Source: Coriobacteriaceae bacterium (GTDB taxonomy: Bacteria; Actinomycetota; Coriobacteriia; Coriobacteriales; Atopobiaceae). From it: a stretch of DNA of 64,000 nucleotides. Location of the stretch: contig SFGZ01000004.1 in NCBI GenBank assembly GCA_004557505.1, positions 23,866 through 87,865 on the forward strand. The letters run 5' to 3'. Positions 1 through 64,000 of this stretch are shown one piece after another (position 1 is the first letter of the stretch; every line of letters begins with the position of its first letter). Both the position numbers and the translations under genes were made by a program. The notes beneath the pieces are model-generated. The model was not told where the DNA came from and searched no databases. It saw only the letters and a list, made by a program, of their open reading frames with translations.

Positions 1-446
1 TGCGCATGCGGCCCGACCGGATCGTGGTCGGCGAGGTCCGTGGCGAGGAGTGCGTCGACATGCTCGCCGCCATGACAACGGGTCACGACGGGTCCATGAC
101 CACGCTACACGCCGGGACCGCCGAGGAGGCCGTGCTTCGCCTGGTGCTTATGGCGCGCTTTGGGATGGACCTTCCCGCCGACATCATCGAAGAGCAGATC
201 GCCTCGGCGCTCGACCTCATCGTGATGTCGCGAAGGGCGCCGGACGGGGCGCGGTTCATCACCACGACCCACGAGGTGGGGTGGTCGGGCAAGGCAAGGG
301 CGGTGGATCTTGTCGAGTGCGTCTCGTTTGACGTGGCCGGCGGGACCTGGGCGCTTGTCCACGAGCCGACATTCGTGGAGCGAGGGATCCGTGACGGAGT
401 TCTCGACGAAGGCGAGGTGGAGCGATGGAGGTCTTCCTTCCGCTGA
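1..446 (+). CDS. tadA: Tad/Flp pilus secretion ATPase TadA/CpaF, C-terminal fragment (5' end outside window)
   Basis: The reading frame of ORF 6..446 is open to the window edge. RPDRIVVGEVRGEE and TGHDGSMTTLHA match the Asp-box and His-box regions of VirB11/CpaF-type ATPases. It lies directly upstream of tadB-tadC-flp. Confidence 0.85.
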   Translation, partial: RMRPDRIVVGEVRGEECVDMLAAMTTGHDGSMTTLHAGTAEEAVLRLVLMARFGMDLPADIIEEQIASALDLIVMSRRAPDGARFITTTHEVGWSGKARAVDLVECVSFDVAGGTWALVHEPTFVERGIRDGVLDEGEVERWRSSFR

Positions 447-1366
447 TGGCGGCCGCGTGTTCGTTTGCGGCGGCGCGCGTGCTCGTCGCGAGCGGGGAGC
501 GGGGCGCAATGACCCTGGCGTCGCGGGCGCTGCGCTCGTGCGAGCGCTGGGCCGCCCGGCGCCTCGAGTCCCTGGGGCGCAGCGGGGTGGTCGCCGCGCT
601 TCTCGAAAGCGGGGACTGGCGGCAGGCGTCCGACGCCCTCGCCTCGCTGCCGCATGAGGGCAGGCCGGCCCTGCGCAGGGAGACCGCCTGCGCCGCGCTG
701 CTCGCCGCCGGCACGGGGATCGTCTGCGTGGGAGGGCTTCTCTTCCTGTCGCCCGTCTCGGCGCTCGCCCTTGCCGCCTCGGAAAGGGCCGCGCTCGCCG
801 CGTGGCGCTCCTCGCGCGGCCGCCGCCGCAAGCGGGAGGTATCCCAGGAGATGCCTGGTGTGTTCCGAACCCTCTCCGTGGCGCTTGGGGCAGGCCAGAC
901 CCTTGCCCAGGCAATCGAGTACGTGGGAACCCACGGTCGCGGTCCGGTCTCGGCGGGCTTTGCGTCCGCGTCGCTCGGGCTGCGCTGCGGCGCCTCCACC
1001 GAGGAGGTGCTCGAGTCGCTCTCTCGCAAGCTCGAGGCACCGGGGATGGGGCTTCTCACCACGGCGCTCGTGATCTCGCACAGGACGGGAAGCCCGCTGC
1101 GCGACCTACTCTCGCGCTCGGCGGCGCTCGTCGAGCGCCAGGGCGAGCTCGAGCGCGAGCTTGCGGTGAAGACCGCCCAGGTGAGGCTTTCTGCCCGCAT
1201 CGTGTGCAGTCTGCCGTTCCTTATGGTCACGCTGCTCGCCGTCATCTCCCCGGACTTCCAGCGGGGCCTCATCTCGCCCGTTGGCCTGGGCTGCGTTGCC
1301 CTGGCGGCCGCGCTTGACGCGCTTGCCGTCCTCGCGATCCGGAGGCTCATGAGGTCGGTGCTCTGA
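425..1366 (+). CDS. tadB: TadB-like type II secretion system F-family inner-membrane platform protein
   Basis: 313-aa protein with hydrophobic N- and C-terminal helices and a soluble middle part. Its start overlaps the tadA end by 22 nt. Its stop TGA 1364-1366 overlaps the next ATG at 1366. The position in the operon fits tadB. Confidence 0.7.
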   Translation: MEVFLPLMAAACSFAAARVLVASGERGAMTLASRALRSCERWAARRLESLGRSGVVAALLESGDWRQASDALASLPHEGRPALRRETACAALLAAGTGIVCVGGLLFLSPVSALALAASERAALAAWRSSRGRRRKREVSQEMPGVFRTLSVALGAGQTLAQAIEYVGTHGRGPVSAGFASASLGLRCGASTEEVLESLSRKLEAPGMGLLTTALVISHRTGSPLRDLLSRSAALVERQGELERELAVKTAQVRLSARIVCSLPFLMVTLLAVISPDFQRGLISPVGLGCVALAAALDALAVLAIRRLMRSVL

Positions 1367-2022
1367 TGGATGGCCTGGCGCTCGTTTTGGCAAGCGCGCT
1401 GTGCGCCGTCATCGCCGGGCTCCTGTGGATGGTCGGCGGAGACGGAGGCCCAGCGCGGCACGTGGTGCCCGGGCATGGCCTCGATCTGGTCGCCGCCGAT
1501 GCGTGCGCGGGGCTTCGCTCCATACCGGCCGTGCGCCAGGCCAGGGAGCGAGGCAGGCTCGCGCGTAGGAGGTCAGCCTGCCTGCGCGAGATGCCCTCGC
1601 TGATCGACGTCCTCACGCTGGGGCTCTCCGCTGGCCTCTCGTTCGACGCCTCGCTCTCGCTGTACTGCGACCGTTACCAGACGGAGCTTTCGAGGGCGTT
1701 TGCGGAGGCAATGCTCAGCTGGAGGATGGGCGTGAGGAGCAGGGAGGAGGCGCTCGAGGACATGGCTCGCGAACTGGGGGTTGGCGCGCTCGTGCGCTTC
1801 GCGACGGTGGTGGGTGAGTCGCTTGCCTTTGGGTCACCGCTTGCGCTGGCGCTCGAGGCTCAGGCGACGGCCATCCGCGACGAGCAGCGCGCGCAGGTGG
1901 AGGAGGAGATCGAGAAGGCGCCGGTCAAGATGCTCGTGCCCCTGGGGGTCCTCGTCGTGCCGGCGATGCTTCTCGCGATCTTGGGGCCGCTTCTCGCGTC
2001 GGTGGCCTCGTCTGGAAGGTAG
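1366..2022 (+). CDS. tadC: TadC-like type II secretion system F-family platform protein
   Basis: 218-aa membrane protein translationally coupled to tadB. It has a GspF-like soluble segment (LIDVLTLGLSAGLSF...) and a C-terminal TM helix, and it precedes flp. Confidence 0.7.
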   Translation: MDGLALVLASALCAVIAGLLWMVGGDGGPARHVVPGHGLDLVAADACAGLRSIPAVRQARERGRLARRRSACLREMPSLIDVLTLGLSAGLSFDASLSLYCDRYQTELSRAFAEAMLSWRMGVRSREEALEDMARELGVGALVRFATVVGESLAFGSPLALALEAQATAIRDEQRAQVEEEIEKAPVKMLVPLGVLVVPAMLLAILGPLLASVASSGR

Positions 2023-2061
2023 TCAAGGGCTTTCGAGGAAGCTTGGAGGAAGGAGCGTCAC

Positions 2062-2259
2062 ATGACATGGATGGGCGTCGTTCAGGAAGTGCGCAGGGCG
2101 GCCACAGACGTGCTCCGCGACGAGCGGGGGCAGGGCACCACGGAGTACGCGATTCTCGTAGGGGTGCTGGTGGTCATTGCCATCGTGTCGATCGTTGCGT
2201 TTCGGGAGCGCGTCTCGCAGCTGTGGGAGGCCATAGCAAACGGCATCAACTCCCTGTGA
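2062..2259 (+). CDS. flp: Flp-family type IVb/IVc prepilin
   Basis: 65 aa. It carries a G/XXXXEY processing motif (RGQG/TTEYAILVGVLVVIAIV) followed by a hydrophobic helix, and it sits right after tadC. Confidence 0.85.
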   Translation: MTWMGVVQEVRRAATDVLRDERGQGTTEYAILVGVLVVIAIVSIVAFRERVSQLWEAIANGINSL

Positions 2260-2750
2260 GAAGGGCTCGGGCAGTCCTTGGGGTGGCGGCCCTTGCATGT
2301 GCGGTGGCAATCGTCGCGGGCGTGCTGACGGCCGGCGGGGCATCCCCCGCGGGTACGGGCGGCCTGCCCCCGCCGGTGGATGCGCCCGCGACGGGGACTT
2401 CCGCCGGTGCCGTAGGTACCGGGGAGGCAGGAGGCGGGAAATCGGCACCTTCGGCAGGCGCGGCCGAGGCCGACGGGGGAGACGCGCGCCAACCCTCCGA
2501 CGCCGCGGGGGTGCCGGAGGCAGCGGCCGACCTCGTACGCGAGTACGAGCAACGTGGCGACTGCGTTCTTGTGAGGTCTGGCTACCTCGACCTCTCAGGC
2601 AGGGTCTGGAGCATGGTTGTGGAGGGATCGGGATGGGTCGACGTATGCATAGTCCAAAGCTCAGGCAACGGGACAGGCAAGGCCAAGGTCATGCATATGG
2701 ATGCCGCGGAGTGGGCGGCATCCCTGGGCGAGCTTGGGCTTGGTGGCTAG
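2256..2750 (+). CDS. Hypothetical single-pass membrane protein in the tad operon
   Basis: GTG 2256 overlaps the flp stop. This is the part of ORF 2043..2750 that does not collide with flp. The product has an Arg-rich N-terminus, one TM helix (AVLGVAALACAVAIVAGVL), an Ala/Gly/Pro linker and a ~70-aa C-terminal domain. No family was recognised. Confidence 0.5.
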   Translation: MRRARAVLGVAALACAVAIVAGVLTAGGASPAGTGGLPPPVDAPATGTSAGAVGTGEAGGGKSAPSAGAAEADGGDARQPSDAAGVPEAAADLVREYEQRGDCVLVRSGYLDLSGRVWSMVVEGSGWVDVCIVQSSGNGTGKAKVMHMDAAEWAASLGELGLGG

Positions 2751-2941
2751 GCGAGACATGCGGTCAGTCAACGCTCGAGTACGCGCTGGTGCTCATGGCG
2801 TTCCTCTCCATGATGGCCGCGTTGGGACTCGTCTGGCATTCCGCGCGCGACGGCACCCTCGTGCGTGTGGCGACGGATGCGGCGGCGCACCAGGCATCGG
2901 GCGAAGCGGTGCCCTGGCTCCAGGACCTTCTGGGGTTTTGA
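2711..2941 (+). CDS. Second Flp-like prepilin / pseudopilin
   Basis: Lies inside ORF 2297..2941. It contains ETCG/QSTLEYALVLMAFLSMMAALGLVW, a second G/XXXXEY motif plus a hydrophobic helix. The start is uncertain: GTG 2711 was chosen and ATG 2633 is the alternative. Confidence 0.5.
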   Translation: MGGIPGRAWAWWLGETCGQSTLEYALVLMAFLSMMAALGLVWHSARDGTLVRVATDAAAHQASGEAVPWLQDLLGF

Positions 2942-2942
2942 G

Positions 2943-3434
2943 ATGGGCTGCGGGCGGCGGCATGCGGGATGCGCTCGAGAGGCGGGCCAGGCGACCGTCG
3001 AGGCGGCGGTCCTTCTCCCGGTCGTGATGGTCGTGCTCGCGCTCCTCCTCCAGCCGGCGATGCTCCTCTACACGAGGGCGGTCATGAGCGGGGCTGTGGC
3101 AGAGGGGGCCAGGCTCGCCGCGACCGCCTCGCATGGCGAGGTGGAGTCTCTCGTGGGCGGCTATGTGAGGAGAAGGCTCAAGGCGGTGCCAAATGCTGTG
3201 TGCTTTCACGAGGGAGGCAGCGAGGCCTGGGACGTTGCCGTCGAGCAGGACGGGGGTCGCGTTCGCGTTGTGGTTAGGGGCAGGGCCCGACCGCTGCCCC
3301 TGGTTGGGGTGACGGCGGGCCTGGTTGGCCAGATGGACGGAGGGAGCGTGCTTCTCTCGGCCATGGTCGAGCGGGACATGCGTGCCGAGTGGGTTGAGGG
3401 GGACTATGATGACTGGATTGCCGCGTGGGGCTGA
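2943..3434 (+). CDS. TadE-like pseudopilin
   Basis: Starts at ATG 2943, trimmed from ORF 2865..3434. The N-terminus AREAGQATVEAAVLLPVVMVVLALLLQP is the TadE/TadF-type motif plus TM helix. Confidence 0.7.
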   Translation: MGCGRRHAGCAREAGQATVEAAVLLPVVMVVLALLLQPAMLLYTRAVMSGAVAEGARLAATASHGEVESLVGGYVRRRLKAVPNAVCFHEGGSEAWDVAVEQDGGRVRVVVRGRARPLPLVGVTAGLVGQMDGGSVLLSAMVERDMRAEWVEGDYDDWIAAWG

Positions 3435-5502
3435 TGGCACGGCCCCTGCCGAGGGAGCGCGTCCGGGCAGGTTGCGCCCGGGCCTCTCGCTCTTTTTGGA
3501 CGACGAGGGAGGCTACACCACGGTGGCCGTGGCGGTTGCCCTGCTCGTGAGCATCTCGCTGGTCTTTGCGGCGGCGTCGGCGGAGTGGGTGATGGCGCGC
3601 TCGTTCGAGGTCCAGCCCGTGGCGGACGCGGCGGCGATGGCAGGGTCAAACTCCGTCGCCGCCTACGTCACCATTGCGCGGGTGCTTGACGCATGCGTGC
3701 TCAGCCTGGGGATTCTTGGCGTGACGATCTTCGGGGCGGGGCTCGTGCTCTCGTGCATACCCGCTGCGGGGGCCTTTGGGGTAAGCGTCTGCGACGCGGG
3801 GAGGGGGATCCTCGACGCCAGACGGGACTTCGCCGGGAGCGCGACAGAGGGGCTTGAGCGCCTGGAGGGGGCCTTGCCCGCGGTCGTGGTCGCCAACTCC
3901 GCTGCCTGCGTCGCGGAGAACGCCCGCGCGCAGGGGCTGCCGTACGTCGGCTGCGCGGTGCCGTTCCCCACGGAATCCCAATCGGACTTCTCGTCACTTG
4001 CCTCCGAGCTGTCCTCTGATGAGATGGAGAGGGATGCCGAGGAGCTGCGGGATCTTGCACAGCGGGCGGGCGAGGCCAAGGCCCAGGCCGACGAGGCGCG
4101 TCTGCGCGGATGGACGGCGGACTGCGGGGACGCCCCCTACTGCCTGGAAGAGCGCGCCGCCACGCTCGCTGGCCTCTCTGGCGAGGAGAACCCCCATTAC
4201 CCAGGCGTGGACGGATGGGGGTTTGGCGTTGCCCTCCTGCGGGCCCGCGCCTACTACGCTGCCCGCTCGGCACGGGAGAGGCCGCTGGACGCATCGGTGG
4301 ATGAGCTCACGAACTCCGCGGCCCGCGCCGCCTTCTACGACTTTGCGCTTGGACGGGTGCGCAGCGGGACCTACGAGGAGCACGAGGACGGGTCGGTCGA
4401 CATCGACCTGCCGAGCCTTCCGCATAACGCCGAGGAGACAAGGGCCTGTAGCCTCTACACCGATGACCTCTGGCCATGCAGCTCGGAGGATTCGGGGACG
4501 GTCCTTCATGCCTCGCCTTCGTGTCCTGCGGCAACGGGTGCCTCTGCCGGCAGAGCCTCCCTCCTGGACCTGGATGAGGGTGTGGTCACGAGGTGCGAGA
4601 CCTGCCGCATGGACCTGTCTGCCATGGGCGAGGTGGCCGCGGCCTCAACGTCCACGTCGAACGGCTTCGAGCACTACTGGCGCGAGATCGTGGAGGCGTC
4701 GGAGGACTACGAGAGCGCCCGAAACCGGCAGGCGGAGGCCGAGGGGGCCCTGAGGGACAAGGCGGACGGCGCACGCGGTTCGTTCGAGCGCGCCATGGAC
4801 CAGCTCTCGGTCGTGCGGCCGCGCATCTGTCCGCCTGGGGCCTGGGGCTGCGTCGCCGTTGTCTCGAGGACGCAGGCGACAACCATTCCCACGGAGCTCA
4901 CGGCGTCGTTTCTGTCCTCGGGCGAGCTTCCGGCGGGCGCCGCGGTCTCGGCGGCCGCGCTCGCGCCGGATGCGTCGACGGCCGAGAACAACGTGTTGGC
5001 CAGCTTCTTCGACGGCGTCACCTCCCAAGGGGCGGGATCTGTCCTGGGTGGTGCCCTTGACGGGGTCTGCGAGCTTTGGGGACGGCTGCTTGTGGGATAT
5101 GGCTCAAGGTACGAGTCGGTCTCGTCCTCGGTGGCGGGTTTCCTGGATAGGGTCGACGGCATCTTTGGGGGGACCGTGGGGTCGTGGCTGCGCGGCAAAC
5201 TCAAGGAGACGGTCAGCGCCTGCGGCTTCGAGCCGGTGGACATGAGGCTCATGAAGCCCGTGCTGGCCGGATGGACGCGCGTGCTCGGCCAGTCCGGCTA
5301 TGACGCGGCGGGGAAGGCGCGACAGATGGTGGAGGCGCTGCCCTCCGGGGCAAGCTCGTACGACCTCGCCAAGACGCTTGGCGTATGGGCAGCGGACTCC
5401 CTCGGCTACGGCGAGATCACCGTGGCAGAGCTCCAGATACCGGGGACGGACATCAAGGTTCCCCTCACCATCAGGCTCGATAGCCTCTTGGGGGCATCAT
5501 GA
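3406..5502 (+). CDS. Large TadG-like pilus-associated membrane protein (about 698 aa)
   Basis: ATG 3406 is preceded by GAGGGGG, trimmed from ORF 3325..5502. The N-terminus DDEGGYTTVAVAVALLVSISLVF is TadE/G-like, followed by two more hydrophobic helices and a long extracytoplasmic region with several Cys pairs. It is embedded between two TadE-like genes. Confidence 0.6.
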   Translation: MMTGLPRGADGTAPAEGARPGRLRPGLSLFLDDEGGYTTVAVAVALLVSISLVFAAASAEWVMARSFEVQPVADAAAMAGSNSVAAYVTIARVLDACVLSLGILGVTIFGAGLVLSCIPAAGAFGVSVCDAGRGILDARRDFAGSATEGLERLEGALPAVVVANSAACVAENARAQGLPYVGCAVPFPTESQSDFSSLASELSSDEMERDAEELRDLAQRAGEAKAQADEARLRGWTADCGDAPYCLEERAATLAGLSGEENPHYPGVDGWGFGVALLRARAYYAARSARERPLDASVDELTNSAARAAFYDFALGRVRSGTYEEHEDGSVDIDLPSLPHNAEETRACSLYTDDLWPCSSEDSGTVLHASPSCPAATGASAGRASLLDLDEGVVTRCETCRMDLSAMGEVAAASTSTSNGFEHYWREIVEASEDYESARNRQAEAEGALRDKADGARGSFERAMDQLSVVRPRICPPGAWGCVAVVSRTQATTIPTELTASFLSSGELPAGAAVSAAALAPDASTAENNVLASFFDGVTSQGAGSVLGGALDGVCELWGRLLVGYGSRYESVSSSVAGFLDRVDGIFGGTVGSWLRGKLKETVSACGFEPVDMRLMKPVLAGWTRVLGQSGYDAAGKARQMVEALPSGASSYDLAKTLGVWAADSLGYGEITVAELQIPGTDIKVPLTIRLDSLLGAS

Positions 5503-6005
5503 GCGGGGCTGGGGGCGCCACGCCCGTCCGGCTGCGAGCCGGCAAGGCCCCATGCGGGCAGTCGGGGCAGATGACCGTGGAGCTTGCCGTGCTCGTGCCC
5601 GTGGTCATCGTGGTCGCCCTGATCGTGGTGAACCTCATGGAGTTCGTGGACGCTTGCGCCGCGTTTGACCGCCTGAGCCTGGATGGGGTCATCGCCGAGG
5701 GCGTGTCTCCCGCAGGCGAGCAGAGCGTGACGGCCTCTGTCGCGGCGGTGGAGGACGGGCTGCGCGCCGCGCTTGGCCGAGAGGGGACCTGCGACGTGGA
5801 GGTGAGGGCAGAGCGCGTCTCGGCGGAGGAGGGAGGGCGGCTGCTCTCCGTGTCACCCCTCCTCACGCGGTATACCTGCACGCTGGTGTTCAGGCCGTGG
5901 CCCAGGGAGCTTCGCCTTCCGGGCATCACGTACGCCGCGCCGCTCGAGCTGAGGCACGAGCGGACGCTTGTCATTGATAGGTACCGACCGGGGGTGGTGG
6001 TCTGA
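5499..6005 (+). CDS. TadE-like pseudopilin
   Basis: The ATG overlaps the upstream stop (ATGA). The N-terminus CGQSGQMTVELAVLVPVVIVVALIVV is the TadE-type motif. Confidence 0.7.
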   Translation: MSGAGGATPVRLRAGKAPCGQSGQMTVELAVLVPVVIVVALIVVNLMEFVDACAAFDRLSLDGVIAEGVSPAGEQSVTASVAAVEDGLRAALGREGTCDVEVRAERVSAEEGGRLLSVSPLLTRYTCTLVFRPWPRELRLPGITYAAPLELRHERTLVIDRYRPGVVV

Positions 6006-6427
6006 TGAGATGGATGTGCGTCCAGATAGAGAGCAAGGTGGTTGAGCAGGGGTCTCCCACGCTGGGGTTCAGGGTTCTCTCGTCGTGGGCCGAGAGGCTT
6101 GTGGGCCTTCTCGGCACCGGTCCCTCCGCCCCGCCCGTGGCGCTCATGAGGTGTGGCTCCATTCACACGTACGGCATGGCGTATCCCATCGACGTCGCGC
6201 TTGTGGGCAGGCACGGAGAGGTGCTCTCCTCCGTGCGGGCGTTGCCCCCGGGGCGCATCCTCTCCCATGCCGCGGCGTATTGCGCCTTTGAGCGCCCCGC
6301 CAGCCCATGTCCGTGGCCCCTGGTGGGGGAAGCGCTGCGCGTGACCTCGCTCTCGTTTGACTCGGATCGGGCGGCGCAACCGTGCGCCGTGCTCCCCGAC
6401 CCCGTGGGGGAGGCGGTTGGACCATGA
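6005..6427 (+). CDS. DUF192 (UPF0127)-like protein
   Basis: The start overlaps the upstream stop. ERLVGLLG...CGSIHTYGMAYPIDVALVGRHGEV resembles the conserved GLxG / HTxGM / PIDV block that I recall for DUF192. Confidence 0.6.
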   Translation: MRWMCVQIESKVVEQGSPTLGFRVLSSWAERLVGLLGTGPSAPPVALMRCGSIHTYGMAYPIDVALVGRHGEVLSSVRALPPGRILSHAAAYCAFERPASPCPWPLVGEALRVTSLSFDSDRAAQPCAVLPDPVGEAVGP

Positions 6428-7053
6428 GGGGATATGCGACCAAGGTGTGCCCCCGTTGCGGAGAGGAGCTCTTTGCCGACATGCGGGTCTGCTACGGCTG
6501 CCTCTACGAGTTTCCCGCAGGGGGGAAAGGCGTGGCGGTGCCGGTCGGCGAGGCCTCTGCGGCAGGGGACGAGGAGCTTGCTGCGGGGGATGAGGGCCTG
6601 CCCGAGCTCAGGGAGGACGAACCGTTCCTGTGGGATGCGGGCCTGCCGCCTGCGGAGCCGACTTGGGAGGACGACACGCTTGACCTGTCAGACGTTGGCG
6701 AGGCGCCCGGCGTCGGCATCGCTCACGACAGGGGCGTCCGGCCGTCTCGCGAGATCCTCTGCCTGGTGCGCACGCCCTCCGTGGACGTGAGGCTGCCCAT
6801 ACCCGAGGAAGGTCTCGTCGTGGGTCGCGACCCGGCAAGCGACGTCGTCCTCCATTCGCGTGCCGTGTCCCGCTCGCACGTGCGAATACTGCCCGCTGCG
6901 GAGGGTGGGGAGGGCATGCGCGTCGTCGACCTGGGCGCCACCAATCCCGCCATGTATCGCGGAAGGGAGGTGAGAGGGGAGGCCCTCGTTCCCCCCGGCT
7001 GGACGGTCTCCGTCTGCGGTGCATTCGTCACGCCGATATGGTCCAAACCCTGA
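6424..7053 (+). CDS. Zinc-ribbon plus FHA-domain protein
   Basis: ATG 6424 overlaps the DUF192 stop (ATGA). The N-terminus CPRCGEELFADMRVCYGC is a CxxC...CxxC ribbon. The C-terminus LVVGRDPASDVVLHSRAVSRSHVRI...VDLGATNPAMYRG is an FHA core. Confidence 0.75.
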   Translation: MRGYATKVCPRCGEELFADMRVCYGCLYEFPAGGKGVAVPVGEASAAGDEELAAGDEGLPELREDEPFLWDAGLPPAEPTWEDDTLDLSDVGEAPGVGIAHDRGVRPSREILCLVRTPSVDVRLPIPEEGLVVGRDPASDVVLHSRAVSRSHVRILPAAEGGEGMRVVDLGATNPAMYRGREVRGEALVPPGWTVSVCGAFVTPIWSKP

Positions 7054-7120
7054 TCCGTGCTCTGGTATTCTGGGATCGCGATGCCACAAGATCTTTTGCA
7101 ACCATGCATTGGGGGATCCT

Positions 7121-9130
7121 ATGAGAGAACGGCACCATGCTTGTGCCCCAAGGCGTCATCGGCTGGCGCTTCTAGCGCTTTCGCTGCTGGCAGCTCTTCT
7201 CGTCCTGGTGTTCGACGCTACCCCGGCGCGCGCCGATGACTACAGCATGACGCAGACGGACATCAACGCCACGCTTGACTCGTCGGGCGGCCTCACCGTG
7301 ACCGAGGTGCGTGCGTTCGACTTCAGCGGCGACTTCCATGGCGTCTACTGGAAGATCCCCAAGGGGAAGAACGGCTCCAACGGCCGCACGGTGAGCGTGC
7401 AGGTGCTTGGTGCCGGCGTGGTGGAGGATGGGCAGACGAGGCCGTTCACGGAGTCTTCCTCGGGTGCAAACGAGACCTACTCCATTATGGACGAGGGCTC
7501 CTACCTGCGGGTGAAGCTCTATTCTGCCCAAAGTGACACGGTGGCGCGCTTCTATGTCTCCTACCTTGCCGACGGCATCGCCACGCGATGGTCCGATACG
7601 GGCGAGCTGTACTGGAAGTTCGTCTCGGACGGCTGGGACACCGAGTCCGAGAACGTCACCTGCACCATCCACCTGCCGGTGCCTGATGGCGAGTCGATTG
7701 TGGGCGGGGACAACGTCCGCGCCTGGGGGCACGGCCCCCTGGACGCAAGCTTGGGATTCGACGGGGATGGCGTCGTCTATACCGTCCCCGGCGTTGGCAC
7801 CAGCGAGTATGCCGAGAGCCGCGTCACCTTCCCGGCGAGCTGGGTCTCCGCCTGCCCCGAGACCTCGGGTACCATGCTGAGCACCATCCTCGCGGAGGAG
7901 CAGCGGAACGCAGACGAGGCAAACGCACGCCGCGCCGCAGCGCGCGTGGCCGTATACGGGGTCACGGCAGGCTGCCTTGTCGTTGCCGCGGCGGCGCTTG
8001 TGGCCGCCGTGATTGCAAGGCGCAGGTACAAGGCCAAGCACACGGCGCAGTTCGATGACACGTACTTCCGCGACGTTCCTACGGGGGACCATCCGGTGGT
8101 CCTGGCGCTGCTCGCCTCCGACAATGACGAGCCAAGGCCAGACGGCCTCGTGGCGTCGCTCATGCGCCTCACTGACGAGCACACCGTCCAGCTGGACAAG
8201 GTCAAGGTGAGCAAGAAGAAGATATTCGGGTCGGAGCTGAAGGACGACTACCGGGCATCGATCGTGGGGCCCGTTCCGCAAGGGACGTTTGGCAAGCCCG
8301 CCGAGCGTGAGTCCGCGCGCCGTGCAGACAACGCTGCGGTCGACTTCCTCTTCCGCCACCTTGCCCGTGGGATCAAGGCGCCTAATGACCCCTCGTATAC
8401 GGGTGACGAGCCGGCCCTTTACTTCTCTGCCATCAAGAAGTATGCAAAGTCCTCGCCCGAGGCGTACTCCGACGCCTACCAGGCATGGCAGTCCTCGATC
8501 AAGGCGGAATACCTTCGGCGCTTCTCTGGCAACGGCTCCCTCAGGGGGACGGGCCGCGGCGTAGCTGTCGGGCTTGGCGCGCTCTCCGTCCTCGCAGCCG
8601 TCGTGGAGCTGTTTGTCGTCGGGGTTATATTCGAAGGAATCCTGCTCGCCGTTGGCGTCACTGCCATCTGCGTGGCCTGCGCCGTTCTCTCGCTGTGCCT
8701 GGTAGGCGGTGGGTTCTTCAAGGACATCAGCGCCGAGGGCATTGAGACCAAGGCCAAGGTCCTTGCCCTCAAGCGCTGGCTCCAGGAGTTCACCCGCCTC
8801 GACGAGGCGGTGCCGAGCGACGTCATCCTCTGGAACCGCCTCCTGGTGATGGCGGTGGCCCTTGGCGTTGCGGACAAGGTCATCGAGCAGCTCAAGGTCA
8901 CGATGCCCGAGCTCATCGACGATCCGGACTTCATGCCAGTCTATGGCTGGTACTACATTGGCCAGTCGGGCGGGGGCTCCCCCGCAGACGTCTTCAGCGG
9001 CGCCCTCCACGACGCCTCGATGGCGGCGGTCGCCAACTCGGTCGACGCCAGCGGCGGTGGCGGCGGTGGCGGCTTCTCCTCCGGCGGCGGGGGCGGCTTT
9101 GGCGGGGGCGGGGGCGGCGGCGCCTTCTGA
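7121..9130 (+). CDS. DUF2207-like membrane protein with C-terminal poly-Gly tail
   Basis: ATG 7121 follows GGGGGA. It has a signal/TM segment (LALLALSLLAALLVLV) and an extracellular beta-rich N-domain (TQTDINATLDSSGGLTVTEVRAFDFSGDFHGVYWKIP). Several TM helices follow, then the tail GGGGGGGFSSGGGGGFGGGGGGGAF, as in DUF2207 proteins. Confidence 0.7.
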   Translation: MRERHHACAPRRHRLALLALSLLAALLVLVFDATPARADDYSMTQTDINATLDSSGGLTVTEVRAFDFSGDFHGVYWKIPKGKNGSNGRTVSVQVLGAGVVEDGQTRPFTESSSGANETYSIMDEGSYLRVKLYSAQSDTVARFYVSYLADGIATRWSDTGELYWKFVSDGWDTESENVTCTIHLPVPDGESIVGGDNVRAWGHGPLDASLGFDGDGVVYTVPGVGTSEYAESRVTFPASWVSACPETSGTMLSTILAEEQRNADEANARRAAARVAVYGVTAGCLVVAAAALVAAVIARRRYKAKHTAQFDDTYFRDVPTGDHPVVLALLASDNDEPRPDGLVASLMRLTDEHTVQLDKVKVSKKKIFGSELKDDYRASIVGPVPQGTFGKPAERESARRADNAAVDFLFRHLARGIKAPNDPSYTGDEPALYFSAIKKYAKSSPEAYSDAYQAWQSSIKAEYLRRFSGNGSLRGTGRGVAVGLGALSVLAAVVELFVVGVIFEGILLAVGVTAICVACAVLSLCLVGGGFFKDISAEGIETKAKVLALKRWLQEFTRLDEAVPSDVILWNRLLVMAVALGVADKVIEQLKVTMPELIDDPDFMPVYGWYYIGQSGGGSPADVFSGALHDASMAAVANSVDASGGGGGGGFSSGGGGGFGGGGGGGAF

Positions 9131-9290
9131 CGTCGGGCCAAGCAGGGTCGTGGTTTCCGGCATCCGACGAACGGCCGGGTCCCTCACGCGCAGCCGAGCC
9201 CCGCGCCCGCGCGACTTTGTGGTTCTCTCATCGCATGGCCACGAAGTCCCCTGGAATCGAATATCATCAGAGCGGACTATGCAAGCTCTG

Positions 9291-9326
9291 GCCGAACGCC
9301 CCGGCACATCGCGTGGGGCGTTCGGC
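9291..9326 (+). other. Perfect 12-bp GC-rich hairpin upstream of fprA
   Basis: GCCGAACGCCCC (9291-9302), a 12-nt loop, then GGGGCGTTCGGC (9315-9326). There is no T-tract. The function is unknown (attenuator or terminator of the upstream gene?). Confidence 0.35.
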
Positions 9327-9394
9327 GTGGACGTGGCAGCCGGGCGGCAAGGCGCGGCCCGCGCCGCCCGGAAGAGGGCGAAGGGAGACCGGCG

Positions 9395-10600
9395 ATGTAC
9401 AACGTGCGCATGATTGGTGAGGATACCTGGTGGCTTGGTGCGTCAGACCGTAGGATTCAGCTGTTCGAGAACACCTATCCCGTTCCCAGCGGCATGTCCT
9501 ACAACAACTACCTCATCCTCGACGAGAAGACCTGCCTGCTCGACGGCGTGGACGAGGCGGTCTCGCGTCAGTTCGGGGAGAACCTTTCCCACGTCCTCGA
9601 TGGTCGCAGCCTGGATTACCTGGTGATTGACCATATGGAGCCAGATCACTGCGCCGTTATCCCCGACCTTATCCGCACGTGGCCCAACCTCAAGCTCGTG
9701 GGCACCTCCAAGACCTTCGAGCTCGTCCGCCAGTTCCACGGGTTTGATCCCGAGCCCTACGCCATCAAGGTCAAGGAGGGCGACACCCTCTCCCTTGGCC
9801 GTCACACGCTTCAGTTTGTCCTAGCGCCCATGGTTCACTGGCCCGAGGTCATGGTGAGCTATGACCAGCTTACGGGCACGCTCTTCTCGGCAGACGCCTT
9901 TGGCGCGTTTGGTGCCACCGGTGGCGCCATCTTTGCCGACGAGGTCGACTGGGAGCGCGCCTGGGCGGACGAGGCGCGCCGCTATTACACGAACATCGTG
10001 GGCAAGTACGGCCTGCAGGTGACGTCGCTGCTCAAGAAGGCCGCCACGCTGGACATCAAGGAGATCGCGCCGCTGCACGCGCACGTCTGGCGTCGCGACT
10101 TCGACCAGATTCTCTCCCGCTACCAGAAGTGGGCCGCCTACGAGCCCGAGGACAAGTCCGTCGCCATCTTCTACGGCTCCATCTATGGCGGTACCGCCAA
10201 CGCCGCGGACATCCTCTCGACCAAGCTCGCCGAGGCGGGCGTGCATGACGTTCGCGTCTACGACGTCTCCAAGACTCCCGTCTCCGAGATGGTCTCCCAG
10301 TCCTTCCGCTCGCCGGTGCTGGTATTTGCCTCCGCCACGTATAACATGGGGATCTTCGACGGCATGCGCGAGCTTCTCGAAGACCTCAACGCCCACGCGA
10401 TGAAGAACCGCAGCGTTGGCGTCATCTACAACGGCTCGTGGGCGCCTCAGGCGGGCTCGCTCATGCTCGACGCCATCCAGCGCATGAAGGGCATGGAGGT
10501 CCTGTCTCCCGAGGCGCATGTGACCTCCTCGGTGGATGAGGGCGCTCTCGGGCAGATCGACGCCCTCGCCGCTGCCATCGTGGCGAAGCTCGGGGAGTAG
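9395..10600 (+). CDS. fprA: FprA-family A-type flavodiiron protein (metallo-beta-lactamase plus flavodoxin domains)
   Basis: N-terminus YNNYLILDEKTCLLDG and the di-iron motif DHMEPDH. The C-terminal flavodoxin-like part is SVAIFYGSIYGGTANAAD. Confidence 0.85.
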   Translation: MYNVRMIGEDTWWLGASDRRIQLFENTYPVPSGMSYNNYLILDEKTCLLDGVDEAVSRQFGENLSHVLDGRSLDYLVIDHMEPDHCAVIPDLIRTWPNLKLVGTSKTFELVRQFHGFDPEPYAIKVKEGDTLSLGRHTLQFVLAPMVHWPEVMVSYDQLTGTLFSADAFGAFGATGGAIFADEVDWERAWADEARRYYTNIVGKYGLQVTSLLKKAATLDIKEIAPLHAHVWRRDFDQILSRYQKWAAYEPEDKSVAIFYGSIYGGTANAADILSTKLAEAGVHDVRVYDVSKTPVSEMVSQSFRSPVLVFASATYNMGIFDGMRELLEDLNAHAMKNRSVGVIYNGSWAPQAGSLMLDAIQRMKGMEVLSPEAHVTSSVDEGALGQIDALAAAIVAKLGE

Positions 10601-10639
10601 GGAAGACGCCGCTGCCAACCGATGCTCGACGGATTTTCT

Positions 10640-10678
10640 CAGCCCGTGGCGCTGGTGCGTCGCGGGCTGTTTTGCTTT
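10640..10678 (+). terminator. Rho-independent terminator after fprA
   Basis: CAGCCCGTG / CGCGGGCTG stem (one G:U) followed by TTTTGCTTT. Confidence 0.5.
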
Positions 10679-10844
10679 CTCGGCATCCTTCTTGCTACGT
10701 GCTCTAAATTTACCTTCCCATTGCTTGGCTACCCAAAATCACGAGCCTAACATCAATACTGTCAACTTTTCTTCAGACATTTGATGCCGTCCCAAGGCGC
10801 GCTCACCACCTACCTGAGCCACCTGGATGGTGGGAAGGGCGATC

Positions 10845-13800
10845 ATGGCACGCACACACGGGACACCCAAGCACATGAAGCAGCAGCTCGACAGGGGCTC
10901 GTTCCGTGCATTCAATGGCGCGCGCGTTGCGGTAACCGCAGGCGTGCTTGCCGCGTCGGTGGGCGTGACCCCAGCGCTTGCCGAGGAGACTACCGCCAAT
11001 GGCGTCGCAACAGAAGAGCCCCCGCCGTTCAGATGTCCTCTGCCAAGACTCCTGCGGAGCAGCGGTCCCAGGCCGAGAAGGACGTGGCCAACGCCCAGGA
11101 CAAGGTCGAGAAGGCCCAGCAGGCGGTCTCTGATGCCAAGGCATCGCAGAAGCAGGAGCAGGACTCCGTCTCGGAGGGCCTGACTAACGTTAAGGACGAC
11201 TCTCCACAGAAGGCGCAGGATGCCCAGAAGGCTGCGGACGATGCCGCCAAGGCCGCAGCTGACAACAAGTCTGCCGCAACCGACGCCCAGAAGGCCGCTG
11301 CCGACGCAGACGCGCAGGCATAGGACGCCGAGAAGGCCGCCGGCGACGCTGCCGCAACCAATCCCTCTGACGAGGAGCTTTCCGGCAAGCAGTCCGCTGC
11401 CGACACGGCCAAGTCTAACCTGGACAAGGCGCAGGCCAGCAAGGATGCTGCCGACAAGGCGGCCAGCCAGGGCCAGAAGGCGGCCGATTATGCCAAGGCA
11501 GCAAAGGATGCTGCAGACCAGGCCGTCAAGAACGACCAGGCTGCCGTCTCCAACGCCGAGGCGGAGCAGAAGGCTGTCAATAGCGCCCAAGCCGGCGCTC
11601 CGTCGCAGTCCGACGTCGACGCCCTTGCCGGCGAGGCGAGCGATGCCCAGAAGGCGCAGGCCAATGCCGGTGACACTGCCGCTGCCAAGGACGCCGAGAA
11701 GAACGCGGCCGAGACGGCGCAGAAGTCCGCTCACGACAACGCGGACAAGCTCGCTGCCGAGCATGCCACGGATGCTGCAAACGAGAAGGACGCCAAGTCT
11801 GCCTACGATGAGGCACAGGGCAAGTCTGCCACATCCGAGCAGGCCGTAAAGGACGCCCAGGCAAAGAAAGACGCGGCTCAGGAGGTGCTTGACAAGGCCA
11901 CCGACCCCAACGTCAAGTCCAACCTCGACAACGCCCAGAAGGCGGAGGATGCGGCCAAGTCTGCCGCCGACGCTGCGAAGGCGTCTGAGGACGCCGCCCA
12001 AAAGGTCGTGGACAACGCAAGCAAGGCGCTCTCCGATGCCCAGAAGGCAGCTGTCGACGCGCAGGCCAAGGTCGATGCCGCTGCCAAGGCGCTCTCTAGC
12101 GCCAATGCAACCAAGGCCGAGAAGGACCAGGCTGTCACCGATGCCCAGACTGCCGTTACGGCAGCGGAGCAGGCCGTGAAGGACGCCCAGGCCGCATACG
12201 ACAAGCTGCCCGAGGACAAGAAGGCGCTCACTGCCGTCGAGTTTCTCGACAAGTACTCCGCCGGCACGTATACACAGCGCAAGCAGGAGGCCATCGAGAA
12301 GTACGGTTCGCAGTTTGGCGCGGATGTCGTGGATGGCAAGACGGCTGCCTACGACATGATTTCTCGCTCGCTCGACCTCATCGACGAGCTCAACAAGATC
12401 AGGAATGCCTATGGTCTCTCGACCCTCAAGGTCTCCGGCAAGCTCATGGCTGACCAGGCCGTCGAGGCAGATCTTAATGACGGGACCAATGGCCGCGCAG
12501 GTCATTCAGCTGTTTCGAAGGCAGCCGGACGCAACCTTGCCTGGGGTTCCTACGACCCCTACGGCACTCCCGTCAATGGGGACCTTACCAAGTGGCAGTT
12601 AGACGGGTGGATGGGGGAGCAGAACCTCTGGTACGAGGCCAAGGCAAAGGTGCCTAATGGCGGCTCGTTTACTTTCGAGGGCAAAAGCTACGCTCTGCCT
12701 TCCAACTGGCAGTCTCTGAGCACGTACGATCTCTCAATTTATTGCAATAAAAACACCAAACAAGGCGATGCGAACTTCTATCAGGGAGTTGGCCACTACC
12801 TCAACATCATTGAGAAGGATGTCAATTTTGGGGTCGCAGGCATTGGCACAAGCCCAACCTCCTACCTTGGAGGAAATACCCATGCGCTCGGTATGGGGTA
12901 TTACGACTCGCAGTATTACAGTAAGAGCATGTCCAACGCCGATGACACCATCTGCTCCGTTGACGAGTACCGCGCGCTGATGAACGAGGCCAAGCGCTCG
13001 ACGCACGACAAGGCCGACGCCCTCGCCAAGCTCAACGAGTCCAAGGATGCGCTGGCTAACCTCAAGGCGGCGCTCGCGACTGCCCAGACCGAGGCCAAGG
13101 ACGCCGCGGATGCTGTCACCAAGGCGACATTTGCAAAGCAGGCTGCAGACGGCGAGAAGGACGCTGCAGACGCAGTGGTAACGGCTGCCCAGAGCGACCT
13201 CTCGGCTGCCAAGGACAAGCTCGCCTCTGCGCAGAAGGACTACTCCGCCAAGCAGGCGGCCTACGAGAGCGCCGCAGCCAACACCGCCCAGGCCCAGAAG
13301 GCCTACGATGCGGCTACCAGCGGTCTCCAGCAGGCCAAGGATGACCTTGCCACCGCTGGCGCTCAGCGGAGCCGTTTCCGCGCACGACGCCGACGTTGCT
13401 GCCGAGAAGGACGCCAAGGCGGCGTACGAGAAGGCAAAGGCTGCTGCTGGCGCATCCGCCTCGCGACTGTCAGACGCAAATGCTGCGCTCGCAAAGGCCA
13501 AGACGGACGCGGCTACCGCGCAGGATGCCTCAGACAAGGCCAACGCTGCATACGAGGTAGCCAAGGCCAACTACAACGAGAAGCTCCAGGCCTATAACGC
13601 AGCCAAGTCGCGCCGTGACGCTGCGGTCGACCGGGTCCAGAAGGCAAACGACGCGCTCGCGGCCGCTCAGACGAAGCTCCAAGACGACACGAAGGCTGCC
13701 CAGGCGGCAGCCGGTGCCTATTCCGATGCGGCTTCTCGTGCCGACGATTCCACCAAGAAGGCATCCGACGCCGGCGCTGCCCTCGACAAGGCAGCTGCTG

Positions 13801-14480
13801 CATACAACGAGGCAAAGTCCGCTTACGACAGCGCGCAGGCGTTCCGTGACGCGTATGACAGCGCGCAGGAGAAGGCGGGCGCGCTTCGCAAGAAGGCCAA
13901 CCAGCTTGCGGGCGATGCCGACAAACTGGACGCCGCTCAGTCGGGCCTTGATAACGCCGCCGCAGCTGCCGCGGCCCGGGCAAAGGTTCTTGCCGCTCTC
14001 GCCGATAGGCTTGCTGCGCTGCCTGCGGCGGATGCCGTTCTCGCCGATCCTTCGGTACTCGACCCAGACATTGCGGACATGCGTGGCTACCAGAGCGACC
14101 TCGACGAGGTCAAGACGCTTGCCGGCGAGTATGCCGATGACCTCGAGGCGGTCAAGGCCCACGCGACCAAAGCGAACGAACTACAGACGACCGTCGATGA
14201 TGCACAGGCTGGTCTCGTTGAGGCCCAGAAGGAGCTTGATGCGGCTAACGGACGGTTGCAGGATGCCCAGATGGCGGTTGCTATTGAGCAGGCCATGACG
14301 CAGCCGTCGGGGGAGACCAGTCCGGTTGGAGCATATGTGCCCAAGCACTTTGCTTCGGCGAATGCGTCTGTGCCCAAGACTTCGGATGCGAACGATGGCA
14401 CGCTTCCCGTGGCGTTGGGGATCTCGGGCCTTGCTGTTCTCGGCGTGGTCACGCGTCGTCGCCGTCGCTACCAGGAGTAG
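10845..14480 (+). pseudogene. Wall-anchored coiled-coil surface protein with a central CAP/SCP-like domain, disrupted by 2 frameshifts and 1 in-frame TAG
   Basis: Three pieces read as one gene.
(i) The frame of 10827..11183 gives a Sec signal peptide (MKQQLDRGSFRAFNGARVAVTAGVLAASVGVTPALA/EE) and loses sense after a C5 run at 11019-11023.
(ii) The frame of 10781..11323 takes over (AVQMSSAKTPAEQRSQAEKDVANAQ...) and hits TAG at 11321-11323. It stays stop-free with identical Ala/Lys/Asp/Gln-rich composition for 187 more codons into ORF 11885..13597. That ORF holds a CAP-like domain (IRNAYGLSTLKVSGKLMADQA...GHS...GVGHYLNII).
(iii) Near 13367 the sensible frame switches to that of 13308..14480. It ends in VPKTSD, a hydrophobic stretch and RRRRR, which is a sortase-type sorting signal. 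Confidence 0.6.
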
Positions 14481-14528
14481 TTGGCAGCAGGAACGGCCAG
14501 TGGGGTAGCTGTCATTTTGGTTTGGGGA

Positions 14529-14564
14529 GCAGGTCGGATGTTTCGATCCGGCCTGCTTTTTTGT
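14529..14564 (+). terminator. Rho-independent terminator after the surface-protein gene
   Basis: GCAGGTCGGA / TCCGGCCTGC stem (one G:U), an 8-nt loop, then TTTTTTGTT. Confidence 0.6.
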
Positions 14565-14597
14565 TGCTTTACTGAATGAGAAGTTCGCAATCTAATG

Positions 14598-15233
14598 CTA
14601 AATACCAAGTATGCGAATTCGCTCGCGTATGGCTTCCTCGGCTTCTTCACAGAGTTGCTCATAGGTAGCTGTTGGGGTCGTTGCGGTCTCGCGGCCGCGC
14701 CCAGGATGAAGGATGTCCCAGCGAGAAATCTTGCCAGCAATTCGTCCTTTCCCAGGTGCGTGGTTGCCAAACCCCGGAACAATGGAGTTCCAAATGGGAA
14801 CGTAACGTGCAATAAGGGCAGACTCAGTTAGCGGGACCCAAACAGCATTGAGTACAAGCATGCGGCACTGAAACTCTGAGACCTTTATATTAGTTGCAGC
14901 TTCAATGGACTTGCGATGGTCGTTTGCTACACGGTCAAAAAGCCTTGTACCAGCCTGTGGAGTGTCAACTACGCTCGGGTTGAGCTCGTTGCCAGTGAGG
15001 GTCTTGGGGCCCGCTTTGCCAATGTAGATCGGAAGCGTTCCCGGATTTGCGAAGTTGATATCTGACATCTCGGCATAGGCGGGAAAATCTCCGCAGTAGA
15101 AGAGGGCATAAACTCCGTCACCATAGAACTTGTCGACATCTGCGAGCGGCATGAGCTCAGAAGTCATAAGTTCGCGAGCCAATGTTTCGGAAAGCGATGC
15201 GTAGTCCAGCGGGTTATATGTGCGTGGCTTCAT
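14598..15233 (-). CDS. Eco29kI-family (GIY-YIG) type II restriction endonuclease
   Basis: GVYALFY, LPIYIGKAG, VPGFGNHAPGKGR and SRWDILHPGR fit the block pattern I recall for Eco29kI-family enzymes. It overlaps the upstream m5C methyltransferase gene by 20 nt. G+C is low (a spot line gave about 42%). Confidence 0.75.
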   Translation of the reverse strand: MKPRTYNPLDYASLSETLARELMTSELMPLADVDKFYGDGVYALFYCGDFPAYAEMSDINFANPGTLPIYIGKAGPKTLTGNELNPSVVDTPQAGTRLFDRVANDHRKSIEAATNIKVSEFQCRMLVLNAVWVPLTESALIARYVPIWNSIVPGFGNHAPGKGRIAGKISRWDILHPGRGRETATTPTATYEQLCEEAEEAIRERIRILGI

Positions 15234-16317
15234 ACGTCCCCTCCCTAGTCAGTGTGTTCATAAGGGCAGAAGCCATTTCTTTTCTAGCCGTGTCCTCGCG
15301 CAGAGCACATGCGATTGAGGAGGCAACTATACGAGCGAGTTCTACCGGTACGGCGTTGCCTATCTGCCGCATTCCCTCGCTCCATGCACCGGTGAACTCA
15401 TAGCCATCCGGAAAGGTCTGGATTCGAGCTGCTTCGCGGACGGTAAGGTAGCGTAACGAACCATCTGGATAACGAATTGTATTCTCCCCGCCGGGAACTC
15501 CATGGACGCCCGCTTTAATAGTTTTGCTCGGCTTGTCGAGGACTGAACCAGTATGGCCAGGATAGGATCGCGCTTGGCCTCCTCGCTGTTCGTTATTCAG
15601 ATTCGGAACCCTACTAATAGCCTCGCCGAGGGTAACCCATGGAAGTAGCCCGACCCCATGCGTTGGTTGGGGAAAGGCCCACGAGGCTTCAACGTCGGAG
15701 CGAAATCCAACAATGATGACACGATTGCGGTGCTGAGGTACGCCATAGCTTGCGGCATCCACAACGGTTGGGATGACTTCGTAGCGTACGGCCTCGTGGT
15801 CCGCGCTTGTATGGGTGCGGGAAAGCCTGATGGCATGCTGCTCCCAGGTCTCGCACTCACGTTTTGTCAGAGAAGGATGCTGAAGGCGAAGGAGGATGTA
15901 CTCATAGTATTGATGAAACGATTCCCGGGTGAGTCCTTTTACGTTCTCGCAGATAAACGCGCGCGGTTTGAGGAGAGCAAGAACAGAGGTGAATGCCGGG
16001 AACATATCGCGGCAATCGCTCACTCCCTTTGAAAGTCCCCCGAGAGAAAATGGTTGGCAGGGAGGCCCTCCGGCAAGCAAATCGATATCACGGGGAAGAA
16101 ACGACCAATCAACGGAGCGCACATCTCCCTCTATGACGCGCATGCCTGAATCAATGAGCGGATAGTTTTTCTTTTGATTTAGTCTTAATGTGTTGCAGCA
16201 GTTATGTTCCCACTCGGCGACAGCAAGATGCCGGAAACCGGCAAGCGAAGTCCCGAGAAGTAGACCGCCGGCACCAGCAAAGAGTTCTACTGCCGTAAGG
16301 TTCCCTTCGGCGTCCAT
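15214..16317 (-). CDS. dcm: DNA (cytosine-5)-methyltransferase
   Basis: m5C-MTase motifs: I ELFAGAGG, IV GGPPCQPFS, VI ENVKGL, VIII QHRNRVIIVG, X GNAVPVELA. Confidence 0.93.
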   Translation of the reverse strand: MDAEGNLTAVELFAGAGGLLLGTSLAGFRHLAVAEWEHNCCNTLRLNQKKNYPLIDSGMRVIEGDVRSVDWSFLPRDIDLLAGGPPCQPFSLGGLSKGVSDCRDMFPAFTSVLALLKPRAFICENVKGLTRESFHQYYEYILLRLQHPSLTKRECETWEQHAIRLSRTHTSADHEAVRYEVIPTVVDAASYGVPQHRNRVIIVGFRSDVEASWAFPQPTHGVGLLPWVTLGEAISRVPNLNNEQRGGQARSYPGHTGSVLDKPSKTIKAGVHGVPGGENTIRYPDGSLRYLTVREAARIQTFPDGYEFTGAWSEGMRQIGNAVPVELARIVASSIACALREDTARKEMASALMNTLTREGTYEATHI

Positions 16318-16589
16318 TCTCTACCGCCTCTCACGCTTGGCACACCATTTGAGTCTAACTATTCTGCCCCAAACCCTTGTAATCGAGGTGCGGAATATCT
16401 GCCGACAGAGTTTCTGGTCATGCACAGGTTTATTGATTGGGAGCGGCGTGCATGAGATTCAGATTGAATTTGATTGCCGGAAAACTAACTCCGTTAGTGC
16501 TCCATATGGATGCGGCGCAAGTCCGCTCGGCACTTGGATTGCATACGAAAGCAGGCCAGAGCAACTAGTGCCCTGACCTGCGCATTCAC

Positions 16590-16665
16590 TGGTGGCGGGG
16601 AAGGGAGTCGAACCCCTGACACGGGGATTTTCAGTCCCCTGCTCTACCAACTGAGCTACCCAGCC
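16590..16665 (-). tRNA. tRNA-Phe (anticodon GAA)
   Basis: The reverse complement folds as a 76-nt cloverleaf: GGCTGGG-TA-GCTC AGTTGGTA GAGC-A-GGGGA CTGAAAA TCCCC-GTGTC-AGGGG TTCGACT CCCTT-CCCCGCC-A-CCA. CCA is encoded. There is one U4:C69 mismatch in the acceptor stem. Confidence 0.92.
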
Positions 16666-16691
16666 AAAGGCTTGCTCTTGCAAGCTCGTTT

Positions 16692-16719
16692 ACTATACCA
16701 AACGTCGCGAAAACGTCAA
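16692..16719 (-). promoter_or_regulatory. Sigma-70-type promoter for tRNA-Phe
   Basis: The minus strand reads TTGACG - 16 nt - TATAGT, about 27 nt upstream of the mature tRNA 5' end. Confidence 0.5.
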
Positions 16720-16781
16720 CGACAATCTTTGCGATGCCGAGAAAACCAAAACCACTGTCAGCTTCCAACGCGCAGATTTCA

Positions 16782-16901
16782 GACGTTTAGACATTTCTCG
16801 GACGTTTAAGCCCCTTTAAACGTCTGAAAACAGCGGAGCCACCATCCGGCCGCGGAATTACGACGTTTAACCGCCCCTAACCGTCTAAAACCAGCGGAGC
16901 C
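16782..16901. repeat. Cluster of GACGTTTA(A/G) hairpin modules (two ~40-nt units at 16801-16840 and 16862-16901, plus a half unit at 16782)
   Basis: Unit 1 is GACGTTTAAGCCCCTTTAAACGTCTGAAAACAGCGGAGCC. Unit 2 is GACGTTTAACCGCCCCTAACCGTCTAAAACCAGCGGAGCC. The period is 61 bp. Each unit has an internal inverted repeat (GACGTTTAA...TTAAACGTC). Confidence 0.7.
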
Positions 16902-16981
16902 GTGCCGTGGCACCGCCAAGCGCCGCGCCGACGCCGCCCGGAAGCGACACCCCTGCGGACGCCCCGCGTCGCCGTCCGTCC

Positions 16982-17236
16982 CTACGCCAGGCGGAAGGAC
17001 TTCCCGTCCTCGTCGAACGCCACGGGCTTCGACCTCCCAGCAAAGTACGAGCTCACGACCTCGCGCGCCGCTGCCAGCACGGCGGCATCGTCCTTCTCGG
17101 CCACCGCCTCGCGGCTCACCTCCACCCACAGCGACTGCCCGCCGCATGCGTCGCGCAGTCGCACGCGCGCCGGAATCCCCGCGCTGACCAGAGCCTCGTT
17201 GACATCGGCAATCTCAAGGATGTTGACGACCCTCAT
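16982..17236 (-). CDS. Hypothetical small protein (84 aa)
   Basis: ATG 17236 overlaps the ogg stop (ATGA), trimmed from ORF 16982..17344. No motif was recognised. Confidence 0.5.
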   Translation of the reverse strand: MRVVNILEIADVNEALVSAGIPARVRLRDACGGQSLWVEVSREAVAEKDDAAVLAAAREVVSSYFAGRSKPVAFDEDGKSFRLA

Positions 17237-18021
17237 TTCCCACGTCCCTTCTCGCGCATCCACGCGAAGACAAATTGCTGCTGGATTCCGCCCCAACGCG
17301 CGTCCCACGCCACGTGGTGCTCGCGCTCCGCCCGTTTGATCCACGTGTCATGCGGCACCGCCTCGAGATATCCCAGACCAAAGAGGCAGATGCAGCTTGC
17401 CACCTTGGGGCCAATGCCGGGACTCTCCTCAAGCTCTGTCATGGACTCCTCAAGCGAGACGTCCCACCGGTCGATCCGCGCGGGATGCCACGCCTGCGCC
17501 CGCGCCGCAAGCGCCTCGAGGTAGGGCCTGCGATACCCCAGCCTCAGCCCCGTGGCAAACGCCTCGTCGCCGAGAAGCGCCGCCAGCTGGCCTGGCTCTG
17601 GCAGGCATCCCCCGCCCGCATCGAGCAGTGCGTCCATCGTCCGCTGGATGCGCACGATGTTGGAGTTCTGCGACACCACGAAGCTCACGGCCGTGTCCCA
17701 CCAGTCCTGCGCGAGCACCCGTATCCCAGCGCCCACCTCTGCGACCTCGGCAGGCATGGCAAGCTCGCCGAGGATCTTCCCATAGTCCACATCCAAGGCC
17801 AGGTAGTGGCACCAAAAGGCAAGCTCGTCGCCATCGGGGTCGCCCCCGTCGGCGCGCCGCACGCAGACCGTGCCCCGCTCGGCGTCGCCCTCCTGCGAGA
17901 CCAGGCAGCGCCGGCGGCCGCAGGCCACGAGCCAGCCGCCCCGGGCTCTCCGCCACGTGAAGACCTGCCCTGACGCGGCGATGGCGTCAAGCGAGAATAG
18001 CGTTGTCTCGATGGTCGCCAT
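17233..18021 (-). CDS. ogg: 8-oxoguanine DNA glycosylase / AP lyase (HhH-GPD family)
   Basis: Helix-hairpin-helix ESPGIGPKVASCICLFGLG followed by AVPHDTW. The length and layout fit bacterial Ogg-type enzymes. Confidence 0.72.
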   Translation of the reverse strand: MATIETTLFSLDAIAASGQVFTWRRARGGWLVACGRRRCLVSQEGDAERGTVCVRRADGGDPDGDELAFWCHYLALDVDYGKILGELAMPAEVAEVGAGIRVLAQDWWDTAVSFVVSQNSNIVRIQRTMDALLDAGGGCLPEPGQLAALLGDEAFATGLRLGYRRPYLEALAARAQAWHPARIDRWDVSLEESMTELEESPGIGPKVASCICLFGLGYLEAVPHDTWIKRAEREHHVAWDARWGGIQQQFVFAWMREKGRGK

Positions 18022-18029
18022 GGAGACGC

Positions 18030-18392
18030 CTAGAAGCGCACGGAGAACTCGGCCTCGCCCGGCACGGGCGGGATGTCCTCCTTGGCGTCGATGGTGTAGC
18101 TGATGGGGAAGTGCCGGTAGCTCTCGAGCAGGCGTGTGAAGAACGTGGAGACGGCCTCGCCCGGCCCCTGGAGCTCCATGCTCACCGAGCCGTCGGGCTC
18201 GTTTCTCACCCAGCCGCTAAGCCCGAGGTCAAAGGCCACGCGCTGGCTGGTCCACCTAAAGCCCACCCCCTGCACCTGGCCAACGAACCGCACGCGGACG
18301 CGCCGCGCGTCGCCGCCTACCGCGCCGCCGTTGCTGCTCCCGTCGGCCGCCGGGGCGCTGCCGTGCCCACCCCTGCTTCTTCTCGCGAACAT
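18030..18392 (-). CDS. acyP: Acylphosphatase
   Basis: VRFVGQVQGVGFRWTSQRVAFDLGLSGWVRNEPDGSV is the acylphosphatase signature. The start was trimmed to ATG 18392. Confidence 0.8.
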   Translation of the reverse strand: MFARRSRGGHGSAPAADGSSNGGAVGGDARRVRVRFVGQVQGVGFRWTSQRVAFDLGLSGWVRNEPDGSVSMELQGPGEAVSTFFTRLLESYRHFPISYTIDAKEDIPPVPGEAEFSVRF

Positions 18393-18538
18393 GGCGTCTC
18401 CCTCGTATGCCTGCCCATCCCTCCCGCGCAACCGCCTGCGAGCCCTCGGTTTATCGTGGTTGTTGCCTGTGCAAACGCCCCCATGCGCGGGTACGCTTAC
18501 AATACTACCCGGATAACAAGGGCGATCGAGGAGACCAC

Positions 18539-19486
18539 ATGGCGACCAAGTGCAACATCATGACGGACTCGTGCTGCGACTTTTCTCCCGAGGAGGCCGG
18601 GCGGGCGGGCATCACGTGCCTCTCGTTCACCTACACCGAGGCGAGCAAGCCCGACGGCGGCCTCTCCGGCGTTGATGACCTCTTCCAGTCCCGCTCGGCC
18701 CACGAGTTCTACTCCGCCATCGAGAACGGCGCCTGCCCCATGACCTCGCAGCCCTCGCAGATGGTCTACGAGGAGGCGTTTGAGAGGGCCATCGCCTCCG
18801 GCGTCCCCACGGTCCACTTTGCCCTCTCGAGCGGCATCTCCGGTGCGTACAACGGGGCCGTCACAGCGCTTGACCGTGTGCGCGAGAAGCACGGCGGCAC
18901 GCTCCCCACGCCCATCCACGTGGTCGACTGCCTCATCGGCTCCACCACGCAGAACCTCCTCATCCACGCCGCCATCGAGAGGCGCGACGAAGGCCTCACC
19001 GCCGAGGAGCTGGCCGCCTGGGCCGAGGACGCGCGCTTTCACGCCCACACCATCTTCATGGTGGACAACCTCGACGCACTCCACCGCGGCGGGCGCATCC
19101 CCAAGTCCGTCGCCGTGGTGGGCGGCCTTCTCGACGTAAAGCCGCTCCTCACCTTCAACCTCGATGGCTCTCTGGCGATCATGGGCATGGCGCGCGGCCG
19201 CAGGAAGGCCCTGCGCAAGATGGTCGAGTTCTACGAGGACTTCCACGATGCGTCCTACTTCGGCCACGTGGCCGCCATTGGCGACGCGGACTGCGTTGCC
19301 GACGGCGACTCGCTGGCCCGCATGCTCAAGCCCTCCGAGCGCGAGCTCAAGGTCTATCGCTCCTCCATTGGCCCCACGATCGGCTGCCACGTTGGCCCCG
19401 GCATGTGCTCGTGCTGCTTCTGGGGGACGGACCGTCGCGATGACGGGCACAACGATGCAAAGACCAAGGGCAAGGCGGCCAAGTAG
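18539..19486 (+). CDS. DegV-family fatty-acid-binding protein
   Basis: ATG 18539 follows GAGGAG. It has a DegV-type N-terminus (IMTDSCCDFSPEE), then TSQPS and SSGISGAYN blocks. Confidence 0.85.
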   Translation: MATKCNIMTDSCCDFSPEEAGRAGITCLSFTYTEASKPDGGLSGVDDLFQSRSAHEFYSAIENGACPMTSQPSQMVYEEAFERAIASGVPTVHFALSSGISGAYNGAVTALDRVREKHGGTLPTPIHVVDCLIGSTTQNLLIHAAIERRDEGLTAEELAAWAEDARFHAHTIFMVDNLDALHRGGRIPKSVAVVGGLLDVKPLLTFNLDGSLAIMGMARGRRKALRKMVEFYEDFHDASYFGHVAAIGDADCVADGDSLARMLKPSERELKVYRSSIGPTIGCHVGPGMCSCCFWGTDRRDDGHNDAKTKGKAAK

Positions 19487-19553
19487 GCGCCGTGCCTCTC
19501 ACGTACGTTTCCCGGGCCGCGCCGTGGCCCGTCACTATCTCAGGGGGTCTGCG

Positions 19554-21512
19554 ATGAGCTGGACAAGAAGGGAATTCCTCGAACTTGCATCGGCCGGTGC
19601 CGCAAGCATGGGCCTTGCCGCCTGTGGCGCCCCCGCGCCGCAACGGCCCGACGACGCTTCCGACCAAACCCCCTCGGACTCCACGGCGCAGCCCGCCGAC
19701 AACGTCGATCGGGGCGAGTTCAAGAGCCTTGCGCTCGACACGTCGGCCTGGAAGTACGACAAGGACAATGACGTCTACTACCAGCTTGGCCTCACCTACT
19801 GCCTGAAGCCCGCCACGACGGCCTACGAGTCCCTGGCGATCTTCGTCCCCGGCCAGTTCTTCACGGCCGAGAAGAAGGGCAGCACCTATTCCTGCACCGT
19901 GAACGAGAAGGCCGTGGTGGGCGGCTTCACGCCGTCCACGGCGCCAATCCTTCTGCCCATCAACAGCGGCACGCTCTCCCCGCAGGCAAGTCCCACGAAG
20001 TACGGCTATGACGGCCTGGGCACCTTCCTCGACGCCGGCTGCGTCTACGTCTATGCGGGCTTCCGAGGCAGGAGCGCCGGCTACGACTCCTCATCCGGCT
20101 CCACCGATCTCTACCCCGGCGGCGCCCCCTGGCCGGTGGTCGACCTCAAGGCCGCCATTCGCTACCTGCGTTACAACAAGGACGCGCTTCCCTGCGACGT
20201 GTCGAGGGTATTCTCGTTTGGCTTCTCTGCCGGCGGCGGCGTGAGCGCGCTTCTCGGCTCGGCGGGAGACGCCGACATCTATAAGCCCTACCTCGACTCC
20301 ATTGGCGCCATCACCCACGATGCCGAGGGCAACGCCGTCTCCGATGCCGTCTTTGGCAGCGCGTCATGGTGCCCCGCCACCTCCTTCGACACGGCCGATG
20401 CGTCCTATGAGTGGATGATGGGGCAGTTCGCGACCTCCGGCACGCGCGCCGACGGCACGTGGACGGCCGCGCTCTCCCAGGGGCTTGCCGCAGATTACGC
20501 GGGCTACGTCAACGACATGGACCTGCGCGACTCCGACGATTCCCAGCTCACGCTCGACGAGTCTGAGGGCGGCGTCTACACGCTGGGCTCCTATGCGGCG
20601 GAGCTCCTCTCCATCCTCGACGAGTCCGCCACCAACTTCGTCTCTGACGCCACGTTCCCGTATACATATACGCCGCAGCACATCGACGACCCAAGCTTCC
20701 CGGGTGACCCCAACCTCGCGACCACGCGCGCGACCGAGGCGGCCGTGGCGGCTGCCAAGCAGGGGGCGCAGTCGGCTGCGGCGGGGGCCCAGGGCGACGG
20801 CGGCGCGGACGCCACGGAGTCGGCAGACGCCCCCGCGGCCTCCACGACGCTGCCCGCGGGCACCACGCAGGTGCAGTCCACCATCTACGACACCGTGCAG
20901 AACTACTTCGCGGCGCTGAACTCCGACTACTGGTGGATCAACTACAACGTGAGCCGTCAGGAGGTCTCCATCTCGAGCCTGCGCGACTTCTCGATGCACC
21001 TCTGCCCCGCCGAGCAGGCCGTCCTCGCCTTCGACGCCGTTGACCGCTCCTCGAAGACCAACCAGCTCTTTGGCGTCGGCGAGGAGAGCACCCTGCACTT
21101 CGATGGGATGGCTGGCGAGCGCGTGGCGGCGAACGCCGATGCCTATGCCTCGATGGACGGTTGGAACGAGTCCTACGCCACGGCCTGGCAGGACGACCTC
21201 GAGAAGACCGACTCCCTCGGCACCGACATGGCCACGCGCGTCTCCATGTCAAACCCGCTCTACTTCCTGAGCGGCACCTACGACGGCTACGGCACGGGTG
21301 TGGTCGCGCCGCACTGGCGCGTGAACAATGGCGTCTTCGACACCACGACCCCGCTTGCCGTCTCGGCCAACCTGGTGTTGGCGCTGCGTCACTTCAGCGG
21401 CGTCGAGGATGTTTCCTACGTGCCCGTGTGGGGGCAGGGCCACGTGATGGCCGAGCGCTCGGGCACCGCGAGCGACAACCTCCTCTCCTGGGTGGCGTCC
21501 TGCTGCGGATGA
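19554..21512 (+). CDS. Secreted tannase-family alpha/beta hydrolase (Tat signal plus lipobox)
   Basis: The start is trimmed to MSWTRREFLELASAGAASMGLAAC, a twin-Arg motif plus lipobox. GFSAGGGVSALLGSAGD...YKPYLDSIGA...WCPATSFDTADASYEWMM parallels the GxSxG elbow and the downstream CP...AD.AYEW block that I recall from bacterial tannases. Confidence 0.72.
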   Translation: MSWTRREFLELASAGAASMGLAACGAPAPQRPDDASDQTPSDSTAQPADNVDRGEFKSLALDTSAWKYDKDNDVYYQLGLTYCLKPATTAYESLAIFVPGQFFTAEKKGSTYSCTVNEKAVVGGFTPSTAPILLPINSGTLSPQASPTKYGYDGLGTFLDAGCVYVYAGFRGRSAGYDSSSGSTDLYPGGAPWPVVDLKAAIRYLRYNKDALPCDVSRVFSFGFSAGGGVSALLGSAGDADIYKPYLDSIGAITHDAEGNAVSDAVFGSASWCPATSFDTADASYEWMMGQFATSGTRADGTWTAALSQGLAADYAGYVNDMDLRDSDDSQLTLDESEGGVYTLGSYAAELLSILDESATNFVSDATFPYTYTPQHIDDPSFPGDPNLATTRATEAAVAAAKQGAQSAAAGAQGDGGADATESADAPAASTTLPAGTTQVQSTIYDTVQNYFAALNSDYWWINYNVSRQEVSISSLRDFSMHLCPAEQAVLAFDAVDRSSKTNQLFGVGEESTLHFDGMAGERVAANADAYASMDGWNESYATAWQDDLEKTDSLGTDMATRVSMSNPLYFLSGTYDGYGTGVVAPHWRVNNGVFDTTTPLAVSANLVLALRHFSGVEDVSYVPVWGQGHVMAERSGTASDNLLSWVASCCG

Positions 21513-21537
21513 GGCAGGGGGACCGCCCCTTGTCTCA
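21510..21537. repeat. Stop-codon-overlapping palindromic element, copy a
   Basis: TGAGGCAGGGGGACCGCCCCTTGTCTCA. The first TGA is the tannase stop codon. The arms pair with two G:U on the plus-strand RNA. Confidence 0.8.
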
Positions 21538-21553
21538 CCCCTGTCTCACGACG

Positions 21554-22282
21554 ATGATTGGTGCATCCATGGATCAAGACACGCTTGGAGAGAACAACGC
21601 GCGACCGGTCGCCGCGGCCTTCACCAGGCGAGGCTTCATCGCCCTGGCGCTGGCCGGGGCAGCCCTGCCGCTCGTCGCCTGCGGGTCGTCTTCCGGCGCA
21701 AGCCCGGACTCCGGCGCGGACGCGCCCTCCCAGGGTGCCGAGGCGGACTCCGCGAGCGACCGGCCTGAGGGCGCCTATGCCTCGGGCGTCCACCATGCGA
21801 CCATCGAGGTCGCTGACTACGGCATCATCTCGGTGACCCTCAACGCCGACGTTGCCCCCGTCACCGTCTCGAACTTCGCCGACCTCGTCGAGCGGGGCTT
21901 CTACAACGGCCTCACCTTTCACCGCGTGGTGAGGGACTTCATGATCCAAGGCGGCGACCCCAACGGCGATGGCACCGGCGGCTCCGGCGCCACCATCAAG
22001 GGCGAGTTCTCGGCCAACGGCGTGAGGAACGACATCGCCCACGTGCGCGGCACCATCTCGATGGCGCGCTCTTCGGACTACGATTCCGCCAGCTCGCAGT
22101 TCTTCATCGTCCAGAAGGCCGCCCCGTCGCTCAACGGGCAGTATGCCGCCTTCGGTAACGTAACGGATGGCATGGACGTGGTCGATGCCATCGTTGGCGC
22201 GACTGCCGACGAGGGGGATTCCAGCGGGATCCTTCCCGCCGGGGACCAGCCAGCCATCGCCTCCATCACGATGGTGGACTAG
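21554..22282 (+). CDS. Cyclophilin-type peptidyl-prolyl isomerase, exported lipoprotein
   Basis: FHRVVRDFMIQGGDP and GTISMARSSDYDSASSQFFIV are cyclophilin blocks. The N-terminus FTRRGFIALALAGAALPLVAC has a twin-Arg motif plus lipobox. Confidence 0.87.
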   Translation: MIGASMDQDTLGENNARPVAAAFTRRGFIALALAGAALPLVACGSSSGASPDSGADAPSQGAEADSASDRPEGAYASGVHHATIEVADYGIISVTLNADVAPVTVSNFADLVERGFYNGLTFHRVVRDFMIQGGDPNGDGTGGSGATIKGEFSANGVRNDIAHVRGTISMARSSDYDSASSQFFIVQKAAPSLNGQYAAFGNVTDGMDVVDAIVGATADEGDSSGILPAGDQPAIASITMVD

Positions 22283-22494
22283 CGCCCGCAGATGCCCCTG
22301 CCCGCAGGGCCGCAGCGCCGCCGGTACCCCCGCGGCGCCGAATGCGCCCGCATGCGCCTCGCCCGCGGCACCCATATCGAAATAAACTCATTAAGATAGT
22401 GCGCTTTGCCGCAATAGGCAAGGGCATATATCCAAATGCTATGGAAAACACCGTTATCGTGATATACTCATGTGCATGAGAAAGGAGTTTTCGC

Positions 22495-22995
22495 ATGTAT
22501 GAGATTGGAGAGTACGTTGTCCATCCGGGTCAGGGCGTGTGCCGCGTCGAGGACGTGACGAATGGCCCCACCCCCTGCTATCAGCTCATGCCCGTCGGGG
22601 AGCGCCGTCCCATGCGCATCAGCTATCCCATCTCCGGTGAGTCCCGCCTGCGTCCGGTCCTCTCGGCCGAGGAGGCGCGCTCCATCATCGACGAGTACCC
22701 CACCATGGAGGTGGAGTCCTACTCCGAGCACAGCAGAACCCTTGAGGAGCAGCACTTCAAGGACGAGATTCGCCGTGGCAGCTGCCAGGACTCCGTGCGC
22801 ATCGTGAAGACCTTCCGCGAGCGCATCGACGAGGTCAAGTCTCGCAACAAGAAGCCCCCCGTGGTCTTTGACCGCATCCTCAAGCTGGCAACGGCCCGCT
22901 CGCTCCAGGAGCTCTCCGTTGCGCTTGAAACCACGCCCGAGGACGTCCAGGCGCTCTTTGAGGGCGCGCTTGACGCTGCGGAGGGGGAGAACTAG
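22495..22995 (+). CDS. carD: CarD-family transcriptional regulator
   Basis: MYEIGEYVVHPGQGVCRVEDV matches the CarD/CdnL/TRCF RNAP-interacting N-domain. AAAGGAG lies 8 nt upstream. Confidence 0.85.
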   Translation: MYEIGEYVVHPGQGVCRVEDVTNGPTPCYQLMPVGERRPMRISYPISGESRLRPVLSAEEARSIIDEYPTMEVESYSEHSRTLEEQHFKDEIRRGSCQDSVRIVKTFRERIDEVKSRNKKPPVVFDRILKLATARSLQELSVALETTPEDVQALFEGALDAAEGEN

Positions 22996-23112
22996 CCGAG
23001 AGTCGATTGCCAAGGGCCCCACCTCCGGCGGGGAGCACTCCCGACGGGCGCCCTCGCAATGCCGCGCCCGGCATCCCGGCATCCCGGTGATCCTTTATTC
23101 ACCTCACGCGAG

Positions 23113-23152
23113 CGGCGCGGCGCCTTGGCAGCTTGCCAAAGGCGCCGCGCCG
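23113..23152 (+). other. Long GC hairpin between carD and the ACT gene (possible U-tract-less terminator or attenuator)
   Basis: CGGCGCGGCGCCTTGGCA - GCT - TGCCAAAGGCGCCGCGCCG, about 18 bp with a one-base bulge. Confidence 0.4.
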
Positions 23153-23268
23153 TGCATGCGCCCGTATTCTTTCGGCTACGTTGCCATTCTCGCTGGCGCG
23201 ATGGCTTTTCGCCCACCTTGGGTAAAATTGGCCCCATACCCCTAAATGGCCTCGACCAAGGAGGATTC

Positions 23269-23565
23269 GTGCCTACCGCAGACGAGACAGACCAGAACCG
23301 AGCGATCATCACCGTCCTGGGGCACGACCGCCCGGGCATCGTTGCAGCAGTGTCCACGGAGCTCTCCGAGCGTTCCGCCAACATCCTCGACATCTCGCAG
23401 ACCATCCTCCAGGGAACGTTCACGATGACCATGCTCGTGGACCTGGCGGAGGTCAAGGCGGACTTCTCCGAGCTCAAGGATGCCCTCGACAGCCTCTCGG
23501 AGCGCCTGGGCGTCCAGATTCGCATCCAGCGCGAGGAAGTCTTCCACTACATGTATCGCCTGTAG
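23269..23565 (+). CDS. ACT-domain protein (UPF0237-like)
   Basis: GTG 23269 is preceded by AAGGAGGA. RAIITVLGHDRPGIVAAVSTELSERSANILDISQT is an ACT fold signature. Confidence 0.8.
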   Translation: MPTADETDQNRAIITVLGHDRPGIVAAVSTELSERSANILDISQTILQGTFTMTMLVDLAEVKADFSELKDALDSLSERLGVQIRIQREEVFHYMYRL

Positions 23566-23639
23566 TTCGCCTCTGCGCAAACACACGGTCTTCGGTACGT
23601 CCGCCCTGCGTTGCGGGACGGCGAGAAAGGTGTTAGGCC

Positions 23640-25187
23640 ATGCCAATCTTCAAGTCAATCCACAGCAGGAACGAGGTATTCGGGCCCATTCTCTCGGCGC
23701 TCGACACCTCTGCCATGACCCATGTGGCAGACGCCCACCCCATGCCCTCCAAGGGCCTTGGGCGTCCCGCCGTCTCCGACGGCCTCTATGACGGCCACAA
23801 GGACGCCAACGTTCTCGACGGTGACCTCTACGCCCGCTATGACGTGAAGCGCGGCCTGCGCAACGCTGACGGCTCTGGCGTGCTGGTGGGGCTCACGACC
23901 ATCTCGAACGTCCACGGCTACACCAAGGAGAACGGCGTGGCCGTGCCCGACAAGGGCGACCTCATCCTTCGCGGCTACCACATCGAGGACCTGGTGGCGG
24001 GCACGCAGCACGAGGACCGCTTTGGCTACGAGGAGGTGGCCTACCTCGTGATTGCGGGCCATCTGCCCACCTCCTCCGAGCTGGACGACTTCCGCGCCCG
24101 CATCGACTCGCGAAGGCAGCTGCCCGACGGCTACCTCTCGATCTTCCCGCGCGCCACCTACAGCCACTCGATCATGAACGTGCTGCAGCGCGCGACGCTG
24201 CTGCTCTACGCCTTCGACCCCACGCCGGACGACACCTCTCCCGAGCACGAGATCGACGTGGCCCTCTCGCTTCTCGGCCGCTGGCCGCGCACGGCCGCCG
24301 TGGCGCACGCCGCAAGCGTGGCGGCGATGAACGACGATCGCCTGGTGGTGCCGCCGGCGCGCGAGGGCTTCTCGATGGCCGAGACGGTGCTCGACGTGCT
24401 TCGCGGCGACGAGGGGTTCACGCACGAAGAGGCCATGATGCTTGATGTCATGCTCATGCTTCACGTCGAGCACGGCGGCGGCAACAACTCCACCTTCACC
24501 ACGCGCGTGCTCTCGTCCTCGGGGACCGACGCCTACTCCGCCTACGCCGCGGCGCTGGGCTCGCTCAAGGGCCCCAAGCACGGCGGCGCCAACTTCAAGG
24601 TTGGCGAGATGATCGACGACATTGGCGCCAACGTGGCCGACTGGACCAACGACGACGAGGTGGCGGGCTACCTCGAGAAGATCGTCCGCGGCGAGGCCTT
24701 CGACCAGACCGGCCTCATCTACGGCCTGGGGCACGCGGTCTACACGCTCTCCGACCCCCGCGCGCAGCTGGTCAAGCGCTATGCGCGCAAGCTCGCGCGC
24801 AAGAAGGGCGCCGAGAGCAAGCTCGACCTCATCGAGAGCATCGAGCGCCTGGGGCCCGAGGTCATGCGCGATGTCAAGGGGACCAAGAAGCCCATCTGCG
24901 CCAACATCGACATGTACACGGGCTTTGTCTACTCCATGCTGGGCGTGCCCAAGAACCTCTATACGCCCATCTTCGCCATGGCGCGCCTCGCGGGCTGGGT
25001 GGCGCACCGCATGGAGGAGCTCTATGGCGCGGGCCGCATCATCAGGCCGGCGTACCGCTCGGTCTTCGACATGCGCGAGTATGTGCCGCTTGGAGAGCGC
25101 GACGCCGCTGCTGCCGTTGCCGACGCCGCCGCGGACGGACGGGACGCCGATGGCGCGCCGGGAGAGGGCACGGCCGATGCCCGATAG
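23640..25187 (+). CDS. gltA: Citrate synthase
   Basis: HVEHGGGNNSTF, GPKHGGAN, GLGHAVY and NIDMYTG are citrate synthase active-site blocks. Confidence 0.88.
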   Translation: MPIFKSIHSRNEVFGPILSALDTSAMTHVADAHPMPSKGLGRPAVSDGLYDGHKDANVLDGDLYARYDVKRGLRNADGSGVLVGLTTISNVHGYTKENGVAVPDKGDLILRGYHIEDLVAGTQHEDRFGYEEVAYLVIAGHLPTSSELDDFRARIDSRRQLPDGYLSIFPRATYSHSIMNVLQRATLLLYAFDPTPDDTSPEHEIDVALSLLGRWPRTAAVAHAASVAAMNDDRLVVPPAREGFSMAETVLDVLRGDEGFTHEEAMMLDVMLMLHVEHGGGNNSTFTTRVLSSSGTDAYSAYAAALGSLKGPKHGGANFKVGEMIDDIGANVADWTNDDEVAGYLEKIVRGEAFDQTGLIYGLGHAVYTLSDPRAQLVKRYARKLARKKGAESKLDLIESIERLGPEVMRDVKGTKKPICANIDMYTGFVYSMLGVPKNLYTPIFAMARLAGWVAHRMEELYGAGRIIRPAYRSVFDMREYVPLGERDAAAAVADAAADGRDADGAPGEGTADAR

Positions 25188-26055
25188 CGCGCCCCCCGAT
25201 GCCCCGGGGGCACGCGAGCGCCCTCGCATCGTCTTCGCGGACATGGACGACACCTTCCTCGCGCCCGACAAGACGCTGCTTCCGCGCAACATGGCCATGC
25301 TCGACCGCCTTGCCGAGGAGGGCATAGAGTTCGTCCCATGCACGGGACGCGCCTGGCATGCGGTCCCGAAGGAGGTCCGCAGGCACCCCGCGACACGCTA
25401 TGCCATCCCCTCAGACGGCTCCGTGGTGATAGGGGCGGCGTCGGAGGAGGTCCTGCTCGACCAGAGCCTGGGCGGCGAGCGCGCGCTGGCGCTCCTCTCG
25501 CGCGTGCGCGGCCTGCTCGGCCGCATGTCCTTCGAGGTGTACGCAGACGGGCGAGTGTTCACCGACATGCACGGCTGGGGGCTCATAGAGAGGCTGGGGC
25601 TGCCTGCGGCGCAGACCGCGTACATGCGGGCGTCTCGCACGCTGGTGGACGGGCCGATCGAGGAGGCCATCCGCGCCGCCCGGACGGTCGAGCGCGTGGG
25701 CATGTGCTGGGGCGTCACCCCCAATGCGCACGAGCTTGCCGCTGCGGCGCGGGCGGCCGTCGGGAAGGACCCGACGCTGCGCCACACCGGCTCCAACGAT
25801 AGCGCCATCGAGGTGATCGACGCGCGGGCGTCGAAGGGCGCGGCGCTGGCGTGGCTGTGCGACAGCCTTGGCATCCCTCGCGGGCGGAGCATGGCGTTCG
25901 GGGACTCGCCCAACGACCTCGAGATGGTTCGCGCGGCAGGGGATGGCGTGGCCGTGGGCAATGCGTGCGAGGCGCTCGTCGCCGAGGCGGATCACGTGAC
26001 GGCCACCAACGCCGAGAGCGGCTTCGCTAGATACCTGGAGGGCGTTCTCGGCTGA
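25177..26055 (+). CDS. Cof-type HAD-IIB hydrolase
   Basis: ATG 25177 overlaps the gltA end. Motif I is VFADMDDTFL and motif III/IV is FGDSPNDLEM. It has a Cof-like cap. Confidence 0.8.
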   Translation: MPDSAPPDAPGARERPRIVFADMDDTFLAPDKTLLPRNMAMLDRLAEEGIEFVPCTGRAWHAVPKEVRRHPATRYAIPSDGSVVIGAASEEVLLDQSLGGERALALLSRVRGLLGRMSFEVYADGRVFTDMHGWGLIERLGLPAAQTAYMRASRTLVDGPIEEAIRAARTVERVGMCWGVTPNAHELAAAARAAVGKDPTLRHTGSNDSAIEVIDARASKGAALAWLCDSLGIPRGRSMAFGDSPNDLEMVRAAGDGVAVGNACEALVAEADHVTATNAESGFARYLEGVLG

Positions 26056-26111
26056 CGGCCGCGCGTGCGGCTGAGGCTGGCCGTGGCCGCCGCCGGACGG
26101 TTTTGCAGCCC

Positions 26112-26158
26112 GCGCAAAAATAAGCGCCGAGAAGCCCGACAACGGGGCTTCTCGGCGC
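26112..26158 (-). terminator. Rho-independent terminator of kup (hairpin shared with the convergent HAD gene)
   Basis: Perfect 14-bp stem GCGCCGAGAAGCCC / GGGCTTCTCGGCGC. On the minus strand it is followed by TTATTTTTGCG. Confidence 0.6.
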
Positions 26159-26205
26159 AGGGGTCACCGGGCCGCACGCATCCTGGGGGCGAGCGCCCCT
26201 CTCGG

Positions 26206-28548
26206 CTACTTTGCGCTGTCCCCGCCCCGCCTGCCGCTTTCTGCCTCGGCGGCCTTGGCGGCGTACTCGAGCTCTTCCTCCTCGGAGCCCTCGCCGTCAT
26301 CCTCGCCGTCGTCATCGTCCTCGTCGATGCGCAGCGGCTTGAAGCTCGCCGTGTCACCGCCAACCAGGGTCTTCTCGGCGTCCGTAGCGTTCTCCTCGCG
26401 CTCGTTGTGCATGGCGGCCGAGAAGATGTCCTCGTCGTCGGAGTCGCTGCCGCCCTCGGAGGGCTTGGCCTCTGCCTTCTTGGGCGCCGCCAGCGCCGCC
26501 TTGGAGTCCAGTGGGATGCGCGTGAGCTTGTGTTGGCGCTTGGCCTTGGTGAAGAGCGGCACGTACTCGAAGATCACGGAGGAGTTCTCCAGGCCGTACC
26601 AGCGCATGGGAGTTCCGCACAGGCGGCGGATGAAGTACTTTGCCTCGATGGTGCGCGCGTCCGTGCCCGAGATGTCCGTCTCGGGCGAGAGGACCTTGCG
26701 GATCAGGCAGAAGCGGAAGTCGCCCACGATGCCGTGCTTGCGGTAGATCGAGTATCTGTGGTTTTGCGGGGCAAGCTGGTTGCTCTCCACCAGGTCCGCG
26801 ACGACCTGGTAGAGGTAGGTGTTCACGCGCTGGTTTACGCGGAAGCCCAGGCGAAGCTGCACCTTGAACACGAAGTCGGTGTCGAAGGTGTTGACCATGT
26901 ACTCGTGGGTGTAGGGCTCGTCGGTCACCTGGACGTTGAGGAAGTAGTACGCTCTCGCTCGCTTGGGTCGCTTGTCCAGGATGGAGTAGAGGATGTCGCG
27001 GTCGAGCTTGTCGAGCGACGAGTCGTTGGTGAGGAAGACCAGGTTGTCGGCGAGCAGCGGATAGGACTCGTCGTGGGAGAGGTCGAGGAGCTGGTCGAGG
27101 TACTTGCGCACCGGCAGGTAGACGGACTGCGTGTGCTCGATGGCCGTCCCGCGCCGCCAGATGTACATGACCAGGAAGAGAACGGTGGCGAGAAGCACGG
27201 TGACGTAGCCGCCGTGGAAGAACTTGGTGAGGCTCGAGAAGAAGAACATGAACTCGACGGCACCAAAGAAGATGAGGAAGACCACGGCCGCCGCGGGCTT
27301 GTGGCGGATGCGCGAGAGGTACGTGAAGAGCAGGACCGTGGTCATGAGCATGGTGCAGGTGATGGCCAGGCCATAGGCGGCCTCCATGTGCTCGGAGCTC
27401 CGGAAGAGCAGGACGACGCCCATGCAGCCGATCCACATGAAGCTGTTGACCAGCGGGATGTAGATCTGGCCGCGCGTCTCGGAGGGGTAGTTGGTCTTCA
27501 TGTGGGGCATGAGGTCGAGACGGATCGCCTCGGAGACGATGGAGTAGGAGCCCGTGATGAGGGCCTGCGAGGCGATGATGGCCGCGAAGGTGGAGAGGAT
27601 CACGGCAAAGACGCGGAACTCCTCGGGCACCATCTGGAAGAAGGGGTTGAGGTCCGTCACGGCGGCAAGCTCGCCGCTGCCGCGGTTGGCGATGATCCAG
27701 GCGCCCTGCCCCAGGTAGTTGAGGATCAGGCAGGCCTTCACGAAGGGCCAGGTCACGTAGATGTTGGGCTTGCCAACGTGGCCCATGTCGGAGTAGAGCG
27801 CCTCGGCGCCGGTGGTGCAGAGGAAGACGTTGCCCAGCACCATGAGCCCCGCAGCGTTGAGGTTGTGGTCGAGCAGGAACATGATGCCGCGCAGCGGGTT
27901 GAGCGCGCGGAAGACGTTGAGGTCATGCCCCATGTTGAGCAGGCCGGTGATGCCCAAAAAGAGGAACCACACGGTCATGATGGGGCCGAACGCCTTGCCG
28001 ATGGTGGAGGTGCCCGCCTTCTGCATGGCAAAGAGGACGCAGAGAATGGCGAGGGTTATGCCAACCACGATGGCTTGGTTGCCCCCGATGATGCCGTAGA
28101 AGAAGTCGATGGTGCGCAGGCCCTCGATGGCGGTGGTAACGGTGACGGCAGGCGTCAGGATGCCGTCGGCGAGAAGGGCGGCGCCGCCGACCATGGCGGG
28201 GATGATGAGCCACTTGCCGCAGCGCCTGACAAGGCTGTAGAGCGCGAAGATGCCGCCCTCGTTGTGGTTGTCGGCCTTCATTGCCACCAGCACGTACTTG
28301 ACGGTGGTGATGAGCGTGAGGGTCCAGATGATGAGCGACAGCGCGCCGAGAACCACGTCCTCGCCCATCGTGGCCAGCCCGCCGTTGCCGGACATGATGG
28401 CCTTGAGGGTATACATCGGGCTGGTGCCGATGTCACCGTAGACGACGCCGAGCGTTACGAGCACCATGCCTGCCGAGAGGGGAATGCCGCCCTTCTTAAC
28501 GGGCCTCTTGGCTCGCCTGGCTGCCGCCGGTGCGTTGGATGTAAGCAT
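26206..28548 (-). CDS. kup: KUP/HAK/KT potassium transporter with an acidic C-terminal extension
   Basis: VVYGDIGTSPMY signature with about 12 TM helices. The start is trimmed to ATG 28548, with GGAG 6 nt upstream. Confidence 0.9.
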   Translation of the reverse strand: MLTSNAPAAARRAKRPVKKGGIPLSAGMVLVTLGVVYGDIGTSPMYTLKAIMSGNGGLATMGEDVVLGALSLIIWTLTLITTVKYVLVAMKADNHNEGGIFALYSLVRRCGKWLIIPAMVGGAALLADGILTPAVTVTTAIEGLRTIDFFYGIIGGNQAIVVGITLAILCVLFAMQKAGTSTIGKAFGPIMTVWFLFLGITGLLNMGHDLNVFRALNPLRGIMFLLDHNLNAAGLMVLGNVFLCTTGAEALYSDMGHVGKPNIYVTWPFVKACLILNYLGQGAWIIANRGSGELAAVTDLNPFFQMVPEEFRVFAVILSTFAAIIASQALITGSYSIVSEAIRLDLMPHMKTNYPSETRGQIYIPLVNSFMWIGCMGVVLLFRSSEHMEAAYGLAITCTMLMTTVLLFTYLSRIRHKPAAAVVFLIFFGAVEFMFFFSSLTKFFHGGYVTVLLATVLFLVMYIWRRGTAIEHTQSVYLPVRKYLDQLLDLSHDESYPLLADNLVFLTNDSSLDKLDRDILYSILDKRPKRARAYYFLNVQVTDEPYTHEYMVNTFDTDFVFKVQLRLGFRVNQRVNTYLYQVVADLVESNQLAPQNHRYSIYRKHGIVGDFRFCLIRKVLSPETDISGTDARTIEAKYFIRRLCGTPMRWYGLENSSVIFEYVPLFTKAKRQHKLTRIPLDSKAALAAPKKAEAKPSEGGSDSDDEDIFSAAMHNEREENATDAEKTLVGGDTASFKPLRIDEDDDDGEDDGEGSEEEELEYAAKAAEAESGRRGGDSAK

Positions 28549-28849
28549 AGCGCTCCAATTTTCGTGGGTTCTGCCTGCGAATCCCTGCATACTCCAAGTA
28601 CAAGTCGCTGAATATAGCACTCTTCCCAGGGGAAGGTAAGCGCTGCACCCTTCCGACAAGTATATGCAGTTGGCATGTGGTTTGCCGACGATGTGCCCAG
28701 GGCGCTCGCCGTGCGGCGGGGATCGGCGGTGCCGGCGCTGGATGCGCGACGCCGCCCATCTCGCCCCCGCCGCGCCCCCCGCCCCTCTCGCCTAGAATGG
28801 GCACGCTGGCGATGTTCGCAGTCAGGGTTTTGCGAGGGAAGGGGTCCAT

Positions 28850-30370
28850 ATGGCAGATGAGAGCACGAAGGCGACGCCCCAGGAGGCGTCCTCGGCCGAG
28901 GCGCCGCGCCATCCGTACGCGAGCGTGCCCGCGAACGTGGCGAGGGGCGTGCCCAACCCGGCGAGCGCGCGCCTCTCGTGGACGGACGGCGAGAGGACCA
29001 TCGACTACGTGTCCACGGCGGCCCATCTTGACGTCCGCGACGACTCGGGGCGCCTTGAGGGCAAGATGTTCTCGCTCTCGTACGTTGCGGTGGACGGGGA
29101 GGGCCAGGCAGACGCCGCCCGCCCGGTGACCTTTGCCTACAACGGCGGTCCCGGCTCGGCCTCGGTGCCCATCAACTTTGGCGGCATCGGGCCCCGTCGC
29201 GTCGAGACCGACGGCACCAGCCACCTTGCCGCCTCGGCACGGACAACCGACAACCCCCACACGCTGCTCAAGGACTCCGACCTCGTGTTTCTCGATGCGC
29301 TGGGAACCGGGTGGTCCGTGGTTGCCGACGGCTGCGATCCTGCGACGGCCTTCTCGGTCGACGGCGACGCGGACGCCTTTGCCCGCGCGATCATGGACTG
29401 GCTCGAGAAGAACCACCGCTGGTCAAGCCCCATCTATCTCTTTGGCGAGTCCTACGGCACCTTCAGAAACGCCGTGCTCATGAGGCTTCTGGGCGAGAGG
29501 TCCGTCAAGCTCACCGGCGTGGTGATGCTCTCGGCCATCTGGGACTGGGTGCAGACGCTTCCCGGCGAAGACCTCTACTACCTTGGCATGATGCCCACCT
29601 ATGCCGCCGCCGCACAGTTCTTTGACCGCGCAGGCGCGGGCGTCGACCCCGACGAGTGGTTCGACCGCGCTATGGACTTCGCCGAAGACGTGCTGGCGCC
29701 GGCGCTTCTCCGCGGCGACCGCCTGGGCGCGGAGCGCGAGCGCGACGTGGCGCGTCAGCTCTCGGAGTTCGTCGGGCTGCCCGCCGGGTTTCTGGCGAGA
29801 CGCCACCTGCGCGTTGGGCTCACGGAGTTCCGCCGTAGGCTCCTGTGCGACGAGGGCCGGGTGTGCGGCCGCCTCGACATGCGCTTCTGCTCGGACGAGC
29901 CGTCGCCCATGCAGGAGAGCCTCGACTGGCTCGGCGGCGAGGACGCCGCCGATGACGCTGTGGAGGCCAGCTGGACCAACGCCTTCCGCGCGTTCTGCTC
30001 GGACGAGCTTGGCTACGAGGGGCCCTCGGTCTACCTGGGCCAGAACTGGGAGCACGTTGGCCACACGTGGGTCTGGCAGCACGAGGTGCCCGGCACGGGC
30101 GAGAAGGTGGGCGCGCCCAACGTGGCTGGCGACGTGGCCCTTGCCATGCGCCGCAACCCCACGATGAAGCTTGCGATCATCGGCGGCCGCTACGACGCGG
30201 CGACCACGTTCTGGAACGTGCGCCACGACCTGAGCTGCCAGTTCCTCTCGCCGGCGCTCAAGGAGCGCGTGACGTGGCTGCGCTATGGCTGCGGGCACAT
30301 GGCCTACGTGGACGAGCCCACGCTCGCCGCCATGGACCGCGACATCCACGGGTTCTACGAGAGGGCGTGA
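28850..30370 (+). CDS. S10-family serine carboxypeptidase-like peptidase
   Basis: YNGGPGSAS and the FGESYGT (GESYG) nucleophile motif. The C-terminus has GCGHMAYVD. Confidence 0.72.
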   Translation: MADESTKATPQEASSAEAPRHPYASVPANVARGVPNPASARLSWTDGERTIDYVSTAAHLDVRDDSGRLEGKMFSLSYVAVDGEGQADAARPVTFAYNGGPGSASVPINFGGIGPRRVETDGTSHLAASARTTDNPHTLLKDSDLVFLDALGTGWSVVADGCDPATAFSVDGDADAFARAIMDWLEKNHRWSSPIYLFGESYGTFRNAVLMRLLGERSVKLTGVVMLSAIWDWVQTLPGEDLYYLGMMPTYAAAAQFFDRAGAGVDPDEWFDRAMDFAEDVLAPALLRGDRLGAERERDVARQLSEFVGLPAGFLARRHLRVGLTEFRRRLLCDEGRVCGRLDMRFCSDEPSPMQESLDWLGGEDAADDAVEASWTNAFRAFCSDELGYEGPSVYLGQNWEHVGHTWVWQHEVPGTGEKVGAPNVAGDVALAMRRNPTMKLAIIGGRYDAATTFWNVRHDLSCQFLSPALKERVTWLRYGCGHMAYVDEPTLAAMDRDIHGFYERA

Positions 30371-30395
30371 GGCAGGGGGACGGCCCCCTGCCTCA
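30368..30395. repeat. Stop-codon-overlapping palindromic element, copy b
   Basis: TGAGGCAGGGGG-ACGG-CCCCCTGCCTCA with perfect 12-bp arms. The TGA is the peptidase stop codon. Confidence 0.85.
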
Positions 30396-30435
30396 TCAAT
30401 CAGGCCGGCCCCCGCGCAGGGGACCGGCCTTCTCG

Positions 30436-32742
30436 CTAGATGCCCAGCTCCTTGGGCGTGATGCCATCCTCGCGACGCGCCACCAGGTAGGCGTGGTGAA
30501 TCTTGGGGTTGCGCGAGAAGTCCTCGGGGATGGTCTTGGCGGTGATGTCCGTCAGCCCCACGCCCGCCTTCTCGAGGGTCTCGACGTCCGGCTTGAAGTT
30601 CCGCAGGTTGCACGAGAAGATTGCGCAGCCGCCGCGCGAGAGCAGCCGCGAGACCGAGATGATGAGGTCGGCGTGGTCGCGCTGCACGTCCCATGAGCTG
30701 GCGCGCATCCGGTTGGAGTTGGAGAACGTGGGCACGTCGCAGAAGACGAGGTCCCAGGTGTAGCGGTGCTCGTGACGCCGGTCGGCCACCCACTGCAGGA
30801 CGTCCGCCTGGACGAACTCGTGGCTGCGTCCGACGAAGCCGTTCCTCTCCATGTTGCGGCGCGCCCAGTCAAGCGACGGCTTCGAGAGGTCGACCGTGGT
30901 GGTGAGCCCCGCGCCCCCATCCGCCGCATAGCAGCTTGCCGTGCCGGTGTAGGCGAAGAGGTTGAGGAAGCTCCCGCCGGGCGCGCGCTTCATGAGCTCG
31001 CGCACCATCGAGCGGGTCTCTCGGTGGTCGAGGAAGAGCCCGCAGTCCAGGCGCTCGGAGAAGTTGACCTCAAAGGTGAGGCCGCCCTCGTCCACAAGGT
31101 GCGCGCCGCGGGGCAGCTCCACGCGCCCACCGCGCCTGCCGCTCGCGCCGCGTTCGTCGCGCGCCGAGACGCCGCGCCCATCTCGGCCCCCGTCCGCGTA
31201 TTGCGAGCCCCCGCGCGCCCGCGTGCGCACGCGCACGTGTACGTCGTCGGGGCTCACGTCCAGGACGCGCGGTGCGATGGCCAGCACGTCAAGGAGGCGC
31301 CTGCGCGCAAGGCCGGCGTCCACGTCGCGCGGTGCCGCATACTCGGAGACGTAGAGCCAGCGGCCCGGCGTGGCCGAGCCCCTATAGAGGTCGATCGAGA
31401 CGGCGTAGTCAGGCAGGTCGGCGTCGTAGACGCGGTAGCAGCTCACGTCTTCGCGCGCCGCCCATCTGGCGCGCAGCCTGGCCACCTTCGCGAGGCGCGC
31501 GGCAAACTGGTCGGAGGCCCCCACCAGCACGGGCACGCTGCCCGCATCCCCGCGCAGCCGCACCAGCGGGTGCTCCGCCGAGAGGGACATGGGGTCGTAG
31601 CAGCGGATGGTCGCATCATCGCGGCCGAGGATCACGCCGATCGCCTCCGCGGGCTCACCGCCTGCGGCGGCGTCTGCGGCGTCGTCGGGGGAGAGCGCCA
31701 CTATGCCCGCGCCGTCGTGCCCCGCAACCGCCCCCACGCCCGCCGAGAAGAGCGAGAGCGCCTCGGCCTCGCCGGCAAGGTCGCCCGGACGAGGCCACGC
31801 GAGGTCGGCCACGACCAGCGGCGCGCCGCCGCCCACGGCGGACGCAAGCTCTCCCGCGCCAACGAAGCGCGGATCCGCGTCCACGCCCGCCGCGCGGAGC
31901 GCCCTCCTCGCGGCTGCCTCCGCGCCCGGCCGCGTGTCGCAGAGCAGGAGCCCCACGTCGTTCTTGGTCCCCGCCGCCGCGCGGTCGGCGGCCTCGGCGG
32001 CAAGCGCGTCCCAGGCCCCCGCGTCGTGGCCGGCCCAGCGAGAGAAGCCCCAGCGAACGCGGAGGAGCCCCGGCGCGCGGTCGAGCGCCTGGCCCGCCGC
32101 CTCGACGGCCACGCCACCCGTGCCGCAGAAGAGGTTCACCAGCACGGGCGATCCATGCCGCACGTCCCTGAACCAGCAGCCGGCCTCAAGGAGGGCGGCC
32201 GCGTAGTCTGCCCGGCGCGGGGCGAGGCGCCCGAGGCCCGTGGGGGCAGCCTCCCAGCCGCGGTGGAAGAGCGGCTCCCCCGTGAGGTCGATGCCCACGG
32301 TGGCGCGCTCGCGCGAGAGGCGCACGACAATGCCCACGTCCGGCGCGTCCGTGTTGACCAGCGGCCGCGCGCCCCTGCGCGCAAGGAGCCTGTCCGCCAC
32401 GGCGTCCTTCGAGCGCAAGGCCACGAACTGCGTGTTCCTCAGCCGGTCATTGGCGCCGCGCGCCTCGACGGCCATCGTCGCGCCGGGTGCCACGTGCTCC
32501 TCCCAGGGAATCGCCGCGAGGCCCGCGTAGAGCTGGTCTGCGTCGGCGGCGGCGATGCGGGCCAGTACGAGCGTCACGTTGGAGGCAAGTCGCGACCACA
32601 GGCAGCAGCGGTAGGCATCCGCAAGGCTTCCTGCGAACGAGACCTGGCCCACGAGCGGGCGCACCCCCTCGGCGCCAAGCGCCCGCAGCTCTCCCGCGAG
32701 GAGGGGCTCGAAGCCCTTGGGGCAGGTTGCGACAAACTCCAT
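30436..32742 (-). CDS. rlmL: Bifunctional 23S rRNA methyltransferase RlmKL-like (THUMP plus two SAM-MTase modules)
   Basis: The N-terminus FVATCPKGFEPLLAGEL...AYRCCLWSRLASN is typical of RlmL. The C-terminal MTase is FLNLFAYTGTASCYAADGGA. Confidence 0.8.
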   Translation of the reverse strand: MEFVATCPKGFEPLLAGELRALGAEGVRPLVGQVSFAGSLADAYRCCLWSRLASNVTLVLARIAAADADQLYAGLAAIPWEEHVAPGATMAVEARGANDRLRNTQFVALRSKDAVADRLLARRGARPLVNTDAPDVGIVVRLSRERATVGIDLTGEPLFHRGWEAAPTGLGRLAPRRADYAAALLEAGCWFRDVRHGSPVLVNLFCGTGGVAVEAAGQALDRAPGLLRVRWGFSRWAGHDAGAWDALAAEAADRAAAGTKNDVGLLLCDTRPGAEAAARRALRAAGVDADPRFVGAGELASAVGGGAPLVVADLAWPRPGDLAGEAEALSLFSAGVGAVAGHDGAGIVALSPDDAADAAAGGEPAEAIGVILGRDDATIRCYDPMSLSAEHPLVRLRGDAGSVPVLVGASDQFAARLAKVARLRARWAAREDVSCYRVYDADLPDYAVSIDLYRGSATPGRWLYVSEYAAPRDVDAGLARRRLLDVLAIAPRVLDVSPDDVHVRVRTRARGGSQYADGGRDGRGVSARDERGASGRRGGRVELPRGAHLVDEGGLTFEVNFSERLDCGLFLDHRETRSMVRELMKRAPGGSFLNLFAYTGTASCYAADGGAGLTTTVDLSKPSLDWARRNMERNGFVGRSHEFVQADVLQWVADRRHEHRYTWDLVFCDVPTFSNSNRMRASSWDVQRDHADLIISVSRLLSRGGCAIFSCNLRNFKPDVETLEKAGVGLTDITAKTIPEDFSRNPKIHHAYLVARREDGITPKELGI

Positions 32743-33031
32743 CGGGACACCTCTCGCCCGTGACCTCGCGCGCCGGCTGGCGCGCCCTACGGCATCCTTG
32801 CGCGCCGCGAGCCATGCGCGCCGCGAACGTCGTTGCGACCATCATACGTGCGCCCGCCTCGTGCGGAGGGTGCCGTCCGCCCATCCGCTTACAGCTCCAC
32901 AAAGTCATTCGTCCGTATGAGGGCGCGAAGATGCCCCGCCACGGATAGAATCTAACTGTACCGCTCGCACTTGTTCGTTGGAAGCCGCGGCGCACCGCGC
33001 GTGCCCGCATGGCAGGAAGCAAGGGGGAACC

Positions 33032-34756
33032 ATGGACGCAGGCGTGAAGGACACCATCAAGCTTTGGCAGGACAACGTTACCGAGCCAGACCTCAAGGCC
33101 GAGCTTGACGCCCTTGTCAGCGCCGGGGACGAGGACGCTCTCAACGACGCCTTCTACCGCAACCTTGAGTTTGGCACCGCAGGCCTGCGCGGCACGCTCG
33201 GCGTGGGCACCAACCGCATGAACGTCTACGTGGTTGCCCAGGCCACCCAGGGCGTGGCCAACTACTTGAACGCCCACTACGACCACCCCACCATCGCCAT
33301 CGCGCGCGACTCCCGGCTCAAGGGCGAGGACTTCCAGCGCGTCGCCGCCGGCGTCCTTGCCGCCAATGGCGTGCGCGTCTATGTCTACCCGCGCATCGAG
33401 CCCGTCCCCACGCTCTCCTTTGCGGTGCGCTACCTGCACGCCTCCGCCGGCATCGTGCTCACGGCGTCGCACAACCCGGCGCAGTACAACGGCTACAAGG
33501 TCTACAACGACAACGGCGGCCAGATCGCCAACGAGGCCGCGGACGAGATCAGCGCCTCCATCGCGCAGACGCCCGTCTTCGGCGGCGTCAAGATGATGGA
33601 CTTCGATGAGGGCCTCAGGCAGGGCCTCATCGAGTGGATGCCGGAGGAGGTCCTCGACGCCTTCATCGAGGCCGTCAAGAAGGTCTCCGTGCCCGGCTTC
33701 AAGGCGCCCGAGGGCTACAAGGTGGTCTACACGCCGCTCAACGGCACCGGCATGGAGTGCGTCACGCGCATCCTCAAGGAGATCGGCGTGAGCGACGTCA
33801 CCGTTGTGCCCGAGCAGGCCAAGCCCGACGGCAACTTCCCCACCTGCCAGTACCCCAACCCGGAGTTCCGCGAGGCGCTGCAGCTGGCGCTCGACCTTGC
33901 CGAGAAGGTCAAGCCCAACCTGGTCGTGGCCACCGACCCCGACGCCGACCGCATGGGCACCGCCATCCCTCACGACGGCGAGTACAAGCTGCTCACCGGC
34001 AACGAGATGGGCGTCCTCATGATGGACTGGCTCGTCAAGATGGCAGTCGAGCGCGGCGAGGACCCCAAGCGCAAGGTCGCCGTGTCCACGATTGTCTCGT
34101 CCGTGATGCCCGACGCCCTTGCCAGGCACTACGGCTTTGAGATGCGCCGCGTGCTCACCGGCTTCAAGTACATTGGCGACCAGATCGACCAGCTCAAGGA
34201 CGAGGGCGAGGAAGACCGCTTCCTCATGGGCTTCGAGGAGTCCTACGGCTACCTCGTGGGCACGCACGCGCGCGACAAGGACGCCATCGTGGCCGTCGAG
34301 ATGTGCGTCGAGATGGCGGCGTATTACGCCGAGCGCGGCATGGACCTCTACGAGGCCATGGAGGAGCTCTACAAGCAGTATGGCTACTACCTCAACGGCA
34401 CCGTGAACGCGCAGTTCCCGGGCGAGGCCGGCGCCAGGCGCATGGCGCAGATCATGACCGACCTTCGCGAGAAGCCCCTCACCGAGATTGGCGGCTACCA
34501 GGTCGTGGGCGTGACCGACTTTGGCAAGGGCGCCGAGATGCCCCGCGTCTCCGGCCTGCAGAAGGAGCCCGCGCAGGAGCTGCCGGCAGCCAACGTGATC
34601 GAGTACCGCCTGGAGGACGATAACAAGGTGATCTTCCGTCCGTCCGGCACCGAGCCCAAGGTCAAGGCCTACCTGTTCGCCAAGGGCGCCACACATGCAG
34701 AGGCCGAGGCCGTGCGAGCCAGGCTCCAGGAGGCCGCCGAGAAGGTGCTCTCGTAA
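33032..34756 (+). CDS. pgcA: Phosphoglucomutase / phospho-sugar mutase
   Basis: TASHNPAQYNGYKVY active-site loop, VATDPDADRMG metal loop and GFEESYGY. ATG 33032 follows AAGGGGGA. Confidence 0.88.
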   Translation: MDAGVKDTIKLWQDNVTEPDLKAELDALVSAGDEDALNDAFYRNLEFGTAGLRGTLGVGTNRMNVYVVAQATQGVANYLNAHYDHPTIAIARDSRLKGEDFQRVAAGVLAANGVRVYVYPRIEPVPTLSFAVRYLHASAGIVLTASHNPAQYNGYKVYNDNGGQIANEAADEISASIAQTPVFGGVKMMDFDEGLRQGLIEWMPEEVLDAFIEAVKKVSVPGFKAPEGYKVVYTPLNGTGMECVTRILKEIGVSDVTVVPEQAKPDGNFPTCQYPNPEFREALQLALDLAEKVKPNLVVATDPDADRMGTAIPHDGEYKLLTGNEMGVLMMDWLVKMAVERGEDPKRKVAVSTIVSSVMPDALARHYGFEMRRVLTGFKYIGDQIDQLKDEGEEDRFLMGFEESYGYLVGTHARDKDAIVAVEMCVEMAAYYAERGMDLYEAMEELYKQYGYYLNGTVNAQFPGEAGARRMAQIMTDLREKPLTEIGGYQVVGVTDFGKGAEMPRVSGLQKEPAQELPAANVIEYRLEDDNKVIFRPSGTEPKVKAYLFAKGATHAEAEAVRARLQEAAEKVLS

Positions 34757-34796
34757 GCCAAAGGGAGCCCCCTGTCTCGTTAGATGTTTGATGAAT

Positions 34797-34826
34797 CCCC
34801 GGTGCCGACGCGCCGGGGCTTTTCGT
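34797..34826 (+). terminator. Rho-independent terminator after pgcA
   Basis: CCCCGGTG / CGCCGGGG stem followed by CTTTTCGTT. It lies between convergent genes. Confidence 0.55.
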
Positions 34827-34834
34827 TGCCCGCA

Positions 34835-35617
34835 CTACTTCGCCAGGTGCTCGCGCACACGTGTGAGCTGGGACTTGCTGATGCCGCAGGCGAGAAGGTA
34901 TGCCTCAACCGAGCCGTAGCTCTCGAGCAGGCCATCGTACACGCGGCCCATGAGACGGGCCAGCACGTCCACAGTGGTGAAGCTAGGAGATACGCCTTGG
35001 TAGACGTAGGCGTCGACCTCCTCGCGCGAGGCGAAGGAGTAGGTGTAGTCCGCGACGATGCTCGTGCGATCCACGCCGCACAGGCCAAGGAGCAGCATCG
35101 ATGCTATGCCGGTGCGGTCCATCCCCGCGGCACAGTGGTAGAGCACGCACTCGTCGGGCGCCGCCTCGGCGAACGCCGAGAAGATCTGGCGCACGGCTTC
35201 GTGGTTGTCGAGCATCCTGAGGTAGCCGGACGCCAGGTAGTCGTGCGTGTCTTCGGGAAGGCGCAGCCTGGGGTCGTGCAGGTTGGTGCCAAAGAGCGGC
35301 ACGTTTGTGTAGGTGACGCCGGGGCAGGTGGCAAAGACGTCCGGCGATCCCGCGCACTCCTGGGCGCTTCGCAGGTCAACCACGCGGCCGACGCCGTATT
35401 CGCGCAAGTAGCGGGCCTCCTTGCGCGAGAGCGTCGAGGTGGAGCCGGAGCGCAGGAAGCGCTTGCTGAGCGTTGTTGTGCCCGGCGCACGGCCAGGGGC
35501 CGTCGGCAGGGGATATCCGCCCAGCTCACGGCAGTTGTCGCCCACGGAGAGGAGCCGCCCGCCCCCAGAGGGGCTAGCGGCACTCGCGCCGTCTTTCTTG
35601 CGAAACCAGCCCAGCAT
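34835..35617 (-). CDS. Tyrosine-protein phosphatase (Y_phosphatase3-like)
   Basis: HCAAGMDRTG CX5R P-loop. The start is trimmed to MLGWFRKKD (ATG 35617). Confidence 0.75.
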   Translation of the reverse strand: MLGWFRKKDGASAASPSGGGRLLSVGDNCRELGGYPLPTAPGRAPGTTTLSKRFLRSGSTSTLSRKEARYLREYGVGRVVDLRSAQECAGSPDVFATCPGVTYTNVPLFGTNLHDPRLRLPEDTHDYLASGYLRMLDNHEAVRQIFSAFAEAAPDECVLYHCAAGMDRTGIASMLLLGLCGVDRTSIVADYTYSFASREEVDAYVYQGVSPSFTTVDVLARLMGRVYDGLLESYGSVEAYLLACGISKSQLTRVREHLAK

Positions 35618-35631
35618 ACCTGCGACCCTCC

Positions 35632-35922
35632 CTACTCGTCGCGTTCGCGGTTGTAGAACTCGGTGATTTTGGCGTTGTAGTACTCGCCCTTCTTGCGCTC
35701 CACCCAGGCATCGCGCTGCTCTGCGATGGCGACGGCCTCGTCGGCGGCCTCCTCCATGGATTGGGGCCGCGCCTGCACGAGGTAGGCGGCCATGAGCTGC
35801 ATGGCGCCAACGGAGCCCAGGTAGATGGCGAGCGCCTCGCCAAACTCCGCCGGCCATCCGCAGCGCCGCGCCGCCCGCATGAGCGCCTGGCACGCCTGGT
35901 CCCTGCCGTCCGTCTCGTCCAT
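35632..35922 (-). CDS. Hypothetical small acidic protein (96 aa)
   Basis: ATG 35922 is preceded by GGAGGGA. It lies 14 nt upstream of the phosphatase gene. No motif was recognised. Confidence 0.45.
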   Translation of the reverse strand: MDETDGRDQACQALMRAARRCGWPAEFGEALAIYLGSVGAMQLMAAYLVQARPQSMEEAADEAVAIAEQRDAWVERKKGEYYNAKITEFYNRERDE

Positions 35923-36067
35923 GTGGCTCCCTCCATAGGCTTGCTGTGGCAATCCTAGCAGTGCGGGGCATTGGGGCTGGAGGACAAGTTGTGTCGTCCT
36001 GCTGCCAAGCGGCGAAAACAGCCCGCCCTCGCACGCCTCACTCCAACCACGCAAGGCCTCCGGGCAA

Positions 36068-36270
36068 AATGACGCGCAGAAGTTAGGAAGTGAGTGAGCC
36101 CAGCAGGGAAAGCGTATGCGCTTTGCCGCCAGGTCGGGCGCTCGAACACAGAACCGTTTCGCGTCAACAGGGATAACGTTAATATGTGCCTCCCATTGCC
36201 TCTACGAAGATACAGATGGGTGCCCTCGCCCAAGAAAATAGCGCTCACTTCCTAACTTCTGCGTGTCATT
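36068..36270. repeat. 27-bp inverted repeats flanking a 149-bp spacer (MITE-like element or long-stem RNA)
   Basis: Left arm 36068-36094 is AATGACGCGCAGAAGTTAGGAAGTGAG. Right arm 36244-36270 is CTCACTTCCTAACTTCTGCGTGTCATT. They are complementary at 26 of 27 positions, and pairing extends with a 1-nt bulge to GGCAAA/TTTGCC. Confidence 0.7.
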
Positions 36271-36418
36271 TGCCTACATGTCCTTGTGCGCACGGATCCG
36301 AAGGGGCCTTGAGGGCGTTGCGCTGACCTCCCAGTGCGGTCCATACTCATGATCCATGGGTTGGCCGGAATGGAATCGCAGAATCGAGGGACTCGCGGTG
36401 GGGAATCGGGGCAAGACA

Positions 36419-36952
36419 ATGCGCGCGGATGACGCAATCAGCATCCTGTTCGTCTGCCATGGCAACATCTGTCGCTCGACCATGGCCCAGTTTGTGATGG
36501 AGGAGCTGGCGCGCAGGGCCGGGCGCGAGAGCGACTTCGAGATCGACTCGGCCGCGACCAGCCGCGAGGAGCTGGGCAACGACGTCCATCCCGGCACGCG
36601 AGAACGGCTGCGCCGCGCGGGCATTCCCTGCGGCCACCACGCCTCCCGCCAGATGGGCCCCAGGGACTACGCCCGCTTCGATTACATCGTGGGCATGGAC
36701 CGCGACAACTACGATGGCATGTACCGGCTGCTTCTGGGCGAGCGGGGCGTGGGGTTCTCCTGGCCGCCCGTCTCGACGCAGCTCGTTCACAAGGCGGACC
36801 CGCTGCACAAGGTCTCGCTGCTCATGGACTGGACGGGCCATCCCCGCGACGTGGCAGACCCCTGGTACACAGGTGATTTCGACGCAACCTACAGCGATGT
36901 GATGGCCGGCTGTTCGGCCATGCTCGACGCCCTCGTCGCGCAGGGACGCTAG
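36419..36952 (+). CDS. Low-molecular-weight protein-tyrosine phosphatase
   Basis: ILFVCHGNICRS (CX5R-S) near the N-terminus and the DPWY aspartate loop. The start is trimmed to ATG 36419. Confidence 0.85.
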   Translation: MRADDAISILFVCHGNICRSTMAQFVMEELARRAGRESDFEIDSAATSREELGNDVHPGTRERLRRAGIPCGHHASRQMGPRDYARFDYIVGMDRDNYDGMYRLLLGERGVGFSWPPVSTQLVHKADPLHKVSLLMDWTGHPRDVADPWYTGDFDATYSDVMAGCSAMLDALVAQGR

Positions 36953-36955
36953 GCG

Positions 36956-38140
36956 GTGGGCGCGGCTATCCCCATGGAGCTCCTGGCGCCCGCGGGCGGC
37001 GTGGAGCAGCTGCGCGAGGCCATCCACTTTGGTGCCGATGCGGTCTACCTGGCCGGACGACGCTGGGGCATGCGCGCCGGGAGCCGCAACTTCTCGGATG
37101 ACGAGTTGGCGCAGGCAGTTGCCTACGCCCACGCCCGCAGCGTCGCGGTCCACGTGACCGTGAACACGGTGATGACCGATGCAGACGCGGACGCGCTGCC
37201 CGCGTTCCTCTCGCTTGTCGCAGAGGCGGGCGCGGATGCGGTGATCGTGGCTGACCTTGGTGCCGTCGCGCTTGCGCGCAGGTATGCGCCGCAGGTGGCG
37301 GTACACGTCTCCACGCAGGCTTCGGTCATGAGCGCCGTCGCGGCCGAGGAGTACGCGCGCCTTGGCGCCAGGCGGGTGGTCCTCGCCCGCGAGATGACGC
37401 TCGCTCAGATAGCCGGGTTGCGCCGCCGCGTGACGAGGGACCTCGAGCTCGAGGCGTTCGCCCACGGGTCGATGTGCATGGCGTACTCCGGCCGGTGCCT
37501 GCTCTCGGCGGGTCTCATGGGGTCCGGGCGTTCCGCCAGCCATGGGGCGTGCGCGCAGCCCTGCCGCTGGGCGTGGTCGCTTATGGAGGAGAAATCCGGA
37601 GCCACGCTGCCCGTGGAGCAGGACGGCCATGCGAGCTATATGCTCTCGTCAAACGACCTCTGCATGATCGAGCACCTTGGCGAGCTTCGGGCGGCAGGCG
37701 TTGACGCCATCAAACTGGAGGGCCGCGCGAAGGGCACCTACTACGCGGCCGCAGTGACCAACTCCTACCGTCACGTGCTGGACGGCGAAGCCGCAGGGCC
37801 CTGGTGCCGAGAGCTCGACCTCGTGAGCCACCGACCGTACTCCACCGGCTTCTACCTGGGAGAGCCGCAGCAGAATCCGGGCAGGGTGGGCTATCGGCGC
37901 GAGAGACGCCTCGTTGGCGTGGTGGAGCGGGTCGCGCCGCGCGCGAAAGGCTCCTGGGTCGTTGGCGTTCGCTGCCGCAACCGTGCGGAGGCCGGCGCCG
38001 TGGTCGAGGTGCTCTCGCCGGGGTACCCGGTGCGCAGCCTCGCGCTGCCCGCGCCTCTCGTCACCAATGGCGAGATCTACCAGCTGGAGCTTCCCTTTGC
38101 GGTGGAGCCCCTGGACCTTCTCTGCGCGCGGGAGCGATAG
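36956..38140 (+). CDS. U32-family peptidase-like protein
   Basis: ELLAPAGG...GADAVYLAG and EAFAHGSMCMAYSGRCLLS blocks. Start GTG 36956 was used; ATG 36974 is the alternative. Confidence 0.85.
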   Translation: MGAAIPMELLAPAGGVEQLREAIHFGADAVYLAGRRWGMRAGSRNFSDDELAQAVAYAHARSVAVHVTVNTVMTDADADALPAFLSLVAEAGADAVIVADLGAVALARRYAPQVAVHVSTQASVMSAVAAEEYARLGARRVVLAREMTLAQIAGLRRRVTRDLELEAFAHGSMCMAYSGRCLLSAGLMGSGRSASHGACAQPCRWAWSLMEEKSGATLPVEQDGHASYMLSSNDLCMIEHLGELRAAGVDAIKLEGRAKGTYYAAAVTNSYRHVLDGEAAGPWCRELDLVSHRPYSTGFYLGEPQQNPGRVGYRRERRLVGVVERVAPRAKGSWVVGVRCRNRAEAGAVVEVLSPGYPVRSLALPAPLVTNGEIYQLELPFAVEPLDLLCARER

Positions 38141-38319
38141 CATCCTGGCGGGCGGCCCCGTCACTCACCGACCATCACCGCAATGTCGGTCGCGTCATCC
38201 CCCCGATATGTTATAAGTAAGATGACATTAGTTCAGGGGGCCGCCGGAGGCTGCCCTTCACCCGCCGCAGCCCCCTGTGTCCATCCGTGCGGCTTGCCCG
38301 CAGGAGGGAAGGGGAGCAC

Positions 38320-39672
38320 ATGAGCAGGATCGTCATCGTTGGCGCCAACCACGCGGGGACCGCTGCGGCCAACGCCATTCTCGACAACCACCCGGGCAAC
38401 GAGGTCGTGATCATCGACCAGAACAGCAACATCAGCTTCCTGGGGTGTGGCATGGCGCTGTGGGTCGGTCAGCAGATCTCCGGTCCCGAAGGCCTCTTCT
38501 ACCAGACCAAGGAGGGTTTCGAGGCCAAGGGCGCGACCGTCCTCATGGAGACGCGCGTCGAGTCCATAGACTATGACGCGCAGGTGGTCCATGCCGTCGC
38601 GGCAGACGGCGCGCGCATCGACGAGCCCTATGACAAGCTCATCCTGGCCACCGGCTCGCTCCCCATCATCCCGCCCGTCGAGGGCATTGGCCTCGAGAAC
38701 GTCCAGCGCGTGAAGCTCTTCCAGGACGCGCAGATCGTGGTCGACAAGCTCCAGGACCCCACGATCCGTCGCGTGACCGTTGTGGGCGCGGGCTACATCG
38801 GCGTCGAGCTGGCAGAGGCCTTCCGGCGCAATGGCCTTGATGTCACGCTTGTCGACATGGCCCCCACCTGCATCTCCAGCAACTTCGACAAGGAGTTCTC
38901 CGACCTCATGGCCGCAAACCTCCGCGACCATGGCATCGAGCTTGCCTTTAGCGAGAAGGTCCTGAGGCTCGAGGGCGAGGGCGGCGAGGTGGCCCGCGTG
39001 GTCACCGACAAGGGAACGTACGAGACCGACCTCGTGTGCATGTGCATCGGCTTCAAGCCTAACACCAAGCTCTTCGCCGACGCGGGCTTTGACACGCTGA
39101 GGAACGGCGCCCTTCTCGTCAACCATCACCAGGAGACCAGCCGCAAGGGCGTGTACGCGATAGGGGACTGCTCAAGCTGCTTCTACAACGCCAAGGACGG
39201 CGAGCCGGCCTACATCGCGCTGGCGACTAACGCCGTGCGCTCGGGCATCGTGGCCGGCCACAACGCCTGCGGGACGACGATCGAGAGCGCGGGCGTGCAG
39301 GGCTCCTCGGGCATCTGCATCTACGATCTCAAGATGGTCGCGACCGGCCTCACCGAGGCGGCGGCGCGCAGGGCGGGATACGACGTCCGCGTGAGCGACT
39401 TCTCGCAGGTGCAGAAGGCGACCTTCGTGGAGACCGAGAACCCCGAGGTCAAGATTCGCGTGGTCTTCGACGGCACCACGCGCAGGGTCCTTGGCGCGCA
39501 GATGGCGTCGACCTATGACATGAGCGCCGGCATCCACATGTTCTCGCTTGCCATCCAGGAGGGGCTGACCATCGACCGCCTGGCGCTGCTCGACGTCTTC
39601 TTCCTCCCGCACTTCAACCAGCCGTACAACTACTACACCATGGCGACATACTCCGCGGTCTTGGGCGCGTGA
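38320..39672 (+). CDS. nox: NADH oxidase / pyridine nucleotide-disulfide oxidoreductase with a single redox Cys
   Basis: IVIVGANHAG FAD fold, SFLGCGMALW redox-Cys motif and VVGAGYIGVELAEA NAD fold. The start is trimmed to ATG 38320. Confidence 0.85.
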   Translation: MSRIVIVGANHAGTAAANAILDNHPGNEVVIIDQNSNISFLGCGMALWVGQQISGPEGLFYQTKEGFEAKGATVLMETRVESIDYDAQVVHAVAADGARIDEPYDKLILATGSLPIIPPVEGIGLENVQRVKLFQDAQIVVDKLQDPTIRRVTVVGAGYIGVELAEAFRRNGLDVTLVDMAPTCISSNFDKEFSDLMAANLRDHGIELAFSEKVLRLEGEGGEVARVVTDKGTYETDLVCMCIGFKPNTKLFADAGFDTLRNGALLVNHHQETSRKGVYAIGDCSSCFYNAKDGEPAYIALATNAVRSGIVAGHNACGTTIESAGVQGSSGICIYDLKMVATGLTEAAARRAGYDVRVSDFSQVQKATFVETENPEVKIRVVFDGTTRRVLGAQMASTYDMSAGIHMFSLAIQEGLTIDRLALLDVFFLPHFNQPYNYYTMATYSAVLGA

Positions 39673-39697
39673 GGCACAGGGACAGCCCCTTGCCCCA
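39670..39697. repeat. Palindromic element, copy c (degenerate)
   Basis: TGAGGCACAGGGACAGCCCCTTGCCCCA. The TGA is the nox stop codon. Confidence 0.6.
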
Positions 39698-39713
39698 TTC
39701 TTGTCGGGAATCA

Positions 39714-39751
39714 GCGCCCCGGCGTCATCTTGACGCCGGGGCGCACTTTTT
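39714..39751 (+). terminator. Rho-independent terminator after nox
   Basis: Perfect 13-bp stem GCGCCCCGGCGTC / GACGCCGGGGCGC, a 5-nt loop, then ACTTTTT. Confidence 0.75.
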
Positions 39752-39769
39752 CGCGGCGGTGCCTCAGAC

Positions 39770-39795
39770 GAGACAAGGGGACCGTCCCTCTGCCC
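39770..39795. repeat. Palindromic element, copy d
   Basis: GAGACAAGGGGACCGTCCCTCTGCCC, upstream of pcrA. It is nearly identical to copy e. Confidence 0.65.
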
Positions 39796-39886
39796 CCACC
39801 ATGCGGAACTCTGTTGGAGGTTCCCGTTGGTGTCGTCTCCGGGCGTTAGACTCTTGTGAGCAGACTCGATATCACAGGAGACATGC

Positions 39887-42421
<2,535 letters not shown>

Positions 42422-42439
42422 GGCACGCGGCGTAGTCGG

Positions 42440-42468
42440 TGAGACAAGGGGACAGTCCCTCTGTCTCA
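42440..42468. repeat. Palindromic element, copy e
   Basis: TGAGACAAGGGGACAGTCCCTCTGTCTCA. The right-arm TCA (42466-42468) is the TGA stop of the minus-strand gene 42466..43461. Confidence 0.8.
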
Positions 42469-43461
42469 TAGGTACTCAGAGACGATTTCCGAACACGTCT
42501 CCCTGTATGATTTCTCTGCGTCGGGTGACTCGACATAGAGGTCAACCTTGCAGGCGGCAGCAAAGGTCACGTCCGGCAGAGCCTTCAGCGCCTCAACGAG
42601 CGGTTGGTTGTCCTTTTGTTCGTCATTTTGTTCAGATGTCGTCCCAAAAGGTACAGGTGTATTCTCGACAGCGCCCTCTTCTGTGGGAAGGTTTGCGCAG
42701 AATACTCTCGGCCTCGAGACATCTCCATCTTGGATTGGAATGCGCCCGTAAAGACTTGTCACAATGCCGAACCGCGCATCCTCCACACCGGATATGTCTG
42801 CATTTGATGTGCAGTTGAGAAAGAACAGGTACGTTTCCCCAGATCTCAGGGGCGTGAAGAAGTTTGCATACAGGCTGCGACCTGAACTTGGGCACACCTC
42901 CCTGACAGACCCCCCATCGGCTGCCGAGGAACTAGCAGGCTGAATTGCAAACTCGTCGTACACGCATATGACATCGCCTTCCGTCAGATCAAGCTTTGGC
43001 AGGGCATATGTCTCCCCGCGAGAAGTTGCCTTCGACGTTTCGCTGAGAGGAACAATGATTCTCTCCACGACAACGTTTGTTACAAAGGTGCCGTAGCGAT
43101 ACACGCGATTCTGCGTCACCCTCCCTACAACTACCAGGTCGGCCAGAAGGCCCGGGTCACGGGGCTGCATACCAAGCCGTGCTGACATCTGCGGAATCGT
43201 TGCCGTGCTCAGCATCGCATCTTCCGAATATCGTTCTCTCCAAGCAGACCTAATCTCGTCTTCTCCATATGTCTTTGTCAGCTTCTCTGGTACATATGAC
43301 GCTTGGAATGCAAAGCCATCCAAGGCATTTGCATCCGCATTGACGTTGGTCAAGCTGCTCCTAAACAGTATTGATCCTACCAGCAACGCTAGGCAGCACA
43401 GTGCGAACGCGCTTCCCGGTAGAGCATCCACTACGCGCCTGCGCAGCTCATACCCCATCAT
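42466..43461 (-). CDS. Hypothetical N-terminally anchored extracytoplasmic protein (331 aa), last gene of the low-GC operon
   Basis: The start is trimmed to MMGYELRRRVVDALPGSAFALCCLALLVGSILF (Arg-rich, then a TM helix), with GGGGG upstream. It overlaps the ABC ATPase stop by 14 nt. No family was recognised. Confidence 0.55.
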   Translation of the reverse strand: MMGYELRRRVVDALPGSAFALCCLALLVGSILFRSSLTNVNADANALDGFAFQASYVPEKLTKTYGEDEIRSAWRERYSEDAMLSTATIPQMSARLGMQPRDPGLLADLVVVGRVTQNRVYRYGTFVTNVVVERIIVPLSETSKATSRGETYALPKLDLTEGDVICVYDEFAIQPASSSAADGGSVREVCPSSGRSLYANFFTPLRSGETYLFFLNCTSNADISGVEDARFGIVTSLYGRIPIQDGDVSRPRVFCANLPTEEGAVENTPVPFGTTSEQNDEQKDNQPLVEALKALPDVTFAAACKVDLYVESPDAEKSYRETCSEIVSEYL

Positions 43462-44119
43462 GACTCTGCCCCCAATCTGATATCCGCCCCTCAGAAAGAG
43501 TGATGCAGCAGTCAAAGAGCTCTTCGAGCTGGGGCTGGTTGTGGCAGGACACCAAGACGGTTGCACCGCGTCGCGCCTGAGACGTAATCACCTCTTTAAT
43601 AAGTATGGCTCCGTGTTTGTCAAGGGCGTTGGTCGGCTCGTCAAGAATGAGAAGGTCGGGATGCTCCATAATCGCCTGGGCAATGGCAAGGCGCTGTCTC
43701 ATACCCGCACTGTATGAGGAAGTTGGGCGTTTATCCGAAGGGTCAAGCCCAACAGACCTCAGCGCCTCTTTGACCTCTTCCTCGCCAACTAGCTTACGGA
43801 TACTGGCCAGGGCTTCTAGGTTCTTGAGTCCGCTTAGCTCTTCCCAATACCCTGACGAATCCAGCATAATCCCCAGATTGACAGGGTAAGGCCTTCTCCT
43901 GCTTACCTCCTTTCCGTCAACTGAGATTGACCCGCTGTCAATCTTCACAAGGGAGGCAATCGCACGAAACAGCATTGATTTTCCCGATCCGTTGCTGCCC
44001 ATGATGCCCGCAATGGCCCCCTTGGGAACGGAGAACGATATGTCATCAAGCACTAACCTGCCTCGAAGTGCCTTTGTGACTTCGTTTGCTGACACATAGT
44101 CCATACAGGGCCTCCTCAA
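43448..44119 (-). CDS. ABC transporter ATP-binding protein
   Basis: Walker A GSNGSGKS, signature YSAGMRQRL, Walker B LLILDEPTNALD and H-loop SCHN. The start overlaps the upstream stop by 4 nt. Confidence 0.88.
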   Translation of the reverse strand: MRRPCMDYVSANEVTKALRGRLVLDDISFSVPKGAIAGIMGSNGSGKSMLFRAIASLVKIDSGSISVDGKEVSRRRPYPVNLGIMLDSSGYWEELSGLKNLEALASIRKLVGEEEVKEALRSVGLDPSDKRPTSSYSAGMRQRLAIAQAIMEHPDLLILDEPTNALDKHGAILIKEVITSQARRGATVLVSCHNQPQLEELFDCCITLSEGRISDWGQSHDGV

Positions 44120-44892
44120 AGAACATCAAGACGCCTTACCTTGCAGAGAAGCAGCGCAAGAGCTACCAAACCGAGCAGCGCAAGATAAGCACATGAGATA
44201 ACGTACGAATGCACATCGAGACCCACGCTCGTGACAGGCCCCCCAAAAGAGAGGCCGTGGACCGCCATAAGACTATGGAAGCTCGGCAGCACAGCAAGCA
44301 CAAGGGCAAAGGTGCGCGGATCCAAAAGAGTTATTGCAAACAAGGAGCCCAATCGCACCATCGCTGTCAGGACACCTGTGAGCACTCCACTAACGCTGTT
44401 TGCGAGCAGCGTCCCTGTCAAAACAGCAAAAAAGAGATATAGGGAGCTGAGAAACTGGGACCCAGATATCAAGGGGAGCGCGCGTATGGCTGCGTCTCTA
44501 CCATACAGAGCAATCATGAGCATAATAATTGCCACTTCAGCTGCGATATGCATAAGAGCATCAGACGCAAGCAGGCAAGCCACTCCCCGCATCGTAGGCC
44601 GCCTCATTCCGCCACAACGGGGCATAAGCAGCGCTCCACGTTCCCGCAAGTCGCTTAGGGGCCTTCCCACCAAAAGATACAGCTCAAGCATCATTGGAGC
44701 GGCAAAGGCCAGCTGCTCAAAGACAGCAGATCCATCATAAAACGCCTTGGCGTAGCAGGCACCCGCCATAACATTGACGAGAGCGATTTCGGGGCTGTAG
44801 ATGAGATATGCAGATACACAAGCAAACTGCACTACAGCGCAGACAGCTATGACATGCACATCAGTTCGCGTTATCAGAGGAATCTGGGTCAT
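44116..44892 (-). CDS. Polytopic membrane protein (ABC-2 permease-like?), unknown family
   Basis: About 6 hydrophobic helices. The start is trimmed to ATG 44892, 4 nt after the upstream stop. Assignment is by context only. Confidence 0.55.
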   Translation of the reverse strand: MTQIPLITRTDVHVIAVCAVVQFACVSAYLIYSPEIALVNVMAGACYAKAFYDGSAVFEQLAFAAPMMLELYLLVGRPLSDLRERGALLMPRCGGMRRPTMRGVACLLASDALMHIAAEVAIIMLMIALYGRDAAIRALPLISGSQFLSSLYLFFAVLTGTLLANSVSGVLTGVLTAMVRLGSLFAITLLDPRTFALVLAVLPSFHSLMAVHGLSFGGPVTSVGLDVHSYVISCAYLALLGLVALALLLCKVRRLDVL

Positions 44893-44896
44893 GGAC

Positions 44897-45631
44897 CTAC
44901 TCCACGCTAGTACGATAGTAGTCACGTTCCTGCGACGCCAGATAGAGCAGGAGAAGTCCGATGCCACACCAACCAAATAAGCGACCAACAGCAGCAAGGG
45001 CATCCGGCGGACTCAAGAGAATGGCCGAGACATTTGTCCATCCAATATTGGCAAACCACATCCCTCTGAGCGGAGACATCGCAAGGAAGTAATCTGACAA
45101 TCCATAGGCAAAGGCCACCAGCACCGCCGTGCTCGCTCTGGTGGAGCCCAGTACATACACGACAAGCATCAGGAGGGCACAGCTCATAAAGAAGAGAGTG
45201 AATCCAGCATACTCCGCCGCGAAGAAAAGCACGGACAGACCACCCTCTAGAGTTGGGACACCAGATATCCAGAAGAAAACGCCCTCGCACGCGAGCAGCA
45301 ATGCCGAATAGAGAAGAGACACGGAAAACGCTACCGCTGTCGCTACCGCAATTCCCGATGACACCCCGCCACGTCGCACGATTTGCGGAACGCTTCCTAC
45401 AAAGACGAGGATGGGATAAGCCAAGATGAGAAAGGCAGGGTTATACATAATTCCTGCATACAGCCCATGGTTGACCCCTTCAAATAAACGAACAAACGCG
45501 ACATCGCCCATGGCTGTCATATCATCTCTCATGACCATCACGTAGCCAAGCGCCACAGCGCCAATGGTAACCAGGATGCTCAGTGGCACGCGATGCCTCA
45601 GAGAGCGAAAGTAGCCCAGAAGACCGCTCAT
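44897..45631 (-). CDS. Polytopic membrane protein (ABC-2 permease-like?), unknown family
   Basis: 244 aa with about 6 hydrophobic helices. It has an ATGA overlap with the upstream gene. Confidence 0.55.
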   Translation of the reverse strand: MSGLLGYFRSLRHRVPLSILVTIGAVALGYVMVMRDDMTAMGDVAFVRLFEGVNHGLYAGIMYNPAFLILAYPILVFVGSVPQIVRRGGVSSGIAVATAVAFSVSLLYSALLLACEGVFFWISGVPTLEGGLSVLFFAAEYAGFTLFFMSCALLMLVVYVLGSTRASTAVLVAFAYGLSDYFLAMSPLRGMWFANIGWTNVSAILLSPPDALAAVGRLFGWCGIGLLLLYLASQERDYYRTSVE

Positions 45632-46521
45632 ATATAATCCCCTCGCACAATATACTGGTGCACCAAAATTGCACCTACGCAGAGAACGAGCAGACAGACG
45701 GGAGCAAGCAACGTAAGAAGCAGAGTCTGCCCTTCAGCATGGGAGACGCTTATCAGCAGGCTGGATGTTGGGTTGATCGGGACTGGCAGGACTTGACTTG
45801 ACAGCAGAAGCAACGCCGTAGGAAAGGCGAGGACCAAGAGACTACCTCTTCTTACAAAGAGCGAGATAGCAAATGAGAGCAGAGCCATAACACCCATGTA
45901 AAATGCGTCGTACAACATATATGCAGCATTAAATAGGTATGGATTCATACCTGCAAGAGGGCCAAAGGGAAGCCGAGAAAGATACGACATTCTCGTCTCC
46001 ATCTCAGCCGCATTGCTCAGATATCCTATCTGAAAGGAGTCTACGTCGGCTTGCACGGGAAATACGAAGAACGCCATCAGCTGTGAGACAAGTTCGAACA
46101 GAAGAACAAATAGAAATGACGAGAGAAAGACGAGGAGCGCCGACGAAACGATATAGGCGTCAGGTGATGTGCGGGAGACGAGGGCAGGCAACCGTGCGGT
46201 CTGGGTATCTTGTAAGAGCACATCTCCGTAAAGCGAGCAGGCAAGAATCGGTATGATAAGCAGCACGCAAAAGACCCAGAGATAGGTGTGCATGCTCTCG
46301 TAGTTTCCCATCCATCCCACGGCCGCAGACGGCAGCTCGCCAGTATCGTGAGCCCAAAATCGCGAGAGACCCTGGAGAAAAACTACCGTTATGGCGGCGA
46401 AGCAAATGGCTGTCGCGAATTTTAAGCGTCTCGAAGCAAACAGCAGCTTAGCTTTGACGCGAAGCAGAGAAACAGCGGCCATAGGCACCCCTCTCATGGG
46501 CGCATGGAGCCATCCCTCCAT
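45628..46521 (-). CDS. Polytopic membrane protein (ABC-2 permease-like?), unknown family
   Basis: About 6 hydrophobic helices. The better RBS (GAGAGGGG) precedes the internal ATG 46482 (MAAVSLLRVKAKLLF), so the true start may be 46482. Confidence 0.55.
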   Translation of the reverse strand: MEGWLHAPMRGVPMAAVSLLRVKAKLLFASRRLKFATAICFAAITVVFLQGLSRFWAHDTGELPSAAVGWMGNYESMHTYLWVFCVLLIIPILACSLYGDVLLQDTQTARLPALVSRTSPDAYIVSSALLVFLSSFLFVLLFELVSQLMAFFVFPVQADVDSFQIGYLSNAAEMETRMSYLSRLPFGPLAGMNPYLFNAAYMLYDAFYMGVMALLSFAISLFVRRGSLLVLAFPTALLLLSSQVLPVPINPTSSLLISVSHAEGQTLLLTLLAPVCLLVLCVGAILVHQYIVRGDYI

Positions 46522-46541
46522 GCGCCCACATATATCGGTCT

Positions 46542-46943
46542 TTATCCGTTGAGGTCATACCAGCCGGTTACATAATCGGATATAGGCCCATTTCCGATGG
46601 CACGTCCATAGAGGGTGGCGTAACCTCCATAGGCTCTTGCATGAGCATTAACGTAAGCTCCCCACGTATACTCTCCCCTTTCGAGGTCAATACCGGCTCC
46701 TATATACGTTCCGCTATCGTCATCGACCCAGAAATGCCCTCCGTTTGGCGAAGAGGACGAGAGTTCAACATAGTACGTCGTGCTACCCGCAGTCTTGTTT
46801 GCCCCCGCGCACCACCCTCTGCCCTGCCACGCGGGAAGTGTCGCTTCAAAATAGGTTCCCGCCATGGCTGAGCCAGCAAAGCTCAAGACACATGCCAAGC
46901 CGAGAAGGATAGAGAAAATGGCCGTCCTTGTCCTGTTCCTCAT
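46542..46943 (-). CDS. Small secreted Gly/Tyr/Trp-rich protein (133 aa precursor), first gene of the low-GC operon
   Basis: Sec signal MRNRTRTAIFSILLGLACVLSFAGSAMA/G, with GGAAAGGA as RBS. The mature protein is about 105 aa, aromatic/Gly-rich and net acidic by my count. No family was recognised. Confidence 0.65.
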   Translation of the reverse strand: MRNRTRTAIFSILLGLACVLSFAGSAMAGTYFEATLPAWQGRGWCAGANKTAGSTTYYVELSSSSPNGGHFWVDDDSGTYIGAGIDLERGEYTWGAYVNAHARAYGGYATLYGRAIGNGPISDYVTGWYDLNG

Positions 46944-47191
46944 GGTTGCGTCCTTTCCTCAGAAGAAGCCTCCGCTACTCAAACCCAATCGGAGACGCTT
47001 GAATTCCTTGAAAAGAAGGTACAGCCTCTGAGGAGGTGTCAGATACCAGTCCCACCTGCCCCCCCTCTTGCTGAACAGCACAACTCTCACCACCATTCAA
47101 ACAGTGTCATGTTTAAGTCTTATCCTATATGGTTCTTACCAATGTGGAGCTTCCGTATTTGTTAGTGGCAATTTCTTTGCGATGAATGACA

Positions 47192-47218
47192 TGAGACAAG
47201 GGGACAGCCCCTGTCCCA
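47192..47218. repeat. Palindromic element, copy f
   Basis: TGAGACAAGGGGACAGCCCCTGTCCCA. The first 16 nt are identical to copy e. Confidence 0.75.
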
Positions 47219-47400
47219 GACGTATCACAAATGCATAACCAATACGCATGGGTAGCTGCACTTATCGATGCTTCGCTACCCCCCGCGGATCTCTGCGTCA
47301 CTCGTTGGCGCCACTCCTTTAGTCTGACGCATGCGAAGTGCCGCTCGCCCAAGGGCGGATGCCTTCATAGCCCAGATGCCCCGGAGAAGAGGAGTGCGCC

Positions 47401-50400
47401 GTGAGAAGAAGCGAGGTCCTGAGGAGCGTATGCGCGGCCATGGTGACGTTTGCCCTCGCGACGCAGTCGCTACCCGCCGTGGCCCTTGCCGCAAACAGGG
47501 GGCCTGCCGGAGGGGGAGTGAGCGTCACGAGCGACGCTGCCGCCCATACCGTGACCATTGGCAACGGCGACATCTCGCGCACGTTCTCGACTGCCGACGG
47601 ACGGCTTGCCACGACCCTGCTCTCCAATGGCCGCGCAGGCGTGACGTTTGACCCCGCGGATGGCAGCGAGGAGTTTGTCGTCCGCGTCGTGAGGCAGGCC
47701 AGCGCCGGCAAGCCTGCCGCTCCGGAGGCGCTCTCCCGCGAGGGCTGGACTGCCACCGACGACTCCCACGCAAAGGCGGGCAACAGCGACGGCCCCGCCC
47801 AGCTCCTACTCGACGGCGATGTCAACACCAACTGGAGCACGTGGTACCAGGATGGGAATGGCGTGGACGGCCAGCGCCAGGAGTACCCCTTCTCCGTGGT
47901 CATCGACCTCAACGGAGAGAAGAGCTTCTCGGCCTTCTCCATGACGCCCCGTCCGCAGGGCCCCGCAATCAACGGCAACAGCAAGGGCTACAAGCTCTAC
48001 GTCTCCACATCTGCCGAGAAGCTCGACGCAGGCTCCGCCGCCTGGGGCAACCCCGTGGCCGAAGGCGAGTTTACCTACGATGGGACCGACCCGGCATACG
48101 TGAACCTCGACCACGCCCAGACGGCGACGCAGGTCAAGCTCGTGGTGACCTCCAACACCGCGGGCAACAACATCGCGGGGGGCGCGGAGTTCAACCTCTA
48201 TCCAACCGCGGTGGCGATGCCCACCAGCGAGCTCGAGTTCTCTGCGAGCGACCTCGAGCTCGCTGGCGATCCGGTGGTCGCAGACACCACCGCCACCATC
48301 AACGGCGAGGCGAAGACGGGCAAGAAGCTCACCTTCAACTTCAGGCCCTATGCCTTTGGCGGCAACGGCGTCACCTACACCATCAGCGAGAACATCGTAA
48401 TGTACGAGGGCGACCACTACATGCGGAAGTACCTCGACATCTCCGTGCCCGCCGGCCAGGCGGGGAGCGCGGCCATCGACTACATAGACCTCGAGCACCT
48501 GGGGACGAGCGGGGCCGACGCCACGTGGACCATCCCCCACGTGGGAGGCGTCGTGCAGATGGACCAGTTCAAGGCCAACCTCGGGCAGCCCATCTACATC
48601 CAGGGCATGTTCTTTGGATGCGAGTTCCCGGCCACCGACACGCAGATCGAGGACGGCCTCGGGCACATCCGCTACTACACCGGCAAGGACTTCAATCGCC
48701 TCGCGGCCGACGGCCAGGCCGCGGCTGACGAGGCGGGCAACATCCACTACAACACGTGGCAGACGGTCGTCGGGGCCGCACGCAGCACCGACGCCTCGGT
48801 CGTGCAGTCAGACTTCTTCGATTACATCAATGACATCGCGACGCCCTCGGAGTTCCGCATCCAGTACAACTCCTGGTTCGACAACATGATGAAGATCGAC
48901 GACAAGAACATCCACGACTCCTTCATCGAGGTCGATGCGCAGCTCGACGCCGTAGAGACGCGCCCTCTCGACTCCTACGTGGTGGATGACGGCTGGAACA
49001 ACTACAACAACACCGACGCCTCGGTGGACGTCTCGAAATCCGGCGTAGGCAAGAACACCGAAGGTTTCTGGGCCTTCAACTCCAAGTTCCCCCAGGGGCT
49101 TACCCCCTCCAGCAAGCTGGTGGAGAACTTTGGCAGCAGCTTTGGCGTATGGGTGGGACCCCGCGGCGGCTACAACTTCTATCCCAACCTTGCCGACATC
49201 CTCACCGCGAGCGGCAGGGGCTCAAAGGCCGGATGGTCGATTGACGTGGCAGACCGCACCTACGTCAGGAACTTCCTCGAGATGGCCTGCGACTGGCAGG
49301 ACAGGTATGGCGTCAACTACTGGAAGTGGGACGGCTTTGTCGACAAGGCCCAGTACGCCCACTTTGGCGCCGCCCGGGACGGCGTTCCCGGCTACGCGAA
49401 CAACCACATGACCGGCGGCTACAACAACATGTACCACGTGACCGACCTGTGGGAGGCCTGGATCGACCTCTTCGAGGGGGTGCGCGCAAACGCCGCCAAG
49501 AACGGCATCGACGACCTGTGGATCTCGCTCACCTGCTACGTGAACCCCAGCCCATGGTTTTTGCAGTGGGCAAACTCCGTGTGGATCCAGGACGTCTACG
49601 ACCAGACCGATGCCGGCGAGGGTGACAGCAAGCTCGACAGGCAGCTCAACTACCGCGACGCCATGTACTACGACTTCATCAAGAACCACCAGTTCCAGTT
49701 CCCGCTCTCCCACATCTACAACCACGACCCCATCTACGGCAAGGAAGGCACGAACATCACCAGGGACACTGCCACCGACGAGCAGTTCCAGAACTACCTC
49801 TACGCGCAGAGCGGCCGCGGCACGGCCTTCTGGGAGCTCTACTACTCCGAGAGCCTCATGACACAAGGCAAGTGGGAGGTGACCGCCGAGTTTCTCGACT
49901 GGGCGGAGCAGAACCACCACGTCCTTTCCAAGGCCAAGATGTTCGGCGGCTCTCCCGCATCCAACGCCCGTCTCGACAGCACCAACACCAGCGGCGCGGC
50001 CCACACATACGGCTACTCCGCCTTCGACGGCGAGCAGGGCATCGTGGTGCTGCGCAACCCCGCAACGTCGAGCCAGCAGGTCTCGTACGCCTTCAATGAC
50101 ACCAACGGCGTCCCTGCGGGCTCGGGCAGCTACGTCTACCACATCGAGCATGCCCACAAGCACGACGAGTCGCATGACGGCATCGCCCAGACGGGCACGC
50201 TGGAGTACGGCACGACCTACACCTGGACGCTCGACGCAGGCGAGGCCCTCGTCCTCATGGTCTCCAAGGAGGCGGACACCCAGGCACCTGCCATCGAGCG
50301 CGTGTCCAGCGACGGCGCGGGCAACCTCACGGTCCGCTTTGACGAGAAGGTCATGGGCTCCCCGGAGTTCACGGTGAATGGGGAGAGGCTCTCCGGCGCC

Positions 50401-52308
50401 TCGGTCACGGCCTCCGCGGACGACGCCACCTTCCGCCTGGCCCTGGGCTCTACGCCTGAGGATGGGACACGACTCGAGGTCGCCGTGGCCGGCCTTGCGG
50501 ACCTCTCCGGCAACTCCGCGGATGGTGCCACGGGCTCCGTCGTCTTCCGCGCGGGCGGCGTGGTGGTGGAGCGCGGCGCCACGAGGCTCGGGACCTCCCC
50601 CAAGACCATCGCCCCTGCCGAGGGCGCCCTTGACTCCCCGAACGGCTTCACGGTCTACTCGCGCTTTGCCGGGTCTGGGGCCGGGGCCCTGGTGAGCCAG
50701 GCGGATGGTTACGAGCTTGGCATCGAGTCCGACGGCACCCCATATTTCTCGCTGGGGGAGGCCCGCGCGACCTCTTCCGCCGTGGTGAACGACGGCCAGC
50801 CGCATACGCTTGCGGGCGTGCGCGAGAACAACGGCATGCTCAAGCTCTACGTCGACGGCAAGCTCGCCGGCTCCTCCTGGCGAGCCGAGAACCGCTATCG
50901 CAAGGTGTCCCCCGCTCCCATCCTGCTGGGCGGCGGCTCTCTTGCCGGCAGCGCGACGGCGAAGGTCTTCGACAGCGCATACGCCTACGACGACGTTGCC
51001 CGCCTCCACGACGCGGACCTGCCCGACAGCTCCGAGCGCAACCTGGCGAGCGGCGTTGTCCCTACGGCAAGCTGGACCGCCGATGGCTCCGCGGCGAAGA
51101 CCAACGCGGACCGGCCGCTCTCCAACATCACCGACGGGCTGAAGGACGACACGAACAACTATGGCGAGTTTGGCGACGACAACCGTGCCGAGGGCTCCTA
51201 TGTCGAACTCGACCTGGGCAGCGTCTACGACATCAGCGGCGTGAACCTCTGGCGCTACTGGTTGGACAGGCGCGTCTACGAGAACACGGTGGTCGCCCTC
51301 TCGCAGAGCGAGGACTTCTCCAGCCCCACGGTTCTGTACAACTCCGATGCCGGCAACGCGCAGGGCCTGGGTGCCGGCTCCGACGAGACGTACGAGGAGA
51401 CCCCCTCTGGCAGGTCGTGGACGGCCCCCGAGGGGACGCGCGCTCGGTACGTGCGCGTTTACATGCATGGGCGCGCCAATGGGCAGGGCAACACAAACCA
51501 CATCGTGGAGCTCGAGGTCATGGGGCACGCGTCTGCCGCGGCCACCGATCCCATCGACGTGTCCGAGCTTGACGCCCGCATTGCGGAGCTCGACCAGCTG
51601 CTCTCGGCAGACTCCGAGCACACCACCTCGAGCGTCGCGACGGTCGCCGAGCAGGTCGCCCGGGCGCGCGAGGTCGCGGACTACCCGCAGACCAAGGAGA
51701 ACGTTGCGGCCGCCCTGGCAACGCTCGCAGACATCGAGAAGAGCCTGGTGCCGCGCGCCGACCCTGCCGCAGCCAACGCGCTTCTCTCCCAGCTTGACGG
51801 TGCCGCGCTTGAGGAGGGCGACTACACGCCCGAGAGCTGGGCCGCCCTCGGAAAGGCCCGCGCTGCCGTAGAGGCCGTGCTCGCAGACCTCTCCGACGTG
51901 AGCCAGTCGGAGCTCGACGCCCTCGTGGATGCCCTCGCCGCGGCGCGCGAGGGCCTTGCGCCCGCCGGCGAGGAAGGCCCCCGGGGCCCTGAGGGCCCAG
52001 CGGATCTAGGCGACGAGGGAGGCTCTGCCGACGTGTCCCAGCCGCAAGGTCCTGGTGACGCAGGGACCACCGGAGGCTCCAACGCCCCCGGTGACGCCAA
52101 CGTCCCCGACGGCTCCAACGCCCCCGGTGACGACAAGACTGCCGGAGACGCTGCCTCAAGGCGCGCCACAGACCGCCCGGTCGCGCCAGCCCGTCCCACC
52201 GTACCCAACACGGGGGACCAGGCCGGCGTGGCCCTTCCCATGGCCCTCGTGGCCGCCGGCGCGTGTCTCGGGCTTCTCGGCACTATCTGGCGTCGTCGCC
52301 CTGTGTGA
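47401..52308 (+). CDS. Cell-wall-anchored multidomain glycoside hydrolase (F5/8-type-C/CBM32-like x2, melibiase-like TIM barrel, LamG-like, FIVAR-like repeats, sorting signal)
   Basis: GTG start with signal peptide VCAAMVTFALATQSLPAVALA.
- Discoidin-like block: LLLDGDVNTNWSTWY...YKLYVS.
- Catalytic-looking blocks YVVDDGWNNY and VNYWKWDGF, a DDGW / KWD pattern as in clan GH-D alpha-galactosidase-type enzymes.
- LamG-like: GQPHTLAGVRENNGMLKLYVDGKL.
- Second discoidin block: ARYVRVYMHG...IVELEVMG.
- FIVAR-like: GDYTPESWAALGKARAAVEAVL.
- C-terminus: VPNTGD, a hydrophobic stretch, then RRR. Confidence 0.75.
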   Translation: MRRSEVLRSVCAAMVTFALATQSLPAVALAANRGPAGGGVSVTSDAAAHTVTIGNGDISRTFSTADGRLATTLLSNGRAGVTFDPADGSEEFVVRVVRQASAGKPAAPEALSREGWTATDDSHAKAGNSDGPAQLLLDGDVNTNWSTWYQDGNGVDGQRQEYPFSVVIDLNGEKSFSAFSMTPRPQGPAINGNSKGYKLYVSTSAEKLDAGSAAWGNPVAEGEFTYDGTDPAYVNLDHAQTATQVKLVVTSNTAGNNIAGGAEFNLYPTAVAMPTSELEFSASDLELAGDPVVADTTATINGEAKTGKKLTFNFRPYAFGGNGVTYTISENIVMYEGDHYMRKYLDISVPAGQAGSAAIDYIDLEHLGTSGADATWTIPHVGGVVQMDQFKANLGQPIYIQGMFFGCEFPATDTQIEDGLGHIRYYTGKDFNRLAADGQAAADEAGNIHYNTWQTVVGAARSTDASVVQSDFFDYINDIATPSEFRIQYNSWFDNMMKIDDKNIHDSFIEVDAQLDAVETRPLDSYVVDDGWNNYNNTDASVDVSKSGVGKNTEGFWAFNSKFPQGLTPSSKLVENFGSSFGVWVGPRGGYNFYPNLADILTASGRGSKAGWSIDVADRTYVRNFLEMACDWQDRYGVNYWKWDGFVDKAQYAHFGAARDGVPGYANNHMTGGYNNMYHVTDLWEAWIDLFEGVRANAAKNGIDDLWISLTCYVNPSPWFLQWANSVWIQDVYDQTDAGEGDSKLDRQLNYRDAMYYDFIKNHQFQFPLSHIYNHDPIYGKEGTNITRDTATDEQFQNYLYAQSGRGTAFWELYYSESLMTQGKWEVTAEFLDWAEQNHHVLSKAKMFGGSPASNARLDSTNTSGAAHTYGYSAFDGEQGIVVLRNPATSSQQVSYAFNDTNGVPAGSGSYVYHIEHAHKHDESHDGIAQTGTLEYGTTYTWTLDAGEALVLMVSKEADTQAPAIERVSSDGAGNLTVRFDEKVMGSPEFTVNGERLSGASVTASADDATFRLALGSTPEDGTRLEVAVAGLADLSGNSADGATGSVVFRAGGVVVERGATRLGTSPKTIAPAEGALDSPNGFTVYSRFAGSGAGALVSQADGYELGIESDGTPYFSLGEARATSSAVVNDGQPHTLAGVRENNGMLKLYVDGKLAGSSWRAENRYRKVSPAPILLGGGSLAGSATAKVFDSAYAYDDVARLHDADLPDSSERNLASGVVPTASWTADGSAAKTNADRPLSNITDGLKDDTNNYGEFGDDNRAEGSYVELDLGSVYDISGVNLWRYWLDRRVYENTVVALSQSEDFSSPTVLYNSDAGNAQGLGAGSDETYEETPSGRSWTAPEGTRARYVRVYMHGRANGQGNTNHIVELEVMGHASAAATDPIDVSELDARIAELDQLLSADSEHTTSSVATVAEQVARAREVADYPQTKENVAAALATLADIEKSLVPRADPAAANALLSQLDGAALEEGDYTPESWAALGKARAAVEAVLADLSDVSQSELDALVDALAAAREGLAPAGEEGPRGPEGPADLGDEGGSADVSQPQGPGDAGTTGGSNAPGDANVPDGSNAPGDDKTAGDAASRRATDRPVAPARPTVPNTGDQAGVALPMALVAAGACLGLLGTIWRRRPV

Positions 52309-52330
52309 GGCGGGACAGCCATTTGCCTCA
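52306..52330. repeat. Palindromic element, copy h (degenerate)
   Basis: TGAGGCGGGACAGCCATTTGCCTCA. The TGA is the glycosidase stop codon. The right arm runs into direct-repeat copy 1. Confidence 0.55.
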
Positions 52331-52394
52331 TGTTGTGACGAACTCGCGGCGGAGGGCGGCCATGCGTCGCCCTCCGCCGCCGCGTCGGGCGGAG
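52323..52394 (+). repeat. 72-bp direct repeat, copy 1 (contains a 13-bp perfect hairpin at 52346-52380)
   Basis: TTGCCTCATGTTGTGACGAACTCGCGGCGGAGGGCGGCCATGCGTCGCCCTCCGCCGCCGCGTCGGGCGGAG is identical to 52972-53043. Identity continues with one mismatch to 52399/53048. Confidence 0.9.
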
Positions 52395-52940
52395 AAGGGG
52401 CGGCCCGCAGGCACCAGAGCTCCATTGAAAAGGTCGGGCGAATACGCTCTCGTCCGTGGAAAAATCCTGCATGGAAGGTCTTTGTGAACCTAATCGGTGA
52501 GCCAAAGACAGAGAATCCCCCCGAGCGCTGGAGCATGACCTGCATGTCGACCCGTCCGAGGCGGGAAGTCGCCCGAGGCGGGAAACTCTGCAAGGGAGGG
52601 TGCTCAGGAATCGTTTCTAAGTACCCGTGGCCCTTTTGAGCCGTCCGTGCTGCCGAAAATGAAAAAACAACGCGCAGAATCCCGATAGTGAGTAGACCGC
52701 GGCCCGTGCGAGGCGCCAGCTGGGCTGGACTGACATTCCCAGCCACCATCCGCGCGCTACGCCGACAGGGAAAACGACGTCGTGGTGCTCCTAGGGTTCT
52801 TCGGGGGCGAGCCGAGCCGTCGGGCACCAGGAAAATAACGCTCACATGCTCACTTCTGCACGTCGTTTTGGCGTTTCCTCTTGATCGGCCAGGGCTGGGA
52901 CCTGGAATCTGGGCCATCCTCAGCGCGAGACAGGGGATGC

Positions 52941-52967
52941 GAGACAGGGGGGCTGCCCCCTTGTCTC
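52941..52967. repeat. Palindromic element, copy g
   Basis: GAGACAGGGGGGC-T-GCCCCCTTGTCTC, preceded by the half copy GAGACAGGGGA at 52927-52937. Confidence 0.75.
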
Positions 52968-52971
52968 GCTC

Positions 52972-53043
52972 TTGCCTCATGTTGTGACGAACTCGCGGCG
53001 GAGGGCGGCCATGCGTCGCCCTCCGCCGCCGCGTCGGGCGGAG
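52972..53043 (+). repeat. 72-bp direct repeat, copy 2
   Basis: Identical to 52323-52394 (offset 649 nt). The ORF track shows the same peptides twice (LPHVVTNSRRRAAMRRPPPPRRAE). Confidence 0.9.
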
Positions 53044-53092
53044 GAGGGTATCATGGCTTCCCACGGACCGCGTGGCCACATGGGGAGGCGTG

Positions 53093-53920
53093 ATGGAGGA
53101 CATTCTCGCGGACATCGACACGTCGGCGCTCGTCGGCAAGGTCGTCTTCCTCGCCGTGGTCGTCGGCGTCGCGCTGCTCGTGCAGCGCATCGTGTCGCAT
53201 GGCCTCAAGCGCGCGCTGGACGCGGCGGGCGTGCCCAAGGCGTCGATCTTCGTCAACGTCGTACGGGCCGTCATCTGGGCGTTTGCGCTGCTCGCCGCGC
53301 TTGAGCCCGTCTTTGGCGTCCAGCCCACGGCCTTCGTGGCCGCCCTGGGCGTGACCTCTGTGGTCATCTCGCTGGGCCTGCAGGACACGGTATCGAACAT
53401 CGTCGCGGGCCTGGGGCTTATGATGGGCCGCGTGGTGCGTCCCGGCGACCAGGTCACCATCAGCGGGTTTACTGGCGAGGTTGTGGATGTCACCTGGCGC
53501 TCCACGATGGTGCGCGACAGGGGCGGCAAGGTCGAGGTCATCCCCAACTCCGTCCTCAACAAGACCGCCCTCATGCGCGAGACGGACTGGTCGGTCACCA
53601 ACTGCCCGGTGGAGTTCTACGTCGAGTCGGGATGCGACCTGGACGCCGTCGCCCGCGAGGTGCGGGGCCTCGCACGCAAGGCCTGCGGCGCGGCGCTCGA
53701 CCCCAACTTCACGACCGAGGTCCTCTTTGACGGCCTTGGCCCTATGGGCGTACATGGCACGGCCCACCTGCACCTTGTTGCCGGATCGAACTACTCCGGG
53801 CAGGCCGATGCCCTCGTGCGCGCCATGTCGCGCGCGCCGTGGATCGCGAGGCCCGCCGTCGCGGCCGCCGGGGCGGCGTCGGCCACCGCCGCGGCAACCC
53901 ACCCAACCGAAAGGCAGTGA
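53093..53920 (+). CDS. mscS: MscS-family small-conductance mechanosensitive channel
   Basis: Three N-terminal TM helices, then the SLGLQDTVSNIVAGLGLMMGRVVRPGDQVTISGFTGEVVDVTWRSTMVRD pore/beta-domain signature. ATG 53093 follows GGGGAGG. Confidence 0.85.
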   Translation: MEDILADIDTSALVGKVVFLAVVVGVALLVQRIVSHGLKRALDAAGVPKASIFVNVVRAVIWAFALLAALEPVFGVQPTAFVAALGVTSVVISLGLQDTVSNIVAGLGLMMGRVVRPGDQVTISGFTGEVVDVTWRSTMVRDRGGKVEVIPNSVLNKTALMRETDWSVTNCPVEFYVESGCDLDAVAREVRGLARKACGAALDPNFTTEVLFDGLGPMGVHGTAHLHLVAGSNYSGQADALVRAMSRAPWIARPAVAAAGAASATAAATHPTERQ

Positions 53921-53925
53921 CGCGC

Positions 53926-54450
53926 ATGAAGACCATCACCAGCTTCACCGTGAACCACCTCGTGCTCGAGCCCGGCATCTACGTGAGCCGCGTGGACGAG
54001 GACCCTGCAACCGGGGCCGTGGTCACGACCTTCGACCTGCGCCTCACGGCGCCCAACCGCGAGCCAGTCATGGACACGGCGGCGGTCCACGCCATCGAGC
54101 ACCTGGGCGCGACCTTCCTGAGGAACGATCCCGAGTGGGCAAGCCGCGTGGTCTACTTTGGCCCCATGGGTTGCCGTACGGGCTTCTACCTGGTGGTCTT
54201 TGGCTCGTGTGGCTCGCGTGAGGTGCTGCCGCTCGTGCGCCGCTGCTTCGAGTTCGTGCGCGACTTCGAGGGGGAGATCCCCGGCGCCCGTCCCGAGGCG
54301 TGCGGAAACTGGCATGACGCCGACCTCAACCTGGCGCACTGGTGGGCACGCCGCTACCTTGCCGATACGCTCGAGGCCATCGACGGCGCGCACCTCTCGT
54401 ACCCGGGGCTGCTCCAGGACGAGGGGAGCGAGGGGTCCCGCGATGCGTAG
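53926..54450 (+). CDS. luxS: S-ribosylhomocysteine lyase
   Basis: HAIEHL metal motif and PMGCRTGFY. The start is trimmed to MKTITSFTVNH. Confidence 0.9.
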   Translation: MKTITSFTVNHLVLEPGIYVSRVDEDPATGAVVTTFDLRLTAPNREPVMDTAAVHAIEHLGATFLRNDPEWASRVVYFGPMGCRTGFYLVVFGSCGSREVLPLVRRCFEFVRDFEGEIPGARPEACGNWHDADLNLAHWWARRYLADTLEAIDGAHLSYPGLLQDEGSEGSRDA

Positions 54451-55156
54451 CGATATCAGGGTTGGCATCATAGGCGCCATGGAGGTGGAGGTCGCGCACC
54501 TTGTGGCAAGCCTTGGGAACGAGGACGTCTCGACCGTGGCCGGCATGGACTTTTACGCGGGCGCCCTCGCCGGCGTGCCGGTGGTCGTCGTGCGCTCCGG
54601 CGTGGGCAAGGTCAACGCCGGCGTGTGCGTGCAGGTGCTGGTCGACCGTTACGGCGTGACGCACGTGGTGAACACCGGCGTCGCCGGGTCTCTCGACGCG
54701 CGCATTGACGTGGGCGACATTGTGGTCTCGACCGATTGCCGCTACCATGACGTGGACGCGACGGTCTTTGGCTACGAGCCGGGCGAGGTCCCGCAGCTGG
54801 GGCGTGTGGGCTTCTCGGCAGACGCCGGCCTCCGCGCGCAGGCGGTGGCGGCCGTGAACGACGTCGCCGCCGGTGCGCGGGCCTTCGAGGGGCGCGTGGT
54901 CTCGGGCGACGCCTTTGTGTCGGACGCGCGCGAGAAGGAGCGCCTTGTGCGCGATTTCGGCGGCGTGTGCTGCGAGATGGAGGGGGCTGCCGTCGCCCAG
55001 GCGGCGTGGCTCAACGGCGTGCCGTTCGTGGTGGTTCGCGCGATATCGGACAAGCCCGGGGTGACGACGCCCGTCGAATACGCCGCCTTCGAGGCGGCTG
55101 CGGCCGAGCATTGCGCTGCCATCGTTGCATGCATGGTGTCACGCCTGGGGGAGTAG
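54443..55156 (+). CDS. mtnN: 5'-methylthioadenosine/S-adenosylhomocysteine nucleosidase
   Basis: GIIGAMEVEV, CEMEGAAVAQ and VRAISD blocks. It overlaps luxS by 8 nt. Confidence 0.9.
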   Translation: MRSDIRVGIIGAMEVEVAHLVASLGNEDVSTVAGMDFYAGALAGVPVVVVRSGVGKVNAGVCVQVLVDRYGVTHVVNTGVAGSLDARIDVGDIVVSTDCRYHDVDATVFGYEPGEVPQLGRVGFSADAGLRAQAVAAVNDVAAGARAFEGRVVSGDAFVSDAREKERLVRDFGGVCCEMEGAAVAQAAWLNGVPFVVVRAISDKPGVTTPVEYAAFEAAAAEHCAAIVACMVSRLGE

Positions 55157-55204
55157 GGCGCGGCGGCCGGACGCCACCCGGCAACCGTCGAAGCGCCTCC
55201 GGCG

Positions 55205-56074
55205 TCACACGCCTTGGATGCAGATGCCCACGATCTCCGGGCCAGTGTGTACGAGAAGCTCGGCCGAGACGCCCGACCGTATGACCTCCACGGCGTTGTC
55301 CACCTGGGCAAGCACCCGCTCTTCCAGCTCGTCGAACATGTCGCACGCGCTCGAGCAGCAGATGGCCACACGCACCTTGTCATACTGTCTCGCCCGCTCC
55401 TCGACAAGCGAGATCTGCGCGCTGATGGCACGCTCCCAACCGCGTGCCTTGCGGGCCACCACGTAGGTGCCCCTCGCGTTGCAAGTGATTACGGGCTTGA
55501 TGTTGAGCGCGGAGCCCAGCCGATACACGGCCGCGCTGATGCGCCCGCCCTTGCGCAGGTACTCAAGGCTCTTCACCGAGAAGAACACAGAGTTCTTGCG
55601 CGCCACCAGCTCGAGCATCGCGCCAAGGTGCTGCAGCGTGATGCCTGCCTCGACCATGCGCACGGCCTCCATCACAACGATGCCGGCACCGATGCCGATG
55701 CTCCTGGTGTCCACCACCTCGACGGGGAAACCGTCCAGCTGGTCGGCGACCATGCGCACGGTGTCGCAGGTGGCCGAGAGGCCTGCGGAGATGCTCACGA
55801 AGACCGCCGCCACATAGCCGTCGTCCCGCGCGCGGTCAAACTCGCGGCGGATGGTCTCGGGCGAGGGGAGCGAAGTCGAGGGGATCTCCGTTGCCATGCG
55901 CTCGATCAGCTGCTCGGGCGTGATGGTGACGCCGCTCTTGTACGTCGAGCCGTCCGAGAAGTTGATACACAGCGGGACGATGCGGACATCGTGTTCGCGT
56001 GCAAAGTCGGCGGGCGTGTCAGCGCCCGTGTCGGTGATGACTGCGATTCTCTGGCTGTTCAACGTTGCCCCCAA
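55205..56074 (-). CDS. DegV-family fatty-acid-binding protein
   Basis: IAVITDTGADTP N-terminus, STSLPSP and SAGLSATC blocks. Confidence 0.87.
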   Translation of the reverse strand: MGATLNSQRIAVITDTGADTPADFAREHDVRIVPLCINFSDGSTYKSGVTITPEQLIERMATEIPSTSLPSPETIRREFDRARDDGYVAAVFVSISAGLSATCDTVRMVADQLDGFPVEVVDTRSIGIGAGIVVMEAVRMVEAGITLQHLGAMLELVARKNSVFFSVKSLEYLRKGGRISAAVYRLGSALNIKPVITCNARGTYVVARKARGWERAISAQISLVEERARQYDKVRVAICCSSACDMFDELEERVLAQVDNAVEVIRSGVSAELLVHTGPEIVGICIQGV

Positions 56075-56199
56075 TGAACATCGGAGAAGGAAAGCACGTC
56101 CGATTTTTTCGTTGGCACAACTATAGCCATTGCATCTAGTTTTTGATACCAGATAATCTAATCACACAGAATACAAGGGTTTACGAGAGGGGAGCGGCT

Positions 56200-56889
56200 A
56201 TGGTGGACGGGCAGAGCCAAGGGTGCGCCTCGGGTGCCAGCAACGCCTATCGCAGCCTCGCGGAACGCATGACGAGCATCCACATATCGCGCTTCTCGGA
56301 GCTTCCGCGCATCGAGCTCTATCTGGATCAGCTGCTCCGCATGGTCGACGACGAGCTCTCGTTCATGCGCCTGCCGGACGAGAGCCCCCTGGTCACGGGC
56401 TCCATGGTGAACAACTACGTGAAGCGCCACGTGATGCCGGCACCCGTCAAGCACCGATACACCAGGCGTCACGTCTGCTACGTGCTCTGCGTGTGCCTCT
56501 TCAAGCGCGTCCTCTCGATCGAGCAGGTCACGCGCCTCATCCACTACGTGGATGAGGCCGGCCTTGACCTCGAGCGCGCCTACGACGAGCTCTGCTCGGC
56601 GCTTGAGTGCGCGCTCGCCGAGCAGTTCGCGGTGGGGCCGGACTTCGTGGCGCCTGCGGTCGAACCCGTGATCGACCTGCGAGACGCCAGCGGCAAGCGG
56701 GTCGACTCGCTCCTTGACAGGACCATCGAGGCGGCGGTCGTGAGCCTCGCCGCAAAGATCTACGTCGAGCAGATCCTGGCGCTGGGCGACGCGGCCACCG
56801 CGCAGGAACCCGTCACCGGCGGCGAGACGCCAACGGCCGCGACGGCCCCAAGCCCGTCTCCGACACCCGACGCGCCAACGGCGAAATAG
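56200..56889 (+). CDS. DUF1836-like protein (divergent from degV)
   Basis: LYLDQLL...LVTGSMVNNYVKRHVMPAPVKHRYTRRHV resembles the DUF1836 core. It sits in the typical pairing with DegV. Confidence 0.65.
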   Translation: MVDGQSQGCASGASNAYRSLAERMTSIHISRFSELPRIELYLDQLLRMVDDELSFMRLPDESPLVTGSMVNNYVKRHVMPAPVKHRYTRRHVCYVLCVCLFKRVLSIEQVTRLIHYVDEAGLDLERAYDELCSALECALAEQFAVGPDFVAPAVEPVIDLRDASGKRVDSLLDRTIEAAVVSLAAKIYVEQILALGDAATAQEPVTGGETPTAATAPSPSPTPDAPTAK

Positions 56890-56969
56890 GTTGCGGCGTT
56901 CGTGGGGTAGGATAAGGGAGTAACGAAGGGCCGAACGGCCTCTCCTCAGGGAAACGGAAAACACATCCA

Positions 56970-58364
56970 ATGGCAAGCATCTACGGTGAGCCCGCAGTCA
57001 TCAGGCGCATCGAGCATCGAAGCGCACTCCACAAGGTGACCTCGAACGGAACGATAGCCGCCTCGATCATGGTGTTTGCCGCCCTCGCGGCGGTCATCAC
57101 GGCCAACTCACCGGCCTACAAGGGGGTCGAGGAGGCCCTTCACGCCCTGCTCTCGTTTGGTGTAGGCCCCGTGAGCCTCTCGATCACGGTCGAGGTTTTT
57201 GTGAACGACTTTCTCATGGCCATCTTCTTCCTGCTCGTGGGCATCGAGCTCAAGTACGAGATGACCGTGGGGCAGCTGAGAAAACCCAGGCAGGCCGCAT
57301 TGCCCCTGTTCGCCGCCGTCGGCGGCGTGATTGTGCCTGCGCTTATCTACCTTGTCATCAATGCCGGCGGCGCCGTGCATGGGTGGGCCACGCCCATCGC
57401 CACCGACATCGCCTTTGCGCTGGGTGTGATGTCGCTCCTCGGCAAGCGCATCGCCCCGGCGACCAAGGTCTTCTTCCAGACGCTGGCAATCGCCGATGAC
57501 ATCCTGGCCATCGTGGTCATCGCGCTCTTCTACGGGCAGACGCCCAGCGTGGCCTGGTGCGCCGCGTCTCTCGGCGTGGTCATCGTGCTGTGGCTCATCT
57601 CGCGCATGAAGGTCTACTCTGCCAAGCCATACATACTGGTGGGGCTTTTGCTGTGGGTGTGCATGTATAACTCCGGCATCCACGCCACGTTGGCCGGCGT
57701 CATCCTGGCGTTCTTCCTGCCCTCCCGCTCAGACGTTCGCCTCTCCAGGCTGGGAAACTGGCTGAACGCCCGCGCCCGCGAGTTGGACGACAAGTATGAC
57801 GACGAGAGCCACGTGCTTGGCCAGCACGACTTCACCACCGCCGCCGCGCGCGTGGAGCGCGTGATGCACCATGTCACGCCGCCTCTGGAGCGCGTGGAGC
57901 GCTACATCTCGGTGCCGGTGAACTTTTTGATCCTGCCCGTCTTCGCGTTCGTGAACGCACAGGTGAGGGTTGTGGGCATGGACCTTGCCGCCATCATCGC
58001 GGACCCGGTGACCAAGGGCGTCTACTTTGGCGCCGTGCTGGGCAAGCCCCTCGGCATCATCCTTGTGACGTGGCTTCTCGTGCGCATCGGCTTTGCCAAG
58101 CTGCCCAAGCACGTGGACTGGACGCAGATCATCGCGGTGGGCATCATGGGCGGCCTGGGGTTCACGATGTCGATCCTCATCTCGGGCCTGGCGTTCTCCG
58201 ACCCCAACGCGGTCATGGCCGCGAAGTGCGCGATCCTTGCCGGGTCGGTCACCTCGGCCGCCGCGGGGCTCCTCTACGTGCGCGTGGCAAGCACCGTGAA
58301 GGAACGGAGAGGCTCACGCGCGCACGCGCTCGAGATGGGCGACGACGGGAGCGACGATGCGTAG
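56970..58364 (+). CDS. nhaA: Na+/H+ antiporter NhaA
   Basis: VNDFLMAIFFLLVGIELKYE and ATDIAFALGV blocks with about 12 TM helices. Confidence 0.9.
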   Translation: MASIYGEPAVIRRIEHRSALHKVTSNGTIAASIMVFAALAAVITANSPAYKGVEEALHALLSFGVGPVSLSITVEVFVNDFLMAIFFLLVGIELKYEMTVGQLRKPRQAALPLFAAVGGVIVPALIYLVINAGGAVHGWATPIATDIAFALGVMSLLGKRIAPATKVFFQTLAIADDILAIVVIALFYGQTPSVAWCAASLGVVIVLWLISRMKVYSAKPYILVGLLLWVCMYNSGIHATLAGVILAFFLPSRSDVRLSRLGNWLNARARELDDKYDDESHVLGQHDFTTAAARVERVMHHVTPPLERVERYISVPVNFLILPVFAFVNAQVRVVGMDLAAIIADPVTKGVYFGAVLGKPLGIILVTWLLVRIGFAKLPKHVDWTQIIAVGIMGGLGFTMSILISGLAFSDPNAVMAAKCAILAGSVTSAAAGLLYVRVASTVKERRGSRAHALEMGDDGSDDA

Positions 58365-58397
58365 CCGCAGCCACGCGCTGTCGCGCGCGACGGGCGG

Positions 58398-59831
58398 CTA
58401 GTAGCGCCCGAGGCGCTTCCGGATGGCGAAGTACTCGGAGAGCAGCAGCACCAAGAGGATGCTCATCACCACCACGGCGCCCACCACGGCACCGGAGAGA
58501 CCCGAGAACCCAACGAGCAGCCACAGCACCGGCACGGAGAAGGCAAAGGCGATGAGGTAGAGCCGGCTCACGGCCTGCTGCTCGCGCAGCACGGTGATGA
58601 TCTGGTACAGAAAGTCGATCGCCGCGCAGATGCCGCCGTTCACAACCATCACGTAGACCAGCGGCCTGAACTGCTCGAAGTCAAGGCCGTACAGGAAGCT
58701 CATGACGGGGATGCCCAGCCAGCCCATGAAGAGCCCCACGATCACGGCGATCACGGCGATGACGCCAATCATGGCCAGGATGATGAGGTCAAAGCGCTTG
58801 TGCTGCTCGGGATCGTCCCAGATGCTCGCGAGGCGCAAAAGCTGCGGCTTGTAGATCATCGCCGCGATCATGAGGATGGCGTGGGCGGGGAAGTACATGG
58901 CGTTGTAGTAGAGCTGGTTGTCGTAGGAGAGCGCGCCATCGATGGCGAACTTTGGCATCGAGTCGATGAGGTTGTAGAGAAACGCCGCCAGAAACAGCGG
59001 GAAGCAGCTGACGAAGATCTCCCTCACGCCGCGCCACGAGAGCGGGAGCGAGCGCTCGGTCTCCATGAGCGCCAGCGGCAGCGTGAGCAGCACGAAGGAC
59101 GCCGCGGCGCCCACGGCCATGCCGATGCTCGAGACCACCATGTTGCGCGTGATGAGCAGGAGCACCGCGAAGGCCACAAACGAGAGGGCGCAGCGCACCG
59201 CCTGCGAGATGCCGGCGAGGTACAGCTTGTCCTTCTGCTGCAGCCTGCCCTCGTAGACGTCGCCCAGCGCGTCGAAGAAGCGGAACCCCATCACGCCGCA
59301 CACGATGGCCGTCATGTCGCCGTCGTAGCCGCGGACGCGGCAGTAGAGGAGGCCGATGAGGACCATGGCAACGCAGGTCGCGATGCGGCTTATCTGGTAG
59401 TCGTAGAACGAGCCCATCTCGTCTATGTCCGAGACCTGGTAGGTGCGCACACCGTAGCTGCCCACAAAGAAGAGGAGCGTGCCCACGACCATGGCCATCG
59501 AGAAGAGGCCGGCGTTCTCGGTGCCAACGAGCTGCGTGGCCACGATGGTGAGCAGCGGGAAGAAGCCACCCCAGGCCGCCTGGCCGATGGAGTTGCATGC
59601 GTAGTCGCGCGTGGTCTGGTGGGCCAGATACTGCCCGGACTGCTCGGAGACGCTGCCCGAGAAGACCGAGGATATCAGGCGGTCCCACCAATGGTTGGTG
59701 ACGCGGCGGAGAAAGCCCTCCTTCCTGGGCCCTGGGGAGGTGCGTCCCTCGCGCCTGCCGGCGCGAGACCCCACGAACGAGCTCAGGCCTGCCCTGCGGG
59801 CTCTCTCGCGCCGCCTGCTCATCCATGCCAT
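58398..59831 (-). CDS. MOP-superfamily flippase (Wzx/polysaccharide biosynthesis protein-like)
   Basis: The start is trimmed to MAWMSRRRERARR. It has about 12-14 TM helices and a Wzx-like layout. The family call is by architecture only. Confidence 0.6.
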   Translation of the reverse strand: MAWMSRRRERARRAGLSSFVGSRAGRREGRTSPGPRKEGFLRRVTNHWWDRLISSVFSGSVSEQSGQYLAHQTTRDYACNSIGQAAWGGFFPLLTIVATQLVGTENAGLFSMAMVVGTLLFFVGSYGVRTYQVSDIDEMGSFYDYQISRIATCVAMVLIGLLYCRVRGYDGDMTAIVCGVMGFRFFDALGDVYEGRLQQKDKLYLAGISQAVRCALSFVAFAVLLLITRNMVVSSIGMAVGAAASFVLLTLPLALMETERSLPLSWRGVREIFVSCFPLFLAAFLYNLIDSMPKFAIDGALSYDNQLYYNAMYFPAHAILMIAAMIYKPQLLRLASIWDDPEQHKRFDLIILAMIGVIAVIAVIVGLFMGWLGIPVMSFLYGLDFEQFRPLVYVMVVNGGICAAIDFLYQIITVLREQQAVSRLYLIAFAFSVPVLWLLVGFSGLSGAVVGAVVVMSILLVLLLSEYFAIRKRLGRY

Positions 59832-60087
59832 GCGCCGACCATCCTTTCGCCGCCACGGGGCCACGTGCGTCTCGTCCGTCTCGTCTGTGCGTAGAGGCCA
59901 TTGTATCGCGCCGCGTGGACGTGGTTCCGCATCCGGGCGTATCGTGTACGTTGCGTTTCGCCTTTGCGGTCGCTCGGTGGGATTGGAGCCCATCGCGCGC
60001 TGGCTTGCTAAGGTTATTCCGCATGCCGCGACATGCAGCACACGTGCAAGCCCGCCGGCGGGACCGGCGGGAGCCGAGGGAGGACAC

Positions 60088-62874
60088 ATGACAACAACCG
60101 AGGTATCGAGCCCGGGGGAGGAACGCGGCCCCGTTGGGCAAGAGGGTCGCGAGCCCGTTGGGCCAAGCGAGGCGGAGAGGGCAAAGTCCGCCCTCGCGCT
60201 GGTCGACGTGCCCGAGGAGCTTCGCGATAACCTGGCGCTCTTCCTGCGCCTGGTTCGCAAGGTGCTCATGGAGAACGACCCAGACCTGCTCTCGACCTTC
60301 GACCTTCTGCTGGGCGACGCCATCCGCGTGACGTACGCGGGCGGCGTGGCATGCGCGGACGAGAAGGCCGCGCTGGCCGAGAGGTCGTTCCAGGAGTTCG
60401 TCTCCACCATCGACGGGCTCTCCATGGACGGGGCCACGCTGCTCATGCGCGCCTTCGTCACCTATTTCCACCTGGCAAACATCTGCGAGGAGAACTACCG
60501 CGTCTCCTCGCTTCGCCGGCGCGAGAGCGAGGTCCCCACGACGGAGTCGGCAGACCCCATCAACGACCTCACGGTTGCCTACGGCCGGCTGGTCGACGAG
60601 TGCGGTCGGGCCAAGGCCACGGCGCTCCTCAACCGCCTGGAGTTCCATCCCGTCTTCACCGCGCATCCCACCGAGGCGCGCCGCAAGGCCGTCGAGAGCA
60701 AGATCCGCCGCATCTCCGAGCTGCTCGCCAGGCGCGTCTCGCTCTCGGGCATCGAGCTGGTCGAGAACGAGCGCCTCATGCTGCAGGAGATCGACGCGCT
60801 GGTGCGCACCTCGCCCATCGCGTACAAGAAGCCGACGCCCGTCGAGGAGGCCGACACCGTCATCGACATCTTTGATGCCACGCTCTTCGACATGGTGCCG
60901 GAGGTCTACCGGCGCTTCGACGACTGGGAGCTCGGCGAGCGCGCCGGCACCGTGCCGCCCGTGTGCCCGGCCTTCTTCCACCCCGGTAGCTGGATTGGCT
61001 CCGACCGCGACGGGAACCCCAACGTCACCGCCAGGGTGAGCCGCAGGGTGGCCGAGAAGTTCCGCGTACACGTGCTTGAGGCCCTCACCGACAGGACCTC
61101 CTACGTGGGTCGCAATCTCACGCTTGACGCGCGCTTCACCAAGCCCTCCGACGCGCTTGTGAACCTGTGGAACCACCAGGTCGAGATGAGCGAGGTCCTC
61201 TCGCAGCGCGCCATCGAGGTCTCGGCGTCCGAGCTGCACCGCGCCGTCATGATCGTCATCTCCGACCGCCTGCGCGCAACCGTCCAGCGCACGGCAGACA
61301 TCATGTACGCCTCGGCTGACGACTACATTGCCGACCTGCGGACCGTCCAGCGCTCGCTTGCCGCCGCCGGTGCCGTGCGCACCGCGTACGGGCCGTTGCA
61401 GAAGCTCATCTGGCAGGCGGAGACCTTCGGGTTCCATCTGGTGGAGATGGAGTTCCGCCAGCACTCGCTCGTACACGCCCGCGCGCTCGAGGACATTCGC
61501 GAGCACGGGCGCTGGGGCGAGAGGGGAGAGCTCCAGCCCATGACGCGCGAGGTCCTCGACACCTTCCGCGCCATCGGCAGCATCCAGCGCATCAACGGCG
61601 TGAAGGCCGCACGGCGCTACATCATCTCGTTCACGCAGTCGGCGCAGAACGTGGCCGACGTGTACGAGCTGGCGCGGCTTGCCTTCGCGCACGAGGCCGA
61701 CGTGCCCACGCTTGACGTGATCCCGCTCTTCGAGCAGGTCGAGGACCTGGAGAACGCCGTGGACACGCTCGACCAGGTCATCGAGCTCGCGCCCGTCCAG
61801 AGGCGGCTCGCCCAGACGGGCAGGCGCATGGAGGTCATGCTCGGCTACTCGGACTCGTCCAAGGACGCGGGCCCCACCTCGGCCACGCTGGTGCTCCATG
61901 CGGCGCAGGCCGCCATCGCGCAGTGGGCCGAGAAAAACGACATCGACCTGGTGCTCATGCACGGCCGCGGCGGCGCGGTGGGGCGCGGCGGCGGCCCGGC
62001 GAACCGCGCCGTGCTCTCGCAGCCCAAGGGCTCGGTCAACTGCCGCTTCAAGCTCACCGAGCAGGGCGAGGTCATCTTCGCCCGCTACGGCGACCCCACG
62101 CTGGCCAGGCGTCACGTGGAGTCCGTCGCGGGCGCCACGCTCCTGCAGTCCTCGCCATCCATCGAGTATGTGAACACCGAGACCACGGCCAAGTACGCCG
62201 ACCTGACGGCCAGGCTCGATGCCGCCTCCCGCAGGCGCTACCGCGAGCTGCTTGAGACCGATGGCTTTGCGGAGTGGTTCTCCACGGTCACGCCGCTCAC
62301 CGAGATCGGCCTCATGCCCATCGGCAGCCGTCCCGCCAAGCGCGGTCTGGGCGCCAAGTCCCTGGATGACCTGCGCACCATTCCGTGGATCTTCTCGTGG
62401 TCGCAGGCGCGCATCAACCTGGCCGCATGGTACGGGCTGGGCACGGCCTGCGAGGAGCTGGGCGACCTCGACCTTCTCCGCCAGGCCTACGCGGAGTGGC
62501 CGCTCTTCACGACGTTCGTCGACAACATCGAGATGTCGCTCTCCAAGACCGACGAGCGCATTGGCCGCATGTACCTGGCACTGGGCTCGTGCGACGATCT
62601 GGCCGAGAGGGTCCTGGAGGAGATGCGCCTCACGCGCAAGTGGGTGCTGGCCATCGTGGGTGACGAGTGGCCGCTCGAGCACCGTCGCGTGCTGGGGCCG
62701 GTGATCCGCGCGAGGCTGCCCTTCGTGAACGTGCTCTCGGTGACGCAGGTGCGCGCGCTGCGCGAGATGCGCACCCGCGGCGAGCAGCTCACGCCGGAGG
62801 AGCGCGAGCGGTTCATCTACCTCATCCTGTGTACCGTGTCCGGCGTTGCCGCCGGGCTGCAGAACACCGGGTGA
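60088..62874 (+). CDS. ppc: Phosphoenolpyruvate carboxylase
   Basis: VFTAHPTEARR, GYSDSSKDAG and HGRGGAVGRGGGP, with C-terminal GLQNTG. ATG 60088 follows GAGGGAGGA. Confidence 0.92.
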   Translation: MTTTEVSSPGEERGPVGQEGREPVGPSEAERAKSALALVDVPEELRDNLALFLRLVRKVLMENDPDLLSTFDLLLGDAIRVTYAGGVACADEKAALAERSFQEFVSTIDGLSMDGATLLMRAFVTYFHLANICEENYRVSSLRRRESEVPTTESADPINDLTVAYGRLVDECGRAKATALLNRLEFHPVFTAHPTEARRKAVESKIRRISELLARRVSLSGIELVENERLMLQEIDALVRTSPIAYKKPTPVEEADTVIDIFDATLFDMVPEVYRRFDDWELGERAGTVPPVCPAFFHPGSWIGSDRDGNPNVTARVSRRVAEKFRVHVLEALTDRTSYVGRNLTLDARFTKPSDALVNLWNHQVEMSEVLSQRAIEVSASELHRAVMIVISDRLRATVQRTADIMYASADDYIADLRTVQRSLAAAGAVRTAYGPLQKLIWQAETFGFHLVEMEFRQHSLVHARALEDIREHGRWGERGELQPMTREVLDTFRAIGSIQRINGVKAARRYIISFTQSAQNVADVYELARLAFAHEADVPTLDVIPLFEQVEDLENAVDTLDQVIELAPVQRRLAQTGRRMEVMLGYSDSSKDAGPTSATLVLHAAQAAIAQWAEKNDIDLVLMHGRGGAVGRGGGPANRAVLSQPKGSVNCRFKLTEQGEVIFARYGDPTLARRHVESVAGATLLQSSPSIEYVNTETTAKYADLTARLDAASRRRYRELLETDGFAEWFSTVTPLTEIGLMPIGSRPAKRGLGAKSLDDLRTIPWIFSWSQARINLAAWYGLGTACEELGDLDLLRQAYAEWPLFTTFVDNIEMSLSKTDERIGRMYLALGSCDDLAERVLEEMRLTRKWVLAIVGDEWPLEHRRVLGPVIRARLPFVNVLSVTQVRALREMRTRGEQLTPEERERFIYLILCTVSGVAAGLQNTG

Positions 62875-62994
62875 CGGCTGGGGTCGTCCGGGCGCGATCG
62901 GACTGTGGGGACGCCCAGCGAGAGGTCGTGGCTCGGCGGGCGAGTGGCGACGGGGCCGCTGCATGGGGAAGAGGACCAGTCCCCGGCAAGACCT

Positions 62995-63518
62995 TCAGCG
63001 GATGGAGACGAAGGGGTCGCCGGCGGAAACGCTGCCGGTCGCGAGGGGTACTACGGACTTGTCCGATGCCTCGAGGTCCTCGGTGTTCGTCACGATGACC
63101 GTTACGGCGCCGGCGCGGCCGGCTTCGGCGACCTTGCGCTTATCGAAGCGCAGAAGCGGTTCGCCGGCCTTGACCTGCTGGCCCTTCTCGACCTGGGTCT
63201 CGAAGCCGTCGCCATTCATCTCGACGGTATCCACGCCCACGCGCTTTAATACCTCGGTCTCGTCGTTGGCGATGCCGAAAGCGTGCGGCATCGTGACCTG
63301 CACCGTGCCGGAGATGGGCGCATAGACAAGCCCCTCGTCGGGGGAGACGCCCAGCGTTTTGCCCATCGCGCCGCCCGCAAAGACGGGGTCGGGGAGCTCC
63401 GCCATCGGCACGGTCTGCCGCTCGCCGACGCGAAGATCATGCCCGGCTGGGCGTCGACCGCAATGGCATGGGGCTTGGCGGGCTCGGCTGCCTTCTTTAG
63501 GAAATCGAACACATCCAT
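62995..63518 (-). pseudogene. crr: PTS glucose-family EIIA component with an apparent 1-nt deletion
   Basis: The span is 524 nt, not a multiple of 3. ATG 63518 (AAAGGTGA upstream) gives MDVFDFLKKAAEPAKPHAIAVDAQPGMIFASASG. At about 63417 the sense continues in the frame of ORF 62995..63525 as QTVPMAELPDPVFAGGAMGK...HAFGI...GVDTVEMNGDGF. The break lies inside the conserved I.AP.SG..V...EVPDPVF block. Confidence 0.7.
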
Positions 63519-63540
63519 GGTTCACCTTTCTTTTGAGGTG

Positions 63541-64000
63541 TTAGTTTTTGAACTGACCGAGGATGGCCTCGCTTGTGGTCCCGACTGTATAGGCCGGGGC
63601 TTTGTCCTTGAGGAAGTAAAGCAGGATGTCATTCAGGGCGAATTCATAGATGTGGGATGAGCCGCCAAGACAGTCTATAGGGCCATTGACGGGATTGACC
63701 TTCAAGATAACGTCGGCAAGAAACGCTGCGCTTGAACTCTCATCAGCCGTTACGAGGATGACCTTGACGCCATTCGCCCGCGCGAGCTTGCAACACTCGA
63801 CCAAGTAGATGGACTCTCCGGAGCGGGAGAACGCGATGAGAACGCTGCCCTCAGGCGCGAGGACGATGCTTCGCATCATGTACTCAAGGTTGTGACTCGT
63901 GAAGGTATTGATGCCGTAACGCAGCAGACGGTGCGCGAGGTCATCGGCGATGGCGCCCGTGTTTCCCCATCCAAAGGCGTAGACGGTGCCCGCGCCAAGG
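63541..64000 (-). CDS. SIS-domain protein (MurR/RpiR-type regulator C-terminal part); 5' end outside window
   Basis: ORF 63541..63879 continues stop-free upstream to the window edge (..GAGTVYAFGWGNTGAIADDLAHRLLRYGI..). This is the SIS phosphosugar-binding pattern GxG..A.D....L...G and AFSRSGES. Confidence 0.7.
   Translation of the reverse strand, partial: LGAGTVYAFGWGNTGAIADDLAHRLLRYGINTFTSHNLEYMMRSIVLAPEGSVLIAFSRSGESIYLVECCKLARANGVKVILVTADESSSAAFLADVILKVNPVNGPIDCLGGSSHIYEFALNDILLYFLKDKAPAYTVGTTSEAILGQFKN

Follow-up and report, generated by a model that had tools for sequence, protein, structure and literature searches.

The described systems closest to the locus reported here are the LanFEG transporters with their partners LanI and LanH, the orphan CprABC transporters, loci of the lactococcin 972 (Lcn972) type, and NosDFY(L) and other type V/VI machines (LptB2FGC, TarGH, and KpsMT). 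LanI and LanEF(G) act jointly, sometimes with the accessory protein LanH, and Lcn972 is a class IId bacteriocin that forms no pores and binds lipid II (PMC8538875). In the 64-kb stretch of DNA analyzed here (the window), a 4.7-kb foreign-looking block is a copy of a conserved, uncharacterised six-gene cassette encoding a small secreted protein (g1), three membrane proteins (perm1, perm2, and perm3), a single ABC ATPase, and an outer protein anchored in the membrane (g6). Our preferred reading, to which we assign a probability of about 0.4, is that the cassette may encode a protein toxin secreted through Sec together with an ABC-2 complex for self-protection, and that the window holds an acquired, regulator-less copy of it.

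The six ORFs lie co-directionally on the minus strand at 42466-46943 and are tightly packed, as the preliminary description of this DNA had reported. The 4-nt overlap at 45628-45631 (perm1/perm2) and the 14-nt overlap at 43448-43461 (ATPase/g6) are both real, while a third, at 44116-44119, depends on TTG 44119 being the ATPase start (223 aa) and disappears with ATG 44104 (218 aa), the start used in public gene calls. The low G+C content noted earlier was also confirmed, with GC of 0.50 to 0.55 over 42500-47250 against 0.64 to 0.75 outside; likewise, GC3 is 0.53 to 0.58 in the block compared to 0.85 to 0.92 in pcrA, nox, U32, and the glycosidase gene. The low-GC leader region upstream of g1 (46944-47191, minus strand), presumed to hold the promoter, contained no strict sigma-70 consensus match on the minus strand and no Rfam match. 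As first noticed from the sequence, only the ATPase can be assigned: it is the sole product with a Pfam, NCBIfam, or PADLOC match, and the other five proteins returned none from these collections. The suggestion of a defence module was not upheld, as no test, including the PADLOC search, places the cassette in an anti-phage defence family.

The ATPase (43448-44104 from the ATG, minus strand) matches PF00005 with an E-value of 1e-31. Its best NCBIfam match is the lantibiotic-protection ATPase TIGR03740, at 152 bits versus a cut-off of 310, followed by DrrA and CcmA; the earlier view of a block built around an ABC ATPase stands, the ATPase being LanF-like by best match, with a score under the family cut-off. 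The cassette further resembles LanFEG and CprABC in that its membrane subunits are separate proteins of ~250 aa with ~6 TM segments each, and in that g6, a tethered extracytoplasmic protein, occupies the LanI position. Unlike those systems, it has not two but three membrane subunits, all different and none with a MutE/MutG or ABC-2 Pfam match; no lanthipeptide precursor or modification genes lie near it, and the secreted product linked to it is an unmodified ~105-aa protein that depends on Sec. With Lcn972-type loci, the cassette shares the order of a Sec-signal beta-rich protein, membrane protein(s), and ATPase, and the ATPase matches TIGR03608 (L_ocin_972_ABC) with an E-value of 4e-29, although at 101.6 bits versus a cut-off of 254.85. 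The Lcn972 locus, however, encodes one 7-TM membrane protein of ~600 aa, whereas the cassette encodes three of ~250 to 285 aa and adds the anchored g6. In addition, g1 is acidic and has no match to the Lactococcin_972 family, and no lactococcin 972 structure appears among its 50 listed Foldseek matches. On these comparisons, the cassette is neither a LanFEG system nor a member of the lactococcin 972 family.

Perm1 (284 aa, 45628-46482, minus strand; 297 aa if started at 46521) contains the motif FWGHDxGELPSAAxxWxGN, which is invariant or nearly so across its family and falls in a segment predicted to lie between the first two TM helices. When its AlphaFold2 model (pLDDT 81.3, pTM 0.85) was searched with Foldseek, the top matches were NosY (7o0y and 7znq; TMq 0.53 to 0.58, probability 1.0), then LptF/G, ABCG, KpsM, and TarG, with E-values of at least 0.08 and sequence identities of 11 to 16%. 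The modeled fold thus resembles ABC-2 (type V) transmembrane domains, the likeness to NosY being one of fold class only, and this agrees with the earlier view of the membrane proteins as permease-like. Perm2 (244 aa, 44897-45631, minus strand) and perm3 (258 aa, 44116-44892, minus strand; alternative start at 45003) are polytopic, with ~6 TM segments each; no family match was obtained for perm2, and one perm3 orthologue matched ABC2_membrane_4 weakly (E = 0.05). Because the two are fused into a single protein in two relatives (L026 and L045), they probably act as a pair. The last product, g6 (331 aa, 42466-43461, minus strand), has one N-terminal TM anchor (~residues 14-32) followed by an extracytoplasmic domain of ~290 aa; it had no match in Pfam, NCBIfam, PADLOC, PHROGs, or PDB sequences, and its orthologues occupy the same slot in every related cassette.

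The structural matches of perm1, together with two extracytoplasmic proteins, one anchored (g6) and one soluble (g1), also recall machines that handle a cargo, such as NosDFY-NosL, LolCDE-LolA, and LptB2FGC-LptA. By analogy, an ABC-2 exporter would pass a hydrophobic or envelope molecule (for example, a lipid, glycolipid, or cofactor) to g6 and g1, and g1 would be a carrier or acceptor rather than a toxin. We consider this unlikely. The perm1 matches are not significant at the E-values above, Pfam and NCBIfam searches found no NosD, NosL, LolA, LptC, or other Lpt family match in the cassette, it has no linked N2O-reductase, LPS, teichoic-acid, or capsule genes, and linked genes for biosynthesis or related to a cargo are absent from all the loci examined.

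The g1 gene (46542-46943, minus strand) encodes a precursor of 133 aa that carries a Sec-type signal peptide (...SAMA/GTYFE). The predicted mature protein of ~105 aa is rich in Gly, Tyr, Trp, Ser, and Thr, with a pI of 4.6 and a net charge of about -5; its protein family is tiny. The AlphaFold2 model (pLDDT 79.6) is a beta-sandwich of ~9 strands, for which we sought and did not find a specific structural relative, the Foldseek matches being generic beta-sandwiches alone (FlgD, CBM6/36, and Ena among them), every one with a TM-score below 0.5. Between g1 and perm1 lies a perfect 13-bp GC-rich stem-loop (46497-46528, minus strand) with a folding energy of -32.3 kcal/mol (z = -6.2), from which we infer a partial terminator or mRNA stabiliser. 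An equivalent stem-loop of unlike sequence is present in 9/9 loci examined, and every g1-bearing locus examined keeps g1 as the first gene with a stem-loop downstream; this conservation among unrelated sequences supports g1 as an overproduced product. Several observations argue against a toxin, namely that mature g1 is anionic, unlike typical cationic bacteriocins, that it exceeds the size of class II peptides, that its fold search returned only generic matches, and that no homology to a LanE/G permease or to a known bacteriocin or immunity protein was detected in any non-ATPase component. The acidic, non-amphipathic character of g1 instead suits a carrier, as does its likely excess behind a stem-loop, an arrangement often found for periplasmic partners. 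Between this copy and the other regulator-less one (L024), g1 is the most conserved cassette protein, at 61% compared to 55% for the ATPase, a pattern as consistent with an interaction partner as with a toxin.

The gene order g1-perm1-perm2-perm3-ATPase-g6 was found in about 12 lineages, including loci L010-L013, L015, L024/L025, L027, L028, and L032; the titled carrier genomes are uncultured Olsenella or Atopobium. This shared order marks the cassette as a genuine, conserved unit, so far seen in just a few Atopobiaceae-type gut bacteria. The earlier remark that the block contains no regulator holds for the window's copy, and L024 lacks one as well, whereas most relatives encode, upstream, a LuxR/GerE regulator with multiple TM segments and another secreted protein (g0). 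No meaningful alignment was obtained between the sequences upstream of the window's copy and of L024. In L032, g0 and g1 have a GC3 of 0.36 to 0.40 versus 0.75 to 0.82 for the transporter genes, a disparity that suggests module swapping. Four lineages have lost an intact g1 and retain an intact transporter and g6: g1 is absent from L026 and L045, frameshifted in L047, and truncated in L046, which is 96 to 97% identical to L015 and differs by one clean 717-bp deletion that reaches from g0 into g1, removing 3' sequence of the former and 5' sequence of the latter, and leaves the five genes downstream intact.

Loss of the toxin with retention of immunity is the expected pattern in bacteriocin loci, and the g1-less lineages fit it. 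They also count against g1 as an obligate cargo acceptor, which should be indispensable, and would fit just as well if g1 were a dispensable accessory of any kind. A further reading takes up the LanF-like ATPase, the absence of toxin-biosynthesis genes, the persistence of the transporter in g1-less variants, and the one-component regulator directly upstream in most relatives: the cassette would be an inducible module for resistance or detoxification, of the orphan Cpr/LanFEG type, in which the LuxR membrane regulator senses an external antimicrobial (such as a peptide, bile-like, or plant compound), the ABC-2 complex and g6 expel it or shield against it, and g1 and g0 serve as secreted decoys or binders. 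This appears quite improbable to us, as two copies lack the regulator, the first position and stem-loop of g1 are conserved, a decoy role is ad hoc, and the narrow distribution (24 clusters of the perm1 family among 5.8 billion proteins) would be unusual for a general resistance pump.

The toxin-plus-immunity reading draws its backing, which is indirect, from the stem-loop after g1 and from the lineages that lose g1 and keep the transporter; the nearest family of the ATPase and the ABC-2/type V-like perm1 support a self-protection complex. The operon would be transcribed from upstream of g1, and the strong stem-loop would keep g1 mRNA above transporter mRNA. The signal peptide and predicted fold suggest Sec export of g1 and its release as an acidic ~11-kDa beta-sandwich; outside the cell, this protein could be a bacteriocin-like toxin that targets related bacteria. 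The LanF/DrrA-like ATPase would drive an ABC-2-type complex of perm1, perm2, and perm3, the fold assignment applying to perm1 alone, and this complex, with anchored g6 in the role of LanI in lantibiotics, may clear the toxin from the producer's envelope.

The borders of the low-GC DNA coincide exactly with two palindrome copies. The left copy, TGAGACAAGGGGACAGTCCCTCTGTCTCA (42440-42468), lies between the convergent pcrA and g6 genes and forms a hairpin of -18.5 to -21 kcal/mol; the last 3 nt of its right arm (TCA, 42466-42468) supply the g6 stop codon, as described previously. The right copy, TGAGACAAGGGGACAGCCCCTGTCCCAGA (47192-47220), is in direct orientation relative to the left one, degenerate, and weakly folding, and host-level GC returns just past it. 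Both begin, as stated before, with an exact TGAGACAAGGGGACAG (42440 and 47192), which with up to 2 mismatches has 4 matches versus 0.03 expected, and they have 21 nt in common with 1 mismatch. The bracketing claimed earlier is hence correct in that direct repeats sit at the exact low-GC edges, but the palindromes are not island-specific: the seed GAGACARGGGG has 7 matches in the 64-kb window versus 0.07 expected, with further sites at 21526, 34768, 39770, and 52941/52957.

Such recurrence at other intergenic sites raises the possibility, doubtful though substantial in our estimate, that the palindromes are ordinary species-wide terminator or REP-like copies that do not mark mobility, the island having arrived by homologous recombination or in an old, unrelated event. 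In keeping with this, the flanking copies share just about 21 to 30 nt, the ORF list and a Pfam search revealed no integrase or transposase inside the block or adjoining it, the full-length cassettes elsewhere lack flanking repeats, and no empty site was found. Ordinary repeats leave unexplained the exact coincidence with the low-GC edges and the position of the right copy between the divergent g1 and glycosidase genes, an unexpected site for a terminator. They also do not account for the independent insertion of L024, which adjoins tRNA-Leu(caa) between ~62-nt direct repeats of host sequence; a host hairpin and the final 11 nt of udk fall within these repeats, and therefore no dispersed element is involved there. 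The repeats consist of local host sequence and differ from one genome to the other, which makes a fixed attP site unlikely. The foreign composition, the repeats at both ends, and the tRNA-adjacent sister copy liken the block to integrase-less islets with flanking direct repeats (tRNA-adjacent islands and insertions into REP-like palindromes), although no conserved element ends were found.

Horizontal acquisition, as first proposed, is favored by the foreign composition and terminal repeats of this copy and does not extend to Olsenella/Atopobium relatives, where the GC of the cassette is near-native and its site, adjoining pta, recurs. The idea of a strain-variable island was not borne out either, since within the sampled population every contig long enough to show the site carries the cassette. 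Among 8 strains, the island shows a nucleotide diversity of 0.0013, and flanking genes show 0.003 to 0.011. By analogy with L024, the cassette may have inserted at the terminator-like palindrome that follows pcrA and so have come to carry one palindrome copy at each end, and the low island diversity suggests a recent sweep through the species. Judged by composition and genomic position, the cassette is native in the Olsenella/Atopobium relatives and foreign in this genome.

The six-gene low-GC cassette is genuine and conserved, has a very narrow distribution and includes five proteins without a family; it may encode a secreted protein toxin together with a self-protection complex, a reading to which we assign a probability of about 40%. 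The six genes were read on the minus strand at 42466-46943, as the preliminary description had it, and public annotations of identical contigs give matching boundaries. From first to last, the operon consists of g1, encoding a small Sec-secreted protein (46542-46943, 133 aa); three membrane protein genes, perm1 (45628-46482, 284 aa, or 297 aa from 46521), perm2 (44897-45631, 244 aa) and perm3 (44116-44892, 258 aa); the ATPase gene (43448-44104, 218 aa); and g6, encoding an anchored outer protein (42466-43461, 331 aa). Of three overlaps reported earlier, the ATGA at 45628-45631 and the 14 nt at 43448-43461 are present, whereas the one at 44116-44119 exists only with a TTG-started ATPase. GC content is 0.50-0.55 between ~42470 and 47250, compared to 0.64-0.75 outside and a window mean of 0.652, and per-gene GC3 is 0.53-0.58 in the block versus 0.85-0.92 in the pcrA, nox, U32 peptidase and glycosidase genes. 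By both measures the composition of the island deviates from that of the host, in keeping with its earlier description as horizontally acquired. The block lies between pcrA, nox and the U32 peptidase gene on one side and genes for an F5/8-type-C glycosidase, MscS and LuxS on the other. A scan for sigma-70 and terminator consensus sequences gave matches no more numerous than chance.

Scans of the six proteins and of orthologue sets against Pfam, NCBIfam, PADLOC and PHROGs confirmed that the ATPase alone has a recognisable family. It contains a complete ABC_tran domain (PF00005, E=1.1e-31, with all 137 model positions covered) with the motifs GSNGSGKS, YSAGMRQRL and LLILDEPT. Its best NCBIfam family is TIGR03740 (galliderm_ABC, lantibiotic-protection) at 152.2 bits, below the curated cut-off of 309.75, followed by DrrA and CcmA; against TIGR03608, from the lactococcin 972 system, it scored 101.6 bits, below the cut-off of 254.85. 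Judged by these scores, the ATPase falls in the ABC-2/LanF/DrrA branch, with no family assigned. The proposed likeness to LanFEG holds for the nearest ATPase family, but the cassette is not a LanFEG system, as the ATPase score falls below the cut-off and perm1-3 match neither LanE nor LanG. In the PADLOC search the ATPase drew generic P-loop matches only (mad3 and others) and the other five proteins none, so the suggestion of a defence module was not borne out; phage or defence origin was rejected for want of family matches. System I cytochrome c maturation (CcmABC) was considered as well, given that the ATPase comes near the CcmA cut-off (119 vs 132 bits) and that the first loop predicted for perm1 contains a Trp-rich motif. 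It was rejected because no protein matched a Ccm family, and Olsenella-type fermenters are not known to have c-type cytochromes.

The three membrane proteins each have approximately six hydrophobic segments, a predicted loop after the first of these, and, beyond the final TM segment, a terminal motif of the type R-x-D-[VLY]-[LI]; BLASTP and hhalign profile comparison revealed no significant similarity among them. Neither these proteins nor their orthologues matched any NCBIfam or Pfam family, including the LanE/LanG (MutE/MutG) and ABC-2 membrane models, the sole ABC-2 signal being ABC2_membrane_4 at E=0.05 in one perm3 orthologue. The best conserved of the three is perm1, whose predicted first-loop motif FWGHDxGELPSAAxxWxGN is invariant or nearly so in 19 sequences. 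An AlphaFold2 model of perm1 from an alignment of the same 19 sequences reached a pLDDT of 81.3 and a pTM of 0.85, and its top Foldseek matches were almost all type V/VI ABC transmembrane domains, NosY followed by LptF/G, ABCG5/8, ABCG1, KpsM and TarG, with probabilities of 0.8-1.0 and TM-scores of 0.4-0.65 but every E-value at or above 0.08. As modeled, perm1 appears to be of the ABC-2 (type V) class, an assignment that speaks to fold class only. With NosY and LptF/G at the head of these matches, the cassette might instead be a cargo-handling exporter assisted by extracytoplasmic proteins, in the manner of NosDFYL or Lpt, an alternative that we consider unlikely. In two other genomes (locus L026, 8873-10465; locus L045, 2330-3889), which represent a g1-less sub-lineage, perm2 and perm3 are fused as a single 519-530-aa protein. 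Because of this fusion, perm2 and perm3 would probably work as a pair, with perm1 as a third, distinct subunit. An rve-family transposase gene is located ~0.8 kb downstream of the L026 cassette.

The candidate toxin, g1, has a predicted Sec-type signal peptide and a mature part of ~105 aa that is acidic (pI 4.6), with Gly, Tyr, Trp, Ser, Thr or Asn making up just over half of its residues. Its structural model (pLDDT 79.6) is a beta-sandwich of approximately nine strands, for which Foldseek searches of the PDB and viral structures returned generic beta-sandwiches and no specific structural relative. No Pfam or NCBIfam family matched g1 at E up to 1; these include Lactococcin_972, and with the ATPase also below the TIGR03608 cut-off the cassette is not a lactococcin 972 system. 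At the other end of the operon, g6 combines a single N-terminal anchor with an outer domain of ~290 residues, and it too lacked a family match in the Pfam, NCBIfam, PADLOC and PHROGs scans. When profiles of g1, perm1 and g6 were compared with PDB sequences, nothing significant emerged, the one match being for g6 at E=0.087. Several properties argue against a toxin: no homology to any bacteriocin or immunity protein was found, g1 is acidic, and it is strongly conserved, with 61% identity between the two regulator-less copies of the cassette.

Between g1 and perm1, a GC-rich stem-loop is present in all 9 of the loci examined, although the sequences that form it are unrelated. In the window it spans 46497-46528 and folds at -32.3 kcal/mol (z = -6.2). 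A stem-loop after the first gene is characteristic of operons that must supply an excess of their first product, for example bacteriocin precursors, pilins and binding proteins. An Rfam search of the island detected no RNA family in the g1 leader. Full-length relatives of the cassette carry a second Sec-secreted protein, g0, upstream of g1 (L012, 9305-9793; L010, 5790-6269; L032, 7338-7856). This protein of 156-172 aa, absent from the window, has an invariant NGFTKATW and the C-terminus (V/I)AMYSW; it matches Y_Y_Y and Big_3_5 weakly and no other family, and hhalign found no significant homology between g0 and g1.

When 1.84 billion representative proteins were searched exhaustively with g1 by HMMER, no more than four genuine relatives emerged. 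A scan of species-representative genomes with the g1 alignment, which did not return this species' own copy, identified five true loci (three in records named uncultured Olsenella, one named uncultured Atopobium and one 'uncultured bacterium'), and by tblastn and ORF reading each has the six genes in the same order as the window. A perm1 profile search found 24 clusters among 5.8 billion proteins, none of the 24 with a Pfam domain or a name, and a metagenome scan with the close g1 group recovered just two short contigs resembling L024, a regulator-less copy. One further candidate, L014, was rejected as a false positive of the pattern scan, being a Clostridia lipoprotein with the SPNEGHFWIDD motif alone in common. 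Literature searches turned up no report on Olsenella systems of such kind.

The full-length cassette comprises eight genes, i.e., a LuxR/GerE regulator, g0 and the six core genes, the regulator being a multi-TM protein of 580-720 aa with two HTH modules; the window copy and L024/L025 are regulator-less six-gene versions. In several Olsenella-type loci the cassette adjoins pta and its GC is near native, and for this reason we regard that clade as its home. Overall, the window copy is closest to L032, with identities of 68% for the ATPase, 51% for g1, 47.5% for perm1 and 41% for g6. At this locus a mannose-family PTS (EIIAB, IIC and IID) and a DUF956 gene (1623-4972) adjoin the cassette. Man-PTS serves as a receptor for some class II bacteriocins (PMC8538875), but its adjacency to the L032 cassette is probably coincidental. 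Between the DUF956 gene and the cassette regulator (4988-5142), a 31-nt unit (GCCGCAAAGCGC...) is repeated in tandem four to five times.

The 16-mer TGAGACAAGGGGACAG reported at both ends of the block was found at 42440 and 47192. The two palindrome copies are in direct orientation and have 21 nt in common with 1 mismatch; the last three bases of the left copy are the g6 stop codon, and the low-GC DNA begins and ends exactly at the two copies. The preliminary description requires correction on one point, as these copies belong to a dispersed family. The palindrome core has 7 matches in 64 kb against 0.07 expected, and the intergenic family, with consensus (T/C)GAGACAAGGGG..CCCCTTGTCTC, occurs at 21526-21536, 34768-34778, 39770-39780 and 52941-52967 in addition to 42441 and 47193. 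At 52941-52967 two neighboring core matches lie on opposite strands. Folding indicated that both bracketing copies are moderate hairpins only, the right one being degenerate. The element looks like a species-specific REP-like or terminator sequence.

An independent insertion in another genome, L024, lies directly 3' of tRNA-Leu(caa) (tRNA-Leu at 6864-6954 and 7068-7154). It is flanked by direct repeats of ~62 nt (7165-7229 and 12105-12168), 86-90% identical, that include a host terminator hairpin and the last 11 nt of udk and are a genuine duplication of host sequence, which is clear at this locus alone. Neither the window copy nor the L024 copy contains a recombinase gene, and no integrase was found at L024; their upstream regions reveal no conserved element ends, with only RBS-proximal bases aligning, and full-length cassettes are not flanked by direct repeats. 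On these grounds, insertion at a terminator palindrome with target duplication is likely for L024 and plausible for the window copy.

Look-ups with g1, nox and LuxS found the island on every contig of this species that was long enough, with no empty site; exact nox and LuxS look-ups always showed the island. In a comparison of eight strains, the island has a nucleotide diversity of 0.0013 and the flanking genes 0.003-0.011, with 13 segregating sites in 4478 bp of island compared to 159 in 4908 bp of the neighboring glycosidase gene, and g1 is invariant. The simplest reading is that the island's common ancestor is more recent than that of its surroundings, either through recent acquisition followed by spread or through a gene-specific sweep; low-GC DNA under another regime of mutation or selection could also produce such a pattern. 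In g6 the five codons that vary among the 8 strains all do so non-synonymously, with no synonymous change, an odd pattern in numbers too small to test. Among the neighbors, PcrA (39887-42421) comes in 844-aa and 840-aa variants, and the gene for the F5/8-type-C protein (47401-52308, 1635 aa; the 'glycosidase' of the preliminary description) is the most polymorphic of the region, with a nucleotide diversity of 0.011, length variants of 1622, 1623 and 1635 aa, and one strain that is 3.5% different across the first 2.3 kb. The C-terminus of this protein, where a PNTG motif precedes a hydrophobic segment and RRRP, resembles a cell-wall sorting signal.

The secreted-protein genes are lost repeatedly. 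L026 and L045 lack g1 altogether, and in L047 a frameshift, possibly an assembly error, separates the signal peptide of g1 from its mature domain. L046 is 96-97% identical to L015 apart from one clean 717-bp deletion (L046 ~5760; L015 9502-10218) that fuses g0 and g1, with loss of the 3' part of the former and the 5' part of the latter, and destroys both genes, leaving the five downstream genes intact. This variant is not rare, since its perm1 cluster has 728 member sequences. The upstream LuxR regulator of L046 is called as two ORFs of 278 and 384 aa, compared to 665 aa in L015. In this sense g1 is dispensable: the remainder of the cassette can be kept without it. At L032, GC3 is 0.36-0.40 in g0 and g1 (7338-8399), 0.75-0.82 in the transporter genes and 0.93-0.96 in the flanks, and similar dips occur at ~9000-10000 in L011-L013. 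These data suggest that g0 and g1 are exchanged separately from the transporter.

A dispensable g1 is also what might be seen if the cassette were an inducible Cpr-type resistance pump with g1 as an accessory. No lanthipeptide precursor or modification genes were found among the genes flanking the block, but linked genes of this kind are no requirement for orphan Cpr-type systems. We consider this pump slightly less likely than the cargo-handling exporter. A toxin with self-protection is preferred as the best joint account of the LanF-like ATPase, of the design in which a stem-loop follows the first gene, of the repeated loss of secreted-protein genes from cassettes that keep the transporter and g6, and of the cassette's mobility and low diversity within the species. 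In its working, the cassette would be most like the producer-immunity loci of the LanFEG/LanI or Lcn972 type (PMC8538875), although its parts are unrelated to theirs. A more specific version of this reading is rather unlikely as a whole: g1 would represent a new class of Sec-secreted, unmodified, acidic ~11-kDa beta-sandwich toxins of gut Atopobiaceae-type bacteria, protection would be provided by a three-subunit ABC-2 machine and an anchored extracellular immunity protein, and the six genes would form a self-contained cassette that has no integrase, inserts at terminator palindromes and duplicates its target.

ABC exporter operons that sit on small islands together with hypothetical partners are a familiar theme, and if either the exporter or the resistance pump is correct, this would be one more uncharacterised operon of that kind, of limited general interest. 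Whatever its function, two recombinase-less insertions at host terminator sequence, with duplication plausible for the window copy, offer a modest but concrete lead on how integrase-less islets move. We know of almost no characterised antagonism systems in Coriobacteriia-type gut bacteria. If toxin and immunity is the true function, the cassette would add a bacteriocin-like protein family and a three-subunit ABC-2 architecture for immunity, both of them new, and the reduced diversity of the island compared to its flanks would reflect a competitive trait sweeping through a gut species.
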